From a virus (Duplodnaviria; Caudoviricetes), in IMG/VR virus record IMGVR_UViG_3300022923_000017, positions 1 to 59,112 of that record: a stretch of DNA of 59,112 nt; one strand, given 5' to 3'. The notes under the pieces were generated by a model. That model was not told where the DNA came from and ran no database searches. It was given only the letters and a program-made list of their open reading frames with translations. Within the stretch, counting starts at the first letter, position 1, and every line of letters starts with the position of its first letter. This document shows positions 1 through 59,112 of this stretch, one piece after another. The translations under genes and the position numbers were made by a program.

Positions 1-27
1 TGATAAACTTATAGCAACCAATAAGGG

Positions 28-288
28 GTGGACAATATCATTATAATTATGGAAGAAGAAAACGGATTTTATAAACTAGAAGTCGGAACAGAACACTCAG
101 TATTGATCTTTGCTACTCGTTTAGAGAATAAGAATTTTACCTTAGATATTAGTCTAAAGGACACATATGATTACCCAGTCGATGGGTGGATATACTTTGA
201 CACTCTAGACGGAGCGTGTGAATCTTTTGGTGTAGATCCAGAAGAATTCAGAGAAGATCTTTTTCCAACTGAGGAAGAAATGACATAA
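28..288 (+). CDS. hypothetical acidic protein
   Basis: 86-aa ORF with GTG start; no recognisable motif. Confidence 0.4.
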   Translation: MDNIIIIMEEENGFYKLEVGTEHSVLIFATRLENKNFTLDISLKDTYDYPVDGWIYFDTLDGACESFGVDPEEFREDLFPTEEEMT

Positions 289-314
289 ATAACACAACTC
301 AAAAACACAAATTG

Positions 315-322
315 TATAAATA
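315..322 (+). promoter_or_regulatory. T4-type late promoter (gp55-dependent)
   Basis: TATAAATA 5 nt upstream of ATG 328. Confidence 0.8.
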
Positions 323-327
323 GAACT

Positions 328-741
328 ATGGAACAAACAGAAAAACTCTTTAACGCGCTTGTTACTAACAATGCAGAAGGCGTACAGCAAGCATTTCAAG
401 ATGCTATGGGCGAAAAGATTCAACAAGCGTACGATATCCGTAAGGTCAATCTTACATCAACAGTATTTAATTCTCAAGGAGTAAGTGAAGCGGTTGAACT
501 CGATGAAGCGCTTAGTGCAAAAGACTTTTTAAAAGGTGGAGCAACTAAAATCTCAGATAGCGATGTCGATGATTTGCTTGGTAAGATATACGACAGCGGT
601 ACTTTAACTAAAGCTCTTGTTCGCAATAAGGTATATCAAGACGGAGAAGATAATCCTAAGAAGAAGAACACCTACAAGAAGGGAACAGCTGATTTTCATC
701 TCTTTCAATTAGGTCAACAAATCGAACAATCAAGATCGTAA
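328..741 (+). CDS. prohead core protein (gp67/gp68 position) with C-terminal extension
   Basis: Immediately upstream of gp21 under a late promoter; helical N-terminus, then VSEAVELDEA linker. Confidence 0.55.
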   Translation: MEQTEKLFNALVTNNAEGVQQAFQDAMGEKIQQAYDIRKVNLTSTVFNSQGVSEAVELDEALSAKDFLKGGATKISDSDVDDLLGKIYDSGTLTKALVRNKVYQDGEDNPKKKNTYKKGTADFHLFQLGQQIEQSRS

Positions 742-742
742 T

Positions 743-1339
743 ATGAAATTAATTACAGAGCATTTAGATCAAGTCGAATACATCACAGAAGCAAACGATA
801 AGGGCGAAAAGAAAGTCTATATCGAAGGTGTATTCATGCAAGCGGAAAAGGAAAACCGCAATAATAGAATTTATCCTAAAAACGTATTAACTGAGGCATG
901 TGCCAAATACGTAAAGGAGCAGGTTAGTACTGGACGAGCAGTTGGTGAGTTAAATCACCCTGAAGGTCCACAGATTAACCTTGATAAAGTTTCACATCGT
1001 ATTACTGAACTTAATTGGAACGGTAATAATGTTGTTGGAAAAGCACTGATACTAGACACGCCAATGGGTAAAATCGTGAAAGGTCTCGTCGAAGGCGGGT
1101 GTAAGTTAGGTGTTTCAAGTCGTGGTATGGGTACTGTTGAGAGAAGAGAAAATAAGTCATATGTTAAGAATGATTTTATTCTTAATACAATTGATATTGT
1201 TCAAGATCCCTCTGCACCATCTGCCTTCGTTGAAGGTATTATGGAAGGTGTAGAATGGATATGGGACAATGGTCTTCTGAAGCCTCAGCAAATTGAAAGT
1301 TATGAGACAGAAATCAAAGAGTATCTTCGGGGCGTCTAA
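743..1339 (+). CDS. gp21: prohead protease; the conserved C-terminus continues in the -1 frame to 1386
   Basis: YIEGVFMQAE, NRNNRIYP, GELNHP, GVSSRGMG, DIVQDPSAP motifs. Confidence 0.95.
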   Translation: MKLITEHLDQVEYITEANDKGEKKVYIEGVFMQAEKENRNNRIYPKNVLTEACAKYVKEQVSTGRAVGELNHPEGPQINLDKVSHRITELNWNGNNVVGKALILDTPMGKIVKGLVEGGCKLGVSSRGMGTVERRENKSYVKNDFILNTIDIVQDPSAPSAFVEGIMEGVEWIWDNGLLKPQQIESYETEIKEYLRGV

Positions 1340-1409
1340 GTGAGGCTCAGGAACGTATTTGGCAAGATTTCCTCTCCAATCTCTAATCTAATAAAGAAAG
1401 TTACAAATT

Positions 1410-2537
1410 ATGTCCGAAGATATTATAGAAGACATCACAGAAGAAGCTTTGCTTGAAGATCAGGAGCTTGTGCAGGATACATCTGCCGAAGAAGTTACTG
1501 AACAACAAGGCTATTCTGAGACAATCGAAGGTATTCTCCTAGGTGAAGGCAAGAAGTCCAAAACAGAATCTGATGAAGAAGAGTCCGAAGAGGATGAATC
1601 TGAAGAAGAGGAAGAAATGGAAGAAGCTGCTAAACCTAAAAAGGAAGAATCTGACGAAGAAGATTCCGAAGAGGAAGAAGAAGTAGAAGAAAGTGTTATT
1701 GTATCACAGAAACCTACGAATGAATCTAAAAAGGAAGAATCTGAAGAAGAGGAAGTAGAAGAAGAAGAAGAAGAGGAAGAAATGGAAGAATCTGTTGTAA
1801 ACGAAGATTTGTCCATCCTTATCCAAAGTGAAGCTAATCTAACTGAAGACTTCAAGGCTAAAGCATCAACATTGTTTGAAGCTGCTGTCTCTCAAAAAGT
1901 TGTTGCCGAAAGGGAACGTCTTGCTGAAGAGTATGCGAATGACCTTGTAGAAGAAGTTACAGAAGTACGTGAAAGTCTTATCACCAAGATCGATGATTAC
2001 CTCAGTTATGTGGTTGAGTCGTGGGTAGAAGATAATCAAGTCGCTGTTGACTCTAAGCTTCGTACAGATATTGCTGAAGGTTTCATCGGTTCTCTCAAGC
2101 AATTGTTTGTTGAGAATTACATCGAAGTTCCTGAATGCAAAGTAGATCTCTTCGACGAAATGTCGGAAGAAGTTCAAGAAGTAAAAGATGCACTTACCCT
2201 ATCTGAAAGCACTACTGTAGAGCTTCAAAAAAGGGTGGAAGAACTTTCTCGTAAGAGCATTCTTTCTGAACAATCTGCTGATCTTGCAGCTACTCAAGTA
2301 GCAAAGCTTGAAGCACTCACCGAAGAAGTTGAATTTGTATCTGAATCAGTTTTTGCTGAGAAGGTTGCAACAATTAAATCTTCGATGTTCGCTTCTAATT
2401 CTAAGTCAGAAGAAATCGTCCTTGAAGAAAATAATTCAAAGTCAGAAATCATTGTTGAAGGTGAAGTTGATTCTCAAGCAGAATTGACATCAGACATGAA
2501 GTCATACCTCTCAGCAATCACAAGTCAAATCAAGTAA
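1410..2537 (+). CDS. gp22: prohead core scaffolding protein
   Basis: Acidic coiled coil with FKAKASTLFEAAV, IDDYLSYVVESW, LKQLFVENYIEVP; lies between gp21 and gp23. Confidence 0.92.
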   Translation: MSEDIIEDITEEALLEDQELVQDTSAEEVTEQQGYSETIEGILLGEGKKSKTESDEEESEEDESEEEEEMEEAAKPKKEESDEEDSEEEEEVEESVIVSQKPTNESKKEESEEEEVEEEEEEEEMEESVVNEDLSILIQSEANLTEDFKAKASTLFEAAVSQKVVAERERLAEEYANDLVEEVTEVRESLITKIDDYLSYVVESWVEDNQVAVDSKLRTDIAEGFIGSLKQLFVENYIEVPECKVDLFDEMSEEVQEVKDALTLSESTTVELQKRVEELSRKSILSEQSADLAATQVAKLEALTEEVEFVSESVFAEKVATIKSSMFASNSKSEEIVLEENNSKSEIIVEGEVDSQAELTSDMKSYLSAITSQIK

Positions 2538-2587
2538 ATTAACGGTGATTCATACCACCAAAAACCAACAAATAGAAAACAAATAAT

Positions 2588-3868
2588 ATGTTTAATGCAG
2601 AACAAGATATCAAAAAGTGGGCACCAGTACTAGAACACGCTGACGCCGCTCCTATCACAGACAGCTACAAAAAGGCTGTTACCGCTAAGCTCCTCGAAAA
2701 CACTGAAGTAGCTCTTAAACAAGAGCGCGCTCAGTATGGTGAACTTAACGAAAATAATCAAGCAACTGGTGCAGTTTCTAACTTCGATCCAGTTCTTATC
2801 TCCCTTGTACGTCGTGCAATGCCTAACCTCATCGCTTATGATGTAGCAGGTGTTCAGCCAATGTCCGGTCCAACTGGTCTCATCTTCGCGATGAAGAGCC
2901 GTTACAATCCTACTGACGGAGTTATCGGTCCAGTCGAAGATGGTGTCGAATTCGTTGACGCTGATCAGCCTGAAGCTCTTGGTCTCGACGAGCCTGATAC
3001 AGCTTTCTCCGGTACTGGTACACATCCAGCAGGCGTAGGCGTTGCCACATCTACTGGCGAAACTCTTGGAACTGCTGGTAATCTTTTCGGTGACATGGGT
3101 TTCACAATCGAAAAAGCTGTTGTTGAAGCTAAGACACGTGGTCTTAAAGCTGAATACACAATGGAGCTTGCACAAGATCTGAAGGCTATCCACAACTTGG
3201 ATGCTGAATCTGAGCTTGCTAACATCCTCTCGACTGAAATCCTTGCTGAAATCAATCGCGAAGTTATCAACTCGATCAACAGTATCGCCGTTGAGGGTGC
3301 TGCCGGAGCTACTGCCGCTGGTACATTCAGCCTTAGCGCTGATGCTGATGGCCGTTGGGCTGTTGAAAAGTTCAAGAGCTTGTTGTTCCAAATCGAAGTT
3401 GAAGCTAATAAGATCGCACTTACCACTCGTCGTGGTAAAGGTAACTTCATTATCTGCTCTTCTAACGTTGCTTCTGCTCTTGCAGCTGCCGGCGTTTTGG
3501 ATTATTCTCCTGCTCTCGCAACCAATCTTCAAGTTGACGCAACTGGTAACACCTTCGCAGGTGTTCTTAATGGTCGCATGAAGGTATATGTTGATCCTTA
3601 TGCAGGTCCTGATTATGTAACAGTTGGCTATCGTGGCACTAACGCATACGATGCTGGTCTCTTCTACTGCCCATACGTACCACTCACTATGGTTCGCGCA
3701 GTTGATGAAAACACCTTCCAACCTAAGGTTGCTTTCAAGACTCGTTACGGTATGCAACAAAATCCATTCGTCGGTCTCGCTCAAGGTATCGGCACTGCTG
3801 GTGAGAATTCTTACTTCCGTAAGTTCTTGGTAACCGACATCAACGTTGGCGAAGCACCTGCTGTATAA
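2588..3868 (+). CDS. gp23: major capsid protein
   Basis: LVRRAMPNLIAYDVAGVQPMSGPTGLIFAM, LKAEYTMELAQDLKAIH, YCPYVPL, FKTRYG. Confidence 0.98.
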   Translation: MFNAEQDIKKWAPVLEHADAAPITDSYKKAVTAKLLENTEVALKQERAQYGELNENNQATGAVSNFDPVLISLVRRAMPNLIAYDVAGVQPMSGPTGLIFAMKSRYNPTDGVIGPVEDGVEFVDADQPEALGLDEPDTAFSGTGTHPAGVGVATSTGETLGTAGNLFGDMGFTIEKAVVEAKTRGLKAEYTMELAQDLKAIHNLDAESELANILSTEILAEINREVINSINSIAVEGAAGATAAGTFSLSADADGRWAVEKFKSLLFQIEVEANKIALTTRRGKGNFIICSSNVASALAAAGVLDYSPALATNLQVDATGNTFAGVLNGRMKVYVDPYAGPDYVTVGYRGTNAYDAGLFYCPYVPLTMVRAVDENTFQPKVAFKTRYGMQQNPFVGLAQGIGTAGENSYFRKFLVTDINVGEAPAV

Positions 3869-3887
3869 TTGATCTAGTTTAAATCTT

Positions 3888-3920
3888 AAGTGGAGATCCT
3901 TCGGGGTCTCCACTTTTTTT
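3888..3920 (+). terminator. rho-independent terminator after gp23
   Basis: AAGTGGAGATCC-TTCG-GGGTCTCCACTT followed by T-run. Confidence 0.9.
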
Positions 3921-3921
3921 G

Positions 3922-3929
3922 TATAAATA
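3922..3929 (+). promoter_or_regulatory. late promoter
   Basis: TATAAATA 5 nt before ATG 3935. Confidence 0.8.
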
Positions 3930-3934
3930 TATAC

Positions 3935-4399
3935 ATGAGCCTAACAGATAATTTTAACTTCTTATCTCCGACAGGATTTAAGCTATCGATCGAATCACCC
4001 AAATTCGATAACCTAGAGTACTTCATTACAACAGTTTCTCTTCCGAGTATGTCATTAAGTGAAGTAGATTCTAGTTTTCGAAATCAGCAAGGATTTGTAA
4101 GCGGCGATCAGGTCAATTATGATTCTCTCGAAGTAACATTCTCGGTTGATGAAGATATGAAAAACTATGTTGAGGTTTTCAATTGGATAAAGGAAACGGC
4201 TGAGAGCGATAGACAAGTCACCAATGATATTATATTGAGCATTCTCACGAGTCATAACAATATTAATCGACAAATTAGGTTTGTACGAGCAATTCCAGTT
4301 TCTCTTGGAGGTGTCGAATTCACTACTCAGGCGACAGACATTGAATATCTTCAGAGTTCTATATCGTTCAGGTATGACTATTTCGAGATACTTAAGTAG
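3935..4399 (+). CDS. gp3: tail tube terminator / tail completion protein
   Basis: NFLSPTGFKL, FSVDEDMKNYVEVFNW, FRYDYF; follows gp23; start moved to ATG after the promoter. Confidence 0.85.
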   Translation: MSLTDNFNFLSPTGFKLSIESPKFDNLEYFITTVSLPSMSLSEVDSSFRNQQGFVSGDQVNYDSLEVTFSVDEDMKNYVEVFNWIKETAESDRQVTNDIILSILTSHNNINRQIRFVRAIPVSLGGVEFTTQATDIEYLQSSISFRYDYFEILK

Positions 4400-4407
4400 T
4401 ATAAATA
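4400..4407 (+). promoter_or_regulatory. late promoter
   Basis: TATAAATA upstream of uvsY. Confidence 0.7.
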
Positions 4408-4417
4408 CTTTTATATT

Positions 4418-4864
4418 ATGATACTTGATGAAATTTTAAAAATGTGGAGTGAAGATGTTAAGATTGATGATCTTAACCTTGACGAAGAAACAACGAAGTC
4501 AGCTAAGCTTCACTCAAAATACTTAGAGCTCTTTACACTTGCTAAGCTGCAACTAAAGAGAAATGAAACGGAGATGAATAAGCTTCGTAAGAATAAGTGG
4601 TTGTACTTTAGTGGTAAGATGACTAAAGAAGAAATGGATAAGCTTGGTTGGCAATATGATCCATTCAATGGTATGTCTAAACCACTCAAATCTGATATGG
4701 ATATGTATTATAACTCTGATGAAGATATCATTCGAGTAGCAGGTAAAATCGATTATCAGAAAATGATGGTAGAAGTTCTAGAAGAGATTATGAACAACTT
4801 GAGATGGAGACACACGAACATTAAGAATATCTTAGAGTTTAAAAAGTTTACATCTGGAGCGTAA
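4418..4864 (+). CDS. uvsY: recombination mediator UvsY
   Basis: WSEDVKID, LHSKYL, KWLYFSGK, IKNILEFKKF; adjacent to uvsW. Confidence 0.9.
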   Translation: MILDEILKMWSEDVKIDDLNLDEETTKSAKLHSKYLELFTLAKLQLKRNETEMNKLRKNKWLYFSGKMTKEEMDKLGWQYDPFNGMSKPLKSDMDMYYNSDEDIIRVAGKIDYQKMMVEVLEEIMNNLRWRHTNIKNILEFKKFTSGA

Positions 4865-4882
4865 CTTAATAATATTTAGAAC

Positions 4883-6376
4883 ATGCTCAATATCCGTAAA
4901 GTTAATGAAGCTAAAATACACATATCTAGCGATGATAGTGGTGTATTGATGGAGTTAGGCGAGTATTTTACGTTCTTCGCTGAAGGCTATAAGTTCATTC
5001 CAAGTTATCGCAATAAGATGTGGGATGGAAAAATTCGACTCTTTTGTAGGAGATCTCAGACAATGGCGTTTGGTCTTTTAGGTAAGATTGTTGAATTCGC
5101 TACAGATCGTAACTATGAAATTAACCTTGATGAAGCGATTAAACCTACACTTAGTTCGACTAACGAAGAACTAGACACTTTCATTAATGAGCTATCTCTA
5201 TCATCGAAAGAGAATGCTATTCAAGCTCGTGATTATCAGATCGCAGCATTTAAAGAAGCTGCTACATCTCAGAGAACGATACTACTATCTCCTACAGGTT
5301 CTGGCAAATCTCTTATGATCTATATGCTTGCTCGATACTTTTTGTCGAAAGAGATGGATCGAAAGGTGCTGATCGTGGTTCCTACTACTTCGCTCGTAGA
5401 GCAGATGACAAAAGACTTTGCTGACTATTCCTCGAATGATCCTGATTATAACGTTGATGAAGAGGTGCATAAGATCTACTCAGGAAAGGAAAAGTTTGAC
5501 ATTAACGCATCGATCGTTATTACTACATGGCAGAGTGCTATTAAACTTCCTCTGTCGTGGTTCGATGCTTATGGCATGATTGTAGGTGATGAAGCTCATA
5601 CCTTTAAAGCAAAGAGTCTAACTACTATTATGGATCGTTTAAGTAAAGCGTATGTCCGTATAGGAACGACTGGTACTCTTGACGGTGGTAAAGTAAATGA
5701 GTTGGTTCTTGAAGGAAGCTTTGGTCCAACATATAAAGTAACGAGCACAAAGAAGTTGATGGACGAAGACACATTGGCAGATCTAGATATTCAGTGCTTA
5801 GTGCTGAAATATCCAGACACAATGAAGAAAGCAATGGCGAAAGCAACCTATCATGAAGAGATTGATTGCATTGTAGGTTACGAAAATCGTAATAAGTTCA
5901 TTACTAATCTTGCTCTCGACCAAAGCGGTAATACACTTGTCTTGTACAATTTGGTTAATAAGCATGGTAAGATTCTATACAACATGATAAAGGATAAGTC
6001 CACTAAAGGAAATGTCTTCTTTGTGTCAGGTGCTGTGAATGCCGAGGAACGAGAACGAATCAGAGAGCTGACAGAAAAGGAGAATGGCGCTATCATCGTA
6101 GCGTCAATGGGTACATTCAGTACTGGTATCAATATTAAGAATCTTCATAATATCATATTCGCTGCTCCTACTAAATCTCAAATTAGAGTTCTTCAGTCAA
6201 TTGGAAGAGGGTTAAGAAAGTCTGATAGCGGACAACCTACTATTGTCTATGATTTAGCAGATGATATGTGTTGGAAGAAGCATAAAAACTATACACATAA
6301 CCATGCTATAAATAGAATTAGAATATATGCTAAAGAGCGATTCAAATACACTATACACGAGGTACCTATGATATGA
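4883..6376 (+). CDS. uvsW: SF2 DNA helicase UvsW
   Basis: WDGKIRLF, SPTGSGKS, DEAH, QSIGRGLR. Confidence 0.95.
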   Translation: MLNIRKVNEAKIHISSDDSGVLMELGEYFTFFAEGYKFIPSYRNKMWDGKIRLFCRRSQTMAFGLLGKIVEFATDRNYEINLDEAIKPTLSSTNEELDTFINELSLSSKENAIQARDYQIAAFKEAATSQRTILLSPTGSGKSLMIYMLARYFLSKEMDRKVLIVVPTTSLVEQMTKDFADYSSNDPDYNVDEEVHKIYSGKEKFDINASIVITTWQSAIKLPLSWFDAYGMIVGDEAHTFKAKSLTTIMDRLSKAYVRIGTTGTLDGGKVNELVLEGSFGPTYKVTSTKKLMDEDTLADLDIQCLVLKYPDTMKKAMAKATYHEEIDCIVGYENRNKFITNLALDQSGNTLVLYNLVNKHGKILYNMIKDKSTKGNVFFVSGAVNAEERERIRELTEKENGAIIVASMGTFSTGINIKNLHNIIFAAPTKSQIRVLQSIGRGLRKSDSGQPTIVYDLADDMCWKKHKNYTHNHAINRIRIYAKERFKYTIHEVPMI

Positions 6377-6771
6377 TGAACTACGATGATGATGAATTCC
6401 TAATTACATACCGACTAGTCGATGGCACTTATCTGATTGCCGAAGAGGTTGACATAAGTGAAGAGAACTCAGTGATCTACGTTTCCAATCCTTTAGAACT
6501 GATCAGAAGTCCAGAAGGTTGCAAGTTAATCCCATGGGTAATAGGTGATGATGATACGTGTATTGAGTTGAACGCTAACAACATTATAGCTAGAAGTGAA
6601 ACTACCAAGTTAATATCAGAATACTATTATAAGTATATTACGTATGATAATATATTGAAAGCGATGTATAACAAAGAAGATGATAATGATAATGATCAAG
6701 TTGATAATCTAGATTCATTGGATAAATTCTTTAAGAAATTAGAGAAACCAAATAGATTAGATTATAATTAA
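6373..6771 (+). CDS. conserved T4-like hypothetical protein (possible Sm-like fold)
   Basis: RLVDGTYLIAE...NPLEL...PW pattern; position between uvsW and gp55. Confidence 0.55.
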   Translation: MMNYDDDEFLITYRLVDGTYLIAEEVDISEENSVIYVSNPLELIRSPEGCKLIPWVIGDDDTCIELNANNIIARSETTKLISEYYYKYITYDNILKAMYNKEDDNDNDQVDNLDSLDKFFKKLEKPNRLDYN

Positions 6772-6808
6772 TAGACATCTTTGTGGTTGTTTGTTTTTGA
6801 TAAATCCA

Positions 6809-6837
6809 ATTATAACAACAATTGGCAGAGTTGTAAA
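6809..6837 (-). promoter_or_regulatory. antisense early-type promoter
   Basis: Minus strand reads GTTTACA-17 nt-TATAAT. Confidence 0.7.
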
Positions 6838-6874
6838 CCCCTAAATGCTGTACTTACTGATATAACATTAAGTA

Positions 6875-6903
6875 TTTACTTATCAGCGATTATATGGTAT
6901 AAT
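6875..6903 (+). promoter_or_regulatory. early-type sigma70 promoter for gp55
   Basis: TTTACT-17-TATAAT with extended -10 TG. Confidence 0.75.
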
Positions 6904-6910
6904 ATATATT

Positions 6911-7516
6911 ATGAAAATGAATCCTAAGACGAAGAGAGTACGCCGTGCCAAAGAGCATTACGTAAACAATAAAGAATTCTCACAAGCTGTAGTTGATTAT
7001 GTATGTAGTGTTAACGAAGCCCGTGAAGCTGGTTCTAAGGAACCAACGATAACAAACTATATTGGTGAATGTTTCTTAAAGATATGTAATGGTCTATCCC
7101 ATAAACCAAACTTCATCGGTTATACATATCGTGAAGAGATGGTGATGGATGCAGCAGCGAATTGTGTGAAGGCTATTATGAATTACGATGTTGAAAAGGC
7201 AACTCGTACTGGATTGCCAAATGCTTTTGCTTACTTCACTCAAATCACGTACTTTGCATTCCTTCGTCGTATTGCAAAAGAGAAAAAGCAACAAGATATC
7301 AAAGAGCGGTATATCACCTATGCTGGTGCAGATGCATTCGCTGACTTTGGTTCTCATGGCAGCGTTGCTAGTTCAGACAACATTGTTGATTCTATTAGAA
7401 ATAAGTCTATGCGAATTAGAGAGAAAGATAACGCTATTAAGGATTTCGGCAAAGAGCTGAAAAAGAAGGAACGAAAGACAAAGGATAATACGAGTGGAAT
7501 TGAACTCTTCTTTTAG
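6911..7516 (+). CDS. gp55: late-transcription sigma factor
   Basis: HYVNNKEF, YIGECFLKI, NFIGYTYREEM, NAFAYFTQI. Confidence 0.95.
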   Translation: MKMNPKTKRVRRAKEHYVNNKEFSQAVVDYVCSVNEAREAGSKEPTITNYIGECFLKICNGLSHKPNFIGYTYREEMVMDAAANCVKAIMNYDVEKATRTGLPNAFAYFTQITYFAFLRRIAKEKKQQDIKERYITYAGADAFADFGSHGSVASSDNIVDSIRNKSMRIREKDNAIKDFGKELKKKERKTKDNTSGIELFF

Positions 7517-7530
7517 AGGCATTTTATATT

Positions 7531-8592
7531 ATGAGTAAGTTAGCAATCTTAAATGATACGCATTTTGGTGTAAAGAACGGTTCACAGATCTTCTTGGATT
7601 ATTCAAGTAAGTTCTTTTCTGAAGTATTCTTTCCATATTGTCTAGAACATGATATCAAACATGTGCTGCACTGTGGTGACTACTTTGATCATAGAAAGTT
7701 CGTCAACTATAAAGTCATGCAGCATTCATTCGATGCCTTCATTTCAAAACTCTATGAGTATGACATGACAATGGATATTATTTGTGGCAATCATGACGTA
7801 TACTATAAGAACACTAATGAACTCAATTCGTTAGAACAAGTTCTTGGTCAATATTCTGATCGTGTGCACATCCACATGAATCCAATTGATAAAGACTTTG
7901 ATGGACTGAGTATAGGATTCCTCCCATGGATGACACAAGATAATTATGACGAATGTACAAAGTTCATCGCGACTTCAAAATCGCCTGTCATTCTTTCGCA
8001 CTTAGAACTACAGGGATTTATAATGGGCAAAGGATTGCCAGTAGCATCTCATGGTTTAAACTCAAGTTTGTTTTCTCGCTATGAGATGGTATTATCTGGA
8101 CACTACCACACCAAATCGACACAAGGCAACATACACTACCTTGGTACACAGATGGAATTGACGTGGTCTGATGCTGGTGATCCTAAGTACTTCCACGTAT
8201 TAGACACTGATACACGTGAGTTGACTCCAGTGAGAAATAAGTATTTACTTTTTCGCAGAATAAGATATAATGGTACAGAGACAGAGGCTATTACGCGTGA
8301 TGAGATTAGAGGATCTTATGTTAAAGTTGTAGTAGTATCTAAAAAAGACCTATATGAGTTTGACAAGTTTATTGATCGCCTTCAATCGTATGAACCCTTC
8401 GAAGTAAAAATCGTTGAAACATTCGAAGAATACACTGGTGAAAATGTTAATGATGACGATATATCAACAACCGATACACCGACATTGCTTAATACCTATG
8501 TTGACTCTATAGAAACAGATCTCGACTCTGATAAACTAAAAACCATGCTACAAGAATTATTCGTCGAAGCACAACAGCTTGAATCTATATAA
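7531..8592 (+). CDS. gp47: Mre11/SbcD-like recombination nuclease
   Basis: DTHFG, GDYFD, GNHD, SGHYH metallophosphoesterase motifs. Confidence 0.93.
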   Translation: MSKLAILNDTHFGVKNGSQIFLDYSSKFFSEVFFPYCLEHDIKHVLHCGDYFDHRKFVNYKVMQHSFDAFISKLYEYDMTMDIICGNHDVYYKNTNELNSLEQVLGQYSDRVHIHMNPIDKDFDGLSIGFLPWMTQDNYDECTKFIATSKSPVILSHLELQGFIMGKGLPVASHGLNSSLFSRYEMVLSGHYHTKSTQGNIHYLGTQMELTWSDAGDPKYFHVLDTDTRELTPVRNKYLLFRRIRYNGTETEAITRDEIRGSYVKVVVVSKKDLYEFDKFIDRLQSYEPFEVKIVETFEEYTGENVNDDDISTTDTPTLLNTYVDSIETDLDSDKLKTMLQELFVEAQQLESI

Positions 8593-10313
8593 TGTTACTC
8601 TTTGAATCTATATCATATAAAAACTTCCTATCAACTGGCGATAAGCCAACAGTCATTGAGTTGAATAAGGATAGTGCCACTCTAGTAGTAGGTGCAAATG
8701 GTGCTGGCAAATCTACAATGCTTGATGCTATCTCGTATGCTTTGTTTGGAAAACCACACCGAAACATTAATCGGCCGCAGTTAGTCAACAGCATTAATAA
8801 TAAGCAGTTGCTAGTAGAAGTTAAGTTCTCTCTTGGTTCAAACAGGTATCGTGTAATTCGTGGTATGAAGCCAAACATCTTTGAGATCTATCATAACGAT
8901 GTGATGCTCAATCAAGAGTCTCACTCACGTGATTATCAGAAGGTGCTAGAGATGAACATTCTCAAACTGAACCATCGATCGTTTCACCAAGTAGTTGTAT
9001 TAGGATCGGGAAACTTCATTCCCTTTATGCAGCTTCCATCGTATCAACGTCGTAGTGTGATCGAAGATCTATTAGACATTGGCATCTTTACAAAAATGAA
9101 TATGCTCACTAAAGAGCGTTTCTCTAAACTAAAGAGTGATCTTCTCGATACTGATAATCAATTGAATATCATTAAAGAACAGATCACATTACAATCTAAA
9201 CATATTAGTGATCTTCAGAATATTGATATCCAACGTTCAACAAAGGCGTCGAAGAAGATCGATTCTCTCCAGTCGGAGATCGAACTACTTGAAAAACGTA
9301 ATGCATCGTTGAATGATAGTTATACAGAACAACTTCGTCCACTGATATCTAAACTAGAGAAGGCTCAATCTAAACTAGATAAGCTGACAGAGTATAAGAT
9401 CCAAATCAATTCAAAGATTAGCGATGTTGTAAAGCACGCAAGATTTTATGAAACAAATAACTCATGCCCAACATGTGAGCAGAATATATCATCAGAGCTA
9501 AAAGAGCATAAACACGCTGAAGCTGCTGTCACAGCGAAAGATCTAAGTAAAGGACTAAAGGAATTAGATATCAATATCGCAGATGCCTCAGAAAAGCTTA
9601 GTGTTATTCGAGCTAATCATTCTGAAGTACAAAGCATACAATCTGATATTAGTTCGAATCAAAGGCTCATAGGCAATCTACAAGTACAAATCACCGATCT
9701 TCAAAAGGAGAACGATATAACAGACGAGCTTACTGATACTGCTGCAGCTGCTCTTGAACTTGATACTCGAAAGACACACTATAGCGATACACTTGATAGT
9801 AAGTCTAAACATCTCGAGACTCGTTCATATTACGATGCTATTGGTGAACTGTTAAAAGATACTGGAATTAAGACTAAGATCATTCGTCAGTATCTTCCGA
9901 TAATGAATAATCTAATCAATAAGTATCTCAACATTCTTGACTTCTTCGTAAAGTTTGATTTAGACGAGTCATTTAACGAAACGATTAGATCTCGCCACCG
10001 TGATGAGTTTAGTTATGCTTCTTTCTCAGAAGGTGAAAAGTCGCGAATCGATTTGGCATTACTCTTTGCATGGAGACATATTGCTAAACTAAAGAATTCT
10101 ACTAACACGAATCTCTTGATTCTTGATGAAACATTCGACTCGTCTCTCGATGTCGATGGAGTAGACAACCTCCTTAAGATTCTATATAGCCTTAAGAAAG
10201 ACTCAAATGTCTTTATCATATCTCACAAGAAGGATGTTCTCGATGGAAAGTTCCCTCGTAAGATCGAATTCGAGAAGGTAAACAACTTCAGCCAAGTCAA
10301 GAAAGATGGATAA
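8592..10313 (+). CDS. gp46: Rad50/SbcC-like recombination ATPase
   Basis: GANGAGKS, CPTC zinc hook, FSEGEK signature, LILDE. Confidence 0.95.
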   Translation: MLLFESISYKNFLSTGDKPTVIELNKDSATLVVGANGAGKSTMLDAISYALFGKPHRNINRPQLVNSINNKQLLVEVKFSLGSNRYRVIRGMKPNIFEIYHNDVMLNQESHSRDYQKVLEMNILKLNHRSFHQVVVLGSGNFIPFMQLPSYQRRSVIEDLLDIGIFTKMNMLTKERFSKLKSDLLDTDNQLNIIKEQITLQSKHISDLQNIDIQRSTKASKKIDSLQSEIELLEKRNASLNDSYTEQLRPLISKLEKAQSKLDKLTEYKIQINSKISDVVKHARFYETNNSCPTCEQNISSELKEHKHAEAAVTAKDLSKGLKELDINIADASEKLSVIRANHSEVQSIQSDISSNQRLIGNLQVQITDLQKENDITDELTDTAAAALELDTRKTHYSDTLDSKSKHLETRSYYDAIGELLKDTGIKTKIIRQYLPIMNNLINKYLNILDFFVKFDLDESFNETIRSRHRDEFSYASFSEGEKSRIDLALLFAWRHIAKLKNSTNTNLLILDETFDSSLDVDGVDNLLKILYSLKKDSNVFIISHKKDVLDGKFPRKIEFEKVNNFSQVKKDG

Positions 10314-10521
10314 CTACAAAAAAGATGTTGCTAATAATATAATTGCGCTCGCGAGCACGCGCGCGAAAGATGATCCACAGCAGTTAGATAGCCAGATCTT
10401 CGAATCCTATTTCAAGAAAACCCTCGCGCCAGCGTTTAAAGCCGAATATGGCTTCAATGTAAGGTATGGTACCTTTGATTCTATCATTCTCCAGGCGTCA
10501 AGGGCTCTAGATTTGCCCTAA
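10306..10521 (+). CDS. hypothetical protein
   Basis: 71-aa ORF overlapping gp46 stop. Confidence 0.45.
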   Translation: MDNYKKDVANNIIALASTRAKDDPQQLDSQIFESYFKKTLAPAFKAEYGFNVRYGTFDSIILQASRALDLP

Positions 10522-10639
10522 TTTTACAATTTTTGCACGGTCTACAGGTCAAAGTGCATAAGTGATTGATATTCAGGTATATAGATTTGTGTACATATGT
10601 GCTCAAATATAGTATAATAGATCTAGAATCAAATAAGTT
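10522..10639 (+). repeat. ~120-bp promoter cassette, copy 1 of 5
   Basis: CAATTTT...CATAAGTGATTGATATTCAG...TGTACA(10590)-17-TATAAT(10613). Confidence 0.7.
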
Positions 10640-12886
10640 ATGGAAAAAATACTCGACCTTCAGAACCAGTCCTCCTTGGCCAAGCTATTGGCTACTGAGA
10701 ACATTACTGTCACTCACAGCAAGTCCTTATCAACCGCATACTTCGACGTTAAGAATCGTGTGCTTGGCCTTCCAGTTTGGAAAGACAAAGGTAAGGTTGT
10801 ATATGACATGCTTGTAGGCCACGAAGTTTCACATGCTCTTTATACAGACCACGTAGAATTTGAAAAGTTCATTGCTGTAGAAGGTCGTGGCAATTTCGAT
10901 ATTCTAAACATCATCGAAGACATTCGTATCGAGCGTCTAATCAAGATGAAATATGCTGGTATGCCTCGTATTTTCAATGGTGCATATAAGCAACTTGTTG
11001 AAGCCGACTTCTTCGGCACCGCTGATAAGGATATTGCAGCACTATCATTCTTAGATCGCTTAAATCTTCGTGCTAAAGTCGGACCATTTGTTGATGTTCC
11101 TCTTAACGCTATTGAGGAAGACATTTTTAATCGCTGCCTTCAAGCCGAAACCTTTGACGATGTTGTTAAGCTCTATCACGAAGTGAAGAAGTTCATGAAT
11201 GATCAGAAGAAAGAGGAACAACCTCAAGACGAAGACGAGCAATCAACTGAAGAAGAACAATCTAAAGGTGATAGCGACGAAACTACTGAAGACGCTCCAA
11301 TGGACGAGTCACCAAACGAGTCCTCAGACGACTTTGGCGCTGATAATGTTGAAGACGATGGCGAAGAATCTTTTACTCAAGATGTTATCGATGCATTAGA
11401 AGACGATGGCTCTACTGAAGAAACTGAAACAGCACCGTCTAATCAAGAACCTGATTCAGCAGCACCGTCAGCAAGTGAAGGTGCATCTGAGAAATCTGAC
11501 TCAAACGGTGAGGATATCGATCTCACTAATCAATCTGAGACTATGAAGTCTTTTGATGAAAATGCGATTGAAGAACAAGAAACTGATATGTACGGTCGCA
11601 ATCGTACTCCAGCAATTTGTCTATGGCCTACAAAGACCACTGTCGAAAAGCACATCATCCCATATAAGTCGGTGCTTTCACAACGATCAGACACAAGCGG
11701 AGATCCTGAATCGTATGATCAAGAATATTTAGAATTGGTCGCGACTCGCTCAATCGAATTTAAGAAGAATCTTAATAAGAAAGTTGGAGTTCTCGTCCGC
11801 GAGTTCGAACGTCGTAAGGCTTCATACCAATACTCAAGAGCACAAGAATCTCGACGTGGATCTTTGGATGTCAACAACTTGCACAAGTACAAGTACGATG
11901 ATCAAATCTTCCAAACAACGATGAAGTTGGCAGATGCTAAAAGCCACGGAATGATCTTCTTTATTGACTACTCTGGCTCAATGAGTCACGTACTCAGAGA
12001 CGTCCTTGAGCATACACTCAATTTGGTACACTTTTGCAAGAAGGTTGGTATTCCATTCGAAGTCTATTCATTCACTTCTAACTACTCTCTTGACAACAAG
12101 GATGTAGGACAGTCTGAATATGAATTTGATATGAAGAATCTAGTTCTCGCTAACTTGTTCTCGAGCGATATGTCAAAAGCCGAATACAAAATAGCGTTTG
12201 ATCAAGTAGTCAATCAGATCTCCTTCTCAAATGTCGGCTCATTCTCTCAACATGGTCTATCACCGTTCGAGCACCTCGGCGGTACACCATTAGACGCTGC
12301 ACTTATAGCAGCACACCACGTGGTAAAGAAGTTCAACAAAAAGCATGGTGTCCAAAAGACAAATGTGATTTTCCTCACTGATGGTGAATCGCACTCGTGC
12401 TTCCCTGCTAATGTTCGTTATTGCGCACCATCATTTACAACAATTGTTGGAGGAAAGCAATATAGTCTTCCACGAAATGGACAAACACCAGTATTCACCA
12501 AGATGTTAGGCGATATCACTGGAGCAACAACTATTGGATGGTACTTACCCTCACGTAAAGCAACAGCTGTAAAACACCTTCGAGCTATGGCATTCTCATC
12601 TGCAAAAGCACTGCACTACAGCGAAACCACCAGCAAGTGGTTAAAGCAATATGGTAAGGATGGCTTCTTCAATGCACTCAACTGCTTTGGTTATGATTCG
12701 TACTTCCTTCTCAATTCAGATATCAAGATCAAAGATGAGGAGTTCGCCTATAAGCCAAATACTGACAAATCTCTATCTGACAACCGCGGTGAACAATCCA
12801 AGTTAGCTCGTGAATTCGCGAAACACAATATCAAGAATCGCCAAAACCGCATTATCATGACAAAGTTTGCTGAAACAATTGCCTAA
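10640..12886 (+). CDS. CobT-like protein: HExxH domain, acidic linker, vWA domain
   Basis: HEVSH; DYSGSM, GGTP, LTDGE MIDAS motifs; paired with downstream AAA. Confidence 0.85.
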   Translation: MEKILDLQNQSSLAKLLATENITVTHSKSLSTAYFDVKNRVLGLPVWKDKGKVVYDMLVGHEVSHALYTDHVEFEKFIAVEGRGNFDILNIIEDIRIERLIKMKYAGMPRIFNGAYKQLVEADFFGTADKDIAALSFLDRLNLRAKVGPFVDVPLNAIEEDIFNRCLQAETFDDVVKLYHEVKKFMNDQKKEEQPQDEDEQSTEEEQSKGDSDETTEDAPMDESPNESSDDFGADNVEDDGEESFTQDVIDALEDDGSTEETETAPSNQEPDSAAPSASEGASEKSDSNGEDIDLTNQSETMKSFDENAIEEQETDMYGRNRTPAICLWPTKTTVEKHIIPYKSVLSQRSDTSGDPESYDQEYLELVATRSIEFKKNLNKKVGVLVREFERRKASYQYSRAQESRRGSLDVNNLHKYKYDDQIFQTTMKLADAKSHGMIFFIDYSGSMSHVLRDVLEHTLNLVHFCKKVGIPFEVYSFTSNYSLDNKDVGQSEYEFDMKNLVLANLFSSDMSKAEYKIAFDQVVNQISFSNVGSFSQHGLSPFEHLGGTPLDAALIAAHHVVKKFNKKHGVQKTNVIFLTDGESHSCFPANVRYCAPSFTTIVGGKQYSLPRNGQTPVFTKMLGDITGATTIGWYLPSRKATAVKHLRAMAFSSAKALHYSETTSKWLKQYGKDGFFNALNCFGYDSYFLLNSDIKIKDEEFAYKPNTDKSLSDNRGEQSKLAREFAKHNIKNRQNRIIMTKFAETIA

Positions 12887-13009
12887 TTTCTCAATTTTCG
12901 AGCAGCCTTTATATCAAATTACACAAGTTACTGATAGCCAAGAACATAAAACCATTTACAATATACCTCAAATATGGTATAATAGATCTATAACCAACCA
13001 CTAAAGATT
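12887..13009 (+). repeat. promoter cassette copy 2
   Basis: CAATTTT...CACAAGTTACTGATAGCCAA...TTTACA(12955)-17-TATAAT(12978)...ACCAACCA. Confidence 0.7.
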
Positions 13010-14155
13010 ATGACAAAAGAAAAACTCACAGAAACGCTCAAGGGGACCGGTAAGACCTCTTTTACTCGCCAAGAAATCCTCACCATCGGCCAAAATGCTG
13101 GCATGGAAGACAGGGATATTTTTAAAGCACTAAATACGCTCCATCGTGTAAAACGCGGTGTATACTCAGTTGACGCTGTTCCAATCCAAGCTCCAATCCA
13201 AGCTCCAATCGCGAGCAGCATCATTGAGAACAAAGTAGCTCTACGCGGCGTATCATCTGTCTCAAGTGACGAGGTGTATGTACCTACAGTAGATCCTACA
13301 TACATCAAGTGGGGAGAGTATAACGACATCATGAAGATTATCAAGTCTGGCATGTTCTTTCCAACATATATTTCTGGCCTCTCAGGCAACGGCAAAACCA
13401 TGATGGTTGAACAAGCCTGTGCGAAAGCCAAACGCGAATTCGTACGAGTTCAAATCTCTCCAGAAACTGATGAGGACGACCTAATTGGTGGCTTCCGCCT
13501 TATTGATGGAGAAACCGTTTTCCAAAAAGGTCCAGTCGTAAAGGCAATGGAACGAGGTTGCATCCTCTTGATTGACGAGATCGATCGTTCCACCAACAAG
13601 ATCATGTGTCTTCAGGGTGTGCTCGAAGGCAATCCAATTCTCCTTAAGAAAACTGGAGAAGTGGTTCGACCTGCTGATGGATTCAACGTCATTGCAACCG
13701 CGAATACTAAAGGTCGTGGATCAGACGATGGTCGATTCACTGCAGCATCTATTATCGATGATGCATTCCTCGAACGATTCGTGTGTGTAGTTGATCAGCC
13801 ATTCCCTCAGCCAACAATTGAGAAGAAGATTGTTTCAGCTCACATGTCAAAATTCGGTGTCGAAGACGAGGAATTCACCGATAAGCTAATCGCGTGGTCG
13901 AATGTAATTCGCAAAACGTTTGAGGCTGATGGTGTCGATGAAGTAATTTCCACCCGCCGTTTATGCCACATCTCAAAGTGCTACTCGATCTTCGAAGATC
14001 GAATGAAGTCAATCAACAAGTGCATCAGCCGCTTCGACGACGAAACGCGAACAGCGTTCTTAGATCTCTATACCAAGATTGACGAGAGCCAACTCACTGA
14101 AGACGGAGAGATCGTGATCGAGGGCGAAATTATACCAGAAGACGCACCATTTTAA
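13010..14155 (+). CDS. MoxR/CobS-like AAA+ ATPase
   Basis: GLSGNGKT, DEDDLIGG, LLIDEID, ATANTKG, ISTRRL. Confidence 0.9.
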   Translation: MTKEKLTETLKGTGKTSFTRQEILTIGQNAGMEDRDIFKALNTLHRVKRGVYSVDAVPIQAPIQAPIASSIIENKVALRGVSSVSSDEVYVPTVDPTYIKWGEYNDIMKIIKSGMFFPTYISGLSGNGKTMMVEQACAKAKREFVRVQISPETDEDDLIGGFRLIDGETVFQKGPVVKAMERGCILLIDEIDRSTNKIMCLQGVLEGNPILLKKTGEVVRPADGFNVIATANTKGRGSDDGRFTAASIIDDAFLERFVCVVDQPFPQPTIEKKIVSAHMSKFGVEDEEFTDKLIAWSNVIRKTFEADGVDEVISTRRLCHISKCYSIFEDRMKSINKCISRFDDETRTAFLDLYTKIDESQLTEDGEIVIEGEIIPEDAPF

Positions 14156-14236
14156 CAATTTGCGGTGGAGATCGCATGTCATAACGAACAAAGTCCTATC
14201 TCTTCGTGGTTGGAGAGATAGGCACCATTTTAAAAT

Positions 14237-14539
14237 ATGAGCAACGGAATAAAATACGACAACAACAAACCAGACTATAGTCTAATACCTCCACGCGCGC
14301 TTGACGATGTCGCGAATGTACTAACCTATGGAGCACAAAAGTACGATAGAAACAATTGGCTCGAACTCGATAATCTCAATGAACGGTATTTTGCTGCAGC
14401 TCAACGACACATGTGGGCTATTCAAAGAGGAGAAACACACGACGATGAGACAGGCATTCATCACTCAGCACATGCTATTTGTTGTATGATGTTCATTCTT
14501 GAATTTAGTTATTTACAAAACACCAAAAATAAGATATAA
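14237..14539 (+). CDS. dATP/dGTP diphosphohydrolase-like domain protein (DUF5664-like)
   Basis: GIKYDNNKPDYSLIP, VLTYGAQKY..NNW, RH, ETGIHHSAHA. Confidence 0.8.
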   Translation: MSNGIKYDNNKPDYSLIPPRALDDVANVLTYGAQKYDRNNWLELDNLNERYFAAAQRHMWAIQRGETHDDETGIHHSAHAICCMMFILEFSYLQNTKNKI

Positions 14540-14540
14540 T
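14512..14540 (+). promoter_or_regulatory. early-type promoter for gp45
   Basis: TTTACA-17-TATAAT, ATG 7 nt downstream. Confidence 0.75.
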
Positions 14541-14547
14541 ATATATT

Positions 14548-15222
14548 ATGAAAATTAGTAAAGAAACGTTAGAGGTGCTGAAGAACTTTTCGGCAATTAA
14601 CCCGAATCTTGTTATCTGCGAAGGTAGCAAGCTATCAACAATCGCTGACGCCAACAACATCATGGCTGCAGTGAATGTTTCAGAAACCTTTCCGAAGAAG
14701 GTTGGCATCTATGATTTGAATGAATTCCTCTCAGCACTCTCGTTGATTGAAGATCCAGAATTCGAATTCGGAGATAGTGCTGTTAGCATTAAATCAAACA
14801 ATGCAACGCTCACATATCGATATGCTGACACTAGCATTTTGACTTCTCCAGAAAAGGAAGTGAATATGCCACCAACAGATGTCGAAGTCAATCTCACAGC
14901 AGACGACATCGCACAAATCCGTCGAGCAGGTAGTGCACTGAATCATCCAGTTGTATCAATCACAACTGAACATGGAGACGACGCCGTATATCTACAAGTA
15001 AAGGATCCTAACAACTCATCAGCTAATGTCTATTCGCATAAAGTGTGTAGCGCTAGTTCTGATGATGCATACGATTATCAATTCCTTATTGCCAACCTTA
15101 AGCTTATTCCAGGCGATTATAAAGTAGCAGTAAGTTCTAAACTAATTTCGAACTGGGAGTGTATAAATAACACTTCAGTGAAATATTGGATCGCTCTCGA
15201 AAAGACATCCACAACCAAATAA
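14548..15222 (+). CDS. gp45: sliding clamp
   Basis: MKISKETLEVLKNFSAIN, GIYDLNEFL, YWIALE. Confidence 0.95.
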   Translation: MKISKETLEVLKNFSAINPNLVICEGSKLSTIADANNIMAAVNVSETFPKKVGIYDLNEFLSALSLIEDPEFEFGDSAVSIKSNNATLTYRYADTSILTSPEKEVNMPPTDVEVNLTADDIAQIRRAGSALNHPVVSITTEHGDDAVYLQVKDPNNSSANVYSHKVCSASSDDAYDYQFLIANLKLIPGDYKVAVSSKLISNWECINNTSVKYWIALEKTSTTK

Positions 15223-15233
15223 TAATATCATAT

Positions 15234-15485
15234 ATGAGTGAAGAAACAACCACAGAGGAGCAAGTTCTCCCAGAAACACAAAATGAACCAGCAATCAGTC
15301 TAGCTGATTTTGCAGCTATGCTTCAAGTAATTGATGTATGCACAACTCGCGGAGGATTTCGCGGCGAAGAATTGTCGTCGGTAGGTCAACTTCGAGATCG
15401 TGTATCCGCATTCCTTGAATTCCATAAACCAGAAGAAGCGGCTGAAGAAGAAGCACCAGCTGACTCTGATGAGGCTGAAGCATAA
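15234..15485 (+). CDS. conserved small acidic protein
   Basis: IDVCTTRGGFRGEELSSVG core; start placed at ATG 15234. Confidence 0.6.
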   Translation: MSEETTTEEQVLPETQNEPAISLADFAAMLQVIDVCTTRGGFRGEELSSVGQLRDRVSAFLEFHKPEEAAEEEAPADSDEAEA

Positions 15486-15506
15486 TACGCTATAGGTTAT
15501 TAATAC

Positions 15507-15541
15507 AAGATCCCTCTGTCTTAATTACAGAGGGATCTTTT
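15507..15541 (+). terminator. rho-independent terminator
   Basis: AAGATCCCTCTGT-loop-ACAGAGGGATCTT followed by TT. Confidence 0.8.
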
Positions 15542-15558
15542 AGCGTAGTACAAAAGGG

Positions 15559-15587
15559 TTTACTTACTTACATACATTTGGTATAAT
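15559..15587 (+). promoter_or_regulatory. early-type promoter for gp44
   Basis: TTTACT-17-TATAAT, ATG 5 nt downstream. Confidence 0.75.
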
Positions 15588-15592
15588 ATATT

Positions 15593-16543
15593 ATGAATAA
15601 AAATGAAAACGAATTTCTCTGGGTCGAGCGCCACCGCCCAAAAACAATTGACGAATGTATTCTTCCAGCATCGTTAAAGGCAACATTCACTGATATTGTA
15701 AAGCATGGCGAACTGCATAATATGTTATTGTCAGGAACTGCAGGGTTAGGTAAGACGACTGTCGCACGTGCGCTATGTCATGAATTGGATCTCGAATACT
15801 TACTTATCAATTCATCTGAGGAAAGTGGAATCGATGTTCTTCGTTCTAAGATCAAACAGTTTGCTTCGTCCGTGTCTTTACATGGTGGAAAGTACAAAGT
15901 AGTTATTCTTGACGAAGCTGATTATCTTAACGCGCAGTCAACACAACCAGCACTTCGTGGTTTTATCGAGGAGTTTAGTTCGAATTGCAGATTCATTCTT
16001 ACATGCAATTTCAAGAATCGTATTATCGAACCACTTCATTCTCGTTGTTCTGTAATTGAATTCAACACGAATAAGAAACAGTTAGCTGGTCTCGCTGCGC
16101 TGTTTATGAAACGACTTCAAGATATTCTAAAGACTGAAGGCATTACGTATAACGATAAAGTAATTGCTGAACTTATTATGCGCTATGCTCCAGATTGGAG
16201 ACGTGTATTGAATGAGTGCCAACGATACTCGGCTGCAGGAGAGATCACTCCAGATATTCTAGTTGATATGTCTGATCAAAGCGTTGCTCAACTTATTGCC
16301 CACCTAAAGACTAAAGACTTTAAGAGTATGCGAAATTGGGTTACGAATAATTCGGATGTTGATTCAGCTGTCATATTTAGAAAGATCTATGACTCGTTAT
16401 ATGATTATGCTGAAGGCCAATCGATCCCAAGCATCATCATTATTCTCGCTGACTATCAATATAAAGCAGCATTTGTAAGTGACAGAGAATTGAATATCGT
16501 TGCATGCTTAACTGAAATCATGGCATCATCAACATGGAAATAA
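15593..16543 (+). CDS. gp44: clamp loader large subunit
   Basis: LWVERHRP, GTAGLGKTT, ILDEAD, PLHSRC. Confidence 0.95.
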   Translation: MNKNENEFLWVERHRPKTIDECILPASLKATFTDIVKHGELHNMLLSGTAGLGKTTVARALCHELDLEYLLINSSEESGIDVLRSKIKQFASSVSLHGGKYKVVILDEADYLNAQSTQPALRGFIEEFSSNCRFILTCNFKNRIIEPLHSRCSVIEFNTNKKQLAGLAALFMKRLQDILKTEGITYNDKVIAELIMRYAPDWRRVLNECQRYSAAGEITPDILVDMSDQSVAQLIAHLKTKDFKSMRNWVTNNSDVDSAVIFRKIYDSLYDYAEGQSIPSIIIILADYQYKAAFVSDRELNIVACLTEIMASSTWK

Positions 16544-16704
16544 CAACAAAAATAATCGCTTGGCGCATATTGTCGATTGTACTATGCTCGCTTATGGGTA
16601 GAATTTGGTTTGGTGATTGGCACGTTACAGCGTTCGGTATTTTTATTTCGTTTGTTATGACATTCGTTCACTATTACTTTGAAAAACTATGGCCGACAAA
16701 CTAA
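16534..16704 (+). CDS. small membrane protein, DUF2061-like (absent from ORF track)
   Basis: Manual translation MEITTKIIAWRILSIVLCSLMGRIWFGDWHVTAFGIFISFVMTFVHYYFEKLWPTN; overlaps gp44 stop and gp62 start. Confidence 0.6.
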   Translation: MEITTKIIAWRILSIVLCSLMGRIWFGDWHVTAFGIFISFVMTFVHYYFEKLWPTN

Positions 16705-17114
16705 CACCATTTGACTTTCTAAAGAGTATCAACACTTCTAGCCCAAGCCTTCTAAAGGATTGTAAAGCTGATGATAGCGAAGTTGCGTTAAGTGTCGATT
16801 CTCCATGTAAGCAGTATGTGCCATTTATTGTAAACCGTGGGCTGTCGCAGTTCAATGATACTATTCTATTCGCGAATGAAATGAATATGCGGCATAGTCT
16901 TCCTGCGAAAATGCAATACGATTTTCTAAGGACTACCATCCGCCCTCGCAAACGCTTTACAAAATGGGCAAAGAAAGCAAAAGATCCTGCTGACATTAAA
17001 CTAATTCAAGAAGCGTATAACTATTCTTATGAGAAAGCTGAACAGGTCTATAGTTTGTTTACTCCAACTGCATTAAAGAAACTAAGAAGCTCTTTAGATA
17101 AAGGAGGAATGTAG
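16689..17114 (+). CDS. gp62: clamp loader small subunit
   Basis: PFDFLKSIN, YVPFIVNRGLS, ANEMN, QYDFL, YNYSYEKA. Confidence 0.92.
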   Translation: MADKLTPFDFLKSINTSSPSLLKDCKADDSEVALSVDSPCKQYVPFIVNRGLSQFNDTILFANEMNMRHSLPAKMQYDFLRTTIRPRKRFTKWAKKAKDPADIKLIQEAYNYSYEKAEQVYSLFTPTALKKLRSSLDKGGM

Positions 17115-17132
17115 AGTCAAAATCTGTAATGT

Positions 17133-17140
17133 TATAAATA
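17133..17140 (+). promoter_or_regulatory. late promoter upstream of regA
   Basis: TATAAATA in intergenic gap. Confidence 0.65.
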
Positions 17141-17174
17141 CTATCTTTACGATGTAACTTATAATATTGCAACT

Positions 17175-17597
17175 ATGATTGAACAAGAACTGGTTTCCTG
17201 GACTCCGGCCGACATGTTAGAGATATCTCTCGACGAGCCTGATGACTTCCTTAAAATTAAAGAAACACTGACGCGAATCGGTATCTCTTCGAAGAAAGAG
17301 CACAACACACTATATCAGAGTTGTCATATACTTCATAAACAAGGAAGGTATTTCATTGTTCACTTTAAGGAGTTATTCATGTTAGATGGAAAGCCTTCAA
17401 ACTTTACTCTAGACGATGTAGCTCGCCGCAATTCAATCACTACTCTATTATCTGATTGGGGACTTCTGACTATTGTCGATCTGAGCAAGGCTGAAGAAAA
17501 GACAACTCTTCGACATATCAAGATCATTTCTCATCGCGACAAACGTGAGTGGCAGTTAGAATCAAAATATTCTATTGGAAACGTTAGGAGTTCATAG
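17175..17597 (+). CDS. regA: translational repressor RegA
   Basis: DDFLKIKETLTRIGI, LYQSCHILHKQGRYFIVHFKELF. Confidence 0.96.
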   Translation: MIEQELVSWTPADMLEISLDEPDDFLKIKETLTRIGISSKKEHNTLYQSCHILHKQGRYFIVHFKELFMLDGKPSNFTLDDVARRNSITTLLSDWGLLTIVDLSKAEEKTTLRHIKIISHRDKREWQLESKYSIGNVRSS

Positions 17598-17984
17598 ATG
17601 AAAGCGTATTTCAAGACAGATCTAGAAGCAACAATTTCAGGTTACTTTAATGGTAACAAATTCATTCGTACAGTTACGCTATTAGAAGATTTGGTATTCT
17701 ATACAAAGTCAGGTGATTCTATCACTGTTCCTAAGGGGTTTGAGAGTGATGGAGCGAGTGTGCCTAAGGTATTCTGGTCAGCCTTTCCACCATTTGACAC
17801 ATATCTACCTGCAGCGGTCGTACACGATATTCTATGTGTACAAGGTCATAGCGATAAGTGTTTATATACCTCTAGAGAAGCAGCTGATATTTTCTATGAA
17901 GCAATGCGGGCATGTGGAGTTGGAAGAACTAAAGCAAAAATGATGTGCTATGCAGTGCGTTACTTCGGACCTAAATGGAAATAA
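17598..17984 (+). CDS. DUF1353-like protein
   Basis: VPKGFESDGASVP, AAVVHDILC, ADIFYEAM. Confidence 0.8.
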   Translation: MKAYFKTDLEATISGYFNGNKFIRTVTLLEDLVFYTKSGDSITVPKGFESDGASVPKVFWSAFPPFDTYLPAAVVHDILCVQGHSDKCLYTSREAADIFYEAMRACGVGRTKAKMMCYAVRYFGPKWK

Positions 17985-18008
17985 ACTAAATCTGTAATTT
18001 CAATTCGA

Positions 18009-18016
18009 TATAAATA
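18009..18016 (+). promoter_or_regulatory. late promoter
   Basis: TATAAATA upstream of 18027. Confidence 0.7.
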
Positions 18017-18026
18017 ACATATATAC

Positions 18027-18335
18027 ATGGCTTGGCAAAATATACCTAATAATCCATACTGGCAATATGACGACGCTCCACTTGACCCAGGTGGGGCAGA
18101 AACTGCGCTGTGGGCGACTAGCACAAATGGTATTCGGCTGAACGTTAGAGGTGAGGAAATCTATGTTAATTGTAGACATACACTTCTACACCCAACACAA
18201 GATTCTTTTCCGAATGAAATAAATAAAACATTTTGGGCAGCTGACGCATATCCGAATTTAGATAATTACATTCAACCAGATGGAGTATCTATATATCATA
18301 GACCAGACACAACATCAATATACATTAAACCATAA
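18027..18335 (+). CDS. hypothetical late protein
   Basis: ORF under late promoter. Confidence 0.55.
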   Translation: MAWQNIPNNPYWQYDDAPLDPGGAETALWATSTNGIRLNVRGEEIYVNCRHTLLHPTQDSFPNEINKTFWAADAYPNLDNYIQPDGVSIYHRPDTTSIYIKP

Positions 18336-18340
18336 TAATT

Positions 18341-19129
18341 ATGCCAGACTTTATAGTAAAAACAGATATCGACAATTTCTTACAGAGCGATGACAAAGCA
18401 GCAGGCCGTGACAATCTAGGTATAAATCTAGATTCGGTTACCGCCGCGGGAGCAACCACCCTAAACGATATTAGCGTAGGGAGAATTGCAACATCGCATC
18501 CAAACAATCCAGCATTGAGCAACTCAGCAACCGGCAACCAAGCTTGTGCTATTGGAGGCATTCAAAACGTAGTAAGCGGAAATCGCTCGGTAAGTTATGG
18601 AGGGCGTGAGAATGTAATCACTGGCAACGATAGTTCTACAATCGGAGGCTACGGTCAAAGCGTAATTGGTATTGAATCGGAGGCCTTAGGATCAACAAAC
18701 CTTAAATTATTTTCTAAATATACTTCTGCTGTAGGAGCAGCAAATAGCACTATAGGAACACTGGATGGAGTTGCTCCAAACCCAGAAGACCTTTACGAAA
18801 ATATTTCAGACGCAAAACATTCTATTATCTTAGGTGGTGAATATATAGAAATCCAACACGCAGTACATGCCGCTACAGTGGGGGGACAGACTAACACAAT
18901 TCAGACTGGGCATGATCGCTCTGTGATTTTAGGAGGCACGGGCATCACAACCGATGCAGCGGATACAGCATTCGTTGATAATCTTGATGTTAAAGGTTCT
19001 GTATATATAAACCAGATCACAGCAGCAGACACTGATAAATCAGGTAAGTGCCAGTTATGGGTAAACGCCACAGGTGATTTGTATCTCACACTCCCTAACG
19101 GCACAGACAGACAAATTGCGTTCGTGTAA
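18341..19129 (+). CDS. fibre/adhesin-like protein with YadA-head-like beta repeats
   Basis: Repeated ~14-aa units of type S/A-x-x-x-GG-x-x-N-x-I/V. Confidence 0.55.
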   Translation: MPDFIVKTDIDNFLQSDDKAAGRDNLGINLDSVTAAGATTLNDISVGRIATSHPNNPALSNSATGNQACAIGGIQNVVSGNRSVSYGGRENVITGNDSSTIGGYGQSVIGIESEALGSTNLKLFSKYTSAVGAANSTIGTLDGVAPNPEDLYENISDAKHSIILGGEYIEIQHAVHAATVGGQTNTIQTGHDRSVILGGTGITTDAADTAFVDNLDVKGSVYINQITAADTDKSGKCQLWVNATGDLYLTLPNGTDRQIAFV

Positions 19130-19136
19130 ATAAACT

Positions 19137-19223
19137 TTTAAGGTAACACGCTGTTACTTTAAATGAGATGCCCTCGGGGTCTCACAACAACATAACCCTG
19201 CCTAATAGGAGGAACAATAAATG
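19137..19223 (+). promoter_or_regulatory. structured 5' UTR of hsp20, ROSE-like RNA thermometer candidate
   Basis: Two hairpins, then CCUGCCU-AAU-AGGAGG sequestering the SD with a bulged G. Confidence 0.55.
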
Positions 19224-19661
19224 ACACAATACACAATCCCACGTTCGTGGACAATTGGTTTTGATTCTATCTTTGATAGACTTGAAAGCACTCAATCAAA
19301 CAACTCGACTTATCCGCCTCACAATGTAGTGAAGCACAGTGATACGAGTTTTGAAATAGCACTAGCTGTTGCTGGTTTTAAAGACAAAGACCTTGATGTA
19401 ACACTCGAAAAGAGTATCCTTACGATTGAAGGTGACAATGTATCGCTCAATGGCGATAAAGAATATATCCATAAGGGTATTGCTACACGTAAGTTCAAGA
19501 AACAATTTGATCTTGCTGAGCACATTAGAGTAGAACACGTTAGTATTACTGATGGTATTCTCTCGGTGTATCTCGAAAAAGAGGTACCAGAAGAACTTCA
19601 ACCTAAGAAGTTTACAATTCTTCAAGCGGCCCCTGGCGATCCAGAGTTCTTGACTGAATAA
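19221..19661 (+). CDS. hsp20: small heat-shock protein (Hsp20/IbpA family)
   Basis: IGFDSIFD, YPPHNV, IALAVAGF, YIHKGIATRKF, DGILSV. Confidence 0.93.
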   Translation: MTQYTIPRSWTIGFDSIFDRLESTQSNNSTYPPHNVVKHSDTSFEIALAVAGFKDKDLDVTLEKSILTIEGDNVSLNGDKEYIHKGIATRKFKKQFDLAEHIRVEHVSITDGILSVYLEKEVPEELQPKKFTILQAAPGDPEFLTE

Positions 19662-19730
19662 ACACTTAAGGTCTTTCCCTCTTTCACCTAAAGTAAAGGG
19701 GACTTTTGTGGTTTTGAAAACAATTACTTG

Positions 19731-19738
19731 TATAAATA
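19731..19738 (+). promoter_or_regulatory. late promoter
   Basis: TATAAATA upstream of 19789. Confidence 0.7.
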
Positions 19739-19788
19739 GTAATATATGGCAAGCATTCTAGCTAAGTGCCATAATAACTAATTTAATT

Positions 19789-20616
19789 ATGGCCATTTGG
19801 AATAAGATAGAGCAATTGCTCAACCGTAACAACACGGAGCAGTATGAAGTTATCATGCTGGCAGACAAAGACGGTAACATCATTAACACCTTTGGTGCTG
19901 CATCTAATATCCCGATCGCCGCAGGTGAAGTTACTGGATACTCTGATGTTCATAAGTTCGGAATGGTTAATGGTAGTGCTGGCAGCGCTTGGACAACTGT
20001 TTGGAGTGCAGCAGATACCGCCGAGACAAAACTATACCCTTGGGAAACAGCAGCTGGAACGTTAAGTGTTGTATCGTCATCAGGTGATGATACAGATGGA
20101 GGTGCTGGTACTCACACAATTACGGTTTACGGACTTGATACAGACTATAATGAAGTAAGCGAAACCTTTACGTTGAGTGGCGAAACTGAAACAGCAGAAG
20201 GAGTTGTTGTATTTCATAGAGTATACAGGGCTAAGGTTTCTTCAGGAAGTACAAACGTTGGTAGACTTGGTGTCTTCAATGGTACCGCTCTAGTAGCTGA
20301 GATTGCTCCCGAAATGGGACAAACACAGATGTGTGTCTATACTATTCCTGCAGGAAAGACTGGATATCTCACGCGATTAGGCGCATCAAGTTCAAAGAAC
20401 ATCTCAACAACCGTATCTTTATTTCAGAGACCTCACTTAGAAACCTTTCACTTGACAGCTAGTGCAATGGCGCTTTATCAAAACTCACAGACTATCGATT
20501 TTGATGTACCGCTTGCATTTGCTGAAAAAACAGATCTAGACCTGAGGCAAGTCGGCGCTGCTAATAACGTAATTGCTGCAGATTTCAATATCATTCTAGT
20601 AGATAACCCAGTTTAA
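19789..20616 (+). CDS. hypothetical beta-rich, probably virion-associated protein
   Basis: Late promoter; Gly/Thr-rich; GQTQMCVYTIPAGKTGYL motif. Confidence 0.6.
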   Translation: MAIWNKIEQLLNRNNTEQYEVIMLADKDGNIINTFGAASNIPIAAGEVTGYSDVHKFGMVNGSAGSAWTTVWSAADTAETKLYPWETAAGTLSVVSSSGDDTDGGAGTHTITVYGLDTDYNEVSETFTLSGETETAEGVVVFHRVYRAKVSSGSTNVGRLGVFNGTALVAEIAPEMGQTQMCVYTIPAGKTGYLTRLGASSSKNISTTVSLFQRPHLETFHLTASAMALYQNSQTIDFDVPLAFAEKTDLDLRQVGAANNVIAADFNIILVDNPV

Positions 20617-20626
20617 GATTTTAGTG

Positions 20627-20655
20627 TTTACATGCCACTCATTCTGTGGTATAAT
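20627..20655 (+). promoter_or_regulatory. early-type promoter for gp43
   Basis: GTTTACA-17-TATAAT with extended -10 TG, ATG 6 nt downstream. Confidence 0.8.
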
Positions 20656-20661
20656 TACATT

Positions 20662-23136
20662 ATGATATTAAGCGGATTCTACACAAGCGTCGAGCGATTC
20701 GGCAACAAACTCCTTTATCGTGGTTACGATACAAATGGCAAAAAGGTTTCTCATAGGATAGCGTATAAGCCAACGTTATATCTTAAGTCTAAAAAGACCG
20801 ACACTGACTGGAAAGCTCTCGATGGAACACCAGTCGAACCTTTACAATTCGGCAATATGGCTGAAGTAAAAGAATTTGAGAAGACTTATAGTGGTGTTCC
20901 AGATTTTAAGTTATACGGCAACACACGTCATATTCCAGCATTCATTCAGAATCAGTTTCCAAATGAGATAGCGTATAGTCGTAATATGGTCGATGTCGTA
21001 TCCTTAGATATTGAAACATCGTATGGTGATGGGTTTCCTGAAGTGGATAACCCAATGAATCAGATTCTTACTATTGCCCTAAAGAGCTCAAAGGATGATA
21101 CGTATCGAGTATGGGGAATGAAGCCATACGATGAACTTAGCACTCAGCTTAAACACCTTAAGATCGATTATCGACAGTTCACGGCTGAATCATCGATGCT
21201 TACTGCCTTCATCGACTTTTGGGCTAATCCTGAAAATACACCTGATATCATTACTGGTTGGAATACACGCTTCTTTGATATTCCTTATATGGTTGCTCGC
21301 ATGTCGTTTCTCCTTGGCGAAGAGAAGGTGCGTGAATTATCACCTTGGAAAAAGATTGATCGCAAAGAGATTTTTATTAAAGGTCGTCAGCAAGTTACAT
21401 TTGACTTGATGGGTATTCAGCACCTTGACTATATGGAACTCTTTAAGAAGTTCGCATACACGTATGGCAATCAAGAGTCATACTCGCTAAATCATATTTC
21501 AAGTGTTGTGCTTGGAGAAAAGAAGTTAGACTATTCTGAGATTGGTACATTGCGTGATCTATACGATGCTGACTTTCAAATGTTTGTTGACTACAATATC
21601 AAAGATGTTGAGCTAATAGATCGAATGGAAGAGAAGCTTGGCCTTATCACATTGGTATTGACTATGGCATATCTCGGAGGAGTTAACTATACCGACACTC
21701 TTGGTACCACCGCGATATGGGATTCGATTATCTTTCGTCGACTAGCACGTTCTCGAATTGCCGTTGTTCCAGGTGAAAAACATCCGGCGCAACCATTTCC
21801 AGGTGGGTATGTGAAAGATCCTCATGTAGGAATGCACGATTGGGTTATGTCGTTCGATTTAAATTCACTATATCCCAATCTTATTGTGCAATACAACATG
21901 TCACCTGAAACTCTTATGCGAGAGTCAGGCGCTGTAGGTGCTACTGCGTCGAACGGTGCAGTATTTCGTAAAGACAAGAAAGGCATTATTCCTGAAATTG
22001 TCGAAGAGTTGTATGCTAAACGTGTAGACATTAAACAGGATATGTTGACAGCAAAGCATAAGTTAGAAACGATCTCTAAACACGAGAAATATGAATATAA
22101 TCAAACAGTTGGCCAAGTAGCACGACTCGAAACTCTACAGACTGCTATTAAGATTCTACTAAATAGTTTATATGGTGCTCTTGGAAATCGCTACTTCCGC
22201 TACTTTGATATTCAAGTTGCATCAGCAGTTACTCTTACTGGACAAGAAGTTATTAAATATGCTGAAACCAAAGTGAATAAATATCTCGATGAATTCATTG
22301 GCGAGCCTAAGGATCGTGTTATCGCAATGGATACTGATTCTCTCTACATAGGAGTAAAAGACATCGTTGATAAGTTTAAGCCAAAGAACACCGTTGCCTT
22401 TCTTGATGAGATTGGTTCTAAAGCAATTGAGCCTATGCTTGAAAAAGCCTTTGATGAATTTGCTGAAAGAACTAATGCGTATTCAAATCGTATGGTTATG
22501 AAGAGAGAAGCTATTGCTGATCGTGGTATTTGGACTGCGAAGAAGCGATACATCCTCAACGTTCATAATAACGAAGGTGTTCAATACGCCGAGCCAAAGA
22601 TCAAGATCATGGGAATTGAAGCAGTTAAGTCTTCTACACCTCAGGCGTGTCGTAGTGCAATGAATGAAATGTTTAAGATCATTGTAACAGGTGACGAAGA
22701 TAAGACACAAGCAGCAATCGCAACATTCAAAGATCACTTTAAAACGTTATCGCCTGATAAGGTTGCCTTCCCTCGAGGAGTAACCGATGTTCGAGGATAT
22801 GCCGATAACCAATTAATCTATCGTAAAGGCACCCCGATTCATTCTCGAGGTTCTCTCTTATATAACCACTATCTAAAAGCGAATGGCTTAGACAAGAAAT
22901 ACCAACTTATTCAAAGCGGTGATAAGATTAAGTTCGTATATTTGTTAATTCCAAACTCAATTCAAGAGAATGTCATTAGCTTTCCTGATCACTTACCAGA
23001 CGAATTAGGTCTACATAAATATATAGACTACAACCTACAATTCAAAAAAGCATTCCTCGATCCTATCGACATCATCCTGAATGCTATCGGATGGCACGCT
23101 GAGCCTCAAGCTGATTTACAGCAGTTCTTCTTTTAG
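20662..23136 (+). CDS. gp43: family B DNA polymerase
   Basis: DIET exonuclease I, SFDLNSLYP, KILLNSLYGALG, DTDS, KKRY; C-terminal clamp-binding LQQFF. Confidence 0.98.
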   Translation: MILSGFYTSVERFGNKLLYRGYDTNGKKVSHRIAYKPTLYLKSKKTDTDWKALDGTPVEPLQFGNMAEVKEFEKTYSGVPDFKLYGNTRHIPAFIQNQFPNEIAYSRNMVDVVSLDIETSYGDGFPEVDNPMNQILTIALKSSKDDTYRVWGMKPYDELSTQLKHLKIDYRQFTAESSMLTAFIDFWANPENTPDIITGWNTRFFDIPYMVARMSFLLGEEKVRELSPWKKIDRKEIFIKGRQQVTFDLMGIQHLDYMELFKKFAYTYGNQESYSLNHISSVVLGEKKLDYSEIGTLRDLYDADFQMFVDYNIKDVELIDRMEEKLGLITLVLTMAYLGGVNYTDTLGTTAIWDSIIFRRLARSRIAVVPGEKHPAQPFPGGYVKDPHVGMHDWVMSFDLNSLYPNLIVQYNMSPETLMRESGAVGATASNGAVFRKDKKGIIPEIVEELYAKRVDIKQDMLTAKHKLETISKHEKYEYNQTVGQVARLETLQTAIKILLNSLYGALGNRYFRYFDIQVASAVTLTGQEVIKYAETKVNKYLDEFIGEPKDRVIAMDTDSLYIGVKDIVDKFKPKNTVAFLDEIGSKAIEPMLEKAFDEFAERTNAYSNRMVMKREAIADRGIWTAKKRYILNVHNNEGVQYAEPKIKIMGIEAVKSSTPQACRSAMNEMFKIIVTGDEDKTQAAIATFKDHFKTLSPDKVAFPRGVTDVRGYADNQLIYRKGTPIHSRGSLLYNHYLKANGLDKKYQLIQSGDKIKFVYLLIPNSIQENVISFPDHLPDELGLHKYIDYNLQFKKAFLDPIDIILNAIGWHAEPQADLQQFFF

Positions 23137-23138
23137 AG

Positions 23139-23167
23139 TTTACACATCAGCAAATACATGATATAAT
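23139..23167 (+). promoter_or_regulatory. early-type promoter
   Basis: GTTTACA-17-TATAAT, ATG 7 nt downstream. Confidence 0.75.
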
Positions 23168-23174
23168 ATAGATT

Positions 23175-23600
23175 ATGAGTACAGACTGGACCAAAGATAT
23201 AAATGACATGCACACAAAATACGGTGTGCGAGATGCAGTGAAGAATTTCGATAGCGTTATGCTACGACAGTTCCTTCGCTTTCGAGTTGACTTCCTTCGA
23301 GAAGAACTCAATGAAACAGAAGAGGCAATGGAATCAGATAAACCAATTGACTGCGAAGAAGTCGTTGATGGTTTGATTGATCTATGTGTTGTCGCTATCG
23401 GTACACTTGATGCCTTCGGTGTAGATCCATACAAAGCATGGAATCAAGTGCATTCAGCAAACATGGCCAAAGAAGTAGGAATCAAAGAAGGTCGAAATAA
23501 TCCATTAGGGTTACCAGATCTGTGCAAGCCGAGCGGATGGGAAGCTCCAGATCATAGTGGCAACCACGGTCTATTGAGGAACATCAACGGTAAAGTATAA
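23175..23600 (+). CDS. MazG-like all-alpha NTP pyrophosphohydrolase
   Basis: EELNE...EVVDGLID, VHSANMAK, KPSGW. Confidence 0.8.
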   Translation: MSTDWTKDINDMHTKYGVRDAVKNFDSVMLRQFLRFRVDFLREELNETEEAMESDKPIDCEEVVDGLIDLCVVAIGTLDAFGVDPYKAWNQVHSANMAKEVGIKEGRNNPLGLPDLCKPSGWEAPDHSGNHGLLRNINGKV

Positions 23601-24541
23601 TGGAATATTCGCTAACAATCTTCAGCTCGATTTTCGATAATAAAACACATCGAAAAATGACTTTTTCTACATGGGACAAGTTCGAGGAGTTGATGTATTC
23701 GTTAAGCAAACAGCCAGGCTACAAGCCAAAGAAAGGTGAGAGGAAAAACGGTTCAGCGCTCATCACGCCAGCGACATACGAAAATGGAACAACACGCGCC
23801 AATGTGAATGTTAAATCCTGGGCTGGATGGGTTGCTATTGATGTCGATGAATATGAAGGCACCTTTGAGGATGCAATAAAGACATTTAAGAGCTTTCAGT
23901 TCTTATGTTATAGTTCAGCATCGTCAACGTTAGAAAAACCAAAGTTCAGAATCATCTTCCCTCTCACGAAACAAGTAGGATCCGATAAGATTAAGCATCT
24001 TTGGTTTGCGGTAAATAAAGAATTCAATTCACTTGGTGATCCGCAAACCAAAGATCTGTCTCGCATGTACTATATTCCTGCGCAGTATCCTAATGCCAAC
24101 AATTTCATCTTTACACATTCGGCACCAATTCTAGATCCTGATGAGTTGATGGGCAAGCACGAGTTTGTAAGCAATACTAATAACTCGTTTAGTAGTAAGT
24201 TTCCTGAAGCAGTGCAAAAGGAGCTCGATGCATATCGTAAAACCAAACTCACAAACACGAGTTACAGTTGGACGTCTTATCATAACTGCCCATTTGTGAA
24301 TAAGACTCTAGTGAGTGAGTATCGAACTATTGGTGAAGCTGGTTGGTATACTAAGCTCTATCAGATTATGATGAGTATCGCTGCCAATGCCATCCGCCGT
24401 GGATATCCAATCACTTCAGAGGAGGTTGAGAGGCTAGTACGAGAGATTGATATGGATACCGGCGGATGGTACAAAAGCCGCCCAGTGAGGCTTGAGGCGG
24501 CCAGAGCAGTCGATTATGCGCTAAGAAGTGTAAATAATTAG
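23600..24541 (+). CDS. archaeo-eukaryotic primase / prim-pol-like protein
   Basis: AIDVD (DxD), YSSASS..KPKFRIIFPL, DPQTKDLSRMYYIP, helical C-terminal domain. Confidence 0.7.
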   Translation: MEYSLTIFSSIFDNKTHRKMTFSTWDKFEELMYSLSKQPGYKPKKGERKNGSALITPATYENGTTRANVNVKSWAGWVAIDVDEYEGTFEDAIKTFKSFQFLCYSSASSTLEKPKFRIIFPLTKQVGSDKIKHLWFAVNKEFNSLGDPQTKDLSRMYYIPAQYPNANNFIFTHSAPILDPDELMGKHEFVSNTNNSFSSKFPEAVQKELDAYRKTKLTNTSYSWTSYHNCPFVNKTLVSEYRTIGEAGWYTKLYQIMMSIAANAIRRGYPITSEEVERLVREIDMDTGGWYKSRPVRLEAARAVDYALRSVNN

Positions 24542-24544
24542 CCT

Positions 24545-24670
24545 ACATTTTGCAATTTTTTAAGCTGTTTTCCAGAGAAAGTCATAAGTTGTTGGTTGTC
24601 AATGGTATATACCTATGTACAATATACGCCAAATATGGTATAATATATCTATAACCAACCAATAAAGATT
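24545..24670 (+). repeat. promoter cassette copy 3
   Basis: CAATTTT...CATAAGTTGTTGGTTGTCAA...TGTACA(24616)-17-TATAAT(24639)...ACCAACCA. Confidence 0.7.
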
Positions 24671-24898
24671 ATGACAAACTCAATAAAACGTATCATCGAC
24701 AATCCTTACGGATCAAAGTTCACCTCTACTGACACCGAGACTGGCGTCACAGTAGAGATCAAGGAAGCTACTGCAAGTGCTTTCGCGAAATTCACCTCTG
24801 GTGTGTTTCTTACAGCTCGCGCTGAAGTCAACCTCAAGTCAGTTTCAGTTAGCGCTGAGATTTTCCCTGGCACTCTTGGTGCCCTCGCGTCACTCTAA
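24671..24898 (+). CDS. hypothetical early protein
   Basis: First ORF after the promoter cassette. Confidence 0.6.
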   Translation: MTNSIKRIIDNPYGSKFTSTDTETGVTVEIKEATASAFAKFTSGVFLTARAEVNLKSVSVSAEIFPGTLGALASL

Positions 24899-24920
24899 TC
24901 TACGAAAGGAAATTTACATT

Positions 24921-25202
24921 ATGAATACACGTACATCAGACTCATACGTCGACACAGTTCACCACCACACACGAGCGGGCAAAAAGCTTGTTGCTGCCTA
25001 TAGAGCCAAAGTCAAGGCTGAAGACGCTGTCAACGGCACCTCTCGGCGAGTAATGCTTCAAGGTCGCATGGGTGTTGCTAATCCAAACGCTCATAAGTAC
25101 TCTGTAAAGAATCCACCAAACGTTTGGTCTGGCTCACACTCTCATCAGTGTATCAAACTCGCTGACGCGGCTACCGCAGACGTCTACATCTACGACCGTT
25201 AA
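24921..25202 (+). CDS. hypothetical basic protein
   Basis: ATTATG start context; ORF fills gap. Confidence 0.6.
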   Translation: MNTRTSDSYVDTVHHHTRAGKKLVAAYRAKVKAEDAVNGTSRRVMLQGRMGVANPNAHKYSVKNPPNVWSGSHSHQCIKLADAATADVYIYDR

Positions 25203-25217
25203 TCTATAAAATATATT

Positions 25218-25562
25218 ATGAAAATTACTAAAGAAATGGAATCAGCTCTTGATCGAGTTCGCGAAGCAATGATAGTTAAGTACGGTCTTTTTATGCAAGG
25301 AGACGAAGAACATGTCGTCGAGATGCGAGAAGAATTCGCAGACTCTATTGCATATGATATCGGCAATAAGTATATCAAAATTATCAAAGGTGGATCGGTT
25401 CACTCATTCATTGTTAACGTTGAAACTGATAAGAAGTTTGCGTATGGAGATATTTTGAAAGCAGCTAGTTGGTCTGCACCAGCTCGAAACAAAGCCCGCG
25501 GAAGTATATTCAATGAGTCTGATATTAAAACACGACTCTGCTGGACTGGAGTAAATTACTAA
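25218..25562 (+). CDS. conserved phage hypothetical protein
   Basis: KYIKI, SVHSFI, GDILKAASWSAPA..ARGSIF motif typical of T4-like early genes. Confidence 0.7.
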   Translation: MKITKEMESALDRVREAMIVKYGLFMQGDEEHVVEMREEFADSIAYDIGNKYIKIIKGGSVHSFIVNVETDKKFAYGDILKAASWSAPARNKARGSIFNESDIKTRLCWTGVNY

Positions 25563-25563
25563 T

Positions 25564-26001
25564 ATGAAAACATACATTAAAACATACGACCTCTCAAAGG
25601 TTTGGCCTCCGACAGCTACACTTCAGTTTTGCATGAAGAACAACTTTAGTCGTGGACTCAAGTCTGACGAATACAACGACTCAAGCGTGATCAAGCAGCA
25701 GCTAGAAGATTGCCTTAAGAACGACGAAGGATATCTCATTCTCGCTCATAGCGGTGGCAAATACACTGGTTGGGGTATGGCATACAAGAAAGACGATGCT
25801 CGACGAAGTAAAGGTTTTCAGTGCTATGTAATGCCTCGTCAACGGAGAAAGGGAATTGGCACTCGTCTCTTAGAAAAGGCGTGCAGCATTGTTGGTCGAG
25901 TAGAAGTTTATGATCATGCCACTAGCAATAAGTTTTTTAAAGCAAATGGAATTACATGCTGTGAAGCAATCACAGGCAATCGATTAAAGAAAAAGGTATA
26001 A
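25564..26001 (+). CDS. GNAT-family acetyltransferase
   Basis: YVMPRQRRKGIGTRLL acetyl-CoA motif A. Confidence 0.75.
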   Translation: MKTYIKTYDLSKVWPPTATLQFCMKNNFSRGLKSDEYNDSSVIKQQLEDCLKNDEGYLILAHSGGKYTGWGMAYKKDDARRSKGFQCYVMPRQRRKGIGTRLLEKACSIVGRVEVYDHATSNKFFKANGITCCEAITGNRLKKKV

Positions 26002-26002
26002 C

Positions 26003-26167
26003 ATGACAGCGAAAGAACGAATGAAAGCTTGGGAAAACCTAGGTGAACCAAAACCTAATTGGGAAACATTCAAACGAATGATGAGTGTGCTTGATAATAA
26101 CCCTTTAGTTGTAAGAACACTGTGGCTAAAGAAGAACTCTCAATCTAAAGTAACAATCACACAATAA
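26003..26167 (+). CDS. small hypothetical protein (54 aa)
   Basis: Manual translation MTAKERMKAWENLGEPKPNW...; fills gap. Confidence 0.45.
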   Translation: MTAKERMKAWENLGEPKPNWETFKRMMSVLDNNPLVVRTLWLKKNSQSKVTITQ

Positions 26168-26169
26168 TT

Positions 26170-26292
26170 ATGAAAGATCCATATAAAGCAGAAGAAGCAT
26201 TAGGCATGATACTTATCACGCTCTTTGGAGTGTGTGTAGTTGGTTTAATAGTCGCAACAATAGGAGCAATTGCATCGGCATTCAATCTATAA
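26170..26292 (+). CDS. small single-TM protein (40 aa)
   Basis: Manual translation MKDPYKAEEALGMILITLFGVCVVGLIVATIGAIASAFNL. Confidence 0.45.
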   Translation: MKDPYKAEEALGMILITLFGVCVVGLIVATIGAIASAFNL

Positions 26293-26300
26293 ATAACATT

Positions 26301-26543
26301 ATGAAAACAACAAAAAAAGATTTCATTACAGGAGCTGTAGTGATAACGATTGTATTAACCGCGATGGTTAATGCAGCACCTCAACCTATTTCAGAAATGG
26401 AAACAACTCCTCGCAACTGCTGCTGCTGTTGCTGTTGTCAAAATAAAGATGAAGTCATTTATACATCTGATGATGCTCAACAAGAGCCATCTACTTATCC
26501 AGTAAGTGAACCACCTCCACGCCCAGTTATACTCTCACGATAA
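26301..26543 (+). CDS. signal-peptide/TM protein with a seven-cysteine run
   Basis: TATAAATA at 26288; hydrophobic N-terminus; CCCCCCC. Confidence 0.55.
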   Translation: MKTTKKDFITGAVVITIVLTAMVNAAPQPISEMETTPRNCCCCCCCQNKDEVIYTSDDAQQEPSTYPVSEPPPRPVILSR

Positions 26544-26547
26544 TAAT

Positions 26548-26916
26548 ATGGAACAAAACCTATATCACTACAAAGCGCATATCACGAAGGTATATGATGG
26601 CGATACTGTAACAGCAGATATTCATCTTGGTTTCAATATGGTCATGCGTAAACAAAAGCTTCGTTTACTCGGCATTGATACACCTGAAATTCGAGGCGAA
26701 GAACGACCTGAAGGTCTGGTATCTCGAGATCGCTTGTCTGAACTCATTCTTAATACTGATGTTCACATCGTAACGCATCAAGATAAGAGCGGTAAATACG
26801 GCCGATGGTTAGTAACGATCTATGCGCAATTCCGCGATTTAGATAAAGACGAAACTAATTGGATAAACTGTAACGCTCTCCTACTCAACGAAAATTTAGC
26901 AAAGGTTTACAAATAA
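26548..26916 (+). CDS. thermonuclease (SNase)-like protein
   Basis: KVYDGDTV, RLLGIDTPE, GKYGRWL. Confidence 0.85.
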   Translation: MEQNLYHYKAHITKVYDGDTVTADIHLGFNMVMRKQKLRLLGIDTPEIRGEERPEGLVSRDRLSELILNTDVHIVTHQDKSGKYGRWLVTIYAQFRDLDKDETNWINCNALLLNENLAKVYK

Positions 26917-27164
26917 TGTATAACGGCAAATACGATAAAGAAGACACTCGAGAAGTATACGACAGAAATTGCGTCATCATCCGCGAAGATACCAAAGCCG
27001 AAGTTGACGGAGATGTCATCCTCTTCAGGCCGAAGGAATTCTTAAAGGTTGTGATTGGTAAATCAGTTATGCTCAACCTTCAATACGAACCATCATATGG
27101 TGGTTACATTGGCGAAAAATCGAAGATGCCTTTTATTTCAAAAGGACCTAAGCGCCTAAAGTAG
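26916..27164 (+). CDS. hypothetical protein
   Basis: 82-aa ORF coupled to previous stop. Confidence 0.55.
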   Translation: MYNGKYDKEDTREVYDRNCVIIREDTKAEVDGDVILFRPKEFLKVVIGKSVMLNLQYEPSYGGYIGEKSKMPFISKGPKRLK

Positions 27165-27169
27165 TTTTT

Positions 27170-27392
27170 CAGTGGTAAGTTCCATAAAGGAACCAACCAC
27201 TTTGTTCTTTCACAGTTTAATAAGTTTGCTGGTGATAGGTAATCCTATCTTAAAGATTCTGGTGGAACGGAATCGCCAGCAGCATTTGTAAATAAAGAGT
27301 ATCTGCAATGTTTACAAATTGTTAAAGACGGCAAATCGTGTTAACAGAATGTAAACCGCTTTGAAGAACGGCCGAAATGCCAACGGTTTGGA
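27170..27392 (+). ncRNA. candidate structured ncRNA (multi-hairpin)
   Basis: ORF-free gap with about five consecutive stem-loop domains including a three-way junction. Confidence 0.4.
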
Positions 27393-27404
27393 ATAAGTAA
27401 TAGT

Positions 27405-27680
27405 ATGAGACACTTACTACTATTATTACTTTTACCATCATCACTATTCGGCTTCAATGAAATGATAGCAGTACAAACTCTTCAAGACAATGGAAATTTC
27501 CAACACACTGTATGTGAAGTAAAGACTGCATACGCAAACAAAGGTGATCACGTCTTATACAAGAATGTAACACCTCGCGATGGAATGATCATTCTCACAG
27601 ATGATGGTAAGTGTGTTAAGTATAATAAGAACATCATTGCTGATAGAGTAGTAGTTGCTATAGTGAAAAGATACACATAA
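27405..27680 (+). CDS. hypothetical protein with signal peptide
   Basis: MRHLLLLLLLPSSLFG N-terminus. Confidence 0.55.
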   Translation: MRHLLLLLLLPSSLFGFNEMIAVQTLQDNGNFQHTVCEVKTAYANKGDHVLYKNVTPRDGMIILTDDGKCVKYNKNIIADRVVVAIVKRYT

Positions 27681-27704
27681 TAGATTTGTATAAATAATTT
27701 TATA

Positions 27705-27821
27705 ATGAAGAAAGTAAGTAGAACAAAATCAGACATCGCTTTAGATGTTATTTACTGGACAGCCGCAGCCATCGTGTTTGCGATGCTAGTAACTACACTT
27801 TATATGATGATGAAATTTTAA
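27705..27821 (+). CDS. small single-TM protein (38 aa)
   Basis: TATAAATA at 27689; MKKVSRTKSDIALDVIYWTAAAIVFAMLVTTLYMMMKF. Confidence 0.45.
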   Translation: MKKVSRTKSDIALDVIYWTAAAIVFAMLVTTLYMMMKF

Positions 27822-27896
27822 TGCGAAGTAACTCAGCGGTAGAGTAGAGCACTGTTAATGCTTTTGTCGTAGGTTCGATCCCTACCTTCGCAGCCA
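27822..27896 (+). tRNA. tRNA-Asn(GTT)
   Basis: Acceptor TGCGAAG/CTTCGCA, anticodon loop CTGTTAA, GGTTCGATCC, encoded CCA. Confidence 0.92.
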
Positions 27897-27995
27897 GATT
27901 TAATCTACATATCAAAACACCAAAGTGATATGTAGATTGAAACAAACAGTTTCCAAAATGGAAACACCTCAATAACAACACACACACAAAAAACA

Positions 27996-28250
27996 ATGAG
28001 CACAAATAAATCAATGAACGCATACGAGATTCGTCTCAAAATCCTACAAGAAGCACTGTCTTCAGCATCCGATAAGTGGTACTCTGAAAAAGAAGTACTC
28101 TTCGAAGAGTGGAACAACAAGCGGCATGCATGTGGTGAAGACACTGTTGCCCTATCTGCACTCGATACACCGACACTCCCGTCATGGGATCGAGAAGTTG
28201 AAGCGATCCGAATCGCGAAGAAGCTATACGCTTTCGTAGAAGGCGAATAA
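27996..28250 (+). CDS. hypothetical protein
   Basis: NAYEIRLKILQEA...IAKKLYAFV pattern. Confidence 0.6.
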   Translation: MSTNKSMNAYEIRLKILQEALSSASDKWYSEKEVLFEEWNNKRHACGEDTVALSALDTPTLPSWDREVEAIRIAKKLYAFVEGE

Positions 28251-28343
28251 GTCTAAGAACCTGAGTTTGTAATTCCTCTGCGAATGCGGAGGTTGATAAT
28301 GAGGATAAGGATTGCGTTTAGCGGTCGACTCCCTCACACCTTT

Positions 28344-28420
28344 GGACGCATAGCTTAATTGGTTAAAGCAGCGGATTCATAATCCGTTGAGTCTGGGTTC
28401 AAGTCCCAGTGGGTCCACCA
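28344..28420 (+). tRNA. tRNA with CAT anticodon (probably Ile2, possibly Met)
   Basis: Cloverleaf, loop TTCATAA, paired G1-C72 (so not initiator), C4-G69, encoded CCA; G5:G68 mismatch. Confidence 0.88.
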
Positions 28421-28428
28421 CTTTATTA

Positions 28429-28457
28429 TTTACAATCAATAACACATATGGTATAAT
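28429..28457 (+). promoter_or_regulatory. early-type promoter
   Basis: TTTACA-17-TATAAT, ATG 6 nt downstream. Confidence 0.75.
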
Positions 28458-28463
28458 TACATT

Positions 28464-28724
28464 ATGCAAACAGTAAAACACACATACCGAGAAATGCTTA
28501 CTTATACTCGTGACGAATACACTACGCGCGATAGGTCTATTAACGTAGATACTAATAAAGAAACTAAAGACGTAACAGTCGAAGTCACTCTTTTTAGTCC
28601 AATCGCAGATCGTGTATTCGATCGCCTCGACGATGAAAGCCGAACTGGTTGGGCTGAAGCTTTCTTTGACGGAAAAAACGCACCAATCATTCCGAGCTAC
28701 ACGCTTTTGCGTAAAGGACATTAA
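28464..28724 (+). CDS. hypothetical protein
   Basis: ORF directly under promoter, between tRNAs. Confidence 0.6.
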   Translation: MQTVKHTYREMLTYTRDEYTTRDRSINVDTNKETKDVTVEVTLFSPIADRVFDRLDDESRTGWAEAFFDGKNAPIIPSYTLLRKGH

Positions 28725-28730
28725 TTGAAT

Positions 28731-28807
28731 GCTCCGATAGCTCAGTTGGATAGAGCAACGGTTTTCTAAACCGTGGGCCGCAGGTTCAAGTCCTGCTCGG
28801 AGTACCA
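28731..28807 (+). tRNA. tRNA-Arg(TCT)
   Basis: Acceptor GCTCCGA/TCGGAGT, loop TTTCTAA, GGTTCAAGTCC, encoded CCA. Confidence 0.93.
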
Positions 28808-28814
28808 TTTTCAT

Positions 28815-28882
28815 GGGGGTGTAATGGATTCGATCTCAGTTTCGGCTGAGACACGGAGGTTCAATTCCTCCCACCTCCACCA
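28815..28882 (+). ncRNA. minimal tmRNA-like RNA (tRNA-like domain only)
   Basis: GGGGGTG/CACCTCC-ACCA acceptor with G3:U70; stemless D-loop TAATGGATTCGA; 7-bp UUCG-capped helix; T-arm GGAGG-TTCAATT-CCTCC. Confidence 0.8.
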
Positions 28883-28890
28883 TTTTAATA

Positions 28891-28919
28891 TGTACAATTA
28901 GTGACATATAGGTTATAAT
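28891..28919 (+). promoter_or_regulatory. early-type promoter for gp42
   Basis: TGTACA-17-TATAAT, ATG 6 nt downstream. Confidence 0.7.
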
Positions 28920-28925
28920 TATATT

Positions 28926-29672
28926 ATGCAAAATACAGTTAAAGACATACAAGATTTTTTCATCCGCAAACGCCGAAATGAAGAATACGTTGAAGACAAG
29001 ACAGGTGTAAAAACCATTGAAATTATTAATGCAAGTTTCATCGCGAATGAACCTACTATCTTTGGTAAAATCAATCTAGATTATGTTCAACGCGAACTAG
29101 ATTGGTATCTTTCTAAATCGTTAAACGTAAACGATATTCCAGGTGAAACACCACAGATTTGGAGTATGATCTCTGATGATAACGGTATGATCCATTCTAA
29201 CTATGGATACCTTACTCTTTCAGAAGAGAATCATAATCAATTCAAAAACTGTGTCGCAGAACTTAAGAAGAATCCAAATTCTCGCCGTGCAGTTATGATT
29301 TATACACGTCCAACTATTTGGAACGAGTATAACACAGATGGTATGTCTGATTTCATATGTACAAACGCAGTTCAGTATCTTATCCGCAATGGTAAACTTG
29401 ACGTAGTTGTTCAAATGCGATCGAATGATGTTGTCTTTGGTTATCGTAATGACTTTGCATGGCAAGAACATATCGCTAATATGGTGTGTACTAAACTTGG
29501 CATTAAGCTTGGTAACATCCACTGGAATGTTGGATCGATGCATGTGTATGAACGTCACTTTAAATTCATTGATGCAGAGATCGAAAGACAAAATCATATT
29601 TCTGATCTAGAATATGAAGAATACACCGCAATGTCCGAATGGGCCCACCAAGTGAGTAAGTTTTATGATTAA
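28926..29672 (+). CDS. gp42: dCMP hydroxymethyltransferase
   Basis: GMSDFICTNAVQYLIR, MRSNDVVFGYRNDFAWQ (Asp specificity residue for dCMP), SMHVYERHF; closely resembles T4 gp42. Confidence 0.9.
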   Translation: MQNTVKDIQDFFIRKRRNEEYVEDKTGVKTIEIINASFIANEPTIFGKINLDYVQRELDWYLSKSLNVNDIPGETPQIWSMISDDNGMIHSNYGYLTLSEENHNQFKNCVAELKKNPNSRRAVMIYTRPTIWNEYNTDGMSDFICTNAVQYLIRNGKLDVVVQMRSNDVVFGYRNDFAWQEHIANMVCTKLGIKLGNIHWNVGSMHVYERHFKFIDAEIERQNHISDLEYEEYTAMSEWAHQVSKFYD

Positions 29673-30108
29673 CATGGAATTTAACGCAGCTGACTTAGAC
29701 ACATCTGTATTGCTTTCTCGAGCTAAAGAAGAGTCTGAACAAATGTTTTCAAAAGAGTCTACTCGTCGAGGAAGATCACTTCAGAAGATCATTGAAACAG
29801 CACTATATGGCCATGCAGCTGAGTTATACCTCATTGAGAAATGTCAATTCAAAGATGATCCTCGAAAGTATAAAGATCTCTTTGACACTGAAGGAAACTC
29901 AGTAGAGGTCAAAGTTACAGAAGGAGATTATTACGTTCCTTATGTTTTAGATAGGGCAACTAAAGCAAAACTAGAAACATGGAGAGGTTTCCCTGATATC
30001 CTATATGTCTTTATCGGCGATAAGATCACCGCTGACTATAGCCTTTATGGAATATATAAGTGGAGTGAGAATAAATTTGTTTTACAAGAGTCACCAACTA
30101 TGGTATAA
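29665..30108 (+). CDS. DenB (endonuclease IV)-like PD-(D/E)XK nuclease
   Basis: IIE...AELYL, DDPRKYKD, GNSVEVK resemble recalled T4 DenB VIE...AEFFV, DDPYTYAWD, GLRVEVK. Confidence 0.6.
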   Translation: MINMEFNAADLDTSVLLSRAKEESEQMFSKESTRRGRSLQKIIETALYGHAAELYLIEKCQFKDDPRKYKDLFDTEGNSVEVKVTEGDYYVPYVLDRATKAKLETWRGFPDILYVFIGDKITADYSLYGIYKWSENKFVLQESPTMV

Positions 30109-30109
30109 T
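30081..30109 (+). promoter_or_regulatory. early-type promoter
   Basis: TTTACA-17-TATAAT, ATG 6 nt downstream. Confidence 0.75.
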
Positions 30110-30115
30110 AACAGT

Positions 30116-30463
30116 ATGAAAGAATCAATTAAAGTATTAGAAGAATGCGCCGAACTACAGGCAAAGAAAAGCACGGATTACCAGAATCCGAATAGCCGCA
30201 TTAAACAAGCAGACTATTACCCACGTGGGATTGCGTCTATCCTTGACATTATTTATGCCAAGACTCTTCGGATGTATTCTGTAATTGAAGCAATGGAAAG
30301 TGATCCGAATTATAAGCAAAACTTTGAATCGGTTGAAGATTCGGGTAAAGATCTTATTAACTACGCGTCGTTTCTTGTTTCATATTTGCGGAATGGAATT
30401 GATGGTCAAGATCCTGAACGCGACTTCCTTAATCGCAAAGAGCATACCGATGACAACACGTAA
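30116..30463 (+). CDS. nucleotide-modification-associated all-alpha protein (DUF1599/Nmad1-like)
   Basis: KKSTDY, K..R, ESVEDSGKDLINYA. Confidence 0.7.
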   Translation: MKESIKVLEECAELQAKKSTDYQNPNSRIKQADYYPRGIASILDIIYAKTLRMYSVIEAMESDPNYKQNFESVEDSGKDLINYASFLVSYLRNGIDGQDPERDFLNRKEHTDDNT

Positions 30464-30890
30464 ATGGCATAAACGCTATATCGAGTTAGCTCGTACTATT
30501 GCCCAGTGGTCGCGTGATCCTTCAACACAATGTGGTGCAGTAATTATTGGTCAATCTGGTCAAGTTCTATCTCAAGGTTATAATGGCTTCCCTCGAGGTA
30601 TGAGTGACGATGAAGAACTCTATAATGACCGCAATTCAAAGTATAGTCGCATTGTTCATGCCGAGATGAATGCGATCTATAACGCATCTCGTACTGGAGT
30701 ATCTTTAGAAGGTGCAACAGCATACATCCACGGACTTCCATGCTGCCATGAATGTGCTAAAGCTTTAATCCAAGTTGGAATTAAAGAAGTAATTATGAGC
30801 GAGTCGAACAATATTCGATGGAATAATTCATGCGGAATGGGAACAGGCTTCCTTGAAGAAGCAGGCGTAAAAGTCACGTACATAAAATAA
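30450..30890 (+). CDS. cd: dCMP deaminase
   Basis: SRDPSTQCGA, GYNG, HAEMNA, PCCHECAK. Confidence 0.9.
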   Translation: MTTRKWHKRYIELARTIAQWSRDPSTQCGAVIIGQSGQVLSQGYNGFPRGMSDDEELYNDRNSKYSRIVHAEMNAIYNASRTGVSLEGATAYIHGLPCCHECAKALIQVGIKEVIMSESNNIRWNNSCGMGTGFLEEAGVKVTYIK

Positions 30891-30904
30891 CAATAAATAA
30901 ATCT

Positions 30905-32116
30905 ATGAAGAATATAGCAATAATCATGGGCCGCGGCATCGAAGGATGCGGAGTAACAAAATTCACAGTAGAACAGTGCAAGTACTACGAACGTAATGGG
31001 TACGACTATAAAGTCTTTGCATCTAAAGACAAATCTTGGACGCGCAAAAACTCGCATAAGACAGATAACATCCAACAACTCAAATTCGCAAAAAGTGATG
31101 AAGTGGATGCGATGATCAAGTGTATCAATAAATCTGATATAGCTATCATCAACTCTTTGCCTGCTCTAAGTTTAAAAGAAGAAGCAATTCAAAACTTTAA
31201 ACGTATGTTAAGCGAAATCGAAGTACCTGTTGCGCTTATTCAACATGATCATGCCATGCAATCCATCCGTCGCAATGGAGCACTGGATGAAGCGATCAAA
31301 AAGGCAAACATCATATTTGTTCATTCAACAACTAATGATTTTGCAAAATATGCAAAAGAAAAGGTAGGGCCAAAGGTAGATTTGTTTGGTGCTGAAGAAG
31401 GTACTCCTATCGTTGCGTTTCAACCAGGTATGTTCTTCGATGAAGTAAAGTCAAAGTATTGGAAAACAAAGATTGGCGTTCAGGACGTAATGCATCACAA
31501 ATGGATTGGTAGAACTACATCTTGGAAGGGGTATAAAGAAATGTTTGCTTTTCATAATGCTTATTTGAAGCAAAACGATATGCTAACAACTTACGAAGGC
31601 ATCGAACGTTCACCTGCATTTTTAGGATTTAGAGAACTTTCAGAATTTAATAATTTACTCGCTGAAGATCCTAATGAATACGATTTAAACGATGGCTATG
31701 GCAGTGATGTTCATGTCTTTGGACCATATGTTCAAGAAGAAATGCTTGAACGAATGTCTAAAGTAGGATTTGGTTATCAACTTTCAAGAATGAAAGAACA
31801 TTTTATTCAGCGATCAATTGAATACACTCATTGCGAAGTTGCATGTACTGGCACAATTCCTGTTTTTAATAAAAAGTATGGTGACGCATGTACTCACCGC
31901 CACTATGGAAAAAAGTTTACTGAGTGTGAAAATACTGGAACGGTATGGTTTGATGAACACAATTTTGATAGTACGTTTAACATGATATTAGATCTATTTG
32001 ATCATCCCGAAAAACGACAAAAAATGAGAAACGATGCATATGAGTTTTATAAACTTCATCAAGACGCATCATACACCTTTAAAGAACTAATGGAAAACAT
32101 ACAAAATGTCATATAA
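30905..32116 (+). CDS. agt: DNA alpha-glucosyltransferase-like
   Basis: RGIEGCGVTKF, QHDH, WIGRTTSWKG, EGIERSPAF, EYTHCEVACTGTIPVF all match T4 a-gt pattern. Confidence 0.88.
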   Translation: MKNIAIIMGRGIEGCGVTKFTVEQCKYYERNGYDYKVFASKDKSWTRKNSHKTDNIQQLKFAKSDEVDAMIKCINKSDIAIINSLPALSLKEEAIQNFKRMLSEIEVPVALIQHDHAMQSIRRNGALDEAIKKANIIFVHSTTNDFAKYAKEKVGPKVDLFGAEEGTPIVAFQPGMFFDEVKSKYWKTKIGVQDVMHHKWIGRTTSWKGYKEMFAFHNAYLKQNDMLTTYEGIERSPAFLGFRELSEFNNLLAEDPNEYDLNDGYGSDVHVFGPYVQEEMLERMSKVGFGYQLSRMKEHFIQRSIEYTHCEVACTGTIPVFNKKYGDACTHRHYGKKFTECENTGTVWFDEHNFDSTFNMILDLFDHPEKRQKMRNDAYEFYKLHQDASYTFKELMENIQNVI

Positions 32117-33296
32117 CTACGCATCAATCGTACCACTTATTGGTGGTGAAACAATCGCAATGGAAAACGTCTTTGGAAAAAGACCTGAGTACATCTTATC
32201 ATATACACCATTTGCGGCGAATGATTCGCAAATATTAGAACACTACAAAAACGAAGTACCATACCATGTCATCGACGAAGGTACTGGTAGAACTGATTAT
32301 GTTGATGTGGTAAATGCGGTTTGTCCTTGTGCAGGATTGTCTTCGCTAAGTCCATCATCTTCATCTGACAATAAAGCAAATGATTGGATGGTCGAATCCG
32401 CAAAATACGTTTTAGGTGAAGTGAAACCAAAGGTCTTTTGGGGCGAAAACGCGCCACGATTAGCATCAAAGATGGGAGCACCAATCGTTAAAGAACTAAG
32501 GAAGGTTGCAAAGGAAAATGGTTATACAATGTCGCTCTATAAGACTAAATCTAAACTTCATGGTTTAAGTCAAACCCGCGATCGATCTTTTTACTTCTTT
32601 TGGAAAGGTGATGAAATACCTCACATGAATTTTTATCGTCGACCTCACGAAAAGATCGAGGACACTATTCGAAACGCGTTTGTAAGTGAAGATGATCCAA
32701 TGAACGAGCTTACAAACAAGAACAAACCCAGTGATAACCCATTCTATAAGTATATACTTGAAGAGCTCGAAGGTGGTATTACACACAAGGAGTTTCAAAA
32801 CAAAATCGAGAAAACTATAAACCCTTTAGACTATTTGGAAAACCGTGGTATTGAATATGACGAAGTTTCTGAATGGATGACGGCAAATGGATTTGACAAG
32901 CAAGCTAAACGCTGTTTGGAGATCCATAAGAAACTCAAATCAGGCGGCAATATCATGAGGAAGACTACTGAAATTCCTAAGGATTATATCGGTGCATTTG
33001 TAGGTCACATGCCTACATGTCTAACACACCCTGACGAAGACCGTTATCTTACCATCCGCGAATGTATGGCTATCATGAAATTACCATCTGACTTTCAGTT
33101 GCAGGGCGGTAGAAAAAACTTAAATATGATTTGTCAAAATGTCCCAGTGACAACTGCAGAAGATATGGCACAAAATATTCTTGATTGGTTAAATGGAAAA
33201 TTGGATACAAGGCAAGCAGAATTTGCAGTCTTTGACAATAAGACATCTACAGTACAGTACGAAGACGTACCTCAAACCCTTGAATCATTCATTTAA
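32106..33296 (+). CDS. C5-cytosine methyltransferase-like protein with atypical motifs I and X
   Basis: PCAGLS (IV), ENAPRL (VI), QTRDR (VIII), RYLTIREC (IX). Confidence 0.8.
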   Translation: MSYNYASIVPLIGGETIAMENVFGKRPEYILSYTPFAANDSQILEHYKNEVPYHVIDEGTGRTDYVDVVNAVCPCAGLSSLSPSSSSDNKANDWMVESAKYVLGEVKPKVFWGENAPRLASKMGAPIVKELRKVAKENGYTMSLYKTKSKLHGLSQTRDRSFYFFWKGDEIPHMNFYRRPHEKIEDTIRNAFVSEDDPMNELTNKNKPSDNPFYKYILEELEGGITHKEFQNKIEKTINPLDYLENRGIEYDEVSEWMTANGFDKQAKRCLEIHKKLKSGGNIMRKTTEIPKDYIGAFVGHMPTCLTHPDEDRYLTIRECMAIMKLPSDFQLQGGRKNLNMICQNVPVTTAEDMAQNILDWLNGKLDTRQAEFAVFDNKTSTVQYEDVPQTLESFI

Positions 33297-33299
33297 GGG

Positions 33300-33328
33300 T
33301 TTACAAATGACCATTATTATTATATAAT
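33300..33328 (+). promoter_or_regulatory. early-type promoter for uvsX
   Basis: GTTTACA-17-TATAAT. Confidence 0.75.
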
Positions 33329-33357
33329 ATAGCTACAATCAAATAAAGAAAACATAT

Positions 33358-34422
33358 ATGTCACTACTAGAAAAACTAAAAAAATCAAGCCGCACCGCCG
33401 GTGCCGATATCCTATCAGAATCAAAGTTCTTTTCCGAAAAGGAAATGACTACAACATCGGTGCCGATGATTAACGTCGCACTCTCTGGTTCCACTCAAGG
33501 TGGTATCTCTTCAGGTCTAACAGTCCTCGCTGGTCCAAGTAAGCACTTCAAAACATCATTCGCCCTTCTGATGGCAGGTGCTTATATGAAGAAGCATAAG
33601 GATGCTGTCCTCATGTTCTATGATTCGGAGTTTGGTTCACCTCAATCTTACTTTGAGAGTTTCGGTATTGACACATCTCGTGTACTACATACACCTGTTA
33701 CCAATATTGAAGAACTCAAGTTTGATCTTGTTCATCAGCTTACTGAAATTGATCGTAAGGATAGAGTGATGGTGGTGATTGATTCTATTGGTAATATTGC
33801 ATCGAAGAAAGAAATTGATGATGCTGAGAATATGAAATCAGTTGCTGATATGACTCGAGCAAAAGCTCTTAAAGGTCTATTCAGAATGATTACACCATTC
33901 TTGACACTTAAAGATATTCCTCTTCTTGCTGTTAATCATACGTATCAAACACAGGAGATGTTCTCAAAGGCAGTAGTTTCTGGTGGCACAGGTGTTATGT
34001 ACAGTGCAAATGATGTGTGGATTATTGGCCGTCGTCAAGAAAAGACTGGTACTGAAATCTCAGGTTACCACTTCATTATTAATATCGAAAAGTCTCGCTT
34101 TGTGAAGGAGAAGTCTAAGATCCCAATTAGTGTAAGTTGGGACGGAGGTATTGAGAAGTGGTCAGGTCTATTAGATCTTGCTCTTGAAACAGGTTATGTC
34201 GTTAAACCTAAGAATGGTTGGTATATGGCAATGAATCCTGCAACAAAAGAAGAGTTGAGTGGAAACCTTCGAGCTGCACAAACAATGACTGAAGAATTCT
34301 GGACAAAGATCTTTAATTCTACAGACTTTGAAACTGCTATTGAAAAACGATATAAGGTTGCTCATGGCGCAATGCTTGAAGAGCTTCGGCTTGAAACTGA
34401 ACCATCGATTGAAGATGAGTAA
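33358..34422 (+). CDS. uvsX: RecA-like recombinase UvsX
   Basis: AGPSKHFKT, YDSEFG, IDSIGN, DMTRAK, VSGGTG, KSRFVKEK. Confidence 0.96.
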   Translation: MSLLEKLKKSSRTAGADILSESKFFSEKEMTTTSVPMINVALSGSTQGGISSGLTVLAGPSKHFKTSFALLMAGAYMKKHKDAVLMFYDSEFGSPQSYFESFGIDTSRVLHTPVTNIEELKFDLVHQLTEIDRKDRVMVVIDSIGNIASKKEIDDAENMKSVADMTRAKALKGLFRMITPFLTLKDIPLLAVNHTYQTQEMFSKAVVSGGTGVMYSANDVWIIGRRQEKTGTEISGYHFIINIEKSRFVKEKSKIPISVSWDGGIEKWSGLLDLALETGYVVKPKNGWYMAMNPATKEELSGNLRAAQTMTEEFWTKIFNSTDFETAIEKRYKVAHGAMLEELRLETEPSIEDE

Positions 34423-34735
34423 AGAATATACTTTTGTTGAAAAGGTAGACTCAGAGCTGTATTCTATTAAGATCTTAGAAGGTCTTTATGCAAATATAAT
34501 CTATACATACGGTAAAGTTACTATCGAAGAAGATGTTGAAAATGACTTAGCCCGTATACTTTTCGATTTCGTAATTGAAAGAGCAATAGATCCATATACT
34601 GCAGAAGAGTTAGAATCGAGCGACGAGTTCAGAAACTACATTGGAAATATCTTAACAGAAATCTTAAATAATCAGGACGCACAAATCGGAAATGCCACAA
34701 AATCTACAGACGATAATACTCAAGACACTGACTAA
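34415..34735 (+). CDS. conserved protein at the gp40 position
   Basis: Between uvsX and gp41; synteny only. Confidence 0.55.
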   Translation: MSKEYTFVEKVDSELYSIKILEGLYANIIYTYGKVTIEEDVENDLARILFDFVIERAIDPYTAEELESSDEFRNYIGNILTEILNNQDAQIGNATKSTDDNTQDTD

Positions 34736-36056
34736 TGATGAAGGCTTTTGCAGAAAAGTTATTCCTCATATTAAAGGCGAATACTTCGAAGAACAACATC
34801 AAGCGGTATATGACTTATTCTTAAGATTCATAACTAAGTATAATAAGCTTCCAACCCCAGCAGTACTTGAAGTTGAGTTCCAAAGCTCTGAGTATGTTAA
34901 TCGCCCAATCGCGAATGACACACTCTCACTAATTAAAGAGCTGCGTAACGAGAACGAGGTCGATGTTGAATGGTTATTAGAATCGACTGAAACATGGTGC
35001 AAAGATCGATCTGTCTATCTCGGACTAATGGAAGCAATTTCTATTATTGATGGCAAATCTGAGAAGGCAGAAGGAGCAATTCCTGATATCTTAACTAAAG
35101 CACTATCAGTCAACTTCGATACTAATGTTGGCCACGACTACTTAGATAATGCTGAATCGCGATATGACTTTTATCATCTTAAAGAAGATAAGACTCCATT
35201 CGATTTAGAGATGCTAAACACTATCACAGCAGGTGGTGTTCCACGTAAGTCATTGAATATTGTACTTGCTGGTACAGGTGTTGGAAAATCTTTGGCGATG
35301 TGTCACTTTGCATCTGATGCCTTATCACAAGGTAAGAATGTGTTATACATTACAATGGAAATGGCAGAAGAGAAGATTGCTGAACGCATCGATGCAAACC
35401 TATTTGATGTTGATATCGCTACGCTTAAAGATCTTAATAAGTCTACATTCGTCAACAAGGTAAAACATATCAACGATAAGACACAAGGTAAGTTAATCAT
35501 TAAAGAGTATCCAACTGCATCTGCCCACGTAGGTCATTTTCGTGCACTCTTAAATGAACTGAAGATGAAGAAGAAGTTTACTCCTGATGTCATCTATATC
35601 GATTACCTTAACATCTGTGCAAGCTCACGCATGAAAGGTCTCGGAGGTTCTATCAATACTTACTCTTATATCAAAGCAATTGCTGAAGAGATCCGCGGTT
35701 TGGCTGTCGAGTTCAATGTTCCTATTTGGTCTGCGACACAATCAACTCGTACTGGATTCGGTAATACCGATGTTGAGATTACCGATACATCTGAGAGTTT
35801 TGGTTTGCCAGCAACATGTGATCTTATGATTGCTCTTATATCAACTGAACAACTTGAAGCAGCAAATCAAGTAATGATAAAGCAATTGAAGAATCGATAT
35901 AATGACATCTCTCAACACAAAAGGTTTTGTGTAGGTATTGATCGATCGAAGATGAGATTATACGATGTTGAAGCTTCTGCTCAGACATTGTCAAGTGATG
36001 AAATAACATCTGCACCATCGACACCTAATAAGGACTTCAGCGCGTTTAAGATATAA
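34692..36056 (+). CDS. gp41: replicative helicase
   Basis: AGTGVGKS, YITMEMAEE, IDYLNIC, SESFGLP, KQLKNRY. Confidence 0.96.
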   Translation: MPQNLQTIILKTLTNDEGFCRKVIPHIKGEYFEEQHQAVYDLFLRFITKYNKLPTPAVLEVEFQSSEYVNRPIANDTLSLIKELRNENEVDVEWLLESTETWCKDRSVYLGLMEAISIIDGKSEKAEGAIPDILTKALSVNFDTNVGHDYLDNAESRYDFYHLKEDKTPFDLEMLNTITAGGVPRKSLNIVLAGTGVGKSLAMCHFASDALSQGKNVLYITMEMAEEKIAERIDANLFDVDIATLKDLNKSTFVNKVKHINDKTQGKLIIKEYPTASAHVGHFRALLNELKMKKKFTPDVIYIDYLNICASSRMKGLGGSINTYSYIKAIAEEIRGLAVEFNVPIWSATQSTRTGFGNTDVEITDTSESFGLPATCDLMIALISTEQLEAANQVMIKQLKNRYNDISQHKRFCVGIDRSKMRLYDVEASAQTLSSDEITSAPSTPNKDFSAFKI

Positions 36057-36526
36057 TGAATATTACTGCAATCGGATCTGGTAGAAAGAAGCGCGAGATG
36101 GCAGAGGATCTCGCGCGCTGCGCTGCTATGAAGTTAATGCCGCGGCTGCGAGATAGACTATGCATAGACATCAACCTCATTCCTCGACTGAGTCAAAAGG
36201 ATAACGTTGCTGGAGACTGTATATGGGAAGATAGTCGCACACGACCAAGAGAGTTTACAATACGAGTTGACTCAACTCAACCGCTCCAGACAATGTTAGA
36301 AACTATTGCGCATGAGATAGTACACGTAAAGCAGTTTGCTAGAGGTGAACTACAGGACACTAATTCTTTTAATTTAAGTAAATGGAAAGGCAATAATATC
36401 AATCTCAATAAGACGCATTATTACGATCTTCCGTGGGAGATTGAAGCTCATGGAAGGGAAAAAGGACTGTTCATCCGTTGGTTTGAGCAGAGCCGCTGGA
36501 AAAACTGCAAATGGGCAGAATATTAA
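36056..36526 (+). CDS. zincin-like metallopeptidase
   Basis: AHEIVHVKQ, PWEIEA. Confidence 0.75.
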   Translation: MNITAIGSGRKKREMAEDLARCAAMKLMPRLRDRLCIDINLIPRLSQKDNVAGDCIWEDSRTRPREFTIRVDSTQPLQTMLETIAHEIVHVKQFARGELQDTNSFNLSKWKGNNINLNKTHYYDLPWEIEAHGREKGLFIRWFEQSRWKNCKWAEY

Positions 36527-36538
36527 AATCTCTTTTGT

Positions 36539-36546
36539 TATAAATA
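36539..36546 (+). promoter_or_regulatory. late promoter opening the late cluster
   Basis: TATAAATA upstream of 36579. Confidence 0.75.
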
Positions 36547-36578
36547 GACTTAAGTAGCAACATTTAACTTAACACACC

Positions 36579-38135
36579 ATGGGAACAATGCTAGAATTTA
36601 AAGAATACATTACTGAAGAGCTCTCTACAGGATCTCTCGAAAAAGCCTCTGTTATAATGCTTAAGTACCTTCGCAAAGCGACTGGTAACAACAAGATTTT
36701 TGTAACTCAAGGATTAGAGAAGTTCAAAAACTCAAATGGCGCTGGGTATGGAGTAAGATTCTATGCTCCAGGCAAAAAGATTGAATCATGGAGATTCAAT
36801 TGGAAGTCTGTTGGATCAGCTAACACTAATAATCTATCTTCGATCGATCTATGGAATGGTTCATCGGCAGGACCAAACCATCATATCTCTTTTGAAGCAG
36901 ATGTATCATTAGTACAAATTCTCCCACAGCTTGCTGATATGATCAAAGCTGGAAAGGTAAAGCCTGGCAAATTTGTAACATACCCAATGGGTGCTCCTCT
37001 CAACGAAAGCCTAGAAGACGGCGAAGAATGCGAAGAGTTGAATGAAGCAGTTAATCCAGAAGATGCATATGATAATGTAGTTTCTCTTATCTCAAGCCCA
37101 GGTTTTACAAAGCAAAAGGTGTTTAAAGTTTGGAAGTCGGTTGGTATAAAAATCTTCGACGAAATGGAAGCTAGAAATCCAGCTATCATTGCAAAGGATG
37201 GAAGAAAGTACAATTGGTCTGGAAGTGCTGCAGATGTTAAGAAACTTCTTTCTCAAAGGAGCGAAATTCTATCAGCGATCGGCACAACCCGTGGTACTGT
37301 CCGCTCAGGAACTTCTAAAGAAACATACTCACATAATCCTCAGCTTGACGAATTAGAAGCAAGCCGTGAGCGATTGGATTATGAAAAGCAATTGGCTGAC
37401 TTAGAGAATCTGATTAAGATGACAATATCTGGTGCAGCGAACGCACTCTTCATTGCAGGTCGTGGTGGTATTGGTAAGACATTCACCGTTGAAAAGGTAC
37501 TAAAAGATTCAGGTTTGTCTGATGGTAATGGTTACTTTAAGAACACTGGTACAGCATCTGCTGCAGGTATCTACTCACTCTTGTTTAAGAATCAAGACGG
37601 TATTATTCTTTTTGATGATTCTGATGATGCACTGAAAGATCAAGAAGCACGTAACATTTTTAAAGCTGCTACTGATACTAAGAAGATTCGCAAGTTGGTT
37701 TGGAATAAGATGGGGAAGAACGTTGTTGAACCTGACGAATACGAAGATCCTCAAGAATTGATCGATGCCAATTTGATCCCACGTTACTTCAACTTCACGG
37801 GTAAGGTTATCTTTATCTCGAACTTGAAGATGGACAAACTTGATCCTGATGGTGCTCTTCGTACTCGAGCGTTTATGATCGAGATTGACCCTACTGAAAC
37901 TGAGATCTATGACTTCATGGAAACCATTGTTGGTAAGATCAAGTTAGATGGTAGTTTCGATCTGGACTTAAAGACACGTAAGTCAGTTGTCGACATGCTA
38001 CGTAAAGGTAAGTCTAAACAATCTGCTAATTTAAGAAAACTATCCCGTGCTTTAAACATGATGGCTGGTACTATTAAGTCTGGCGTAAGTGTCTCTGAAT
38101 CTGAACTCACTCGCATGATCGAAACATATGCTTAA
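36579..38135 (+). CDS. multidomain late protein with C-terminal AAA+/P-loop ATPase
   Basis: GRGGIGKT Walker A, ILFDDSD Walker B, ALRTR; N-terminal MLEFKEYITE. Confidence 0.75.
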   Translation: MGTMLEFKEYITEELSTGSLEKASVIMLKYLRKATGNNKIFVTQGLEKFKNSNGAGYGVRFYAPGKKIESWRFNWKSVGSANTNNLSSIDLWNGSSAGPNHHISFEADVSLVQILPQLADMIKAGKVKPGKFVTYPMGAPLNESLEDGEECEELNEAVNPEDAYDNVVSLISSPGFTKQKVFKVWKSVGIKIFDEMEARNPAIIAKDGRKYNWSGSAADVKKLLSQRSEILSAIGTTRGTVRSGTSKETYSHNPQLDELEASRERLDYEKQLADLENLIKMTISGAANALFIAGRGGIGKTFTVEKVLKDSGLSDGNGYFKNTGTASAAGIYSLLFKNQDGIILFDDSDDALKDQEARNIFKAATDTKKIRKLVWNKMGKNVVEPDEYEDPQELIDANLIPRYFNFTGKVIFISNLKMDKLDPDGALRTRAFMIEIDPTETEIYDFMETIVGKIKLDGSFDLDLKTRKSVVDMLRKGKSKQSANLRKLSRALNMMAGTIKSGVSVSESELTRMIETYA

Positions 38136-39522
38136 TACACTAAAATCCTTCCAGACGTTTCTCCTTGAAGGAACTAAGCTTGCTCCAAGTGAATTAAAGA
38201 AACCAGCAACTGGTGGGCCAAATAGCGGTACTGCTCGCACTGAGATCTTAGCGAACAAGATTCGTAAGCAAGAACCTCTTACCCTCGCAAAGGGTGGAGA
38301 ATTTCTTGTTACTGATACTTCAACAGCTCTTGCAGCTATTGAACAATTCAAAAAAGATGGTAAAGTATTCAAACTGATCGGTAAAGGTGGCTCTGAAATA
38401 TCCATATCTGATCTACTGAAAACACCAGAATTTGGTGGTGGAGCAGGAGCAGGTGGTGGTACAACTGGTACTGCAATTGGTGAATCTGCACAGTGTGTAT
38501 GGATGGCAGCAATGCTTGATATTGGTTCTGCTATGCCGATTGAAAGTTTCACTGATAAAGTTCTTACTAAAGCATTTAAGTCAGTGAGTGTTGGTAAATC
38601 TTCGCTTAAAGAGATTTTAGCAATTGACGAAGGATGGAAAGTTTCGTCTTATCTCTCTGCACAATACGCAATTAAAAATCGTATCATTGAAAAGGGAATG
38701 ACGTTTCATCGCGACGATTCTTTGATGAAGGCAATATATTCTGCTAAAAATACAGCTTTCAAGAACAACGGTTTTAAACCGCTACCTGACGATAAGTGGA
38801 ATCCTGGAGACATTTGGGTTGCTGACTCAGACTTCTCAGTAAAGGAAATATCGACTACAACTGTAGAAGATATGAACGATGATATTCTAGATCTTTATCT
38901 ACAAAAGCGTTTAGTTGGAATATCATTGAAGAAGGTTGCAAAAGGTGCACAAGGTGTAGAAAAGAATGTTGAACGTCCTCCTGAAACCGAAGACTATAAG
39001 TATAGTGCTGGTCATATTAAAGCACTAAAGCGCGGCGAGTGGTATACAACTAAAGCCAATTACATTACGCACCAAGCTGGTCAACTTGATATCCGCGATA
39101 ATAACGCATTTGGTACGCATAAAGTCGAAATCAAGGGTAAAGGCGCTCGTGGTGGTGGTGCATCTTGGGGAGTATTATCAGATGCAGCAAAGAGAATTTA
39201 TCGTACAGAGCTTCCTAAAACTTCAGCAATGAAAAAGGAAGCATTACTCATCGCTAGTGGTGATAAAAAGGCTATTGCCAAGTTTACTAAATTGCTTCAG
39301 ACCGTTGATAAGAAAATTACCGAGAAAGAAGTAGTAGAAAAACTAAATGCTATTGGTAAAAATCCTGGAATTTGGATTCACGGTAAACTCGGTGGATTGT
39401 ATGTGCTCAATCTTATTGCGAAAGGTGGCATTAAAGCTAATAAGTTTATTACGCAAATCATCAATTACGCAGGTAGTTCAACATCTGATTCTAGCTCATA
39501 TATAATCATAAAAGAAAAATAA
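38128..39522 (+). CDS. late protein with degenerate PD-(D/E)XK-like core
   Basis: ESAQC, DKWNPGDIW, VGISLKK; N-terminal LKSFQTFLLE. Confidence 0.6.
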   Translation: MLNTLKSFQTFLLEGTKLAPSELKKPATGGPNSGTARTEILANKIRKQEPLTLAKGGEFLVTDTSTALAAIEQFKKDGKVFKLIGKGGSEISISDLLKTPEFGGGAGAGGGTTGTAIGESAQCVWMAAMLDIGSAMPIESFTDKVLTKAFKSVSVGKSSLKEILAIDEGWKVSSYLSAQYAIKNRIIEKGMTFHRDDSLMKAIYSAKNTAFKNNGFKPLPDDKWNPGDIWVADSDFSVKEISTTTVEDMNDDILDLYLQKRLVGISLKKVAKGAQGVEKNVERPPETEDYKYSAGHIKALKRGEWYTTKANYITHQAGQLDIRDNNAFGTHKVEIKGKGARGGGASWGVLSDAAKRIYRTELPKTSAMKKEALLIASGDKKAIAKFTKLLQTVDKKITEKEVVEKLNAIGKNPGIWIHGKLGGLYVLNLIAKGGIKANKFITQIINYAGSSTSDSSSYIIIKEK

Positions 39523-40046
39523 TGAGTCAACTCGACGCAGCACTAAGATTCCATAGAGAGAATCAAATCCCATTAGCACATAACATTTTCCGACCACACT
39601 CGGAGAATTATTATAAACTATTTTGTCACGCAAGACAGATGAAAGAATCCGCGGTGAATCCTTTGAATGAATTCGACGAGTATCTTATGTCAACAGATAT
39701 TGGTGAGCTTGCAATGCATGAAGGTAAAGAAGTACCATTAGATCATCCATTGATTGAAGCAGAATATAAGGGTAAGGAAGTTGAATTGAACGATCCAAAG
39801 CGTGGTGGCAAAAAGAAATTTTTTGTCTACGTTAAGAATGACAAGGGGAACGTAATCAAGGTTCAGTTTGGTGACACATCTGGTCTTAAGGCTAAGATCG
39901 ATGATCCAGCAGCTCGCAAATCTTTCGCTGCTAGACACCAATGCCATTTAAAGAAAGATAAAACAAAGCCAGGCTATTGGTCCTGCAATCTTCCACGATA
40001 TGCATCACAGCTTGGTCTAAAAGGCGGAGGATCCTTTTTTTGGTAA
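39522..40046 (+). CDS. conserved hypothetical late protein, basic C-terminal domain
   Basis: KKFFVYVK..GNVIKVQFG, RKSFAARHQC, GYWSC. Confidence 0.7.
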   Translation: MSQLDAALRFHRENQIPLAHNIFRPHSENYYKLFCHARQMKESAVNPLNEFDEYLMSTDIGELAMHEGKEVPLDHPLIEAEYKGKEVELNDPKRGGKKKFFVYVKNDKGNVIKVQFGDTSGLKAKIDDPAARKSFAARHQCHLKKDKTKPGYWSCNLPRYASQLGLKGGGSFFW

Positions 40047-40047
40047 T

Positions 40048-41580
40048 ATGAGTAAACCATATACAGATAACACAAAAGGTAAAGTAAAGATTCGTACATT
40101 TGAATCTAACATTGAATCAGATGAATTGGTTTGGCACCGTGATCGAGCAGATCGTGTTATTACAATACTAGAAGGTGATGGATGGATGTTTCAAATGGAT
40201 AACGCTGTACCCTACGAGTTAAAAGAAGGTGATGTTTTAAAAATTTCAAAAATGGAATACCATAGAATTTATAAAGCAGGCGATACTAATTTAGTATTAG
40301 AAATTGAAGAGCCTAACGGCAAACCAATTAAAGAATTTAAGATGAAAACATTTAAAACATATCTAGCCGAAGCTTCCAAAGCTGGTAAGAATACTCACAT
40401 GCAACATCTTGAGGATGCAGTCATCTATGGCGGTGTCAAAGGAACGAGAGAAGCGATCTTTGCTCTCCGCTCTTTAAGAGATATGCTAGCAGGAAATAGC
40501 AATTCTTCAACTGATGTAACCGTCAAATGGGATGGAGCTCCTGCAGTTTTTGCTGGTATCGATCCAGAAGATGGCCAATTCTTTGTTGCTAAGAAAGGTA
40601 TCTTCAATAAAGATCCTAAAGTGTATAAGTCAGAAGCTGAAGTAAGAGCTGACACATCTGGCGATCTTGCAGAAAAGCTAGTGATTGCATTTAATGAATT
40701 GAAAGATCTTGGTATTAAAGACGTGATTCAAGGTGATATCATGTTTACTAAAAGTGATTTAGCAACTGAATCAATCGACGGTGAGAAGTATATAACCTTT
40801 CAGCCTAACACTATTGTTTATGCGGTACCTGCGAAATCAGCACTCGCTAAAACTATACAGAAGGCGAATCTCGGTGTTGTATGGCATACTACATACACAG
40901 GAAAAGACTTTGAATCAATGAAAGCATCCTTTAAGGTTGATTTAAAAGGCCTCAAAAAGAAAGCTTCTGTCTGGTATCAAGATGCTAACTTCAGAGATAT
41001 TTCAGGTAAAGCGACTCTATCTGCGAGCGGAACAAAACAAGTATCTGAGGCACTTGCCAAAGCTGGAAAGATATTTCAACAGATCGCGGGCTCAACTCTT
41101 AAAGAACTTGAATCCAATCAAGCTCTTGCAATTAAACTTGAGACATTCAATAATACTCTTGTTCGTAAAGGACAACGCATTGGAAATACGACTAAGCATG
41201 TTCAAGATCTTATCACATGGTTTGATGAGAAGTTTAAGAAGGAATATGAAAAACGTTCAAGCGATAAGGGCAAAGCAAACGTTACAGCAAAGCACGAAGA
41301 GGAAATGAAGTTCTTCTCAAAAGAGAATAAGAAAAACCTTGATCTAATGTACCAACTTCAGAACGCGATTGTTGATGCTAAGCTGCTTATCATAAGTAAA
41401 CTAGATCAGGTGAAACAACTTGACACATTCATTCGCACTAAGAACGGATTTAAGGTTACTGGGTCTGAAGGCTTTGTTGCAATCGATACAGCCTCTAACG
41501 GCGCAGTAAAACTGGTCGACCGCCTAGAATTTTCAACTAACAACTTTTCTCCAGATACCATTAAGGGTTGGGAGCGATAG
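40048..41580 (+). CDS. cupin-like domain fused to DUF6267-like (ligase/nucleotidyltransferase-fold) domain
   Basis: WHRD...YHR cupin pattern; internal MKTFKTYLAE at 40342; KNTHMQHLED, TVKWDGAPA, QGDIMF, EGFV, VKLVDR. Confidence 0.7.
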   Translation: MSKPYTDNTKGKVKIRTFESNIESDELVWHRDRADRVITILEGDGWMFQMDNAVPYELKEGDVLKISKMEYHRIYKAGDTNLVLEIEEPNGKPIKEFKMKTFKTYLAEASKAGKNTHMQHLEDAVIYGGVKGTREAIFALRSLRDMLAGNSNSSTDVTVKWDGAPAVFAGIDPEDGQFFVAKKGIFNKDPKVYKSEAEVRADTSGDLAEKLVIAFNELKDLGIKDVIQGDIMFTKSDLATESIDGEKYITFQPNTIVYAVPAKSALAKTIQKANLGVVWHTTYTGKDFESMKASFKVDLKGLKKKASVWYQDANFRDISGKATLSASGTKQVSEALAKAGKIFQQIAGSTLKELESNQALAIKLETFNNTLVRKGQRIGNTTKHVQDLITWFDEKFKKEYEKRSSDKGKANVTAKHEEEMKFFSKENKKNLDLMYQLQNAIVDAKLLIISKLDQVKQLDTFIRTKNGFKVTGSEGFVAIDTASNGAVKLVDRLEFSTNNFSPDTIKGWER

Positions 41581-41591
41581 TAACAAAAATA

Positions 41592-41599
41592 TATAAATA
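41592..41599 (+). promoter_or_regulatory. late promoter
   Basis: TATAAATA 5 nt before ATG 41605. Confidence 0.75.
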
Positions 41600-41604
41600 G
41601 AATT

Positions 41605-41766
41605 ATGAACAAGTTGCCGATAAATTTCAAAGACTTCCTCACTGTAGATTACACACAGCAGGCGGGAACCGATATTGATCCTGACGGCTTACTTGCGTAT
41701 CAAGCAAAAAAGCGAAAGAGTCGACTCGATGAACTATCTAAGATGAAAAAAGTCAAATCTAAATAA
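41605..41766 (+). CDS. small basic late protein (53 aa, absent from ORF track)
   Basis: MNKLPINFKDFLTVDYTQQ...AKKRKSRLDELSKMKKVKSK; stop overlaps next ATG. Confidence 0.6.
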   Translation: MNKLPINFKDFLTVDYTQQAGTDIDPDGLLAYQAKKRKSRLDELSKMKKVKSK

Positions 41767-43070
41767 TGAAATCATTTAAGCAGTTTACAGAAGCGAAGAA
41801 GAAGGAGATAGTTTTTACATTTGGTAGATTCAATCCTCCTACGGTCGGTCATGAAAAGCTCATCAAAGCTGTCATCAAGATTGCAAGCGGACGTGACTAT
41901 AAGATCTTTGCATCACAATCAAACAAGCCTGATACTGATCCTCTCAAGTACAAAGAGAAGGTATCTATCATGCGTAAGATGTTTCCTAAGTACGCTCGCA
42001 ACATCATACTTGATGAAAAGATAAAAACCGTATTCAACATCGCGGTAAAACTATATGATCAAGGCTATACTGATGTTACAATGATTGTTGGATCAGATCG
42101 CATTAAAGAATTCAAAACATTATTGAATAAGTTTAATGGTGTTAAATCTAGACACGGCTTCTATGAATTCGACACTATCACATTGCAATCGGCAGGCGAA
42201 AGAGATCCAGATGCTGATGGTGTTTCTGGAATGTCTGCTTCTAAAATGAGAGCAGCTGCAACTGATGGTGATTTTAAAGCATTCTCAAGCGGAATACCTA
42301 GAGACTACGGCGATGATATGGGGCTCTTTAATCTCCTTCGTAAAAGAATGGGACTAAAAGAAATGACGAACTTTCGGAAGCATATTCAACTTCCAACGGT
42401 TTCTGAGAAACGTGAACGGTATATTTCAGGCGCTATTTTTAACGAAGGTGATACTGTATACGCAAACGGCAATGTTGAAATTACTATCCAAGAACGTAAA
42501 TCTAATTACGTAGTATGTAGTAAAGGCAATAAGTATTTTATTCAATCGCTTGAAGAAGCACTGGAAGATGGTACAGATAAAGCAGCTGAAACCTACAAAA
42601 AGGGTACACCTGGTCAACTAAGCGAAAAACAAATTAAAGGACTTGAAAAGAAGTCGGAAGAATCTGGTATTGCGTATAGTGTCCTAAAAAGCGTATTTGA
42701 TCGCGGTATGGGAGCGTATAAGACAAGCCATCGCCCAGGAACAACACCTCAGCAGTGGGCATTTGCTCGTGTTAACTCGTTTATCTCAAAAAGCAAAGGT
42801 ACTTGGGGCGGTGCTGATAAAGACTTAGCCGCTAAAGTCAAAAAAGAATCAGTTAACGAAGGCGAAGGTAAAAGTGAAACTTGGGAAGATGGTTTTAAGC
42901 GTCGAGTAGTTAAAGTAACTAAACCTGAACACCTCGAAAGCGGCTACAAATGGCGCATCAAGGGTAAAGAACGCGATAACATTTCAATCAAATTGTATAA
43001 AGAAAAACCAAACTTCGAAGAATATAAAAAACAAATGAAAAGAGTCGCTGGACATGAATTTGGAGGGTGA
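41766..43070 (+). CDS. HxGH-family (cytidylyl/NMN-adenylyl) nucleotidyltransferase with extra C-terminal modules
   Basis: FGRFNPPTVGH, VGSDR, SAGERDPD, MSASKMR; later RGMGAY...QQWAFARVNSF module. Confidence 0.8.
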   Translation: MKSFKQFTEAKKKEIVFTFGRFNPPTVGHEKLIKAVIKIASGRDYKIFASQSNKPDTDPLKYKEKVSIMRKMFPKYARNIILDEKIKTVFNIAVKLYDQGYTDVTMIVGSDRIKEFKTLLNKFNGVKSRHGFYEFDTITLQSAGERDPDADGVSGMSASKMRAAATDGDFKAFSSGIPRDYGDDMGLFNLLRKRMGLKEMTNFRKHIQLPTVSEKRERYISGAIFNEGDTVYANGNVEITIQERKSNYVVCSKGNKYFIQSLEEALEDGTDKAAETYKKGTPGQLSEKQIKGLEKKSEESGIAYSVLKSVFDRGMGAYKTSHRPGTTPQQWAFARVNSFISKSKGTWGGADKDLAAKVKKESVNEGEGKSETWEDGFKRRVVKVTKPEHLESGYKWRIKGKERDNISIKLYKEKPNFEEYKKQMKRVAGHEFGG

Positions 43071-43076
43071 GATTTT

Positions 43077-43084
43077 TATAAATA
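43077..43084 (+). promoter_or_regulatory. late promoter
   Basis: TATAAATA upstream of 43102. Confidence 0.75.
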
Positions 43085-43101
43085 TAATAACTTAATCTTA
43101 A

Positions 43102-44193
43102 ATGGGAAACATGAAAATACTAAACACAAACACCGCTATCTATACGATTGAGCTCCATGAGGCAAAGGTTGTACCTTTCAAAAAGCTCGAACAAGCATGG
43201 ACTCGAACTAACGGAGATAAAGCAAAACAAGCAAAGCTTATTAAGAAGCATGACTTAAAGACGCTTATCTCTACAGTAAGACCTGGATCGATTAAACTTG
43301 GAGTCATGAATAAGTTGAATCACGTTAATGGAAATGCTACTGCAGCTGGTCTCGATTTAGACGGAGAGTTGATCTTCATTACGAATAATCCTGTTAAGAT
43401 CATCTATCCCAAAAAGAGCTCTCGCCGTCCTGAAGGAGAAGAGATTGAAGAAGCAGATGATGCCGCGATCGTTGAAGAGAAGGTTGAAGAGAAGAAGAGC
43501 CTCAACACGCTCCGCCTAGAGAAAGTAGCATCACTTGCGCTTAAAGAAGATGATCAAGGTTTGATTGAAGCGTTTGTTAAGACTGAGACGTTTAGTATTG
43601 ATTCGACTATAAGCGAAATCAAAGAAGCATATAAGATATTTGAAGCAAGTGCTGATTGGATCATTTATGACAAGAAAACAGGAAAGCAACTAAGCCCGTC
43701 AAAGTCTTGGAGAAAATGGCAAGGCGCTAAAATGGCTGCTGCTAAGATTGGCGGAAATGCTGAACCAGCTGACGCCGCATGGTATAACGACAATAAGGCT
43801 AAGTTGCTGGGTGAAGCTACTGATCTTGAAGAAGGTAAAATACCAAGTTCTAATATAGCTAAATTTTCAAGTCCTCAAGCTGCCAAGCGCGCTGCTTCTA
43901 AACAGAAATATATAACTCAAGTATTTATGGGAGATGATGATAAATTTTGGGTTCCTTCAACAAATAAAGAAGCAGGCCAACTAAAAAAAGATGGGTATGA
44001 AGTATACGAAGCAGCAACATGGAAGTCAGAAGGTCATTACACTGCAGATGGAAAGGAATGGACTGGTGATCAACATGAAGTTGACGGCCAAGTAATGACA
44101 GGTAAAGTACACACTGATGATAGTGTAAACTTATATCACTTTAAAGAATTATCACCGGAAGTAAGAAAGCAAGTCGCAGCTTCTTTCGAATAA
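43102..44193 (+). CDS. putative internal head polyprotein
   Basis: Basic modules separated by LHEA, IEEA, IFEA, LGEA-TDLEEG, VYEA. Confidence 0.6.
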   Translation: MGNMKILNTNTAIYTIELHEAKVVPFKKLEQAWTRTNGDKAKQAKLIKKHDLKTLISTVRPGSIKLGVMNKLNHVNGNATAAGLDLDGELIFITNNPVKIIYPKKSSRRPEGEEIEEADDAAIVEEKVEEKKSLNTLRLEKVASLALKEDDQGLIEAFVKTETFSIDSTISEIKEAYKIFEASADWIIYDKKTGKQLSPSKSWRKWQGAKMAAAKIGGNAEPADAAWYNDNKAKLLGEATDLEEGKIPSSNIAKFSSPQAAKRAASKQKYITQVFMGDDDKFWVPSTNKEAGQLKKDGYEVYEAATWKSEGHYTADGKEWTGDQHEVDGQVMTGKVHTDDSVNLYHFKELSPEVRKQVAASFE

Positions 44194-44220
44194 CCACAAA
44201 AATAGATTTAACATGGGAAT

Positions 44221-44529
44221 ATGGATGACATGAACGCAAACGAAAAAACGCGACTAGATCGAATTGAAGAAAAGATCGATAAGATGGCAGATGCTATCAT
44301 TGCTTTGGCCAGAGCCGAAGAAAAGATCTCAGCCCAAGAAGAATCAACTAGGATCATCCTCAAGAGAATGGTCGATCAAGACGACCGCTTAAGGCTGATT
44401 GAACGCGATCTATCTCACGTCGAAGATACAACTAGAACCATAAAGTCAGTTGTATGGACTATCACGACAGCAATCATTGGATCTATCGTCGCGGCATTTG
44501 TTTGGATGTTTGATATCCCAACCAATTAA
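44221..44529 (+). CDS. coiled-coil protein with C-terminal TM helix (XhlA/holin-like architecture)
   Basis: RLDRIEEKIDK heptads plus hydrophobic tail. Confidence 0.55.
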   Translation: MDDMNANEKTRLDRIEEKIDKMADAIIALARAEEKISAQEESTRIILKRMVDQDDRLRLIERDLSHVEDTTRTIKSVVWTITTAIIGSIVAAFVWMFDIPTN

Positions 44530-44536
44530 ATTTCAA

Positions 44537-44544
44537 TATAAATA
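44537..44544 (+). promoter_or_regulatory. late promoter
   Basis: TATAAATA upstream of 44565. Confidence 0.75.
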
Positions 44545-44564
44545 ACACTTTAACCAAAACAACT

Positions 44565-45836
44565 ATGAATATTCAAGACACACCACGTTCACTCGCTAAC
44601 GCTGTAAGTAACATTATGGCCGGTCACTCAATCGAAAAGGTTGAACTTACCGAAGCAAAAGAAACTACAGTACCATTCGAAAAGATGAACATTCTTACTC
44701 CCGACCAATGGGATCAAGTTCAGAACTTTAAAAACTTCAATAAGAAGGATTGGAAATGGAACGCAATCCAAAAGAAGTTCATCCGCTTAGAGAAGATTAA
44801 AGAAGAAGATGTTGAAGAAAGCAATGAGTTTACTGCAGCAGCTGCTAAAGCAAAGCTTGCTGGCAAAGATGAATTTGAATTTGATGGTAAAACATATCCT
44901 GTAGAGATCGAACAAGATGCTGCTGAAAAGATTCTTGGTAAGAAAGAATCTGTTGAAATCGAAGAAGCATCTAACGCAGATCTGAAGAAAGTTCTTGCTA
45001 CTGCTAAAAAGGTAGGTGCTGATGTTAAAGGAAATACAGCAGATTTTGGTCAAGGTGCAGTAATTGATTTTTCTATCGAAAAGGGTAAGATTAAGTTTGA
45101 TGGCGGTATGTCATCTGGCGTTGAATACTTTAAAAATGTTAAAGACGCAATTAGCGCATTGATGACTGGAGTTGACGAATCGATTGAAGAAGCAGTCAAA
45201 TTTTGGACAGTAACTGTCACTAAGAAAGCTGGTAAACTCTTTAAGGGTCAAACAGTTGATGTGAAAGCTAGTAATAGCGCTGAAGCCATTAAGAAAGGTC
45301 TGAAGCAAATGAAGGTTGACAATCCAATGACAGTTCCAAGTGGTAGTGTTGATGCTGTACTAGCTGAATCATCTGATCTTGAAGAAGCGGCAAAGCCATC
45401 GAACGGTAAATCAACTGTTGGTCTCGATGTAGTGGATGCCAAGGCCGCTATGAAGGACATGAAGAAGTTTAAGCTTAAAGCTAAAGAAGGTAAAGGAAAT
45501 GGCAGTGCTGATGAAGTTATTGTAACAGGTAAAAACGCTGACATCTTTAAGTATCTAAGATCTGATTATTACGATATGGACGCTGATGAGATCGAAGAAT
45601 TCTATCCTGAATTGTTTGAGTCTGTTGATCTTGAAGAAAGCGTTAACGAAAATCGAGCAGTTGTTCATAATCCAAGAGGTATCAGAGCGTTTATTAGACA
45701 AGTAGAGAAAAAGTTTCCTCAGTATAAAGGTGAAATTGAACAGCTTGAAGACGATGAGATTGTTTTTCCAGATGACGAAAAATTAAAGAAGTTTTTTAAA
45801 GGAGCAAGAGAAGTTAAGTTTGTTCTTACACGATAG
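44565..45836 (+). CDS. putative internal head polyprotein (about six modules)
   Basis: Linkers VELTEA, DVEES, ESVEIEEA, ESIEEA, ESSDLEEA, ESVDLEES. Confidence 0.65.
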   Translation: MNIQDTPRSLANAVSNIMAGHSIEKVELTEAKETTVPFEKMNILTPDQWDQVQNFKNFNKKDWKWNAIQKKFIRLEKIKEEDVEESNEFTAAAAKAKLAGKDEFEFDGKTYPVEIEQDAAEKILGKKESVEIEEASNADLKKVLATAKKVGADVKGNTADFGQGAVIDFSIEKGKIKFDGGMSSGVEYFKNVKDAISALMTGVDESIEEAVKFWTVTVTKKAGKLFKGQTVDVKASNSAEAIKKGLKQMKVDNPMTVPSGSVDAVLAESSDLEEAAKPSNGKSTVGLDVVDAKAAMKDMKKFKLKAKEGKGNGSADEVIVTGKNADIFKYLRSDYYDMDADEIEEFYPELFESVDLEESVNENRAVVHNPRGIRAFIRQVEKKFPQYKGEIEQLEDDEIVFPDDEKLKKFFKGAREVKFVLTR

Positions 45837-45890
45837 TGATGAATTATAATTTCGTATAAACAAAATCATAAACATAGAGAAATACTAAAT

Positions 45891-46094
45891 ATGTCCAAAA
45901 AAAGCAAATCCAAAAAAGTAAACGTAGAAGCTCCCGATCTTTTGATTGGCAATAACGTAATCATTGAAGAATCAATAAGTGAAAAGACTGAAAGTGCTAA
46001 GCCTCAGTCCTTTCGCTCTTTGAGAGCAGCTAAAAAATACGCTAAAGAAAATGGCGGAAAAGTGATAGAGAAAGGTAGATTTTACGTTCGTTAA
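45891..46094 (+). CDS. small basic hypothetical protein
   Basis: 67-aa ORF filling gap. Confidence 0.55.
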   Translation: MSKKSKSKKVNVEAPDLLIGNNVIIEESISEKTESAKPQSFRSLRAAKKYAKENGGKVIEKGRFYVR

Positions 46095-46110
46095 AGTTCA
46101 TAAATAGAAC

Positions 46111-46479
46111 ATGAAGCTATTCAGTGAACTAAATAATGAAAACTTTGAACTATATGCAGCTAAGCATTATTGTAACGAAGCTTGCCTAGATGTACAAGAA
46201 TTTAAAGAAGACGTAGCACGATTTAAGTATGTGCTACGTCTTCTTCGAAGATACAAAGAATCAGGTATCATACAAGAACGACTTGTATTAAATCACCTTA
46301 TTGTAATATATAACGTATTTAATATTTCAGCTGCAACTCGAATCCTCTTTCATAAGATCGAGCCAGATCTATGGCCTTCAATAAAAACGTTTTTAATTTA
46401 CCTGAGTTACATGCCTGAAGATAAATACAGTCAAGTAACGATCGATCTAACACTAGCAAAAAAACTACAAGCACTATAA
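46111..46479 (+). CDS. conserved T4-like hypothetical protein
   Basis: NFELYAAKHY, EFKEDVARFKY, ERLVLNHLI; CATAAATA just upstream. Confidence 0.75.
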   Translation: MKLFSELNNENFELYAAKHYCNEACLDVQEFKEDVARFKYVLRLLRRYKESGIIQERLVLNHLIVIYNVFNISAATRILFHKIEPDLWPSIKTFLIYLSYMPEDKYSQVTIDLTLAKKLQAL

Positions 46480-46480
46480 T

Positions 46481-47071
46481 ATGGGACTATTACGTACAGC
46501 AGACTTATTCTATTCACTTCGCTTTCTTCGATTGTTGACTACTCCGTGGAAAAAGACGAAGGCGTTTGAGTTAGGTCTATTAGATGCTAACGGTAAGGTA
46601 CTTAAGAAGCCTGAATCATCTACAGAAAAGGGAGCTTATAACCTATTCCATAGGTTGGTGTATAACCTAAAACGTCTGATAAACAAAGTACCTCTCGGCA
46701 AATCAACATTGGCTTCGTATGCTGCAGCGCTATATCTCATTAAAGAGAATACGAACATGTCCGATAAGGCTATATCAAAGACATTAAAGAATGCAACTGG
46801 AATTGATATCAGCCAAATAGATCTTACAGAACAAATCGCGGATAAATGGTATCTTATCAGTGAAAGCAATTGTATCCAAGAATCGAACTACACTCTCTTA
46901 AGAGATATTACTTTACCGCACACGGGCGAGCCACTCGCAAAGAAGAATACTACAGTTAGCATCAAAGAGCATGCGCCAGTTGGACATATATTTGGTCTTG
47001 CGGTGTATGAAGCTACTCACATCAAAACTAAACAAAAAATCTATATAACTCAGGGAGATATCGCACGATGA
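46481..47071 (+). CDS. conserved T4-like hypothetical protein
   Basis: RFLRLLTTPW, FHRLVYNLKR, SYAAALYLIKE. Confidence 0.75.
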   Translation: MGLLRTADLFYSLRFLRLLTTPWKKTKAFELGLLDANGKVLKKPESSTEKGAYNLFHRLVYNLKRLINKVPLGKSTLASYAAALYLIKENTNMSDKAISKTLKNATGIDISQIDLTEQIADKWYLISESNCIQESNYTLLRDITLPHTGEPLAKKNTTVSIKEHAPVGHIFGLAVYEATHIKTKQKIYITQGDIAR

Positions 47072-47355
47072 TTAATGATCAAGTTACAACTGCAGCTGTA
47101 GCAATAACGGACCGTCCTCTTGGCGCCAAAAAGAAAAAGAAGTATAAGGATTTTAATGTTCCGAGTGAGATATTCAGACGATTTGATACAGGTCGTAATA
47201 AGTTCGAAAGATGGTCTAAATATCTAGATCTACAAGACGAAAACCAAAAAAGCCTTTACGCTTACGCAAAGAAAAACAGAAATTCAGTTATCATATTGAG
47301 AGATGAGACGACTGGTGCACTTAGGTCTATTAGACGCAGGGCTGCTAATGAATAA
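47068..47355 (+). CDS. conserved hypothetical basic protein
   Basis: KFERWSKYL, IILRDETTGAL. Confidence 0.65.
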   Translation: MINDQVTTAAVAITDRPLGAKKKKKYKDFNVPSEIFRRFDTGRNKFERWSKYLDLQDENQKSLYAYAKKNRNSVIILRDETTGALRSIRRRAANE

Positions 47356-47368
47356 AAACATATTATTG

Positions 47369-47397
47369 TTTACATCGTTAGCCTTTTAGTATAGTAT
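47369..47397 (+). promoter_or_regulatory. early-type promoter for nrdB
   Basis: GTTTACA-17-TAGTAT. Confidence 0.55.
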
Positions 47398-47426
47398 ATA
47401 CCTTAGCACCACTCAATTAACACTCT

Positions 47427-48401
47427 ATGATATTCGAAGAACAAATCTCCCGCAAACCTGATCACTATCCTTGGACTGAAGAGTTCATCGAAGCTATGCA
47501 CAATGGCTTTTGGACCGACAAGGAATTCAATTTCCAGTCTGACATCCAGGATTTCAAAGTCAACCTAACTGATAAAGAACGTGATATGATCTCGCGGAGC
47601 TTATCGGCTATCGCACAGATCGAAGTTGCGGTAAAAACCTTTTGGGCTAATGTTGGCCAGAACCTTCCTCATCCATCAATCACTGATCTTGGTTATGTGA
47701 TGGCAAATGTCGAGGTTATCCATAATAATGCATACGAGAGATTGCTCGATGTATTGGATATGAACGATATCTTTGAAGAGAATCTTAAGCTTGATATCAT
47801 TCAGAATCGAGTAAAGTATCTTCGTAAGTATCTTCACAAATACTATAAGGACTCAAAGAAACAATACGTGTATTCTCTTATTCTTTTTACATTGTATGTA
47901 GAGAACGTATCGTTGTTTAGTCAGTTCTATACAATCAATTACTTTAATCGCTTCCGCAATCTTCTTAAGGATACTGCTCAGCAAGTAGCATACACTTCAA
48001 AGGAAGAACTGCTTCATGCTATGGTTGGTATGAAGCTTGTAAATGTTATTAGAGAAGAGCATCCAGAGTTGTTCGATGAAGAGTTTGTAGAGCGTATTCG
48101 CCATGAGTGCGAAGAAGCTTATAAGGCAGAATCCAAAATCATTGAATGGTCAGTGAATGGTTATGAGTCAGAGCATCTAAGCACTCCTATCCTACAGAAT
48201 TTTATTAAGAATCGACTCAATGATTCTCTTACACAGATTGGTATTGAGCCAGTGTTTGATGATGTCGATCAAGAGATGTTAACGAAAACAGAATGGTTCG
48301 ACGAGGACGTTCTTGGAAATACTTCTACTGACTTTTTCAGTAAGAGACCTACAGAATATTCTAAGAACGATAAATCGTACGGTGAAGAAGATTTGTTCTA
48401 A
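47427..48401 (+). CDS. nrdB: class I ribonucleotide reductase beta subunit
   Basis: FWTDKE, EVIHNNAY, ENVSLFSQF, EELLH, DFF tail. Confidence 0.93.
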   Translation: MIFEEQISRKPDHYPWTEEFIEAMHNGFWTDKEFNFQSDIQDFKVNLTDKERDMISRSLSAIAQIEVAVKTFWANVGQNLPHPSITDLGYVMANVEVIHNNAYERLLDVLDMNDIFEENLKLDIIQNRVKYLRKYLHKYYKDSKKQYVYSLILFTLYVENVSLFSQFYTINYFNRFRNLLKDTAQQVAYTSKEELLHAMVGMKLVNVIREEHPELFDEEFVERIRHECEEAYKAESKIIEWSVNGYESEHLSTPILQNFIKNRLNDSLTQIGIEPVFDDVDQEMLTKTEWFDEDVLGNTSTDFFSKRPTEYSKNDKSYGEEDLF

Positions 48402-48429
48402 TTGAACGTAAAAAGTGTATATATATATT

Positions 48430-50076
48430 ATGGAAAAATACTATTGGTTAAATGACGATTCGCGGAAGTTCCTGAAACGCGGATACTTAACAGGAGATCA
48501 AACTCCTGAAGAACGAATCACATACATCGCAAAGACTGCTGAGAGTGACTTAAAGAAAGCAGGTTTCGCAGAGAAGTTTGAAGAGTATATGTCATATGGA
48601 TGGTATTCATTGTCATCTCCTATTTGGGCTAACTACGGAATGGAGAGAGGTTTACCTATCTCATGCTTTGGTTCTTATGTCGATGATACTCTAGAATCGA
48701 TACTTACTAAGCAAGCTGAAGTAGGTATGATGACGAAAATGGGAGGTGGAACATCTGCTTACTTTGGAGACATTCGTAAGAGAGGTGCAAATATTGGCAC
48801 TGGTGGAAAGTCGAATGGTCCAGTTCACTTCATGGAGTTATTCGAATCAGTGACAAATGTTGTTTCTCAGAGTAATGTTCGTAGAGGATCATTCGCAGCT
48901 TACATGCCTATTGATCATGCTGACATCTTAGAGTTCTTACAGATCCGCAGTGATGGTAACAGTATTCAGAATCTTTCTATTGGTGTGTCAGTCTCTGATA
49001 AGTGGATGAAGTCAATGGTTGATGGAGATAAGGATAAGCGAAAGGTATGGGGCAAAGTAATTAAGAAGCGATATGAATCTGGTTATCCATATATCTTCTT
49101 TAGTGATACTATTAATGATAACGCTCCAGATGTTTATAAGGACAAAGGCCATACGATCCACGCTTCTAATCTATGTTCTGAGATCGCTCTATCATCAAGT
49201 AACGATGAGTCATTCGTATGCAACCTATCATCGATGAACCTACTTCACTATGACGATTGGAAAGGCACTGATGCAGTTGAAGTTCTTACATACTTCCTCG
49301 ATGCGGTAATGTCTGAGTTCATCCGTAAGACTGAAGATATTCCATTCATGGAAGCTCCTCGTAAGTTTGCAACAACTCAACGAGCACTTGGTATTGGTGT
49401 CCTTGGTTGGCACTCATATCTACAGAGTAAATCAATCCCGTTCGAAAGCTTTGAAGCAAAGCAGCTCACGACTGACATTTTCAGATACATGAAAAGAGAA
49501 TCACACGATGCATCTGCGTCTCTTGCAAAAGAATATGGTGAGCCTGAATTGTTAAAGGGTTACGGTCGTAGGAATGTCACTACAATGGCGATTGCTCCTA
49601 CTACATCAAGTTCGTTTATTCTTGGTCAAGTATCGCCGAGTGTTGAACCTCTTAACAGTAACTACTTCGTTAAAGACCTTGCAAAGGGTAAGTTTACATA
49701 TAAGAATCCATATCTAGAAAGAGTGCTTGATGGCTACAGTAAGAATAACGGTCCAACATGGAAATCTATTCTAGTGCACGGAGGTTCAGTTCAGCACCTC
49801 GACTTCTTATCTGATCATGAGAAAGACGTGTTTAAGACGTTTGGTGAGATCTCTCAGAAGGAGGTTATTATTCAGACTGCTATCCGTCAAACCAATATCG
49901 ATCAAGCACAGAGTATTAATCTAATGATTCATCCTAAGACTCCACCGAAAGAGGTAAATCAGCTTCTTATCTTCGCGTGGGAGCAAGGTGTAAAGACACT
50001 ATACTATCATCGTGGTACTAATCCATCTCAAGAACTCTCTCGTAACTTACTTCAATGCGCATCGTGCGAAGGATAA
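48430..50076 (+). CDS. nrdA: class I ribonucleotide reductase alpha subunit, short form without ATP cone
   Basis: PISCF, SNLCSEI, VCNLSS, IAPTTSSS, KTLYY, C-terminal CASCEG. Confidence 0.94.
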   Translation: MEKYYWLNDDSRKFLKRGYLTGDQTPEERITYIAKTAESDLKKAGFAEKFEEYMSYGWYSLSSPIWANYGMERGLPISCFGSYVDDTLESILTKQAEVGMMTKMGGGTSAYFGDIRKRGANIGTGGKSNGPVHFMELFESVTNVVSQSNVRRGSFAAYMPIDHADILEFLQIRSDGNSIQNLSIGVSVSDKWMKSMVDGDKDKRKVWGKVIKKRYESGYPYIFFSDTINDNAPDVYKDKGHTIHASNLCSEIALSSSNDESFVCNLSSMNLLHYDDWKGTDAVEVLTYFLDAVMSEFIRKTEDIPFMEAPRKFATTQRALGIGVLGWHSYLQSKSIPFESFEAKQLTTDIFRYMKRESHDASASLAKEYGEPELLKGYGRRNVTTMAIAPTTSSSFILGQVSPSVEPLNSNYFVKDLAKGKFTYKNPYLERVLDGYSKNNGPTWKSILVHGGSVQHLDFLSDHEKDVFKTFGEISQKEVIIQTAIRQTNIDQAQSINLMIHPKTPPKEVNQLLIFAWEQGVKTLYYHRGTNPSQELSRNLLQCASCEG

Positions 50077-50237
50077 TGATTAAAGAAACACAATACTGTA
50101 ACGCTTGCGCTTCTCAATATACTGTTCAGTGGCTTGAGCAAGATATTGATGAAGACTTAGTTCCAACATATTGCCCATTCTGTAGTGAAGAAAACTTCGG
50201 AGAGTTCGATCTAATCGAGACCAACGAGTTCGAATAG
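50076..50237 (+). CDS. small zinc-ribbon protein
   Basis: CNAC...CPFC. Confidence 0.65.
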   Translation: MIKETQYCNACASQYTVQWLEQDIDEDLVPTYCPFCSEENFGEFDLIETNEFE

Positions 50238-50240
50238 GTT

Positions 50241-50248
50241 TATAAATA
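50241..50248 (+). promoter_or_regulatory. late promoter
   Basis: TATAAATA 5 nt before ATG 50254. Confidence 0.7.
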
Positions 50249-50253
50249 ACTCT

Positions 50254-50682
50254 ATGTGGAGTTATAAAGGTGAGGAGTTTACTAGTGAGATGATCGGTGC
50301 CTATATCGGATTCGTCTATATGGTCACCGATAAGGAGACTGGTATGAAGTATATCGGAAAGAAAGGCTTCTTCTCGAAAGTAACTAAACCACCATTGAAG
50401 GGAAAGAAGCGCAAGAGAAGATCATTAAAGGAATCTGATTGGAAAACATATTGTGGTTCAAGCGAAGCGGTAAAGCTTATTGTCGAAGAGAACGGTTTAG
50501 ATCACTTCGATCGAGAGATACTACATCTATGTAAGAGTAAGGGTGAACTGAATTATATTGAAATGAAAGAACAGATCGTACGCGATGTTCTACTAAAGCC
50601 GAATGAATATCACAACGCCTTCGTAGGTGGGAAAATCCACCGCGCTCATCTTAAGCCTCTGTGGATAGAGGAAAGAATTTAA
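50254..50682 (+). CDS. GIY-YIG-family nuclease
   Basis: GFVY...KYIGKK, ESDWKTYCGSS, conserved E and N. Confidence 0.75.
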   Translation: MWSYKGEEFTSEMIGAYIGFVYMVTDKETGMKYIGKKGFFSKVTKPPLKGKKRKRRSLKESDWKTYCGSSEAVKLIVEENGLDHFDREILHLCKSKGELNYIEMKEQIVRDVLLKPNEYHNAFVGGKIHRAHLKPLWIEERI

Positions 50683-50685
50683 TTG

Positions 50686-50714
50686 TTTACATTAGCGCTA
50701 AAATAGTGTATAAT
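50686..50714 (+). promoter_or_regulatory. early-type promoter for rnh
   Basis: GTTTACA-17-TATAAT. Confidence 0.75.
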
Positions 50715-50747
50715 CTATATAAGATTAAACAATAAAGGAAATATATT

Positions 50748-51617
50748 ATGATTATAGTTGACTACTCAGGTATCGCAGTTGCGGCCTTCTTTGCCAATTC
50801 AAAGGGTAATGAAGCACCAACAGAAGACATATTACGACACGTCGTGCTGAATAGCCTTCGCATGTATAACATGAAGTTCAGAGAAGAATATGGACAAATG
50901 GTTGTTGCGTGTGATGGTGGATCTTGGCGTAAAGACGTCTTTCCACAATATAAAGCTAATCGAGCAAAAGCACGAGATAGCTCTGCTATGGATTGGTCTG
51001 CGTTTTTCGATACTCTTACTAAGGTTCGCGAAGAGATCGGTGCCAATCTTCCATGGATACCACTTCATATGCGTGGTGTCGAGGCTGATGATATTATCGC
51101 ATGTCTTGTACAAGAAACACAAGAGTTCGGTAAGAACGAAAAGGTCATGATCGTATCGGCTGATAAAGACTTCATCCAGCTCCACAAGTATAAGAATGTA
51201 AAGCAGTTTTCTCCTATGAAGAAGAAGCTTATTACTGAAAAGGATCCAGTTCAATATATCAAAGAACATATCTTTAGAGGTGATTCAAGCGATGGTGTAC
51301 CAAATGTACTAAGTGCTGATAGCGTCTTTATCGACGAAGGCTCTAGACAGACACCACTATCTAAGAAGAAAATCAACGAGTGGTTAGAGAACTATGATTC
51401 TCTATCGACTATTATGCCTGAGCATGTATACCGTAACTTTCAACGCAATCAAAAGGTTATTGATCTTGACTTCATTCCTGAAGATATCAAATCAGAAATC
51501 CTTGACATATACAATAACACAAAACCAGCTCCGAAGATGAAGGTCCTAAACTACCTAATCACAAATCGACTTAGCAATTTAGTCCCATCAGCTTCGGATT
51601 TTTTCCCACATGAATAA
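50748..51617 (+). CDS. rnh: T4-type RNase H / 5'-3' exonuclease
   Basis: WRKDVFPQYKANR, EADDII, SADKDFIQL, GDSSDGVPN. Confidence 0.93.
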   Translation: MIIVDYSGIAVAAFFANSKGNEAPTEDILRHVVLNSLRMYNMKFREEYGQMVVACDGGSWRKDVFPQYKANRAKARDSSAMDWSAFFDTLTKVREEIGANLPWIPLHMRGVEADDIIACLVQETQEFGKNEKVMIVSADKDFIQLHKYKNVKQFSPMKKKLITEKDPVQYIKEHIFRGDSSDGVPNVLSADSVFIDEGSRQTPLSKKKINEWLENYDSLSTIMPEHVYRNFQRNQKVIDLDFIPEDIKSEILDIYNNTKPAPKMKVLNYLITNRLSNLVPSASDFFPHE

Positions 51618-52044
51618 AACTAATACAGAAAAACTACTACACGAGTTGCTCGAAGAAGCACAAAACCTACCAACAAGAGCTGAACGCATTGAGCTTTTAA
51701 AAAAGTATGATGGATTTGCTCTTCGGACTATCCTTCAATTGGCGCATAATCCTAAGATCGAATTGGATTTTCCAGAAGGTGCACCTCCATATAAAAAGAG
51801 TGAGACACCACTTGGCTTACAGCAAGCGCGTTTGAAAAACATTATCGGCGGGCTGGGTTCATGTGTAAAGGGCAATAAGGTTTCGTCCGTAAAGAAGGAG
51901 CAAATCCTTATTCGGCTTTTGGAATCAGTAGACGCAAAGGATGCTGAGATCATTATTGCTGCAAAGGATAAGGTTCTCCATAAGCTATACACTAAAGTCA
52001 CTGAAAACTTAGTAGAGAAGACGTTCCCTGCTTTATTGAAATAA
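51610..52044 (+). CDS. conserved T4-like hypothetical protein
   Basis: FPEGAPPYK, KKEQILIRLLESV..KDAE; follows rnh. Confidence 0.7.
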   Translation: MNKTNTEKLLHELLEEAQNLPTRAERIELLKKYDGFALRTILQLAHNPKIELDFPEGAPPYKKSETPLGLQQARLKNIIGGLGSCVKGNKVSSVKKEQILIRLLESVDAKDAEIIIAAKDKVLHKLYTKVTENLVEKTFPALLK

Positions 52045-52047
52045 GTA

Positions 52048-52076
52048 TTTACATTTGACTTAAAGTATGGTATAAT
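52048..52076 (+). promoter_or_regulatory. early-type promoter
   Basis: TTTACA-17-TATAAT, ATG 6 nt downstream. Confidence 0.75.
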
Positions 52077-52082
52077 AATGGT

Positions 52083-52628
52083 ATGAACGTATTCGTATTA
52101 GATAATGATCCAATAATCGCAGCACAAATGCACTGTGATAAACATACGCCTAAGATGATTGTCGAATCTGCTCAGATGCTATCAACTGCACATCGTATGC
52201 TTGATGGCTCTGAGGAGAGGAGACCTTCAAATTCTGGTAAAACAATGTCGCGCTATTGGGTACTACCTGATCATCGCGAAGATACTTACTATAAGGCAGT
52301 GCATATGCATCATCCTTGTACTGTATGGACAATGGCGACTATCGAAAACTATCGTTGGCATTGGAAGTTGTTCGATGCTCTATGTAAAGAATACACCTTC
52401 CGTTATGGTAAACTCCATAAGTCTGATGACTTGCTTCGAAAGGATTTATTCTATGGACCAGCTAATATTCCAGATGGGCCACTCACTAAATGGCCTCTAG
52501 CTATGAAGTCAAATCCAGAATGTATGTTCGATGATGTTGTTAAATCATACCGTGCATTCTATAAAACAAAACAAGAACGGTTCAAAATGGTTTGGACTAA
52601 AAGAGAGAAACCAGTTTGGTTTAATTAA
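52083..52628 (+). CDS. pyrimidine-dimer DNA glycosylase-like protein
   Basis: MNVFVLD, DKH..KMIVESAQML, HPCTVW, EY..RYGK.H. Confidence 0.75.
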   Translation: MNVFVLDNDPIIAAQMHCDKHTPKMIVESAQMLSTAHRMLDGSEERRPSNSGKTMSRYWVLPDHREDTYYKAVHMHHPCTVWTMATIENYRWHWKLFDALCKEYTFRYGKLHKSDDLLRKDLFYGPANIPDGPLTKWPLAMKSNPECMFDDVVKSYRAFYKTKQERFKMVWTKREKPVWFN

Positions 52629-52629
52629 T

Positions 52630-52884
52630 ATGACATACGATTACTATTGTGATAAGTGCGATAAGATATGGGAAGAATCTCATGCTATTGCAGATCGAGA
52701 TAAGCCTTGCGGCAAATCATGCCCGTGCGAGAAAGATGGAAAGGTGAAACGTGGAGTATGTGCACCAGCGTTATCGTTCGAAGGATCTGTTTCAACTATT
52801 CGGAAAGCTGGATCAGGTTGGAATGATCTTCTAACAGGAATCAATAAAGCATCGGGTGTAGAATCTACTATTGAACATTACTAA
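52630..52884 (+). CDS. FmdB-like zinc-ribbon protein
   Basis: TYDYYCDKC...CPC. Confidence 0.7.
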   Translation: MTYDYYCDKCDKIWEESHAIADRDKPCGKSCPCEKDGKVKRGVCAPALSFEGSVSTIRKAGSGWNDLLTGINKASGVESTIEHY

Positions 52885-52886
52885 AA

Positions 52887-53084
52887 ATGAAAAGGAATAA
52901 ACAGTCTGTAAGGAATAAGACAGCTAATGTATATGGTGAACTTGATACTTTCGAACGAAAGAAGAAGCGCCAACAGAAACTAAATCGTGGGAAGAAGTCT
53001 TTCGCAAATCAATATGAGAGAGAAGATTACTTTGACAACATCGACTATTACGAATCACCTAACACTCTTGAAGACTATGAATAA
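52887..53084 (+). CDS. small hypothetical protein
   Basis: 65-aa ORF. Confidence 0.5.
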   Translation: MKRNKQSVRNKTANVYGELDTFERKKKRQQKLNRGKKSFANQYEREDYFDNIDYYESPNTLEDYE

Positions 53085-53134
53085 ACAATTGGAACTATTC
53101 CCTACGCTCTATACACAACTCACATTTGCATTCT

Positions 53135-53839
53135 ATGATACCTCAGCCACTTAGTCGAACAAAAACATTTAAGCACTGTCCTGTTAAATTGGGATATGAT
53201 GACTTAAACACAGAGACAACTAACTCTAAACGTAAGTATGTTACTCCCGTTGGAAAGACATATCCGTCTATTACATCTATTCTTGGATACTTTACGAAGG
53301 CATCTATTATAGCATGGCGTAATAGGGTTGGCGCTGAAGAAGCAAATCGCGTCACGCGTCACGCCTGCGGGCGGGGGAATGCTGTTCACTCTATTGCTGA
53401 ACGATATATTAATAACGAAGAAGACTTCATGAAAGGAGAGAATCTTCCACATATCGTACAGTTGGCACGTGCAGTGAAAGGTGTTATTGATGAAAGGTTG
53501 GATTCTGTTGTTCTTCAAGAATGTCCTCTCTATTCAGATCAATTAAAAGCTGCTGGTCGAGTTGACTTGATTGGTAACTTTGATGACGAACTGTCTATTG
53601 TAGACTTTAAGACGTCGAAGAGAATCAAATCACGTGATGAGATTGAGGACTATTTCATTCAAGCGTGTGCATATTCGTGTATGTTCGAAGAAAGAACTGG
53701 CACACCTATTGAACAATTAGTGATTATTATGGCTGTCGATGGATCTAATACACCTATCGTATTTAAAGAAAGAACCACTGATTGGCTCGAACCAATGGTA
53801 AAGAAGATCACTTCATATCATGCACAAAACCCTAGCTGA
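53135..53839 (+). CDS. PD-(D/E)XK exonuclease (RecB/Cas4-like fold)
   Basis: YPSITSIL, RGNAVH, AGRVDLI, IVDFKTS, YFIQACAY. Confidence 0.85.
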   Translation: MIPQPLSRTKTFKHCPVKLGYDDLNTETTNSKRKYVTPVGKTYPSITSILGYFTKASIIAWRNRVGAEEANRVTRHACGRGNAVHSIAERYINNEEDFMKGENLPHIVQLARAVKGVIDERLDSVVLQECPLYSDQLKAAGRVDLIGNFDDELSIVDFKTSKRIKSRDEIEDYFIQACAYSCMFEERTGTPIEQLVIIMAVDGSNTPIVFKERTTDWLEPMVKKITSYHAQNPS

Positions 53840-54419
53840 GTATATTTTACATTTAAAGGATGCGATGCCTTTAGATATGTGTGAGAAGCTAATCGAGACG
53901 TATGACTCTGTTAGCCATTCTGATCCTAATTATGTAAAACGTGAGAGTAAGATCTTTGACTTTGCTGAGATCAATATGCTCGATCATTCGGCCTTTGCTG
54001 AGTTTCGCGAGCCGATGGGCGAGTTGATGAGAGCGGTAAATAACTTCTATATGGATAAGACACATAATGCACTACGCGATAAGCTAGTGTGCTATGAGCC
54101 AATGAAGGATTATGAAGCTCCACGAATCAAGAGATATGAGCCTAATCAGGGAATCTTTGATTGGCATATTGATGCTGCTGATCAATCCTCTTCAAAGAGA
54201 GCAGTGGTCATGTTCTGGTATCTCAATGATGTTGCTGAAGGAGGAGAAACGATCTTCGATATCGGCGACGAAGTGGCTATAAAGCCCGAAGCTGGATCTG
54301 TGGTATGCTTCCCACCGACATGGCAGTACCCACATAAGGGTGCTACACCGATCTCTGGACCTAAATATGTCGTATCATCATACGTCTGGTTGCCTGTAGA
54401 TCATCCAATGTGTGACTAA
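53820..54419 (+). CDS. 2OG-Fe(II) oxygenase (prolyl-hydroxylase-like)
   Basis: WHID, YLNDVAEGGET, FPP..YPHKG, KY. Confidence 0.85.
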   Translation: MHKTLAEYILHLKDAMPLDMCEKLIETYDSVSHSDPNYVKRESKIFDFAEINMLDHSAFAEFREPMGELMRAVNNFYMDKTHNALRDKLVCYEPMKDYEAPRIKRYEPNQGIFDWHIDAADQSSSKRAVVMFWYLNDVAEGGETIFDIGDEVAIKPEAGSVVCFPPTWQYPHKGATPISGPKYVVSSYVWLPVDHPMCD

Positions 54420-54542
54420 TTTTTCAATTTTCTAGGCCATTTTTTTAAAAAGTGCACAAGTCGTTGGTTGTCAACGATATAGACCTGTGTACATTTGTGC
54501 GTCGATATGGTATAATAGATCTATCACCAACCAATAGAACTT
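54418..54542 (+). repeat. promoter cassette copy 4
   Basis: CAATTTTCTAGGC...GCACAAGTCGTTGGTTGTCAACG...TGTACA(54488)-17-TATAAT(54511)...ACCAACCA. Confidence 0.75.
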
Positions 54543-54638
54543 ATGAAAACACTAAAAGAAATCGCACTCTCCAGCTTAGTTGGAATCTTAATTGGCCTCG
54601 CTGCTTATGCAGGTCTTTGCCTTGCAATCCCCGCATAA
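54543..54638 (+). CDS. 31-aa single-TM peptide
   Basis: MKTLKEIALSSLVGILIGLAAYAGLCLAIPA, first ORF after cassette. Confidence 0.5.
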   Translation: MKTLKEIALSSLVGILIGLAAYAGLCLAIPA

Positions 54639-54721
54639 CATGACCTACCGATATCAATCGCGGCTTGCTCGTAAAGCGCCGCTTTTTCAAAGAATACTCT
54701 TAAAACTCAACGAACTATATT

Positions 54722-55168
54722 ATGACAAAAACAGAAAAACTCAACTTACTCAAGACTCTCCTCAACGATATGGTCCATCTCAATTGGACTGAATCAAAAC
54801 GTAAGGAACTCATCTCCGCCGCTATTCGTAACGGCCTCGAGGAAAAAGACACATACGTGGCGCTTAAGCCTATTTCAAAATCCTCGACGACTAAAGGCTG
54901 CTACGTAGTGGCGGAAATGCTTACACTCGTCGAAGCTGCAATGCGTAAACTCGTCGAAGGTGCAATGAATAAAAATGTACCTGCGAAAAAGGCAAAGAAG
55001 GTATCGCTCTCCCCAGAACAATTGGGTGGTCTTCGTGAAGTAGCTAATGACAGCCCTAGTGGCAAGGTCGTTAACGTAGTCACAGGAGGTGTATATGCCT
55101 TCGACGCTCTTCCTTATACTCAAGACGATATTGACGAAGAACTTAACCTCATGAACACAACACTATAA
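54722..55168 (+). CDS. hypothetical early protein
   Basis: 148-aa ORF, ATTATG context. Confidence 0.6.
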   Translation: MTKTEKLNLLKTLLNDMVHLNWTESKRKELISAAIRNGLEEKDTYVALKPISKSSTTKGCYVVAEMLTLVEAAMRKLVEGAMNKNVPAKKAKKVSLSPEQLGGLREVANDSPSGKVVNVVTGGVYAFDALPYTQDDIDEELNLMNTTL

Positions 55169-55413
55169 TGTATACAAACTCAAATAGACACCGCATGCTA
55201 ACTAATGAATACTCCATCGAAGGTGATGCAGAAATGCTAACTAACGAATATACTATCGGTGACGATGTACAATTTAAAACAAGTGAGAACTCTCATGCGA
55301 ATGGCAAGGTTTCTGGCTTCAAGAAAGATGGACGTGTCTATGTTGATACTGGAGACGGTGGAGCCCGAGGAATATATTTGATTGAAACAAACAAAATTAC
55401 TACTAGATTATGA
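55168..55413 (+). CDS. hypothetical protein with internal 13-aa duplication
   Basis: MLTNEYSIEGDAE / MLTNEYTIGDDVQ. Confidence 0.55.
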   Translation: MYTNSNRHRMLTNEYSIEGDAEMLTNEYTIGDDVQFKTSENSHANGKVSGFKKDGRVYVDTGDGGARGIYLIETNKITTRL

Positions 55414-55979
55414 TTATATTGACTGACTGCGATGGCGTCCTTCTCAACTGGAGCCAAAGTTACCACTGGTGGATGCACCGTAAAGGGTATCGCCAAGTAA
55501 AACCAAACGAGTACTTCATGGATAAGTGCTATGGCATTACGAGCGATGAAGCTCTTGAGCTATGCACAACATTCTGTGAGTCAGCTGCGATTGGCTTTCT
55601 TCCTCCATTTCGAGATGCTATTAAGTATGTTCGAAAGTTACACGAAGAGCACGGCGTAGTGTTTCATTGTATTACATCAATGGGAACTGATCCATGGGCT
55701 GTTAAGCTACGAGAAGAGAATCTTGCTCGAGTCTTCGGAGAAGGAGTATTCGAAAGAGTACACTGCCTTGGATGTGGTGAAAGCAAGAAAGCTGCTCTTG
55801 AACGATATGAAGACTCTGATTTTGTTTGGGTCGAGGACAAAGCATCTAACGCAGAACTTGGCCAAAAAATGGGCCTAAATAGTTTCTTACTAAACCATCC
55901 ATATAACACTGATTACGATTTAAATGAGAGTGTTACACGAGTTAATAATTGGAAAGAAATTTATGACCACATCGCTTGA
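55410..55979 (+). CDS. HAD-family phosphatase/nucleotidase (T4 30.2-like)
   Basis: ILTDCDGVL, ITS, WVEDK..N. Confidence 0.8.
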   Translation: MIILTDCDGVLLNWSQSYHWWMHRKGYRQVKPNEYFMDKCYGITSDEALELCTTFCESAAIGFLPPFRDAIKYVRKLHEEHGVVFHCITSMGTDPWAVKLREENLARVFGEGVFERVHCLGCGESKKAALERYEDSDFVWVEDKASNAELGQKMGLNSFLLNHPYNTDYDLNESVTRVNNWKEIYDHIA

Positions 55980-56232
55980 ACACATGTTAGGAATTGCATA
56001 TAACGCATGCTTTATTAGTTGCTATTGGCCACAGATCATAAAGTCTGTTAAGTCAAAGTCAGTTGAAGACGTCAGCCTTATGCTATATATCTTATCGATT
56101 ATTGGATATGCTGCTGCGGCTGGATACGCAATCCTTCGATTCGGGTGTGACTTTTGGCTTCTATTCAACTACATCCTCAGTGGAATATCAGCTGTTATCA
56201 TGATTGTGGTGTACTACAAATACAAGAAATGA
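55963..56232 (+). CDS. PQ-loop / SemiSWEET-like three-TM protein
   Basis: WPQIIKSVKSKSVEDVS plus three hydrophobic helices. Confidence 0.75.
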   Translation: MTTSLEHMLGIAYNACFISCYWPQIIKSVKSKSVEDVSLMLYILSIIGYAAAAGYAILRFGCDFWLLFNYILSGISAVIMIVVYYKYKK

Positions 56233-56237
56233 TCTCT

Positions 56238-56372
56238 AATTTTTCAATTTTCTAGGCGGTTATTTTAAAAAGTGCACAAGTAGCTGATTATCAACTATAT
56301 AAACTTATGTACTTTTAGGGCCCAATATGGTATAATTAATACTGTAACCAACCAATAAGGAACATAACAATT
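56238..56372 (+). repeat. promoter cassette copy 5
   Basis: CAATTTTCTAGGC...GCACAAGTAGCTGATTATCAAC...TGTACT(56308)-17-TATAAT(56331)...ACCAACCA. Confidence 0.75.
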
Positions 56373-56642
56373 ATGACAAATACAGAAAAAACTCAAACTA
56401 CTCCAGTAACTATCGGCGACGTATGCGACGCGATCCAAGTCATCGTCAATGCATCAAAGGTCATGGGCGCTAAGAGCCTTGGTCGTATCGTAACTGACGA
56501 GCTTTATGGCTCTCATGATGCAGCTTACATCGCGATGCTAGAAATCGCAGGTGAGCGTGCCAAAACCCTTCAGCAAGATGCTTATATGGCAGCCAATGTT
56601 GATAGTATCGTCTCTTGCGGCGGTGTTCTCTCTAAACGATAA
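56373..56642 (+). CDS. hypothetical early protein
   Basis: First ORF after cassette. Confidence 0.6.
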   Translation: MTNTEKTQTTPVTIGDVCDAIQVIVNASKVMGAKSLGRIVTDELYGSHDAAYIAMLEIAGERAKTLQQDAYMAANVDSIVSCGGVLSKR

Positions 56643-56685
56643 GTCTCACTTCGGGGAGCAGCATCCTACACTGCACATTTATATT

Positions 56686-56946
56686 ATGAAAATATACACT
56701 AAAAACATCAAGAAAGATTTTACTTGCACGTGTAAAAATATTCATAACGGATATCAACTCCTGTTTAATTTTCCAAACAACTATACCGCGAGTGTAGTTG
56801 AGCACGATTATAGTAACGGGTTAGAAATCGCAGTATTAGATTCTAATGGGACTATCACATATGATACTCCTATTACAGATGACACCTTAGGGTATCTAAC
56901 CGATGATCAAGCAAACGACATTTTAGGAAAAATATCAAGACTATGA
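56686..56946 (+). CDS. conserved phage hypothetical protein
   Basis: FPNNYTASVV...EIAVL...YDTPITDD.LGYL. Confidence 0.65.
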   Translation: MKIYTKNIKKDFTCTCKNIHNGYQLLFNFPNNYTASVVEHDYSNGLEIAVLDSNGTITYDTPITDDTLGYLTDDQANDILGKISRL

Positions 56947-57146
56947 ACGCTAACATTAGAGCAATTTTAGGATTAGATGAACCACCGACGCGTGAGGTAA
57001 CTCGCAATCGTAAAGGTGTAATGTCGTATTCCTCTAAAGATGCGGGGTGCATACAACTCTTCACCAACGATAGTTGGGAACGAAACAAGAAGTACTATGT
57101 GCCGAATGGTCCACGTAGCTGTGTTAAGAACTTTATGAGAGGATAA
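56943..57146 (+). CDS. hypothetical protein
   Basis: ATGA overlap with previous gene. Confidence 0.5.
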   Translation: MNANIRAILGLDEPPTREVTRNRKGVMSYSSKDAGCIQLFTNDSWERNKKYYVPNGPRSCVKNFMRG

Positions 57147-57148
57147 CT

Positions 57149-57322
57149 ATGAACGATATTATTGACAACCTACAAGAGAAGTGCTTTGCGATGCTTGGCA
57201 CTATTAACGTCCTTAAGCACGCTGAAGCTCAAACAGACGAGCTCACTACTAAGTTTAACACAGACCTAACAGAGCTCATGAAGGCTGGTTCGCCATTCTT
57301 CGCTCAACCTCCAGAAAAATAA
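57149..57322 (+). CDS. hypothetical protein (57 aa)
   Basis: Manual translation MNDIIDNLQEKCFAMLG...; fills gap. Confidence 0.45.
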   Translation: MNDIIDNLQEKCFAMLGTINVLKHAEAQTDELTTKFNTDLTELMKAGSPFFAQPPEK

Positions 57323-57324
57323 TT

Positions 57325-57585
57325 ATGATGAGATATAACGATGTAGAATTTAGACCAGCAACCGTGGACGCCCGCGCCGAGATTGTTGCTTGGACTTATA
57401 GCGAGAGCTTAGACAGGGAAACTTGTATTACTCTCTGTTGGATCATGGGAGATAGCGAAGGTTACTATATGAAAACTGCCGGGGATCGATATGTTGAGTA
57501 TGAAGATATGATAGCTCTAAACCACGTTGCTAAGTATGCACTGCGGTCACTGAATATACAACTTGAATTTGAGGAAAGATTATGA
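57325..57585 (+). CDS. hypothetical protein
   Basis: 86-aa ORF. Confidence 0.55.
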   Translation: MMRYNDVEFRPATVDARAEIVAWTYSESLDRETCITLCWIMGDSEGYYMKTAGDRYVEYEDMIALNHVAKYALRSLNIQLEFEERL

Positions 57586-57685
57586 GTGAAGTAATATATA
57601 TAATCACCGCAGTAGTTTCAGTTGCTGCATTCTGTAGATTTGTGTGGTGGGTAGTTAAAGTTAATCCAGAGAAGAAGAAATAATT

Positions 57686-58327
57686 ATGAAACATGTACTA
57701 TATATTGGACAGCCATATGATCCTCTTGATGAGGTCGATATTCAGAATAGAAAAAAGGTTGGCATTACGCAATCAGTTGATAAGCTACCGATTAGAGAAG
57801 GCCAACTTAAGCGTGACGCTGGGACAATCATGCCATTCGGTTATGTTGTAGTGAAAGCGTGGGAGTTTAAAGAAGAGGTTGCTAGCGATGTAGAAAAGCT
57901 AATTCATAACATCCGTCAACCTTATGCTGGCGAATGGATTTTAGATGAAGACCTGAGCTTAGTAGATGCAATAACGTGCTTGATAGATAACTTAAAATAT
58001 GAATCAAGTGAAATTGATTTAGGCACATACACAAATAACGAAGAAGTTAAAAAGGCTCGCCAATCAAACTCTTGGGCAAAGTTAGAACGAGAGTTGTATG
58101 AAAAAATTGGTGAAGTGGAATTGACTATTGATACGTGGAAGCGCTTTAAACCCGCGGAAGGGATTTTGAAAGAAGATGGCTATTATGTCGATGGCCAGCA
58201 ATATAGTACCATTGCAAAAGCGTGCAGATGCATAGTAGGAAATTCTAGTTATTGCTATAAAGCGTTTAAGATAAACGGTAGGGCAATCGCTGAAGTGATG
58301 AAAGAAAACAACATTGACGTCGTATAA
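57686..58327 (+). CDS. T5orf172/GIY-YIG-like domain with possible RAMA-like C-terminal domain
   Basis: LYI..KKVGIT..RE..L..MPF..VEKLIH..GEW; GILKEDG..VDGQQYSTIAKAC. Confidence 0.55.
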   Translation: MKHVLYIGQPYDPLDEVDIQNRKKVGITQSVDKLPIREGQLKRDAGTIMPFGYVVVKAWEFKEEVASDVEKLIHNIRQPYAGEWILDEDLSLVDAITCLIDNLKYESSEIDLGTYTNNEEVKKARQSNSWAKLERELYEKIGEVELTIDTWKRFKPAEGILKEDGYYVDGQQYSTIAKACRCIVGNSSYCYKAFKINGRAIAEVMKENNIDVV

Positions 58328-58470
58328 GTAATAACATGAAAAAATCATTCAACGAACGAAAGAACGACAACGGACCACTTCAGTTACACGAGAAGGTGAT
58401 CATTAGCTCATTTTCACTATGCATTTTTGTATGCCTCTGTATTTGGTTAAGCTGCCTATAAATTAAGTTG

Positions 58471-58499
58471 TTTACAAAGGAACTAAAATAGTATATAAT
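58471..58499 (+). promoter_or_regulatory. early-type promoter
   Basis: GTTTACA-17-TATAAT, ATG 7 nt downstream. Confidence 0.75.
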
Positions 58500-58506
58500 A
58501 CATATT

Positions 58507-59082
58507 ATGGAAATTACAATAGAGCATTACGAAGAAAAGTTTACATACGAAAGTAAACACGATTCAATGGGGATGAGTGACCTGACCGAGAAGTTATACG
58601 GTCTATGCATTGCCGCTGGGTATCATCCAGATACTGTAGGTGAGTGCTTCTTTGAAAAAGGTCGAGAAATGACAGAGCATCTTTATCCAAATGATAAAGC
58701 CGAAGTTGATTTTGATCCTGCTGAAGATGTAGTGTCTTCAGGTGTCTCTGATCCAATTCAAGGTAGTTGGGCCAGTGTGCCGGCAGCTCCCAGTTGGGCA
58801 GGATTGCCAGATGTTGTAGTTAAAAGCCGATATAATGAGGATCGAAAATTCACTATCATAGCTAAGAATTGTGTTGAGTATTCCTTTGAAGATAATGGTC
58901 ATGTTGGATGTTCTCGAAATGATGATGGGAGTCTAGAGTCAGTTGACCCAAGTGGTGGACCATATATTGCTGTAGGTACAAATCTCGGTGATGTGCATAA
59001 GGACTTAGACGGATTAACTGTTACGGAGATCAAGCGCAGTGATACCAAATCAGGTTCTTACTATCTCACAGTAAAAGACTAA
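58507..59082 (+). CDS. hypothetical protein
   Basis: 191-aa ORF under promoter; VDPSGGPYI motif. Confidence 0.6.
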   Translation: MEITIEHYEEKFTYESKHDSMGMSDLTEKLYGLCIAAGYHPDTVGECFFEKGREMTEHLYPNDKAEVDFDPAEDVVSSGVSDPIQGSWASVPAAPSWAGLPDVVVKSRYNEDRKFTIIAKNCVEYSFEDNGHVGCSRNDDGSLESVDPSGGPYIAVGTNLGDVHKDLDGLTVTEIKRSDTKSGSYYLTVKD

Positions 59083-59112
59083 CTATAAAATTATGAAAGT
59101 AAAAATCAAAGC

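What the first reader, a model, noticed from the sequence alone, without database searches (positions are those of the whole stretch)
28815..28882. Minimal tmRNA: tRNA-like domain with the entire mRNA/tag region replaced by a UUCG loop
Seen: 7 nt after tRNA-Arg lies a 68-nt RNA with tmRNA-type ends (GGGGGUGUAAUGGAUUCGA ... GGAGGUUCAAUUCCUCCCACCUCCACCA). It has the G3:U70/A73 alanine identity, no D-stem and no anticodon loop, and its helix 2 is UCUCAGU-UUCG-GCUGAGA. Established: this domain is what AlaRS, EF-Tu and SmpB bind; the tag frame lies in the missing part; tagless tmRNAs are known from some protist mitochondria. Inference: a phage SmpB decoy that blocks trans-translation, or a tag-free rescue RNA that adds Ala without marking phage proteins for proteolysis. 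Fully preserved pairing argues against a decayed tRNA. I do not know of this form being described in phages.
Basis: partly seen in the sequence, partly recalled or inferred. Interest (0 to 1): 0.88.

Follow-up and report, generated by a model that had tools for sequence, protein, structure and literature searches.

The report
Phage mini-tmRNA lacking the tag template
A T4-like phage encodes a 68-base RNA that is only the tRNA-like end of the bacterial ribosome-rescue RNA (tmRNA); one phage example was already known, but the same form turns up in many uncultured phages.

Summary
Window 28815-28882 (+), 7 nt after tRNA-Arg, matches Rfam tmRNA at 56 bits (cut-off 47), with 326 model positions replaced by 20 nt. 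ARAGORN does not call it.

It is neither an artefact nor a one-off deletion. Four pattern scans of IMG/VR plus my covariance model gave 72 distinct sequences of this architecture (57-83 nt; window and DS6A included). These lie in at least 121 viral contigs. Of the paired cells, 98.5% pair, and 14 of 18 pairs show compensatory changes. G3:U70, the UCGA of the D-loop analogue and the A two bases before the T stem are invariant (72 of 72).

The form is not new to phages. Mycobacteriophage DS6A is listed as "TLD only" (Hudson 2014). Two papers report, citing Mao 2009, that such an RNA inhibits tmRNA in E. coli.

Most likely mechanism: the RNA is processed like a tRNA, charged with alanine, bound by host SmpB, and competes with host tmRNA. 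This is inferred, not shown.

One result argues against simple inhibition: one 211-kb phage lineage carries both a full tagging tmRNA and a mini one.

Verdict: a new member of a known kind. Its breadth among phages was not found in print. Interest 0.6.

The parts
28815..28882 (+). Mini-tmRNA gene (TLD-only tmRNA), 68 nt
   Evidence: RF00023 at 56 bits, above the cut-off of 47; my model R1 at 76.8 bits; identical copies in L005, L009 and L013, and a one-base variant in L006, L007 and L010
28815..28821 (+). Acceptor stem 5' strand GGGGGUG, including G3 of the G3:U70 pair
   Evidence: Pairs with 28872-28878. Pairs 1-3 are invariant in 72 of 72 sequences; pairs 4-7 show compensatory changes
28822..28833 (+). 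D-loop analogue UAAUGGAUUCGA with no D stem; its UCGA is at 28830-28833
   Evidence: Matches the Rfam consensus GGaUUCG. UCGA is present in 72 of 72 aligned sequences, and in 44 of 46 found with a pattern that did not impose it. In E. coli, C18 and G19 stack on SmpB (PMC8363625); mapping them to this motif is from my recall of E. coli numbering
28834..28851 (+). Helix-2 stub: UCUCAGU, UUCG loop, GCUGAGA; it replaces the tag template and pseudoknots
   Evidence: Fold. All 6 modelled pairs show compensatory changes across the family, with 95.4% of cells paired
28852..28854 (+). Junction CAC; A28853 is the invariant A two bases before the T stem
   Evidence: A in 72 of 72 sequences, and never part of a search pattern. 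I take it as the equivalent of E. coli A334, part of the SmpB Trp122 pocket (PMC8363625); the mapping is recalled
28855..28871 (+). T arm GGAGG-UUCAAUU-CCUCC
   Evidence: 4 of 5 stem pairs show compensatory changes
28872..28882 (+). Acceptor 3' strand CACCUCC (U70 at 28876), discriminator A73 (28879) and encoded CCA (28880-28882)
   Evidence: U70 and A73 are present in 15 of 15 relatives found with a pattern that left the 3' end free. CCA is encoded in 51 of 72
28731..28807 (+). tRNA-Arg(tct), 7 nt upstream; probably on the same precursor
   Evidence: ARAGORN; Rfam tRNA at 71 bits. In relatives the mini-tmRNA is also the last gene of the tRNA array (L005, L006)
28429..28457 (+). Sigma-70-like promoter candidate (TTTACA-17-TATAAT, 11 of 12, extended TG) upstream of ORF 28464-28724, tRNA-Arg and the mini-tmRNA
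   Evidence: Consensus scan only: 9 sites found against 6.8 expected, so this is weak
27822..28420 (+). Rest of the tRNA array: tRNA-Asn 27822-27896 and tRNA-Met 28344-28420, separated by small ORFs

Best explanation
The 68-nt gene encodes a genuine tmRNA homologue reduced to its tRNA-like domain, under purifying selection.

Proposed mechanism; every step is inferred.
1. It is transcribed with the phage tRNA array.
2. RNase P and the 3' tRNA-processing enzymes cut it out.
3. Host AlaRS charges it with alanine through G1:C72, G2:C71, G3:U70 and A73.
4. Host SmpB binds it through the UCGA and A motifs of the elbow, and EF-Tu binds the charged form.
5. It has no resume codon, tag frame or stop codon. 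It therefore competes with host tmRNA for SmpB and for stalled ribosomes.

The net effect would be that SsrA tagging is reduced or bypassed during infection, along with what follows from it: proteolysis of tagged chains and decay of non-stop mRNA. At most one alanine would be added. The phage supplies no SmpB of its own in the sequence examined.
For: Identity:
- RF00023 matches at 56 bits against a cut-off of 47.
- 13 of 16 other carriers that I tested also pass the cut-off.

Selection:
- The RNA is 100% or 98.5% identical in relatives whose flanking genes are 70-85% identical and rearranged.
- In contigs of four coded runs there are 0-1 differences across 28748-28882. Flanking pieces show 13 in 569, 23 in 723 and 24 in 263 letters.

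Family and structure:
- 72 distinct sequences have 98.5% of cells paired, against 73.5% in shuffles and 50-59% when partners are slid. 14 of 18 pairs show compensatory changes.

Alanine identity:
- G1:C72, G2:C71 and G3:U70 are present in 72 of 72 sequences, while pairs 4-7 vary.
- U70 and A73 are present in 15 of 15 hits from a scan that left the 3' end free.

SmpB contacts:
- UCGA and the pre-T-stem A are present in 72 of 72.
- UCGA is present in 44 of 46 sequences when it was not imposed.
- C18, G19 and A334 contact SmpB in cryo-EM structures (PMC8363625, passages).

Competence of such RNAs:
- A truncated tmRNA with SmpB and EF-Tu was crystallised on the ribosome (as cited in PMC8363625).
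- Peptidyl transfer to a TLD-only tmRNA occurs (Shimizu and Ueda 2006, as cited in PMC3895274).

Inhibition:
- The DS6A form inhibits endogenous tmRNA in E. coli (PMC11915505).
- Both statements cite Mao 2009, which I could not read.

No phage SmpB:
- 0 of 10 carrier records have one.
- None was found among 40 small ORFs of the window.
Against: - Nothing was measured for this RNA. Transcription, processing, charging and SmpB binding are all inferred.
- RNA-library contigs cover the gene, but so do DNA contigs of the same study, and the tool warns that this does not show transcription.
- The host is unknown.
- If SmpB titration were the whole function, charging would not be needed, according to Mao 2009 as cited. 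Yet the alanine identity set is invariant, which suggests the charged form matters.
- One phage lineage, G001 (211 kb, CheckV 100%) and G002, encodes both a mini-tmRNA and a full 376-nt tmRNA with an ...LALAA tag. A plain inhibitor would also block the phage's own tmRNA.
- Many phages carry full tmRNAs (402 of 18,146 genomes, PMC9004378). So more trans-translation, not less, may often suit phages.
Confidence: 0.5

Rival explanations
1. Tag-free ribosome rescue. Ala-mini-tmRNA with SmpB and EF-Tu enters ribosomes stalled on broken mRNAs and accepts the nascent chain. The peptidyl-RNA is then released by host factors (ArfA/RF2, ArfB, or drop-off plus Pth). Ribosomes are recycled for phage translation without marking products for proteolysis.
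For: The alanine identity set is invariant. Peptidyl transfer to a TLD-only tmRNA occurs in vitro (as cited in PMC3895274). CDS-less tmRNAs are retained together with SmpB in mitochondria and are thought to help with incomplete mRNAs (PMC11915505). Coexistence with a full tmRNA in G001 and G002 suggests a separate, non-antagonistic role.
Against: There is no stop codon, so release depends on other factors. No RF-1 domain (ArfB-type) protein was found in 0 of 5 carrier records, and none among the 40 window ORFs scanned. The experiments reported second-hand found inhibition, not rescue.
Confidence: 0.25
2. Counter-defence decoy. The RNA mimics the tmRNA or tRNA elbow to occupy or mislead a host immune protein that binds or cleaves tmRNA or tRNA-like RNAs. 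Candidates include effectors with SmpB-like domains.
For: CoCoNuT restriction systems carry SmpB-like domains predicted to bind tmRNA (PMC11090510, passages). Phage tRNA arrays sit beside the gene. The form is rare in cellular genomes: about 11 strong hits in one genome for each of 185,579 species. It is common in viral contigs.
Against: Purely circumstantial. No defence gene or partner protein recurs next to the RNA; the neighbours are replication genes. It also does not explain the alanine identity.
Confidence: 0.1
3. No function of its own: a decayed tmRNA or tRNA-Ala copy, an attP remnant of integration into ssrA, or only a processing or stabilising signal at the end of the tRNA transcript.
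For: It lies at the 3' end of a tRNA array. Phages often carry 3' ssrA fragments as attachment sites (PMC9004378). Many pattern hits in my scans were such 3' fragments.
Against: Both halves are present and pair. There are compensatory changes in all three helices and invariant unpaired motifs over 72 sequences. It is conserved above the neighbouring genes. It occurs in a T4-like phage, and often without any tRNA nearby: 25 of 35 loci had no tRNA called.
Confidence: 0.05
4. A D-arm-less decoding tRNA whose middle hairpin is an anticodon arm.
For: Three-helix layout with acceptor and T arms. ARAGORN miscalls two family members as a 91-nt tRNA-Glu.
Against: The loop is 4 nt here and varies widely in length and sequence across the family, with no anticodon-loop signature. 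The Rfam tmRNA model beats the tRNA model.
Confidence: 0.02

Closest known systems
Mycobacteriophage DS6A 'TLD only' tmRNA (tmRNA Website tmID 11587; Phage__Mycobacterium.9)
   Same: Phage-encoded, standard (not permuted) order. It has an acceptor stem with G3:U70, a D-loop analogue, a helix-2 stub and a T arm, and no tag frame. My model scores it 59.5 bits, and RF00023 finds it at NC_023744 28478-28560.
   Different: DS6A is 83 nt with a longer stub, has GUCGA instead of UUCGA, ends ...CCACTA (no encoded CCA), scores below the Rfam cut-off (43.2 bits) and sits in a temperate siphovirus of mycobacteria without a tRNA array. The window RNA is 68 nt, encodes CCA and ends a tRNA array in a T4-like phage.
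Bacterial tmRNA (SsrA), Rfam RF00023
   Same: The 5' and 3' ends align to model positions 1-18 and 345-374 with near-consensus sequence. The alanine identity and the SmpB-contact nucleotides are the same.
   Different: It lacks the resume codon, tag reading frame, stop codon, helix 5 and all four pseudoknots: 326 model positions are replaced by 20 nt. ARAGORN finds no tag.
CDS-less organellar tmRNAs (jakobid and oomycete mitochondria; Mallomonadaceae plastids, about 65 bp)
   Same: tmRNA reduced to the tRNA-like part and thought to work with SmpB (PMC11915505).
   Different: The mitochondrial genes are usually permuted and live in organelles with a dedicated imported SmpB. The phage RNA is in standard order and must use the host's SmpB. 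No RF02544 match was listed for the window, though 3 lower-scoring clan matches were hidden.
Engineered truncated tmRNA (TLD) constructs used in SmpB and ribosome structures and in kinetics
   Same: Same design: acceptor, D-loop analogue, short helix 2 closed by a loop, and T arm. Such constructs bind SmpB and EF-Tu on the ribosome and accept peptide (as cited in PMC8363625 and PMC3895274).
   Different: Those are laboratory constructs. I did not see their sequences, so the likeness is by description only.
Full-length phage tmRNAs (for example the Bxz1 group, two-piece Melnitz ssrA, and the 376-nt gene in G001)
   Same: Phage-borne ssrA homologues (PMC4131195; PMC9004378).
   Different: They keep a tag frame (G001: ANNIVRFEDFTACGEELALAA) and are found by ARAGORN. 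The mini form is not: 0 of 35 loci were called as tmRNA.

Membership tests
tmRNA (SsrA, RF00023), full functional molecule | Score at or above the Rfam gathering threshold | tested here: met
   56.0 bits against 47
tmRNA (SsrA, RF00023), full functional molecule | tRNA-like domain: 7-bp acceptor stem with G3:U70, A73 and CCA; T arm; D-loop analogue without a D stem | tested here: met
   Sequence and fold
tmRNA (SsrA, RF00023), full functional molecule | mRNA-like domain: resume codon, tag reading frame, stop codon | tested here: not met
   Only 20 nt, forming a hairpin, lie between the two TLD halves; ARAGORN finds no tmRNA or tag
tmRNA (SsrA, RF00023), full functional molecule | Pseudoknots PK1-PK4 and helix 5 | tested here: not met
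   326 model positions are absent
tmRNA (SsrA, RF00023), full functional molecule | Alanylation by AlaRS; binding of SmpB and EF-Tu | not testable with these tools
   Only the sequence determinants are seen
TLD-only ('standard, no CDS') tmRNA, phage DS6A type | Both TLD halves in standard order joined by a short helix-2 stub; 57-85 nt; no CDS | tested here: met
   aligned with DS6A in A2 and A5
TLD-only ('standard, no CDS') tmRNA, phage DS6A type | Encoded by a phage | tested here: met
   The window carries T4-like genes: gp43-type polymerase, gp21 protease, gp19, UvsY, gp45, clamp loader and RegA
TLD-only ('standard, no CDS') tmRNA, phage DS6A type | Conserved as an RNA: covariation, and conservation above the flanks | tested here: met
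TLD-only ('standard, no CDS') tmRNA, phage DS6A type | Inhibits endogenous tmRNA when expressed | not testable with these tools
   Known only second-hand for DS6A and a similar molecule
tRNA (RF00005) | D stem, 7-nt anticodon loop, and being the best-scoring clan member | tested here: not met
   The tRNA model was out-scored at this place; ARAGORN makes no call; the loop is 4 nt
Permuted or mitochondrial tmRNA (RF04321, RF02544) | Acceptor 3' piece lies before the 5' piece in the gene | tested here: not met
   The order is standard. RF04321 gives only 18.2 bits on the 3' half

The most novel reading that the evidence does not exclude
Mini-tmRNAs are a widespread, overlooked class of phage RNAs: at least 71 distinct sequences in at least 121 IMG/VR contigs, from T4-like to small Erf/SSB-type and 200-kb phages. 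They are selected to be charged with alanine, not merely to soak up SmpB. On this reading they reprogramme ribosome rescue during infection into a one-alanine, tag-less reaction. That would spare phage nascent chains and non-stop mRNAs from the SsrA degradation route, or counter translation-targeting abortive-infection systems. It would be a function distinct from the full tagging tmRNA that some of the same phages also carry.
Probability: 0.3. Interest if true: 0.8.

Novelty: new member of a known kind. Interest (0 to 1): 0.6.

Why it matters
Trans-translation is the main ribosome-rescue path of bacteria and a drug target. How phages deal with it is poorly known.

A TLD-only tmRNA was so far a curiosity of one mycobacteriophage. 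The 2025 tmRNA database lists 9 "standard, no CDS" sequences among 97,179, and 79 phage sequences in all. I found the form in a marine or salt-marsh T4-like phage and in dozens of unrelated uncultured phages. In all of them the alanine identity and the SmpB-contact nucleotides are invariant. This suggests a general phage strategy aimed at SmpB and stalled ribosomes.

The RNA is small enough to test directly in E. coli. It also exposes an annotation gap. ARAGORN misses the form: 0 of 35 loci were called as tmRNA, and 2 were miscalled as tRNA-Glu. Rfam labels it simply "tmRNA", which hides that the tag is missing.

Tried and rejected
- **Close relatives among cultured phages.** Megablast of 27700-29700 found only 56-nt tRNA matches. 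Blastn of the 68 nt found 17 records, all covering 43% or less. The three I opened (Marcie, Phabba, BtpYZU04) are ordinary tRNAs.
- **Other family members among cultured phages.** I ran blastn with four other family members. This gave only 3' halves in Acinetobacter, Alcaligenes, Synechococcus and Streptomyces phages. The four I opened score 27-36 bits with R1 and are not this form. Apart from DS6A, I found no cultured carrier; this was a limited search, not a full scan.
- **Expression.** Logan contigs of two metatranscriptome runs cover the gene and bridge tRNA-Arg to it. A DNA run of the same study does the same, and contigs cannot show ends or levels. No conclusion on transcription.
- **Host.** No genome is held for the window. 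The polymerase is at most 48% identical to any phage in the collection. I did not find a host tmRNA to compare with; the single genome-contig scan went on looking for mini forms.
- **Partner protein.** No gene family recurs next to the RNA across lineages. The shared neighbours are SSB, Erf, exonuclease and DnaB within two phage groups.
- **Folding energy.** This is weak evidence on its own.
- **Literature.** Searches found no paper describing many phage TLD-only tmRNAs. The library lacks most subscription journals, and supplements were closed. The supplementary tables of PMC11915505 may list further no-CDS phage entries.
- **Ascertainment limits.**
  - Patterns imposed TTCGA, the 3' TCCACCA, or the acceptor sequence.
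  - I therefore quote each invariant from a scan that did not impose it.
  - Alignments A2 and A5 were fitted to the model structure.
  - The first set was pre-filtered for at least 6 of 7 acceptor pairs.
  - Rows dropped: hits below E 1e-6, and two odd sequences without UCGA (L276, L334).

Full report
**Observation.** The stretch 28815-28882 (+) reads GGGGGUGUAAUGGAUUCGA-UCUCAGU-UUCG-GCUGAGA-CAC-GGAGGUUCAAUUCCUCC-CACCUCC-ACCA. It starts 7 nt after tRNA-Arg(tct), which ARAGORN places at 28731-28807. Rfam's tmRNA model RF00023 matches exactly these coordinates. The score is 56.0 bits against a gathering score of 47, and E is 2.6e-19 for the whole window. The 5' end aligns to model positions 1-18 and the 3' end to the last 30 positions. 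The 326 positions between them are replaced by 20 nt. ARAGORN calls nothing there. The minimum-energy fold is acceptor stem, 7-bp hairpin with a UUCG loop, and T arm. Its z-score is only -2.33, so the fold energy by itself proves little.

**The carrier.** The window is part of a T4-like phage. It encodes:
- a gp43-type DNA polymerase, at best 48% identical to any phage in the collection;
- the gp21-type prohead protease, gp19, UvsY, the gp45 clamp, a clamp loader and RegA;
- just downstream of the RNA, a thymidylate-synthase-like gene, a dCMP deaminase and an alpha-glucosyltransferase.

No whole genome is held. The stretch, or close relatives of it, occurs in contigs of salt-marsh and marine metagenome runs: 13 runs hold at least half of the sampled words.

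**It is real and conserved.**
- IMG/VR holds contigs 95% and 98% identical to the window (L009, L013), with the identical RNA.
- More distant relatives (L005, L006, L007, L010) have flanking genes only 70-85% identical and in another order. Their RNA is still 68 of 68 or 67 of 68 identical, like the neighbouring tRNAs at 95-98%.
- Contigs of four coded runs show 0-1 differences over 28748-28882. Flanking pieces show 13 in 569, 23 in 723 and 24 in 263 letters.

So this is not an assembly deletion, and it is under stronger constraint than the protein genes around it.

**A family, not a singleton.** I ran four pattern scans of IMG/VR.

| Scan | Pattern constraint | Result |
|---|---|---|
| | window-like motifs | 10 loci |
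| | acceptor-anchored, no D-loop motif | complete scan; 93 contigs, 46 distinct sequences |

A covariance model built from the first set (R1) separates these hits (45-77 bits) from 3' tmRNA fragments and tRNAs. The final alignment holds 72 distinct sequences of 57-83 nt, median 67: the window, DS6A and 70 from IMG/VR. One of these sequences occurs in 121 of the 277 held IMG/VR loci. That is a lower bound.

**Structure.** On the 72 sequences, 98.5% of cells form a standard pair. Shuffled controls give 73.5%, and sliding the partner gives 50-59%. Compensatory changes occur in 14 of 18 pairs: 4 of 7 in the acceptor stem, 6 of 6 in the hairpin and 4 of 5 in the T stem (the first 28 sequences are). 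The alignment was fitted to the model, and the first set was filtered for acceptor pairing. The hairpin pairs and the three outer T-stem pairs were never selected for.

**What does not vary.**
- G1:C72, G2:C71 and G3:U70 are present in 72 of 72, while pairs 4-7 change freely.
- In the scan that left the 3' end free, U70, C71, C72 and A73 were present in 15 of 15 hits, although only 1 of the 15 encodes CCA. Overall, 51 of 72 encode CCA.
- In the unpaired parts, U-C-G-A of the D-loop analogue and the A two bases before the T stem are present in 72 of 72.
- UCGA was present in 44 of 46 sequences from the scan that did not impose it. The A was never imposed.

The cryo-EM study of tmRNA-SmpB on the ribosome reports two sets of contacts. 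SmpB Trp122 sits in a pocket made by A15, U17 and A334, and C18-G19 stack on SmpB; a G19C change abolishes function (PMC8363625, passages). By my recalled E. coli numbering, these are the nucleotides kept here. The invariant set therefore coincides with the AlaRS identity elements (a recalled assignment) and the SmpB contact surface.

**Context.**
- In the window and its relatives the RNA is the last gene of a tRNA array. A good sigma-70-like promoter candidate lies at 28429-28457 (weak evidence).
- In other lineages it stands without any tRNA: no tRNA was called in 25 of 35 loci. There it lies among replication and recombination genes: SSB, Erf, exonuclease, DnaB-type helicase.
- No SmpB gene was found in 10 of 10 carrier records searched, two of them at least 90% complete. 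No RF-1-domain protein was found in 5 of 5. Neither appeared among 40 small ORFs of the window.
- In one genome for each of 185,579 prokaryote species, the specific pattern hit 50 places. About 11 of these score 54 bits or more with R1, mostly in MAG contigs. The form looks mainly phage-borne.

**An awkward fact.** The 211-kb record G001 (CheckV 100%) and its relative G002 carry the mini-tmRNA and also a full 376-nt tmRNA. The full gene scores 128 bits and has the tag ANNIVRFEDFTACGEELALAA. The two tRNA-like domains differ in acceptor and T stems. The mini is therefore not a fresh deletion copy, and the two genes are presumably not redundant. This is one lineage only. The other 8 records, and the window's 59 kb, show only the mini form.

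**What is known.**
- Hudson, Lau and Williams (2014) list "Mycobacterium phage DS6A (TLD only)". They write that a similar molecule, chargeable or not, strongly inhibits tmRNA, perhaps by titrating SmpB, citing Mao et al. 2009 (PMC4131195, passages).
- The 2025 database paper repeats that the DS6A form inhibits endogenous tmRNA in E. coli. It reports about 65-bp CDS-less plastid genes. It counts 9 "standard, no CDS" sequences among 97,179, and 79 phage sequences (PMC11915505, passages).
- I located the DS6A gene at 28478-28560 of NC_023744. It is unannotated and scores 43.2 bits, below the cut-off.
- I could not read Mao 2009. Supplements were closed.
- A survey of phage tmRNAs that used ARAGORN found 402 of 18,146 genomes with tmRNA, all of them tag-bearing forms (PMC9004378, passages). 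ARAGORN missed the mini form in 35 of 35 loci here.
- Five literature searches found no account of TLD-only tmRNAs as a common phage feature.

**Mechanism.** Shown here: homology to the tmRNA tRNA-like domain, absence of any template, conservation, covariation, and invariance of the AlaRS and SmpB determinants.

Taken from the literature, second-hand: TLD-only RNAs bind SmpB and EF-Tu on the ribosome, accept a peptide, and inhibit tagging in vivo.

Inferred: the phage RNA is cut from the tRNA precursor, charged with alanine, bound by host SmpB, and competes with host tmRNA.

I put 0.5 on net interference with, or bypass of, tagging. I put 0.25 on productive tag-free rescue, and 0.1 on a counter-defence decoy. 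The decoy idea draws on predicted defence proteins with SmpB-like domains (PMC11090510). The remainder goes to non-function or a tRNA role, which the data disfavour. The invariant alanine identity and the G001 coexistence both argue that a passive SmpB sponge is not the whole story.

**Verdict.** The window's RNA is a new member of a known but barely populated kind.

Noticed in passing
window 28926-33296: Directly downstream lies a base-modification module: a thymidylate-synthase-family gene (possibly a dCMP hydroxymethylase), a dCMP deaminase (30285-30890), an alpha-glucosyltransferase (30905-32116) and a methyltransferase-like gene (32106-33296). This suggests glucosyl-hydroxymethyl-cytosine DNA, as in T-even phages.
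   Followed up: partly
G001:C1:55016-55391 (L337 217-592, minus strand) and G001:C1:8632-8704: A 211-kb viral record carries a full 376-nt tmRNA with tag ANNIVRFEDFTACGEELALAA as well as a 73-nt mini-tmRNA with a different acceptor and T stem. G002 has the same pair.
   Followed up: partly
L090 1991-2081 and L108 8486-8576: ARAGORN miscalls the mini-tmRNA plus 24 upstream bases as a 91-nt tRNA-Glu. In 0 of 35 carrier loci did it report a tmRNA.
   Followed up: yes
L276 12931-12996 and L334: Two 69-70-nt sequences share the GGGGGTG/CACCTCC acceptor and the T arm but lack the UCGA motif. They did not reach E 1e-6 with model R1. They may be a different D-arm-less tRNA-like RNA.
   Followed up: no
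L230 6308-6373 and 6146-6224; L224 494-559; L236 994-1059: Mini-tmRNA-like hits occur in contigs binned as archaeal (Iainarchaeum MAG, two copies 84 nt apart) and twice in one Opitutales MAG. These may be mis-binned phage or prophage DNA.
   Followed up: no
window 28251-28393: In contigs of RNA-library runs X18 and X19, a related strain replaces these 143 bases, which include the 5' part of tRNA-Met, with 59 other letters (table 5).
   Followed up: no
L090 871-1073: A RAGATH-24 RNA (RF03049, 54.1 bits against a cut-off of 45.3) lies about 1 kb upstream of the mini-tmRNA in one carrier contig.
   Followed up: no
window 17175-17597, 19221-19661, 26506-26916: A RegA translational repressor, an Hsp20-family protein and a staphylococcal-nuclease homologue are encoded near the tRNA region.
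   Followed up: no

Follow-up and report, generated by a model that had tools for sequence, protein, structure and literature searches.

The internal proteins of bacteriophage T4 are the textbook example of proteins that travel inside the capsid and, once injected, disarm host defences; each of their genes yields one protein. After incorporation into the prohead core they are freed by the protease gp21 and ejected together with the DNA, according to the available text of two papers (PMC9026906; PMC3012670). gp21 recognizes L/I-X-E, and a Glu-Ala bond is cut in the scaffold protein gp22 (PMC9026906, same portion). In the giant phages phiKZ, 201phi2-1 and SPN3US, many head-internal proteins have three-residue cleavage motifs that are cut behind Glu, several of them in a propeptide; in the sections at hand, gp21-like proteases take long propeptides off single mature proteins, and no chains of swappable modules are described there (PMC9026906; PMC5694885). 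Polyvalent proteins, as presented in the accessible part of their description (Iyer et al. 2017, PMC5512222), combine 2–15 unrelated domains and are presumed to arrive with the invading DNA and to be cut into units. PeSL promoter–terminator cassettes mediate modular shuffling in T4-like genomes, as set out in the available portion of Comeau et al. (2014, PMC4122927). Our literature search for cargo polyproteins of the kind reported here found no description.

We analysed a window of 59,112 nucleotides, the whole stretch of IMG/VR record IMGVR_UViG_3300022923_000017, which by its predicted genes is an uncultured marine T4-like myophage encoding a gp21 protease, a gp22 scaffold and a gp23 capsid protein. 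Two of its open reading frames, ORF 43102 and ORF 44565, are probably late-expressed cargo polyproteins that would be cut by gp21 in the prohead, their mini-proteins being injected and their modules exchanged at the linkers. The presumed processing enzyme is the gp21-type prohead protease at 743..1339 on the plus strand (PF03420 Peptidase_S77, E 9.7e-42; phrog_207, E 9e-77), and the gp22-type scaffold at 1410..2537, also on the plus strand (PF25623 T4_CASP, E 1.9e-57), provides an in-window standard for a gp21 substrate that is cut many times. Both ORFs lie ~41 kb downstream of gp21, amid replication and nucleotide-metabolism genes.

Each ORF comprises a short leader and five or six unrelated modules of ~50–100 aa that are predicted to fold independently; all parts named here are on the plus strand. 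Polyprotein A (ORF 43102, 363 aa, 43102..44193) begins with leader A0 (residues 1–20, 43102..43161), which ends in the site IELHE/A. Modules A1 and A2 (residues 21–181, 43162..43644) are joined via a disordered acidic stretch containing EIEE/A, and are followed by A3 (residues 182–244, 43645..43833) with the terminal linker GE/ATDLEE/G, by the autonomous mini-protein A4 (residues 245–303, 43834..44010) and by A5 (residues 304–363, 44011..44190). Polyprotein B (ORF 44565, 423 aa, 44565..45836) has the leader B0 (residues 1–30, 44565..44654, ending in VELTE/A) and the modules B1 (residues 31–85, 44655..44819, terminal EEDVEE/S), B2 (86–134, 44820..44966, KE/SVEIEE/A), B3 (135–209, 44967..45191, VDE/SIEE/A), B4 (210–274, 45192..45386, AE/SSDLEE/A), B5 (275–358, 45387..45638, FE/SVDLEE/S) and B6 (359–423, 45639..45833), the last a predicted ferredoxin-like alpha+beta mini-domain. 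Since one leader precedes five or six linker-separated modules, a single gene would give many products. Every cut site that the earlier note had named was found in its place.

The AlphaFold2 model of ORF 44565 (mean pLDDT 75, pTM 0.34) reaches a pLDDT of at least 90 in most 10-residue blocks within B2, B3, B5 and B6, and drops below 50 at residues 126–131, 204–211, 268–275 and 353–361, that is, at the four later linkers. Block values are 95–97 in B2 (between residues 91 and 120), 90–97 in B3 (141 and 200), 85–92 in B5 (281 and 350) and 90–96 in B6 (371 and 410); B4 lies at 58–82, and B1 was modelled poorly, with values below 50 at residues 20–44, 55–65 and 71–85. In polyprotein A the junction of A1 and A2 is likewise below 50 (residues 106–131). 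The models support the view that the ORFs are chains of independent mini-domains with disordered linkers between them. No known fold was recognized among the modules (Foldseek, 0 matches at E ≤0.001; best VIA Z 6.9, with 6.7 for B6, which is within noise). Pfam and PHROG searches assigned neither ORF to a family, with one sub-threshold PHROG match only; the Pfam search found no peptidase domain in either, and neither matched T4_CASP (PF25623) or another scaffold family. The modules are real proteins under purifying selection, with dN/dS of 0.04–0.41 across those tested (A1 0.11, A2 0.41, A3 0.17, A5 0.04, B2 0.07, B3 0.15 and B6 0.15). The description of the modules as Lys-rich and mutually dissimilar holds, as Lys makes up 12.7–13.7% against a background of 8.4% and the best module pair aligns with E 0.002 over 16 aa; several modules are acidic instead of basic.

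The motif [LIV]-x-E-[ASG] occurs eight times in ORF 43102 (shuffle mean 1.43) and nine times in ORF 44565 (shuffle mean 1.83), counts that 0 of 2000 shuffles reached in either case, which confirms an enrichment far above chance. The resulting densities of 22.0 and 21.3 per 1000 aa are five times the background of 4.16 (67 sites in 16,123 aa of the other plus-strand ORFs of at least 90 aa), and comparable values occur in the window only in gp22 (24.0) and gp21 (20.2). Such an abundance of gp21-type sites is shared with the T4 core proteins gp22, gp67 and gp68, for which we computed 37.2 (gp22) and 25 (gp67) per 1000, T4 gp21 itself having 18.9. A strict 8-residue linker motif is present in six copies among the six-frame ORFs of the window, one in ORF 43102, three in ORF 44565, one in gp22 and one in ORF 328. 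A logo was built from 80 distinct junction contexts that were defined via homology, without use of the motif; it has E at −1 in 69, L, I or V at −3 in 62 and A, G or S at +1 in 66. The logo keeps the positions published for T4 gp21 (P3 L/I, P1 E), and A/G/S at P1' fits the Glu-Ala bond. The linker consensus, K-E-S-(T/V)-D-L-E-E/A, is acidic, and its L/I-x-E is frequently doubled in tandem. So short a motif as L-x-E would readily arise in linkers rich in Glu.

Among relatives, the modules make up a library that has been shuffled, with breaks located at the linkers, as several counts support. The search with ORF 44565 gave 395 sequence clusters at E ≤0.001, and window modules were found in 343 distinct relatives, at least two of them in 195; a tblastn search of 50,697 phage records returned 0 matches for ORF 44565 and 1 partial match for ORF 43102, and no cultured phage was seen with the two ORFs. 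The earlier note had proposed that modules are swapped and had suggested looking for other orders and contexts in related phages. Both were encountered: 98 relatives have a changed order, 125 combine modules from both ORFs, and 91 architectures exist among metagenomic relatives, in which modules of 50–100 aa recur at full length and keep 80–100% identity across different contexts. Internal homology endpoints fall within 8 aa of a linker in 248 of 342 cases for ORF A and 431 of 609 for ORF B (~71–73%), where such zones make up 23–24% of the sequence. Relatives also fuse modules to CTP_transf_like, DUF5824, Zeta_toxin/AAA_33 and DnaJ_CXXCXGXG domains.

Individual modules behave differently in this respect. 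A1 and A2 move as one unit, A2 directly following A1 in 59 cases and no other neighbour ever taking its place. The linker EATDLEE/G (GAAGCTACTGATCTTGAAGAAGGT, 43813..43836, plus strand) is a divergence point in contigs of other runs, which have loose ends at 43813 and 43834, and A4, the module behind it, is missing or replaced in contigs of runs X7, X15 and X16 (joint from 43839 to 44008, 168 nt). Pseudomonas phage ZQG1 has a stand-alone 70-aa gene that resembles A4 (43% identity over 56 aa, E 5e-19). A5 is fused in relatives to kinase-like (PF06414/PF13671) and DUF5824 proteins as well; A5-like stand-alone viral proteins of 58–60 aa in Atlas are a lead only. In polyprotein B, B2 is the module most frequently present as a relative's sole window module (36 cases), B4 has 25 distinct copies across loci with eight different direct downstream neighbours, and B5 is tandemly duplicated in L037 and in one run X7 contig with a loose end at 45638. 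Related phages reshuffle the mini-proteins at linkers, and therefore one gene probably loads a changeable set into the capsid.

The linkers are alike as DNA, as had been claimed: the four 24-nt strings reported at 43813 (EATDLEE/G), 44946 (ESVEIEE/A), 45366 (ESSDLEE/A) and 45618 (ESVDLEE/S) are present there and pairwise identical at 16–19 of 24 nt. In 61 linkers, Leu is encoded by CTT in 51 of 52 instances (36% elsewhere in the same ORFs), Val by GTT in 23 of 24 (50% elsewhere), Ser by TCN in 49 of 49 (29% AGY elsewhere) and Glu at −2 by GAA in 57 of 57. These figures support a conservation of linker DNA that exceeds what the peptide demands. Recent common descent of the linkers could alone explain fixed codons, without selection for recombination. 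Like PeSLs, the linkers are short conserved DNA elements that flank unrelated units and mark where homologous exchange takes place in the variable parts of T4-like genomes. PeSLs, as far as their available description goes, are intergenic and consist of a promoter and a stem-loop, whereas here an in-frame linker of 14–24 nt inside one ORF encodes a putative protease site; the linker works like a PeSL and is not one. Arbiol et al. in 2010 reportedly also dealt with modular shuffling of the PeSL type in T4-like genomes. We tentatively suggest that the linker might be dual-purpose, at once a peptide cut site, frequently double so that an acidic hexapeptide would be excised, and a DNA crossover point (14–24 nt, nearly invariant) of co-infecting phages. 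It could then sustain a combinatorial arsenal of injected proteins at the population level, for instance for anti-defence or host takeover, and the principle might extend to neighbouring cytidylyltransferase-like, ligase-like and kinase-like enzymes whose leaders resemble T4 capsid-targeting sequences.

T4-type late promoter motifs (TATAAATA; motif matches only, plus strand) lie at 43077..43084, 18 nt before the ATG of ORF 43102, and at 44537..44544, 21 nt before that of ORF 44565. All 15 copies of this motif in the window are on the plus strand; the expectation is 4.65, and 0 of 100 shuffles contain as many. Judged by their positions on the ORF list, the copies are mostly just 5' of ORF starts. 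The stretch upstream of ORF 44565 is kept in relatives, its translation LNFNINNTLTKTT preceding M in several loci. Contigs from metatranscriptome libraries span both genes, a coverage that alone is no proof of transcription. Directly upstream of gp21 is ORF 328 (137 aa, 328..741, plus strand, late-promoter motif at 315), which comprises a conserved N-domain, the double site SE/AVELDE/A (487–510) and then one C-terminal module. It gave no BLASTP alignment with T4 gp67 or gp68 (hhalign probability 0.7%); its N-domain has 36% identity (E 1e-9) with that of the A4- and B3-bearing polyproteins of relatives. These sister polyproteins, composed of an ORF 328-like N-domain, ES(V/T)DLEE/A linkers and the library modules A4 and B3, are located 0–1 genes upstream of gp21-gp22-gp23 in 13 of 13 related loci.

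The leaders of both ORFs end in L-x-E followed by Ala, IELHE/A at residues 16–21 and VELTE/A at residues 26–31. Leader A0 is 85–100% identical across the loci that hold it, and a leader-type site is found within 45 aa (median position 15) in 103 of the 173 polyprotein-like relatives whose first residue is M. T4 leaders (NC_000866) read MKTYQEFIAE/A and MKTFKEFTS...ITE/A, IPI starting with MKTFKEFTS..., and the starts of the two ORFs, MGNMKILNTNTAIYTIELHE and MNIQDTPRSLANAV..., are unlike the T4 capsid-targeting sequences of that record. The resemblance to T4 IPI, IPII, IPIII and Alt is one of organization: small, diverse and often basic products, genes away from the head operon, a leader ending in L/I-x-E/A and a gp21-type protease encoded by the phage. 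It does not extend to sequence similarity with IPI–III, and T4 has one leader per cargo, whereas here one leader stands before a series of unrelated modules that are exchanged as cassettes; the cargo role is here predicted from sequence. Many unrelated domains per polypeptide and extensive mosaicism are shared with polyvalent proteins. Those, in the part of their description available, bear known domains of enzymatic or anti-restriction type and process themselves with an embedded peptidase (MPTase), while the modules here are much smaller, match no known domain and have no peptidase in the chain, so that processing would fall to the head protease, acting in trans on a fixed linker. A predicted cleavage motif after Glu with several sites per protein also recalls the inner-body and ejection proteins of the giant phages.

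In the mechanism that we favour, the precursor would be incorporated into the prohead core and the gp21 homologue would cleave the linkers at head maturation. The acidic linker peptides would be lost, and the mini-proteins, about half of them basic, would, as T4 internal proteins do, remain with the DNA and accompany it into the host. Because the linker DNA is nearly identical (core GATCTTGAAGAAGC), recombination from linker to linker would add, delete and exchange modules in frame and leave each phage lineage with a different set. If this is true, one leader and one gene deliver half a dozen small proteins, the set being re-dealt via recombination at a fixed linker in frame, and abundant ocean phages have a new route to varying their injected proteins. 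As candidates for host manipulation in the first minute, hundreds of small, folded, autonomous modules would become available, and T4-based delivery systems could take the arrangement as a natural model for packaging several cargoes.

It is unlikely that the two ORFs instead encode accessory components of the scaffold or core, which gp21 would cut as it does gp22, gp67 and gp68, with pieces that are expelled or degraded and a diversity that reflects weakly constrained filler. Their site density does equal that of gp22 and gp21, acidic stretches are shared with the T4 proteins, the sister polyproteins adjoin gp21 in the head operon, in the slot just upstream of gene 21, the pI values of the precursors, 5.1 and 6.4, are acidic to neutral, and T4 core proteins are broken down into several pieces, most of which do not stay in the head (PMC9026906, available part). 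Filler, coiled-coil or acidic, is however not what lies between the sites: the modules are conserved, unrelated domains, predicted to be compact and folded, whose purifying selection, high identity in differing contexts and occurrence as free-standing genes in other phages argue against such a role, as do the failure to match T4_CASP or another scaffold family, the lack of homology to the T4 proteins and the position of the two ORFs outside the head morphogenesis operon. The predicted products of 5–11 kDa have the size of T4 IPI (95-aa precursor), which remains in the T4 head.

There is a similarly small chance that the chains are never cut and act in the infected cell as beads-on-a-string proteins, for example in host takeover or DNA binding, the linker being an inherited flexible spacer whose likeness to a gp21 site comes from its Glu-rich composition. 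The surroundings of replication genes distant from the head operon would suit such proteins, as would leaders unlike those of T4, the shortness of the cut motif and uniform linker codons compatible with common descent. The T4 genes ipI–III are likewise far from the head operon, though (65–74 kb, gene 21 being at 103 kb), and the best-kept linker positions are P3 L/I, P1 E and P1' A/G/S rather than overall acidity. Outside the two ORFs, gp22 and the gene upstream of gp21 are the only places in the window with the strict motif; the gp21-adjacent gene has such modules and linkers at all 13 loci, and late-promoter motifs precede both ORFs. Processing in the cytoplasm by another host or phage protease, independent of the capsid and comparable to that of prohormones or multi-core precursors, seems very improbable. 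Modules with a fixed inter-module site would suit any site-specific protease, and the window has a small putative metallopeptidase-like ORF (36056-36526); its DUF6782 and M30 matches are weak (E 0.006–0.009, under curated cut-offs), the site fits the known rule of the gp21-type protease encoded here, and the head-operon location of the sister genes points to the prohead.

Processing of cargo by gp21 may also concern neighbouring genes. ORF 41766, which is cytidylyltransferase-like with a DUF5824 domain, starts with MKSFKQFTE/A, and ORF 40048 has an internal MKTFKTYLAE/A that resembles T4 leaders. According to the earlier note, similar sites split ORFs 36579, 39522 and 41766. The sites exist, but motif enrichment is absent (P 0.27, 0.34 and 0.34, respectively), which leaves the claim for ORFs 36579 and 39522 without statistical support. 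For ORF 41766, the site ESVNE/G (42846..42863, plus strand) is a point of module insertion: its orthologue P0076 reads ...NESTDLEE/[A4]/STDLEE/GEGKSE... at this site, with A4 placed between two STDLEE linkers.

ORF 43102 (43102-44193, 363 aa) and ORF 44565 (44565-45836, 423 aa) appear to encode chains of small modules, a leader A0 with modules A1-A5 in the former and a leader B0 with modules B1-B6 in the latter, separated by short acidic linkers that resemble the cut site of the prohead protease gp21. Every peptide site listed in the earlier note, and each of its four 24-nt linker strings, is where the note places it. Matches to [LIV]-x-E-[ASG] number 8 in ORF 43102 (1.43 expected) and 9 in ORF 44565 (1.83 expected), and in either case 0 of 2000 composition-preserving shuffles reached the observed number. 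Among plus-strand ORFs of at least 90 aa this corresponds to 22.0 and 21.3 sites per 1000 aa, next to 24.0 in gp22, 20.2 in gp21 and 4.16 (67 in 16,123 aa) in the remaining ORFs; the T4 values (NC_000866) are 37.2 for gp22, 25.0 for gp67, 18.9 for gp21 and 7.1 for gp68. By site density both ORFs thus rank with proteins that gp21 is known to cut at several places. Only six copies of a stricter eight-residue linker pattern turn up when every six-frame ORF of the window is scanned. ORF 44565 has three of them, and ORF 43102, gp22 and ORF 328 (328-741), a 137-aa gene directly upstream of gp21, have one each. The modules are, as had been claimed, mutually dissimilar (best pair E 0.002 over 16 aa) and rich in lysine (12.7-13.7% versus 8.4%); the similar sites reported for ORFs 36579, 39522 and 41766 did not hold up as a signal, the motif not being enriched there (P 0.27-0.34).

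PHROG and Pfam scans identify the window as a T4-like myophage, with the head maturation protease gp21 (743-1339, Peptidase_S77, E 9.7e-42), the scaffold gp22 (1410-2537, T4_CASP) and the major capsid protein (2588-3868, Gp23). UvsY, a UvsW-like helicase, the late sigma factor gp55, gp46/47-like nuclease subunits, a CobT/CobS pair, a sliding clamp with its loader and a DNA polymerase are also encoded, while a putative DnaB-like helicase (34692) and a putative ribonucleotide reductase (from 47427) were assigned from reading of the translation. Judged by the capsid protein, Methylophilales phage Melnitz (58.8% identity) comes closest among cultured phages, followed by Pelagibacter phage HTVC008M (56.6%), so the window belongs to an uncultured marine relative. 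The region had no blastn match among 50,697 GenBank phage records; in tblastn against cultured GenBank phages ORF 44565 had no match and ORF 43102 a single partial one, to module A4.

Junctions were collected as the residues upstream of module starts set by homology, not by motif. The 80 distinct contexts give the consensus K-E-S-(T/V)-D-L-E-E/A (the slash marks the proposed cut), in which the best-conserved positions are E at -1 (69/80), L/I/V at -3 (62/80) and A/G/S at +1 (66/80). Since E also stands at -7 in 42 of the 80, that is in about half, the linker may often be a double site releasing a hexapeptide such as STDLEE, the second cut being our conjecture. Codon choice was compared between 61 linkers in distinct contexts and the rest of the same ORFs, and it is nearly fixed in the linkers: Leu is CTT in 51/52 (36% elsewhere), Val is GTT in 23/24 (50%), Thr is ACT in 19/24 (43%), Ser is TCN in 49/49 (71%, the other 29% being AGY) and Glu at -2 is GAA in 57/57 (81%). 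The claim that the linkers are alike as DNA is thereby borne out. Module DNA, in contrast, has diverged (median dS up to about 1.2). When a 23-nt degenerate linker pattern was searched for in IMG/VR, 52 stretches matched it exactly, 22 of them with 2-5 copies. Such conservation is compatible with modules being exchanged through homologous recombination inside the linker, and also with linkers that simply share a common ancestor. PeSL elements, described in PMC4122927 as exchange sites acting between genes in T4-like genomes, would be comparable as homologous-recombination sites, whereas the linker lies inside an ORF. A Dam or nicking site formed by the linker's GAT-CTT (GATC) was considered and rejected, GATC being unenriched (6.35 per kb in both ORFs, 5.53 in the window).

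Partial matches ending at the proposed linkers came from every search made with the ORFs: two IMG/VR scans, a word-index protein search (141 matches) and, with ORF 44565 alone, an exhaustive phmmer search (395 clusters at E <=0.001, 142 of them at <=1e-10). Both ORFs were then split at the sites into 13 pieces, which were blasted against all fetched sequences. At least one window module is present in 343 distinct proteins of this set and at least two in 195; 125 proteins combine modules of both ORFs and 98 have an order other than that of the window, giving 91 distinct architectures, so that the search for other orders and contexts proposed in the earlier note came out in favour of shuffling. 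A 902-aa relative ORF reads A1-A2-B3-A3-B1-B4-B6, others read B6-A3-B4, A1-A2-B3-A4-B4 or B2-B1-...-A1, and the largest relatives reach 1105 aa and roughly 16 modules (P0127). Module matches in relatives span the first to the last residue at 80-100% identity, and A1 and A2 are the only pair always found together (59/59 adjacencies). Internal homology endpoints fall within 8 residues of a proposed cut in 248/342 and 431/609 cases for the two ORFs, zones that make up 23-24% of the sequence. In an orthologue of the neighbouring ORF 41766 (P0076), A4 has been inserted, with an STDLEE linker on either side, at precisely the position of the window's ESVNE/G site. Contigs of three other public runs lack A4 or have it replaced (joint 43839 to 44008, 168 nt), and other-run contigs part from the window at linker positions 43813/43834, 44008/44015, 45179, 45370 and 45638. 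Contigs from RNA libraries (2 runs of 1 study) span most of both ORFs, coverage that does not reveal transcription, strand or ends. In P0083, P0119 and others, A5 is joined through a ...QLGE/A junction to a P-loop kinase-like domain (PF06414 Zeta_toxin / PF13671 AAA_33), and P0119 has DUF5824 in the same chain; judging by the A5-kinase-like fusions, enzyme domains participate in the same cassette system.

The T4 late-promoter consensus TATAAATA occurs 15 times in the window (4.65 expected), always on the plus strand and never on the minus strand, and most copies, read against the ORF list, stand directly upstream of ORF starts; on this evidence late transcription across the 59-kb stretch appears strictly unidirectional. 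Matches precede the start codons of ORFs 43102 and 44565 by 18 nt and 21 nt, respectively, and others stand upstream of ORF 328, ORF 36579 and ORF 41605. In ORF 328 a conserved helical N-domain is separated by SE/AVELDE/A from the single module behind it. Relatives have a homologous N-domain (36% identity, E 1e-9) and, after it, ES(V/T)DLEE/A linkers and library modules, including the window's A4 and B3. Such a polyprotein lies 11-318 nt upstream of gp21 in 13/13 fetched loci holding one, with gp22 and gp23 next wherever the locus extends far enough. The polyprotein match stops 11 nt before gp21 in the loci L117 and L118; L117 has a 352-aa polyprotein ORF, with TATAAATA upstream, that ends 5 nt before gp21. 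Between head-operon polyprotein and gp21, nine loci (including L115, at 5774-6061) carry a conserved 95-aa ORF (MKIEPLTVAA...FTKLGFYG), absent at that place in the window and L117.

We propose that the chains of ORFs 43102 and 44565 would be made late and incorporated into the prohead core, that gp21 would cut them at the linkers, the acidic linker peptides being lost, and that the mini-proteins, like T4 internal proteins, would stay with the DNA and pass into the host. About half of the mini-proteins are basic (pI 9-10), A1, A3, A4 and B4 among them, and the uncut chains range from acidic to neutral (pI 5.1 and 6.4), so removal of the linkers would unmask basic products. Loading of the chains and their processing by gp21 is, on balance, probable; injection and an effector role of the modules we hold with less confidence. 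For gp21, PMC9026906 gives L/I-X-E, and a Glu-Ala bond in gp22, and junction positions -3, -1 and +1 match it. Processing of the same chains by a different protease would be quite unlikely.

The chains could also be expendable core or scaffold filler, which we consider improbable. Since polyproteins adjoin gp21 in relatives, the same cassettes occupy the gene slot of the prohead core genes 67 and 68 in T4; homology of the ORF 328 N-domain to T4 gp67 or gp68 was not detected, gene position alone being comparable. The modules are under purifying selection (dN/dS 0.04-0.41 for 12 modules), and A4 aligns from end to end with a stand-alone 70-aa gene of Pseudomonas phage ZQG1 (43% identity, E 5e-19), an unrelated siphovirus in which the gene sits in a run of small genes; by this alignment, one module or more exists elsewhere as a protein of its own. 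We give no greater chance to the view that the chains are uncut cytoplasmic multidomain proteins whose linker merely resembles a cut site. A model of ORF 44565 built on 38 collinear whole-protein relatives has a mean pLDDT of 75 and a pTM of 0.34, so that the domains have no fixed mutual arrangement. In this model pLDDT falls below 50 at residues 126-131, 204-211, 268-275 and 353-361, the four linkers from B2/B3 onward, and is at least 90 in most 10-residue blocks inside B2, B3, B5 and B6; modelling was poor across the N-terminal third, made up of B0, B1 and their junctions. A first alignment of 88 module fragments (MAFFT) was discarded as misaligned, only its B4 rows being correct. For ORF 43102 the model is of low quality (mean pLDDT 56.6, A4 and A5 below 50, the alignment rows of these two probably misaligned), and a disordered acidic stretch at residues 106-131 was its sole feature used. 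Foldseek against PDB and BFVD gave 0 matches at E <=0.001 for either model, the best Z of a VIA-wide fold comparison (6.9) is within the tool's stated noise, and an Atlas search of the modules returned no named family. Weak sub-threshold rows, to be taken as leads only, point to KH-like domains and to small T4-like ORFans, the '8.8 kDa protein in frd-Gp32 region' among them. The modelled module folds are generic small alpha+beta sandwiches.

Processing by gp21 as proposed here would share its working principle with the T4 pathway of capsid-targeting sequence (CTS), gp21 and internal proteins, with the difference of several cargos per leader and of cassette exchange. Polyvalent proteins, as treated by Iyer et al. 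(PMC5512222), follow a similar logic, but the window chains are without their known domains or embedded peptidase. Searches of open-access PMC and bioRxiv turned up no account of such polyproteins; a term search in a pelagimyophage survey (PMC7029224) gave 0 occurrences of 'polyprotein' or 'prohead'. T4 cleavage-site lists in the supplement of PMC5694885 could sharpen the comparison of sites.

The five genes before the polyproteins (36579-43070) encode an AAA-like ATPase, phrog_1462, phrog_7595, a cupin + DUF6267 protein and a cytidylyltransferase-like + DUF5824 protein. In the DUF6267 protein there is a K-x-D-G motif, taken here as a mark of nucleotidyl-transferase (ligase-like) enzymes. Several of the five have T4-CTS-like N-termini (MKSFKQFTE/A, MLNTLKSFQTFLLE/G, MGTMLEFKEYITEE), late-promoter motifs lie at 36539 and 41592, and syntenic Melnitz genes begin MQGFKTFLSE/A and MKKFSEIIE/A. 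The first of these N-termini, that of ORF 41766, can be set beside the T4 leaders MKTFKEFTS... (IPI) and MKTYQEFIAE/A (IPII, IPIII). In ORF 40048 (40048-41580) a CTS-like MKTFKTYLAE/A is internal, at residues 98-108, after an N-terminal cupin and directly before DUF6267, an arrangement that suggests fusion of a cupin module to the front of a leader; the cupin-like piece is a separate 89-aa ORF in Melnitz (L063, 16860-17129). By their leaders, the enzymes of this cluster may also be head cargo. Melnitz was rejected as a cultured example of an array: its syntenic cluster, at record positions 12203-19275, has CTS-like leaders, but one weak three-site protein only. P0112 and P0113, CTS-led modular proteins, have directly before an A5 module a stretch of ~20 aa (..VSVQPMSGPTGSMFAMKK..) like the conserved VAGVQPMSGPTGLIFAMK of the window's gp23, with PF07068 in the precomputed Pfam column.

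Directly before the CTS-led cluster lies a 156-aa ORF (36056-36526) with an HExxH-like motif (IAHEIVH) and weak sub-threshold metallopeptidase matches (DUF6782 and Peptidase_M30, E 0.006-0.009). Between the two polyprotein genes, a 102-aa ORF (44221-44529) without a late-promoter motif directly upstream is predicted to form a coiled coil and a C-terminal hydrophobic helix, and has weak PHROG matches to 'hemolysin' and 'holin' families (E 1e-4 to 6e-3). Many of these genes (ORFs 43102 and 36579 in the window and many relatives) start MG(N/T)M..., two ATGs in the same frame being three codons apart; the second ATG may be the true start, or conservation of the repeated start region may act at the DNA level.
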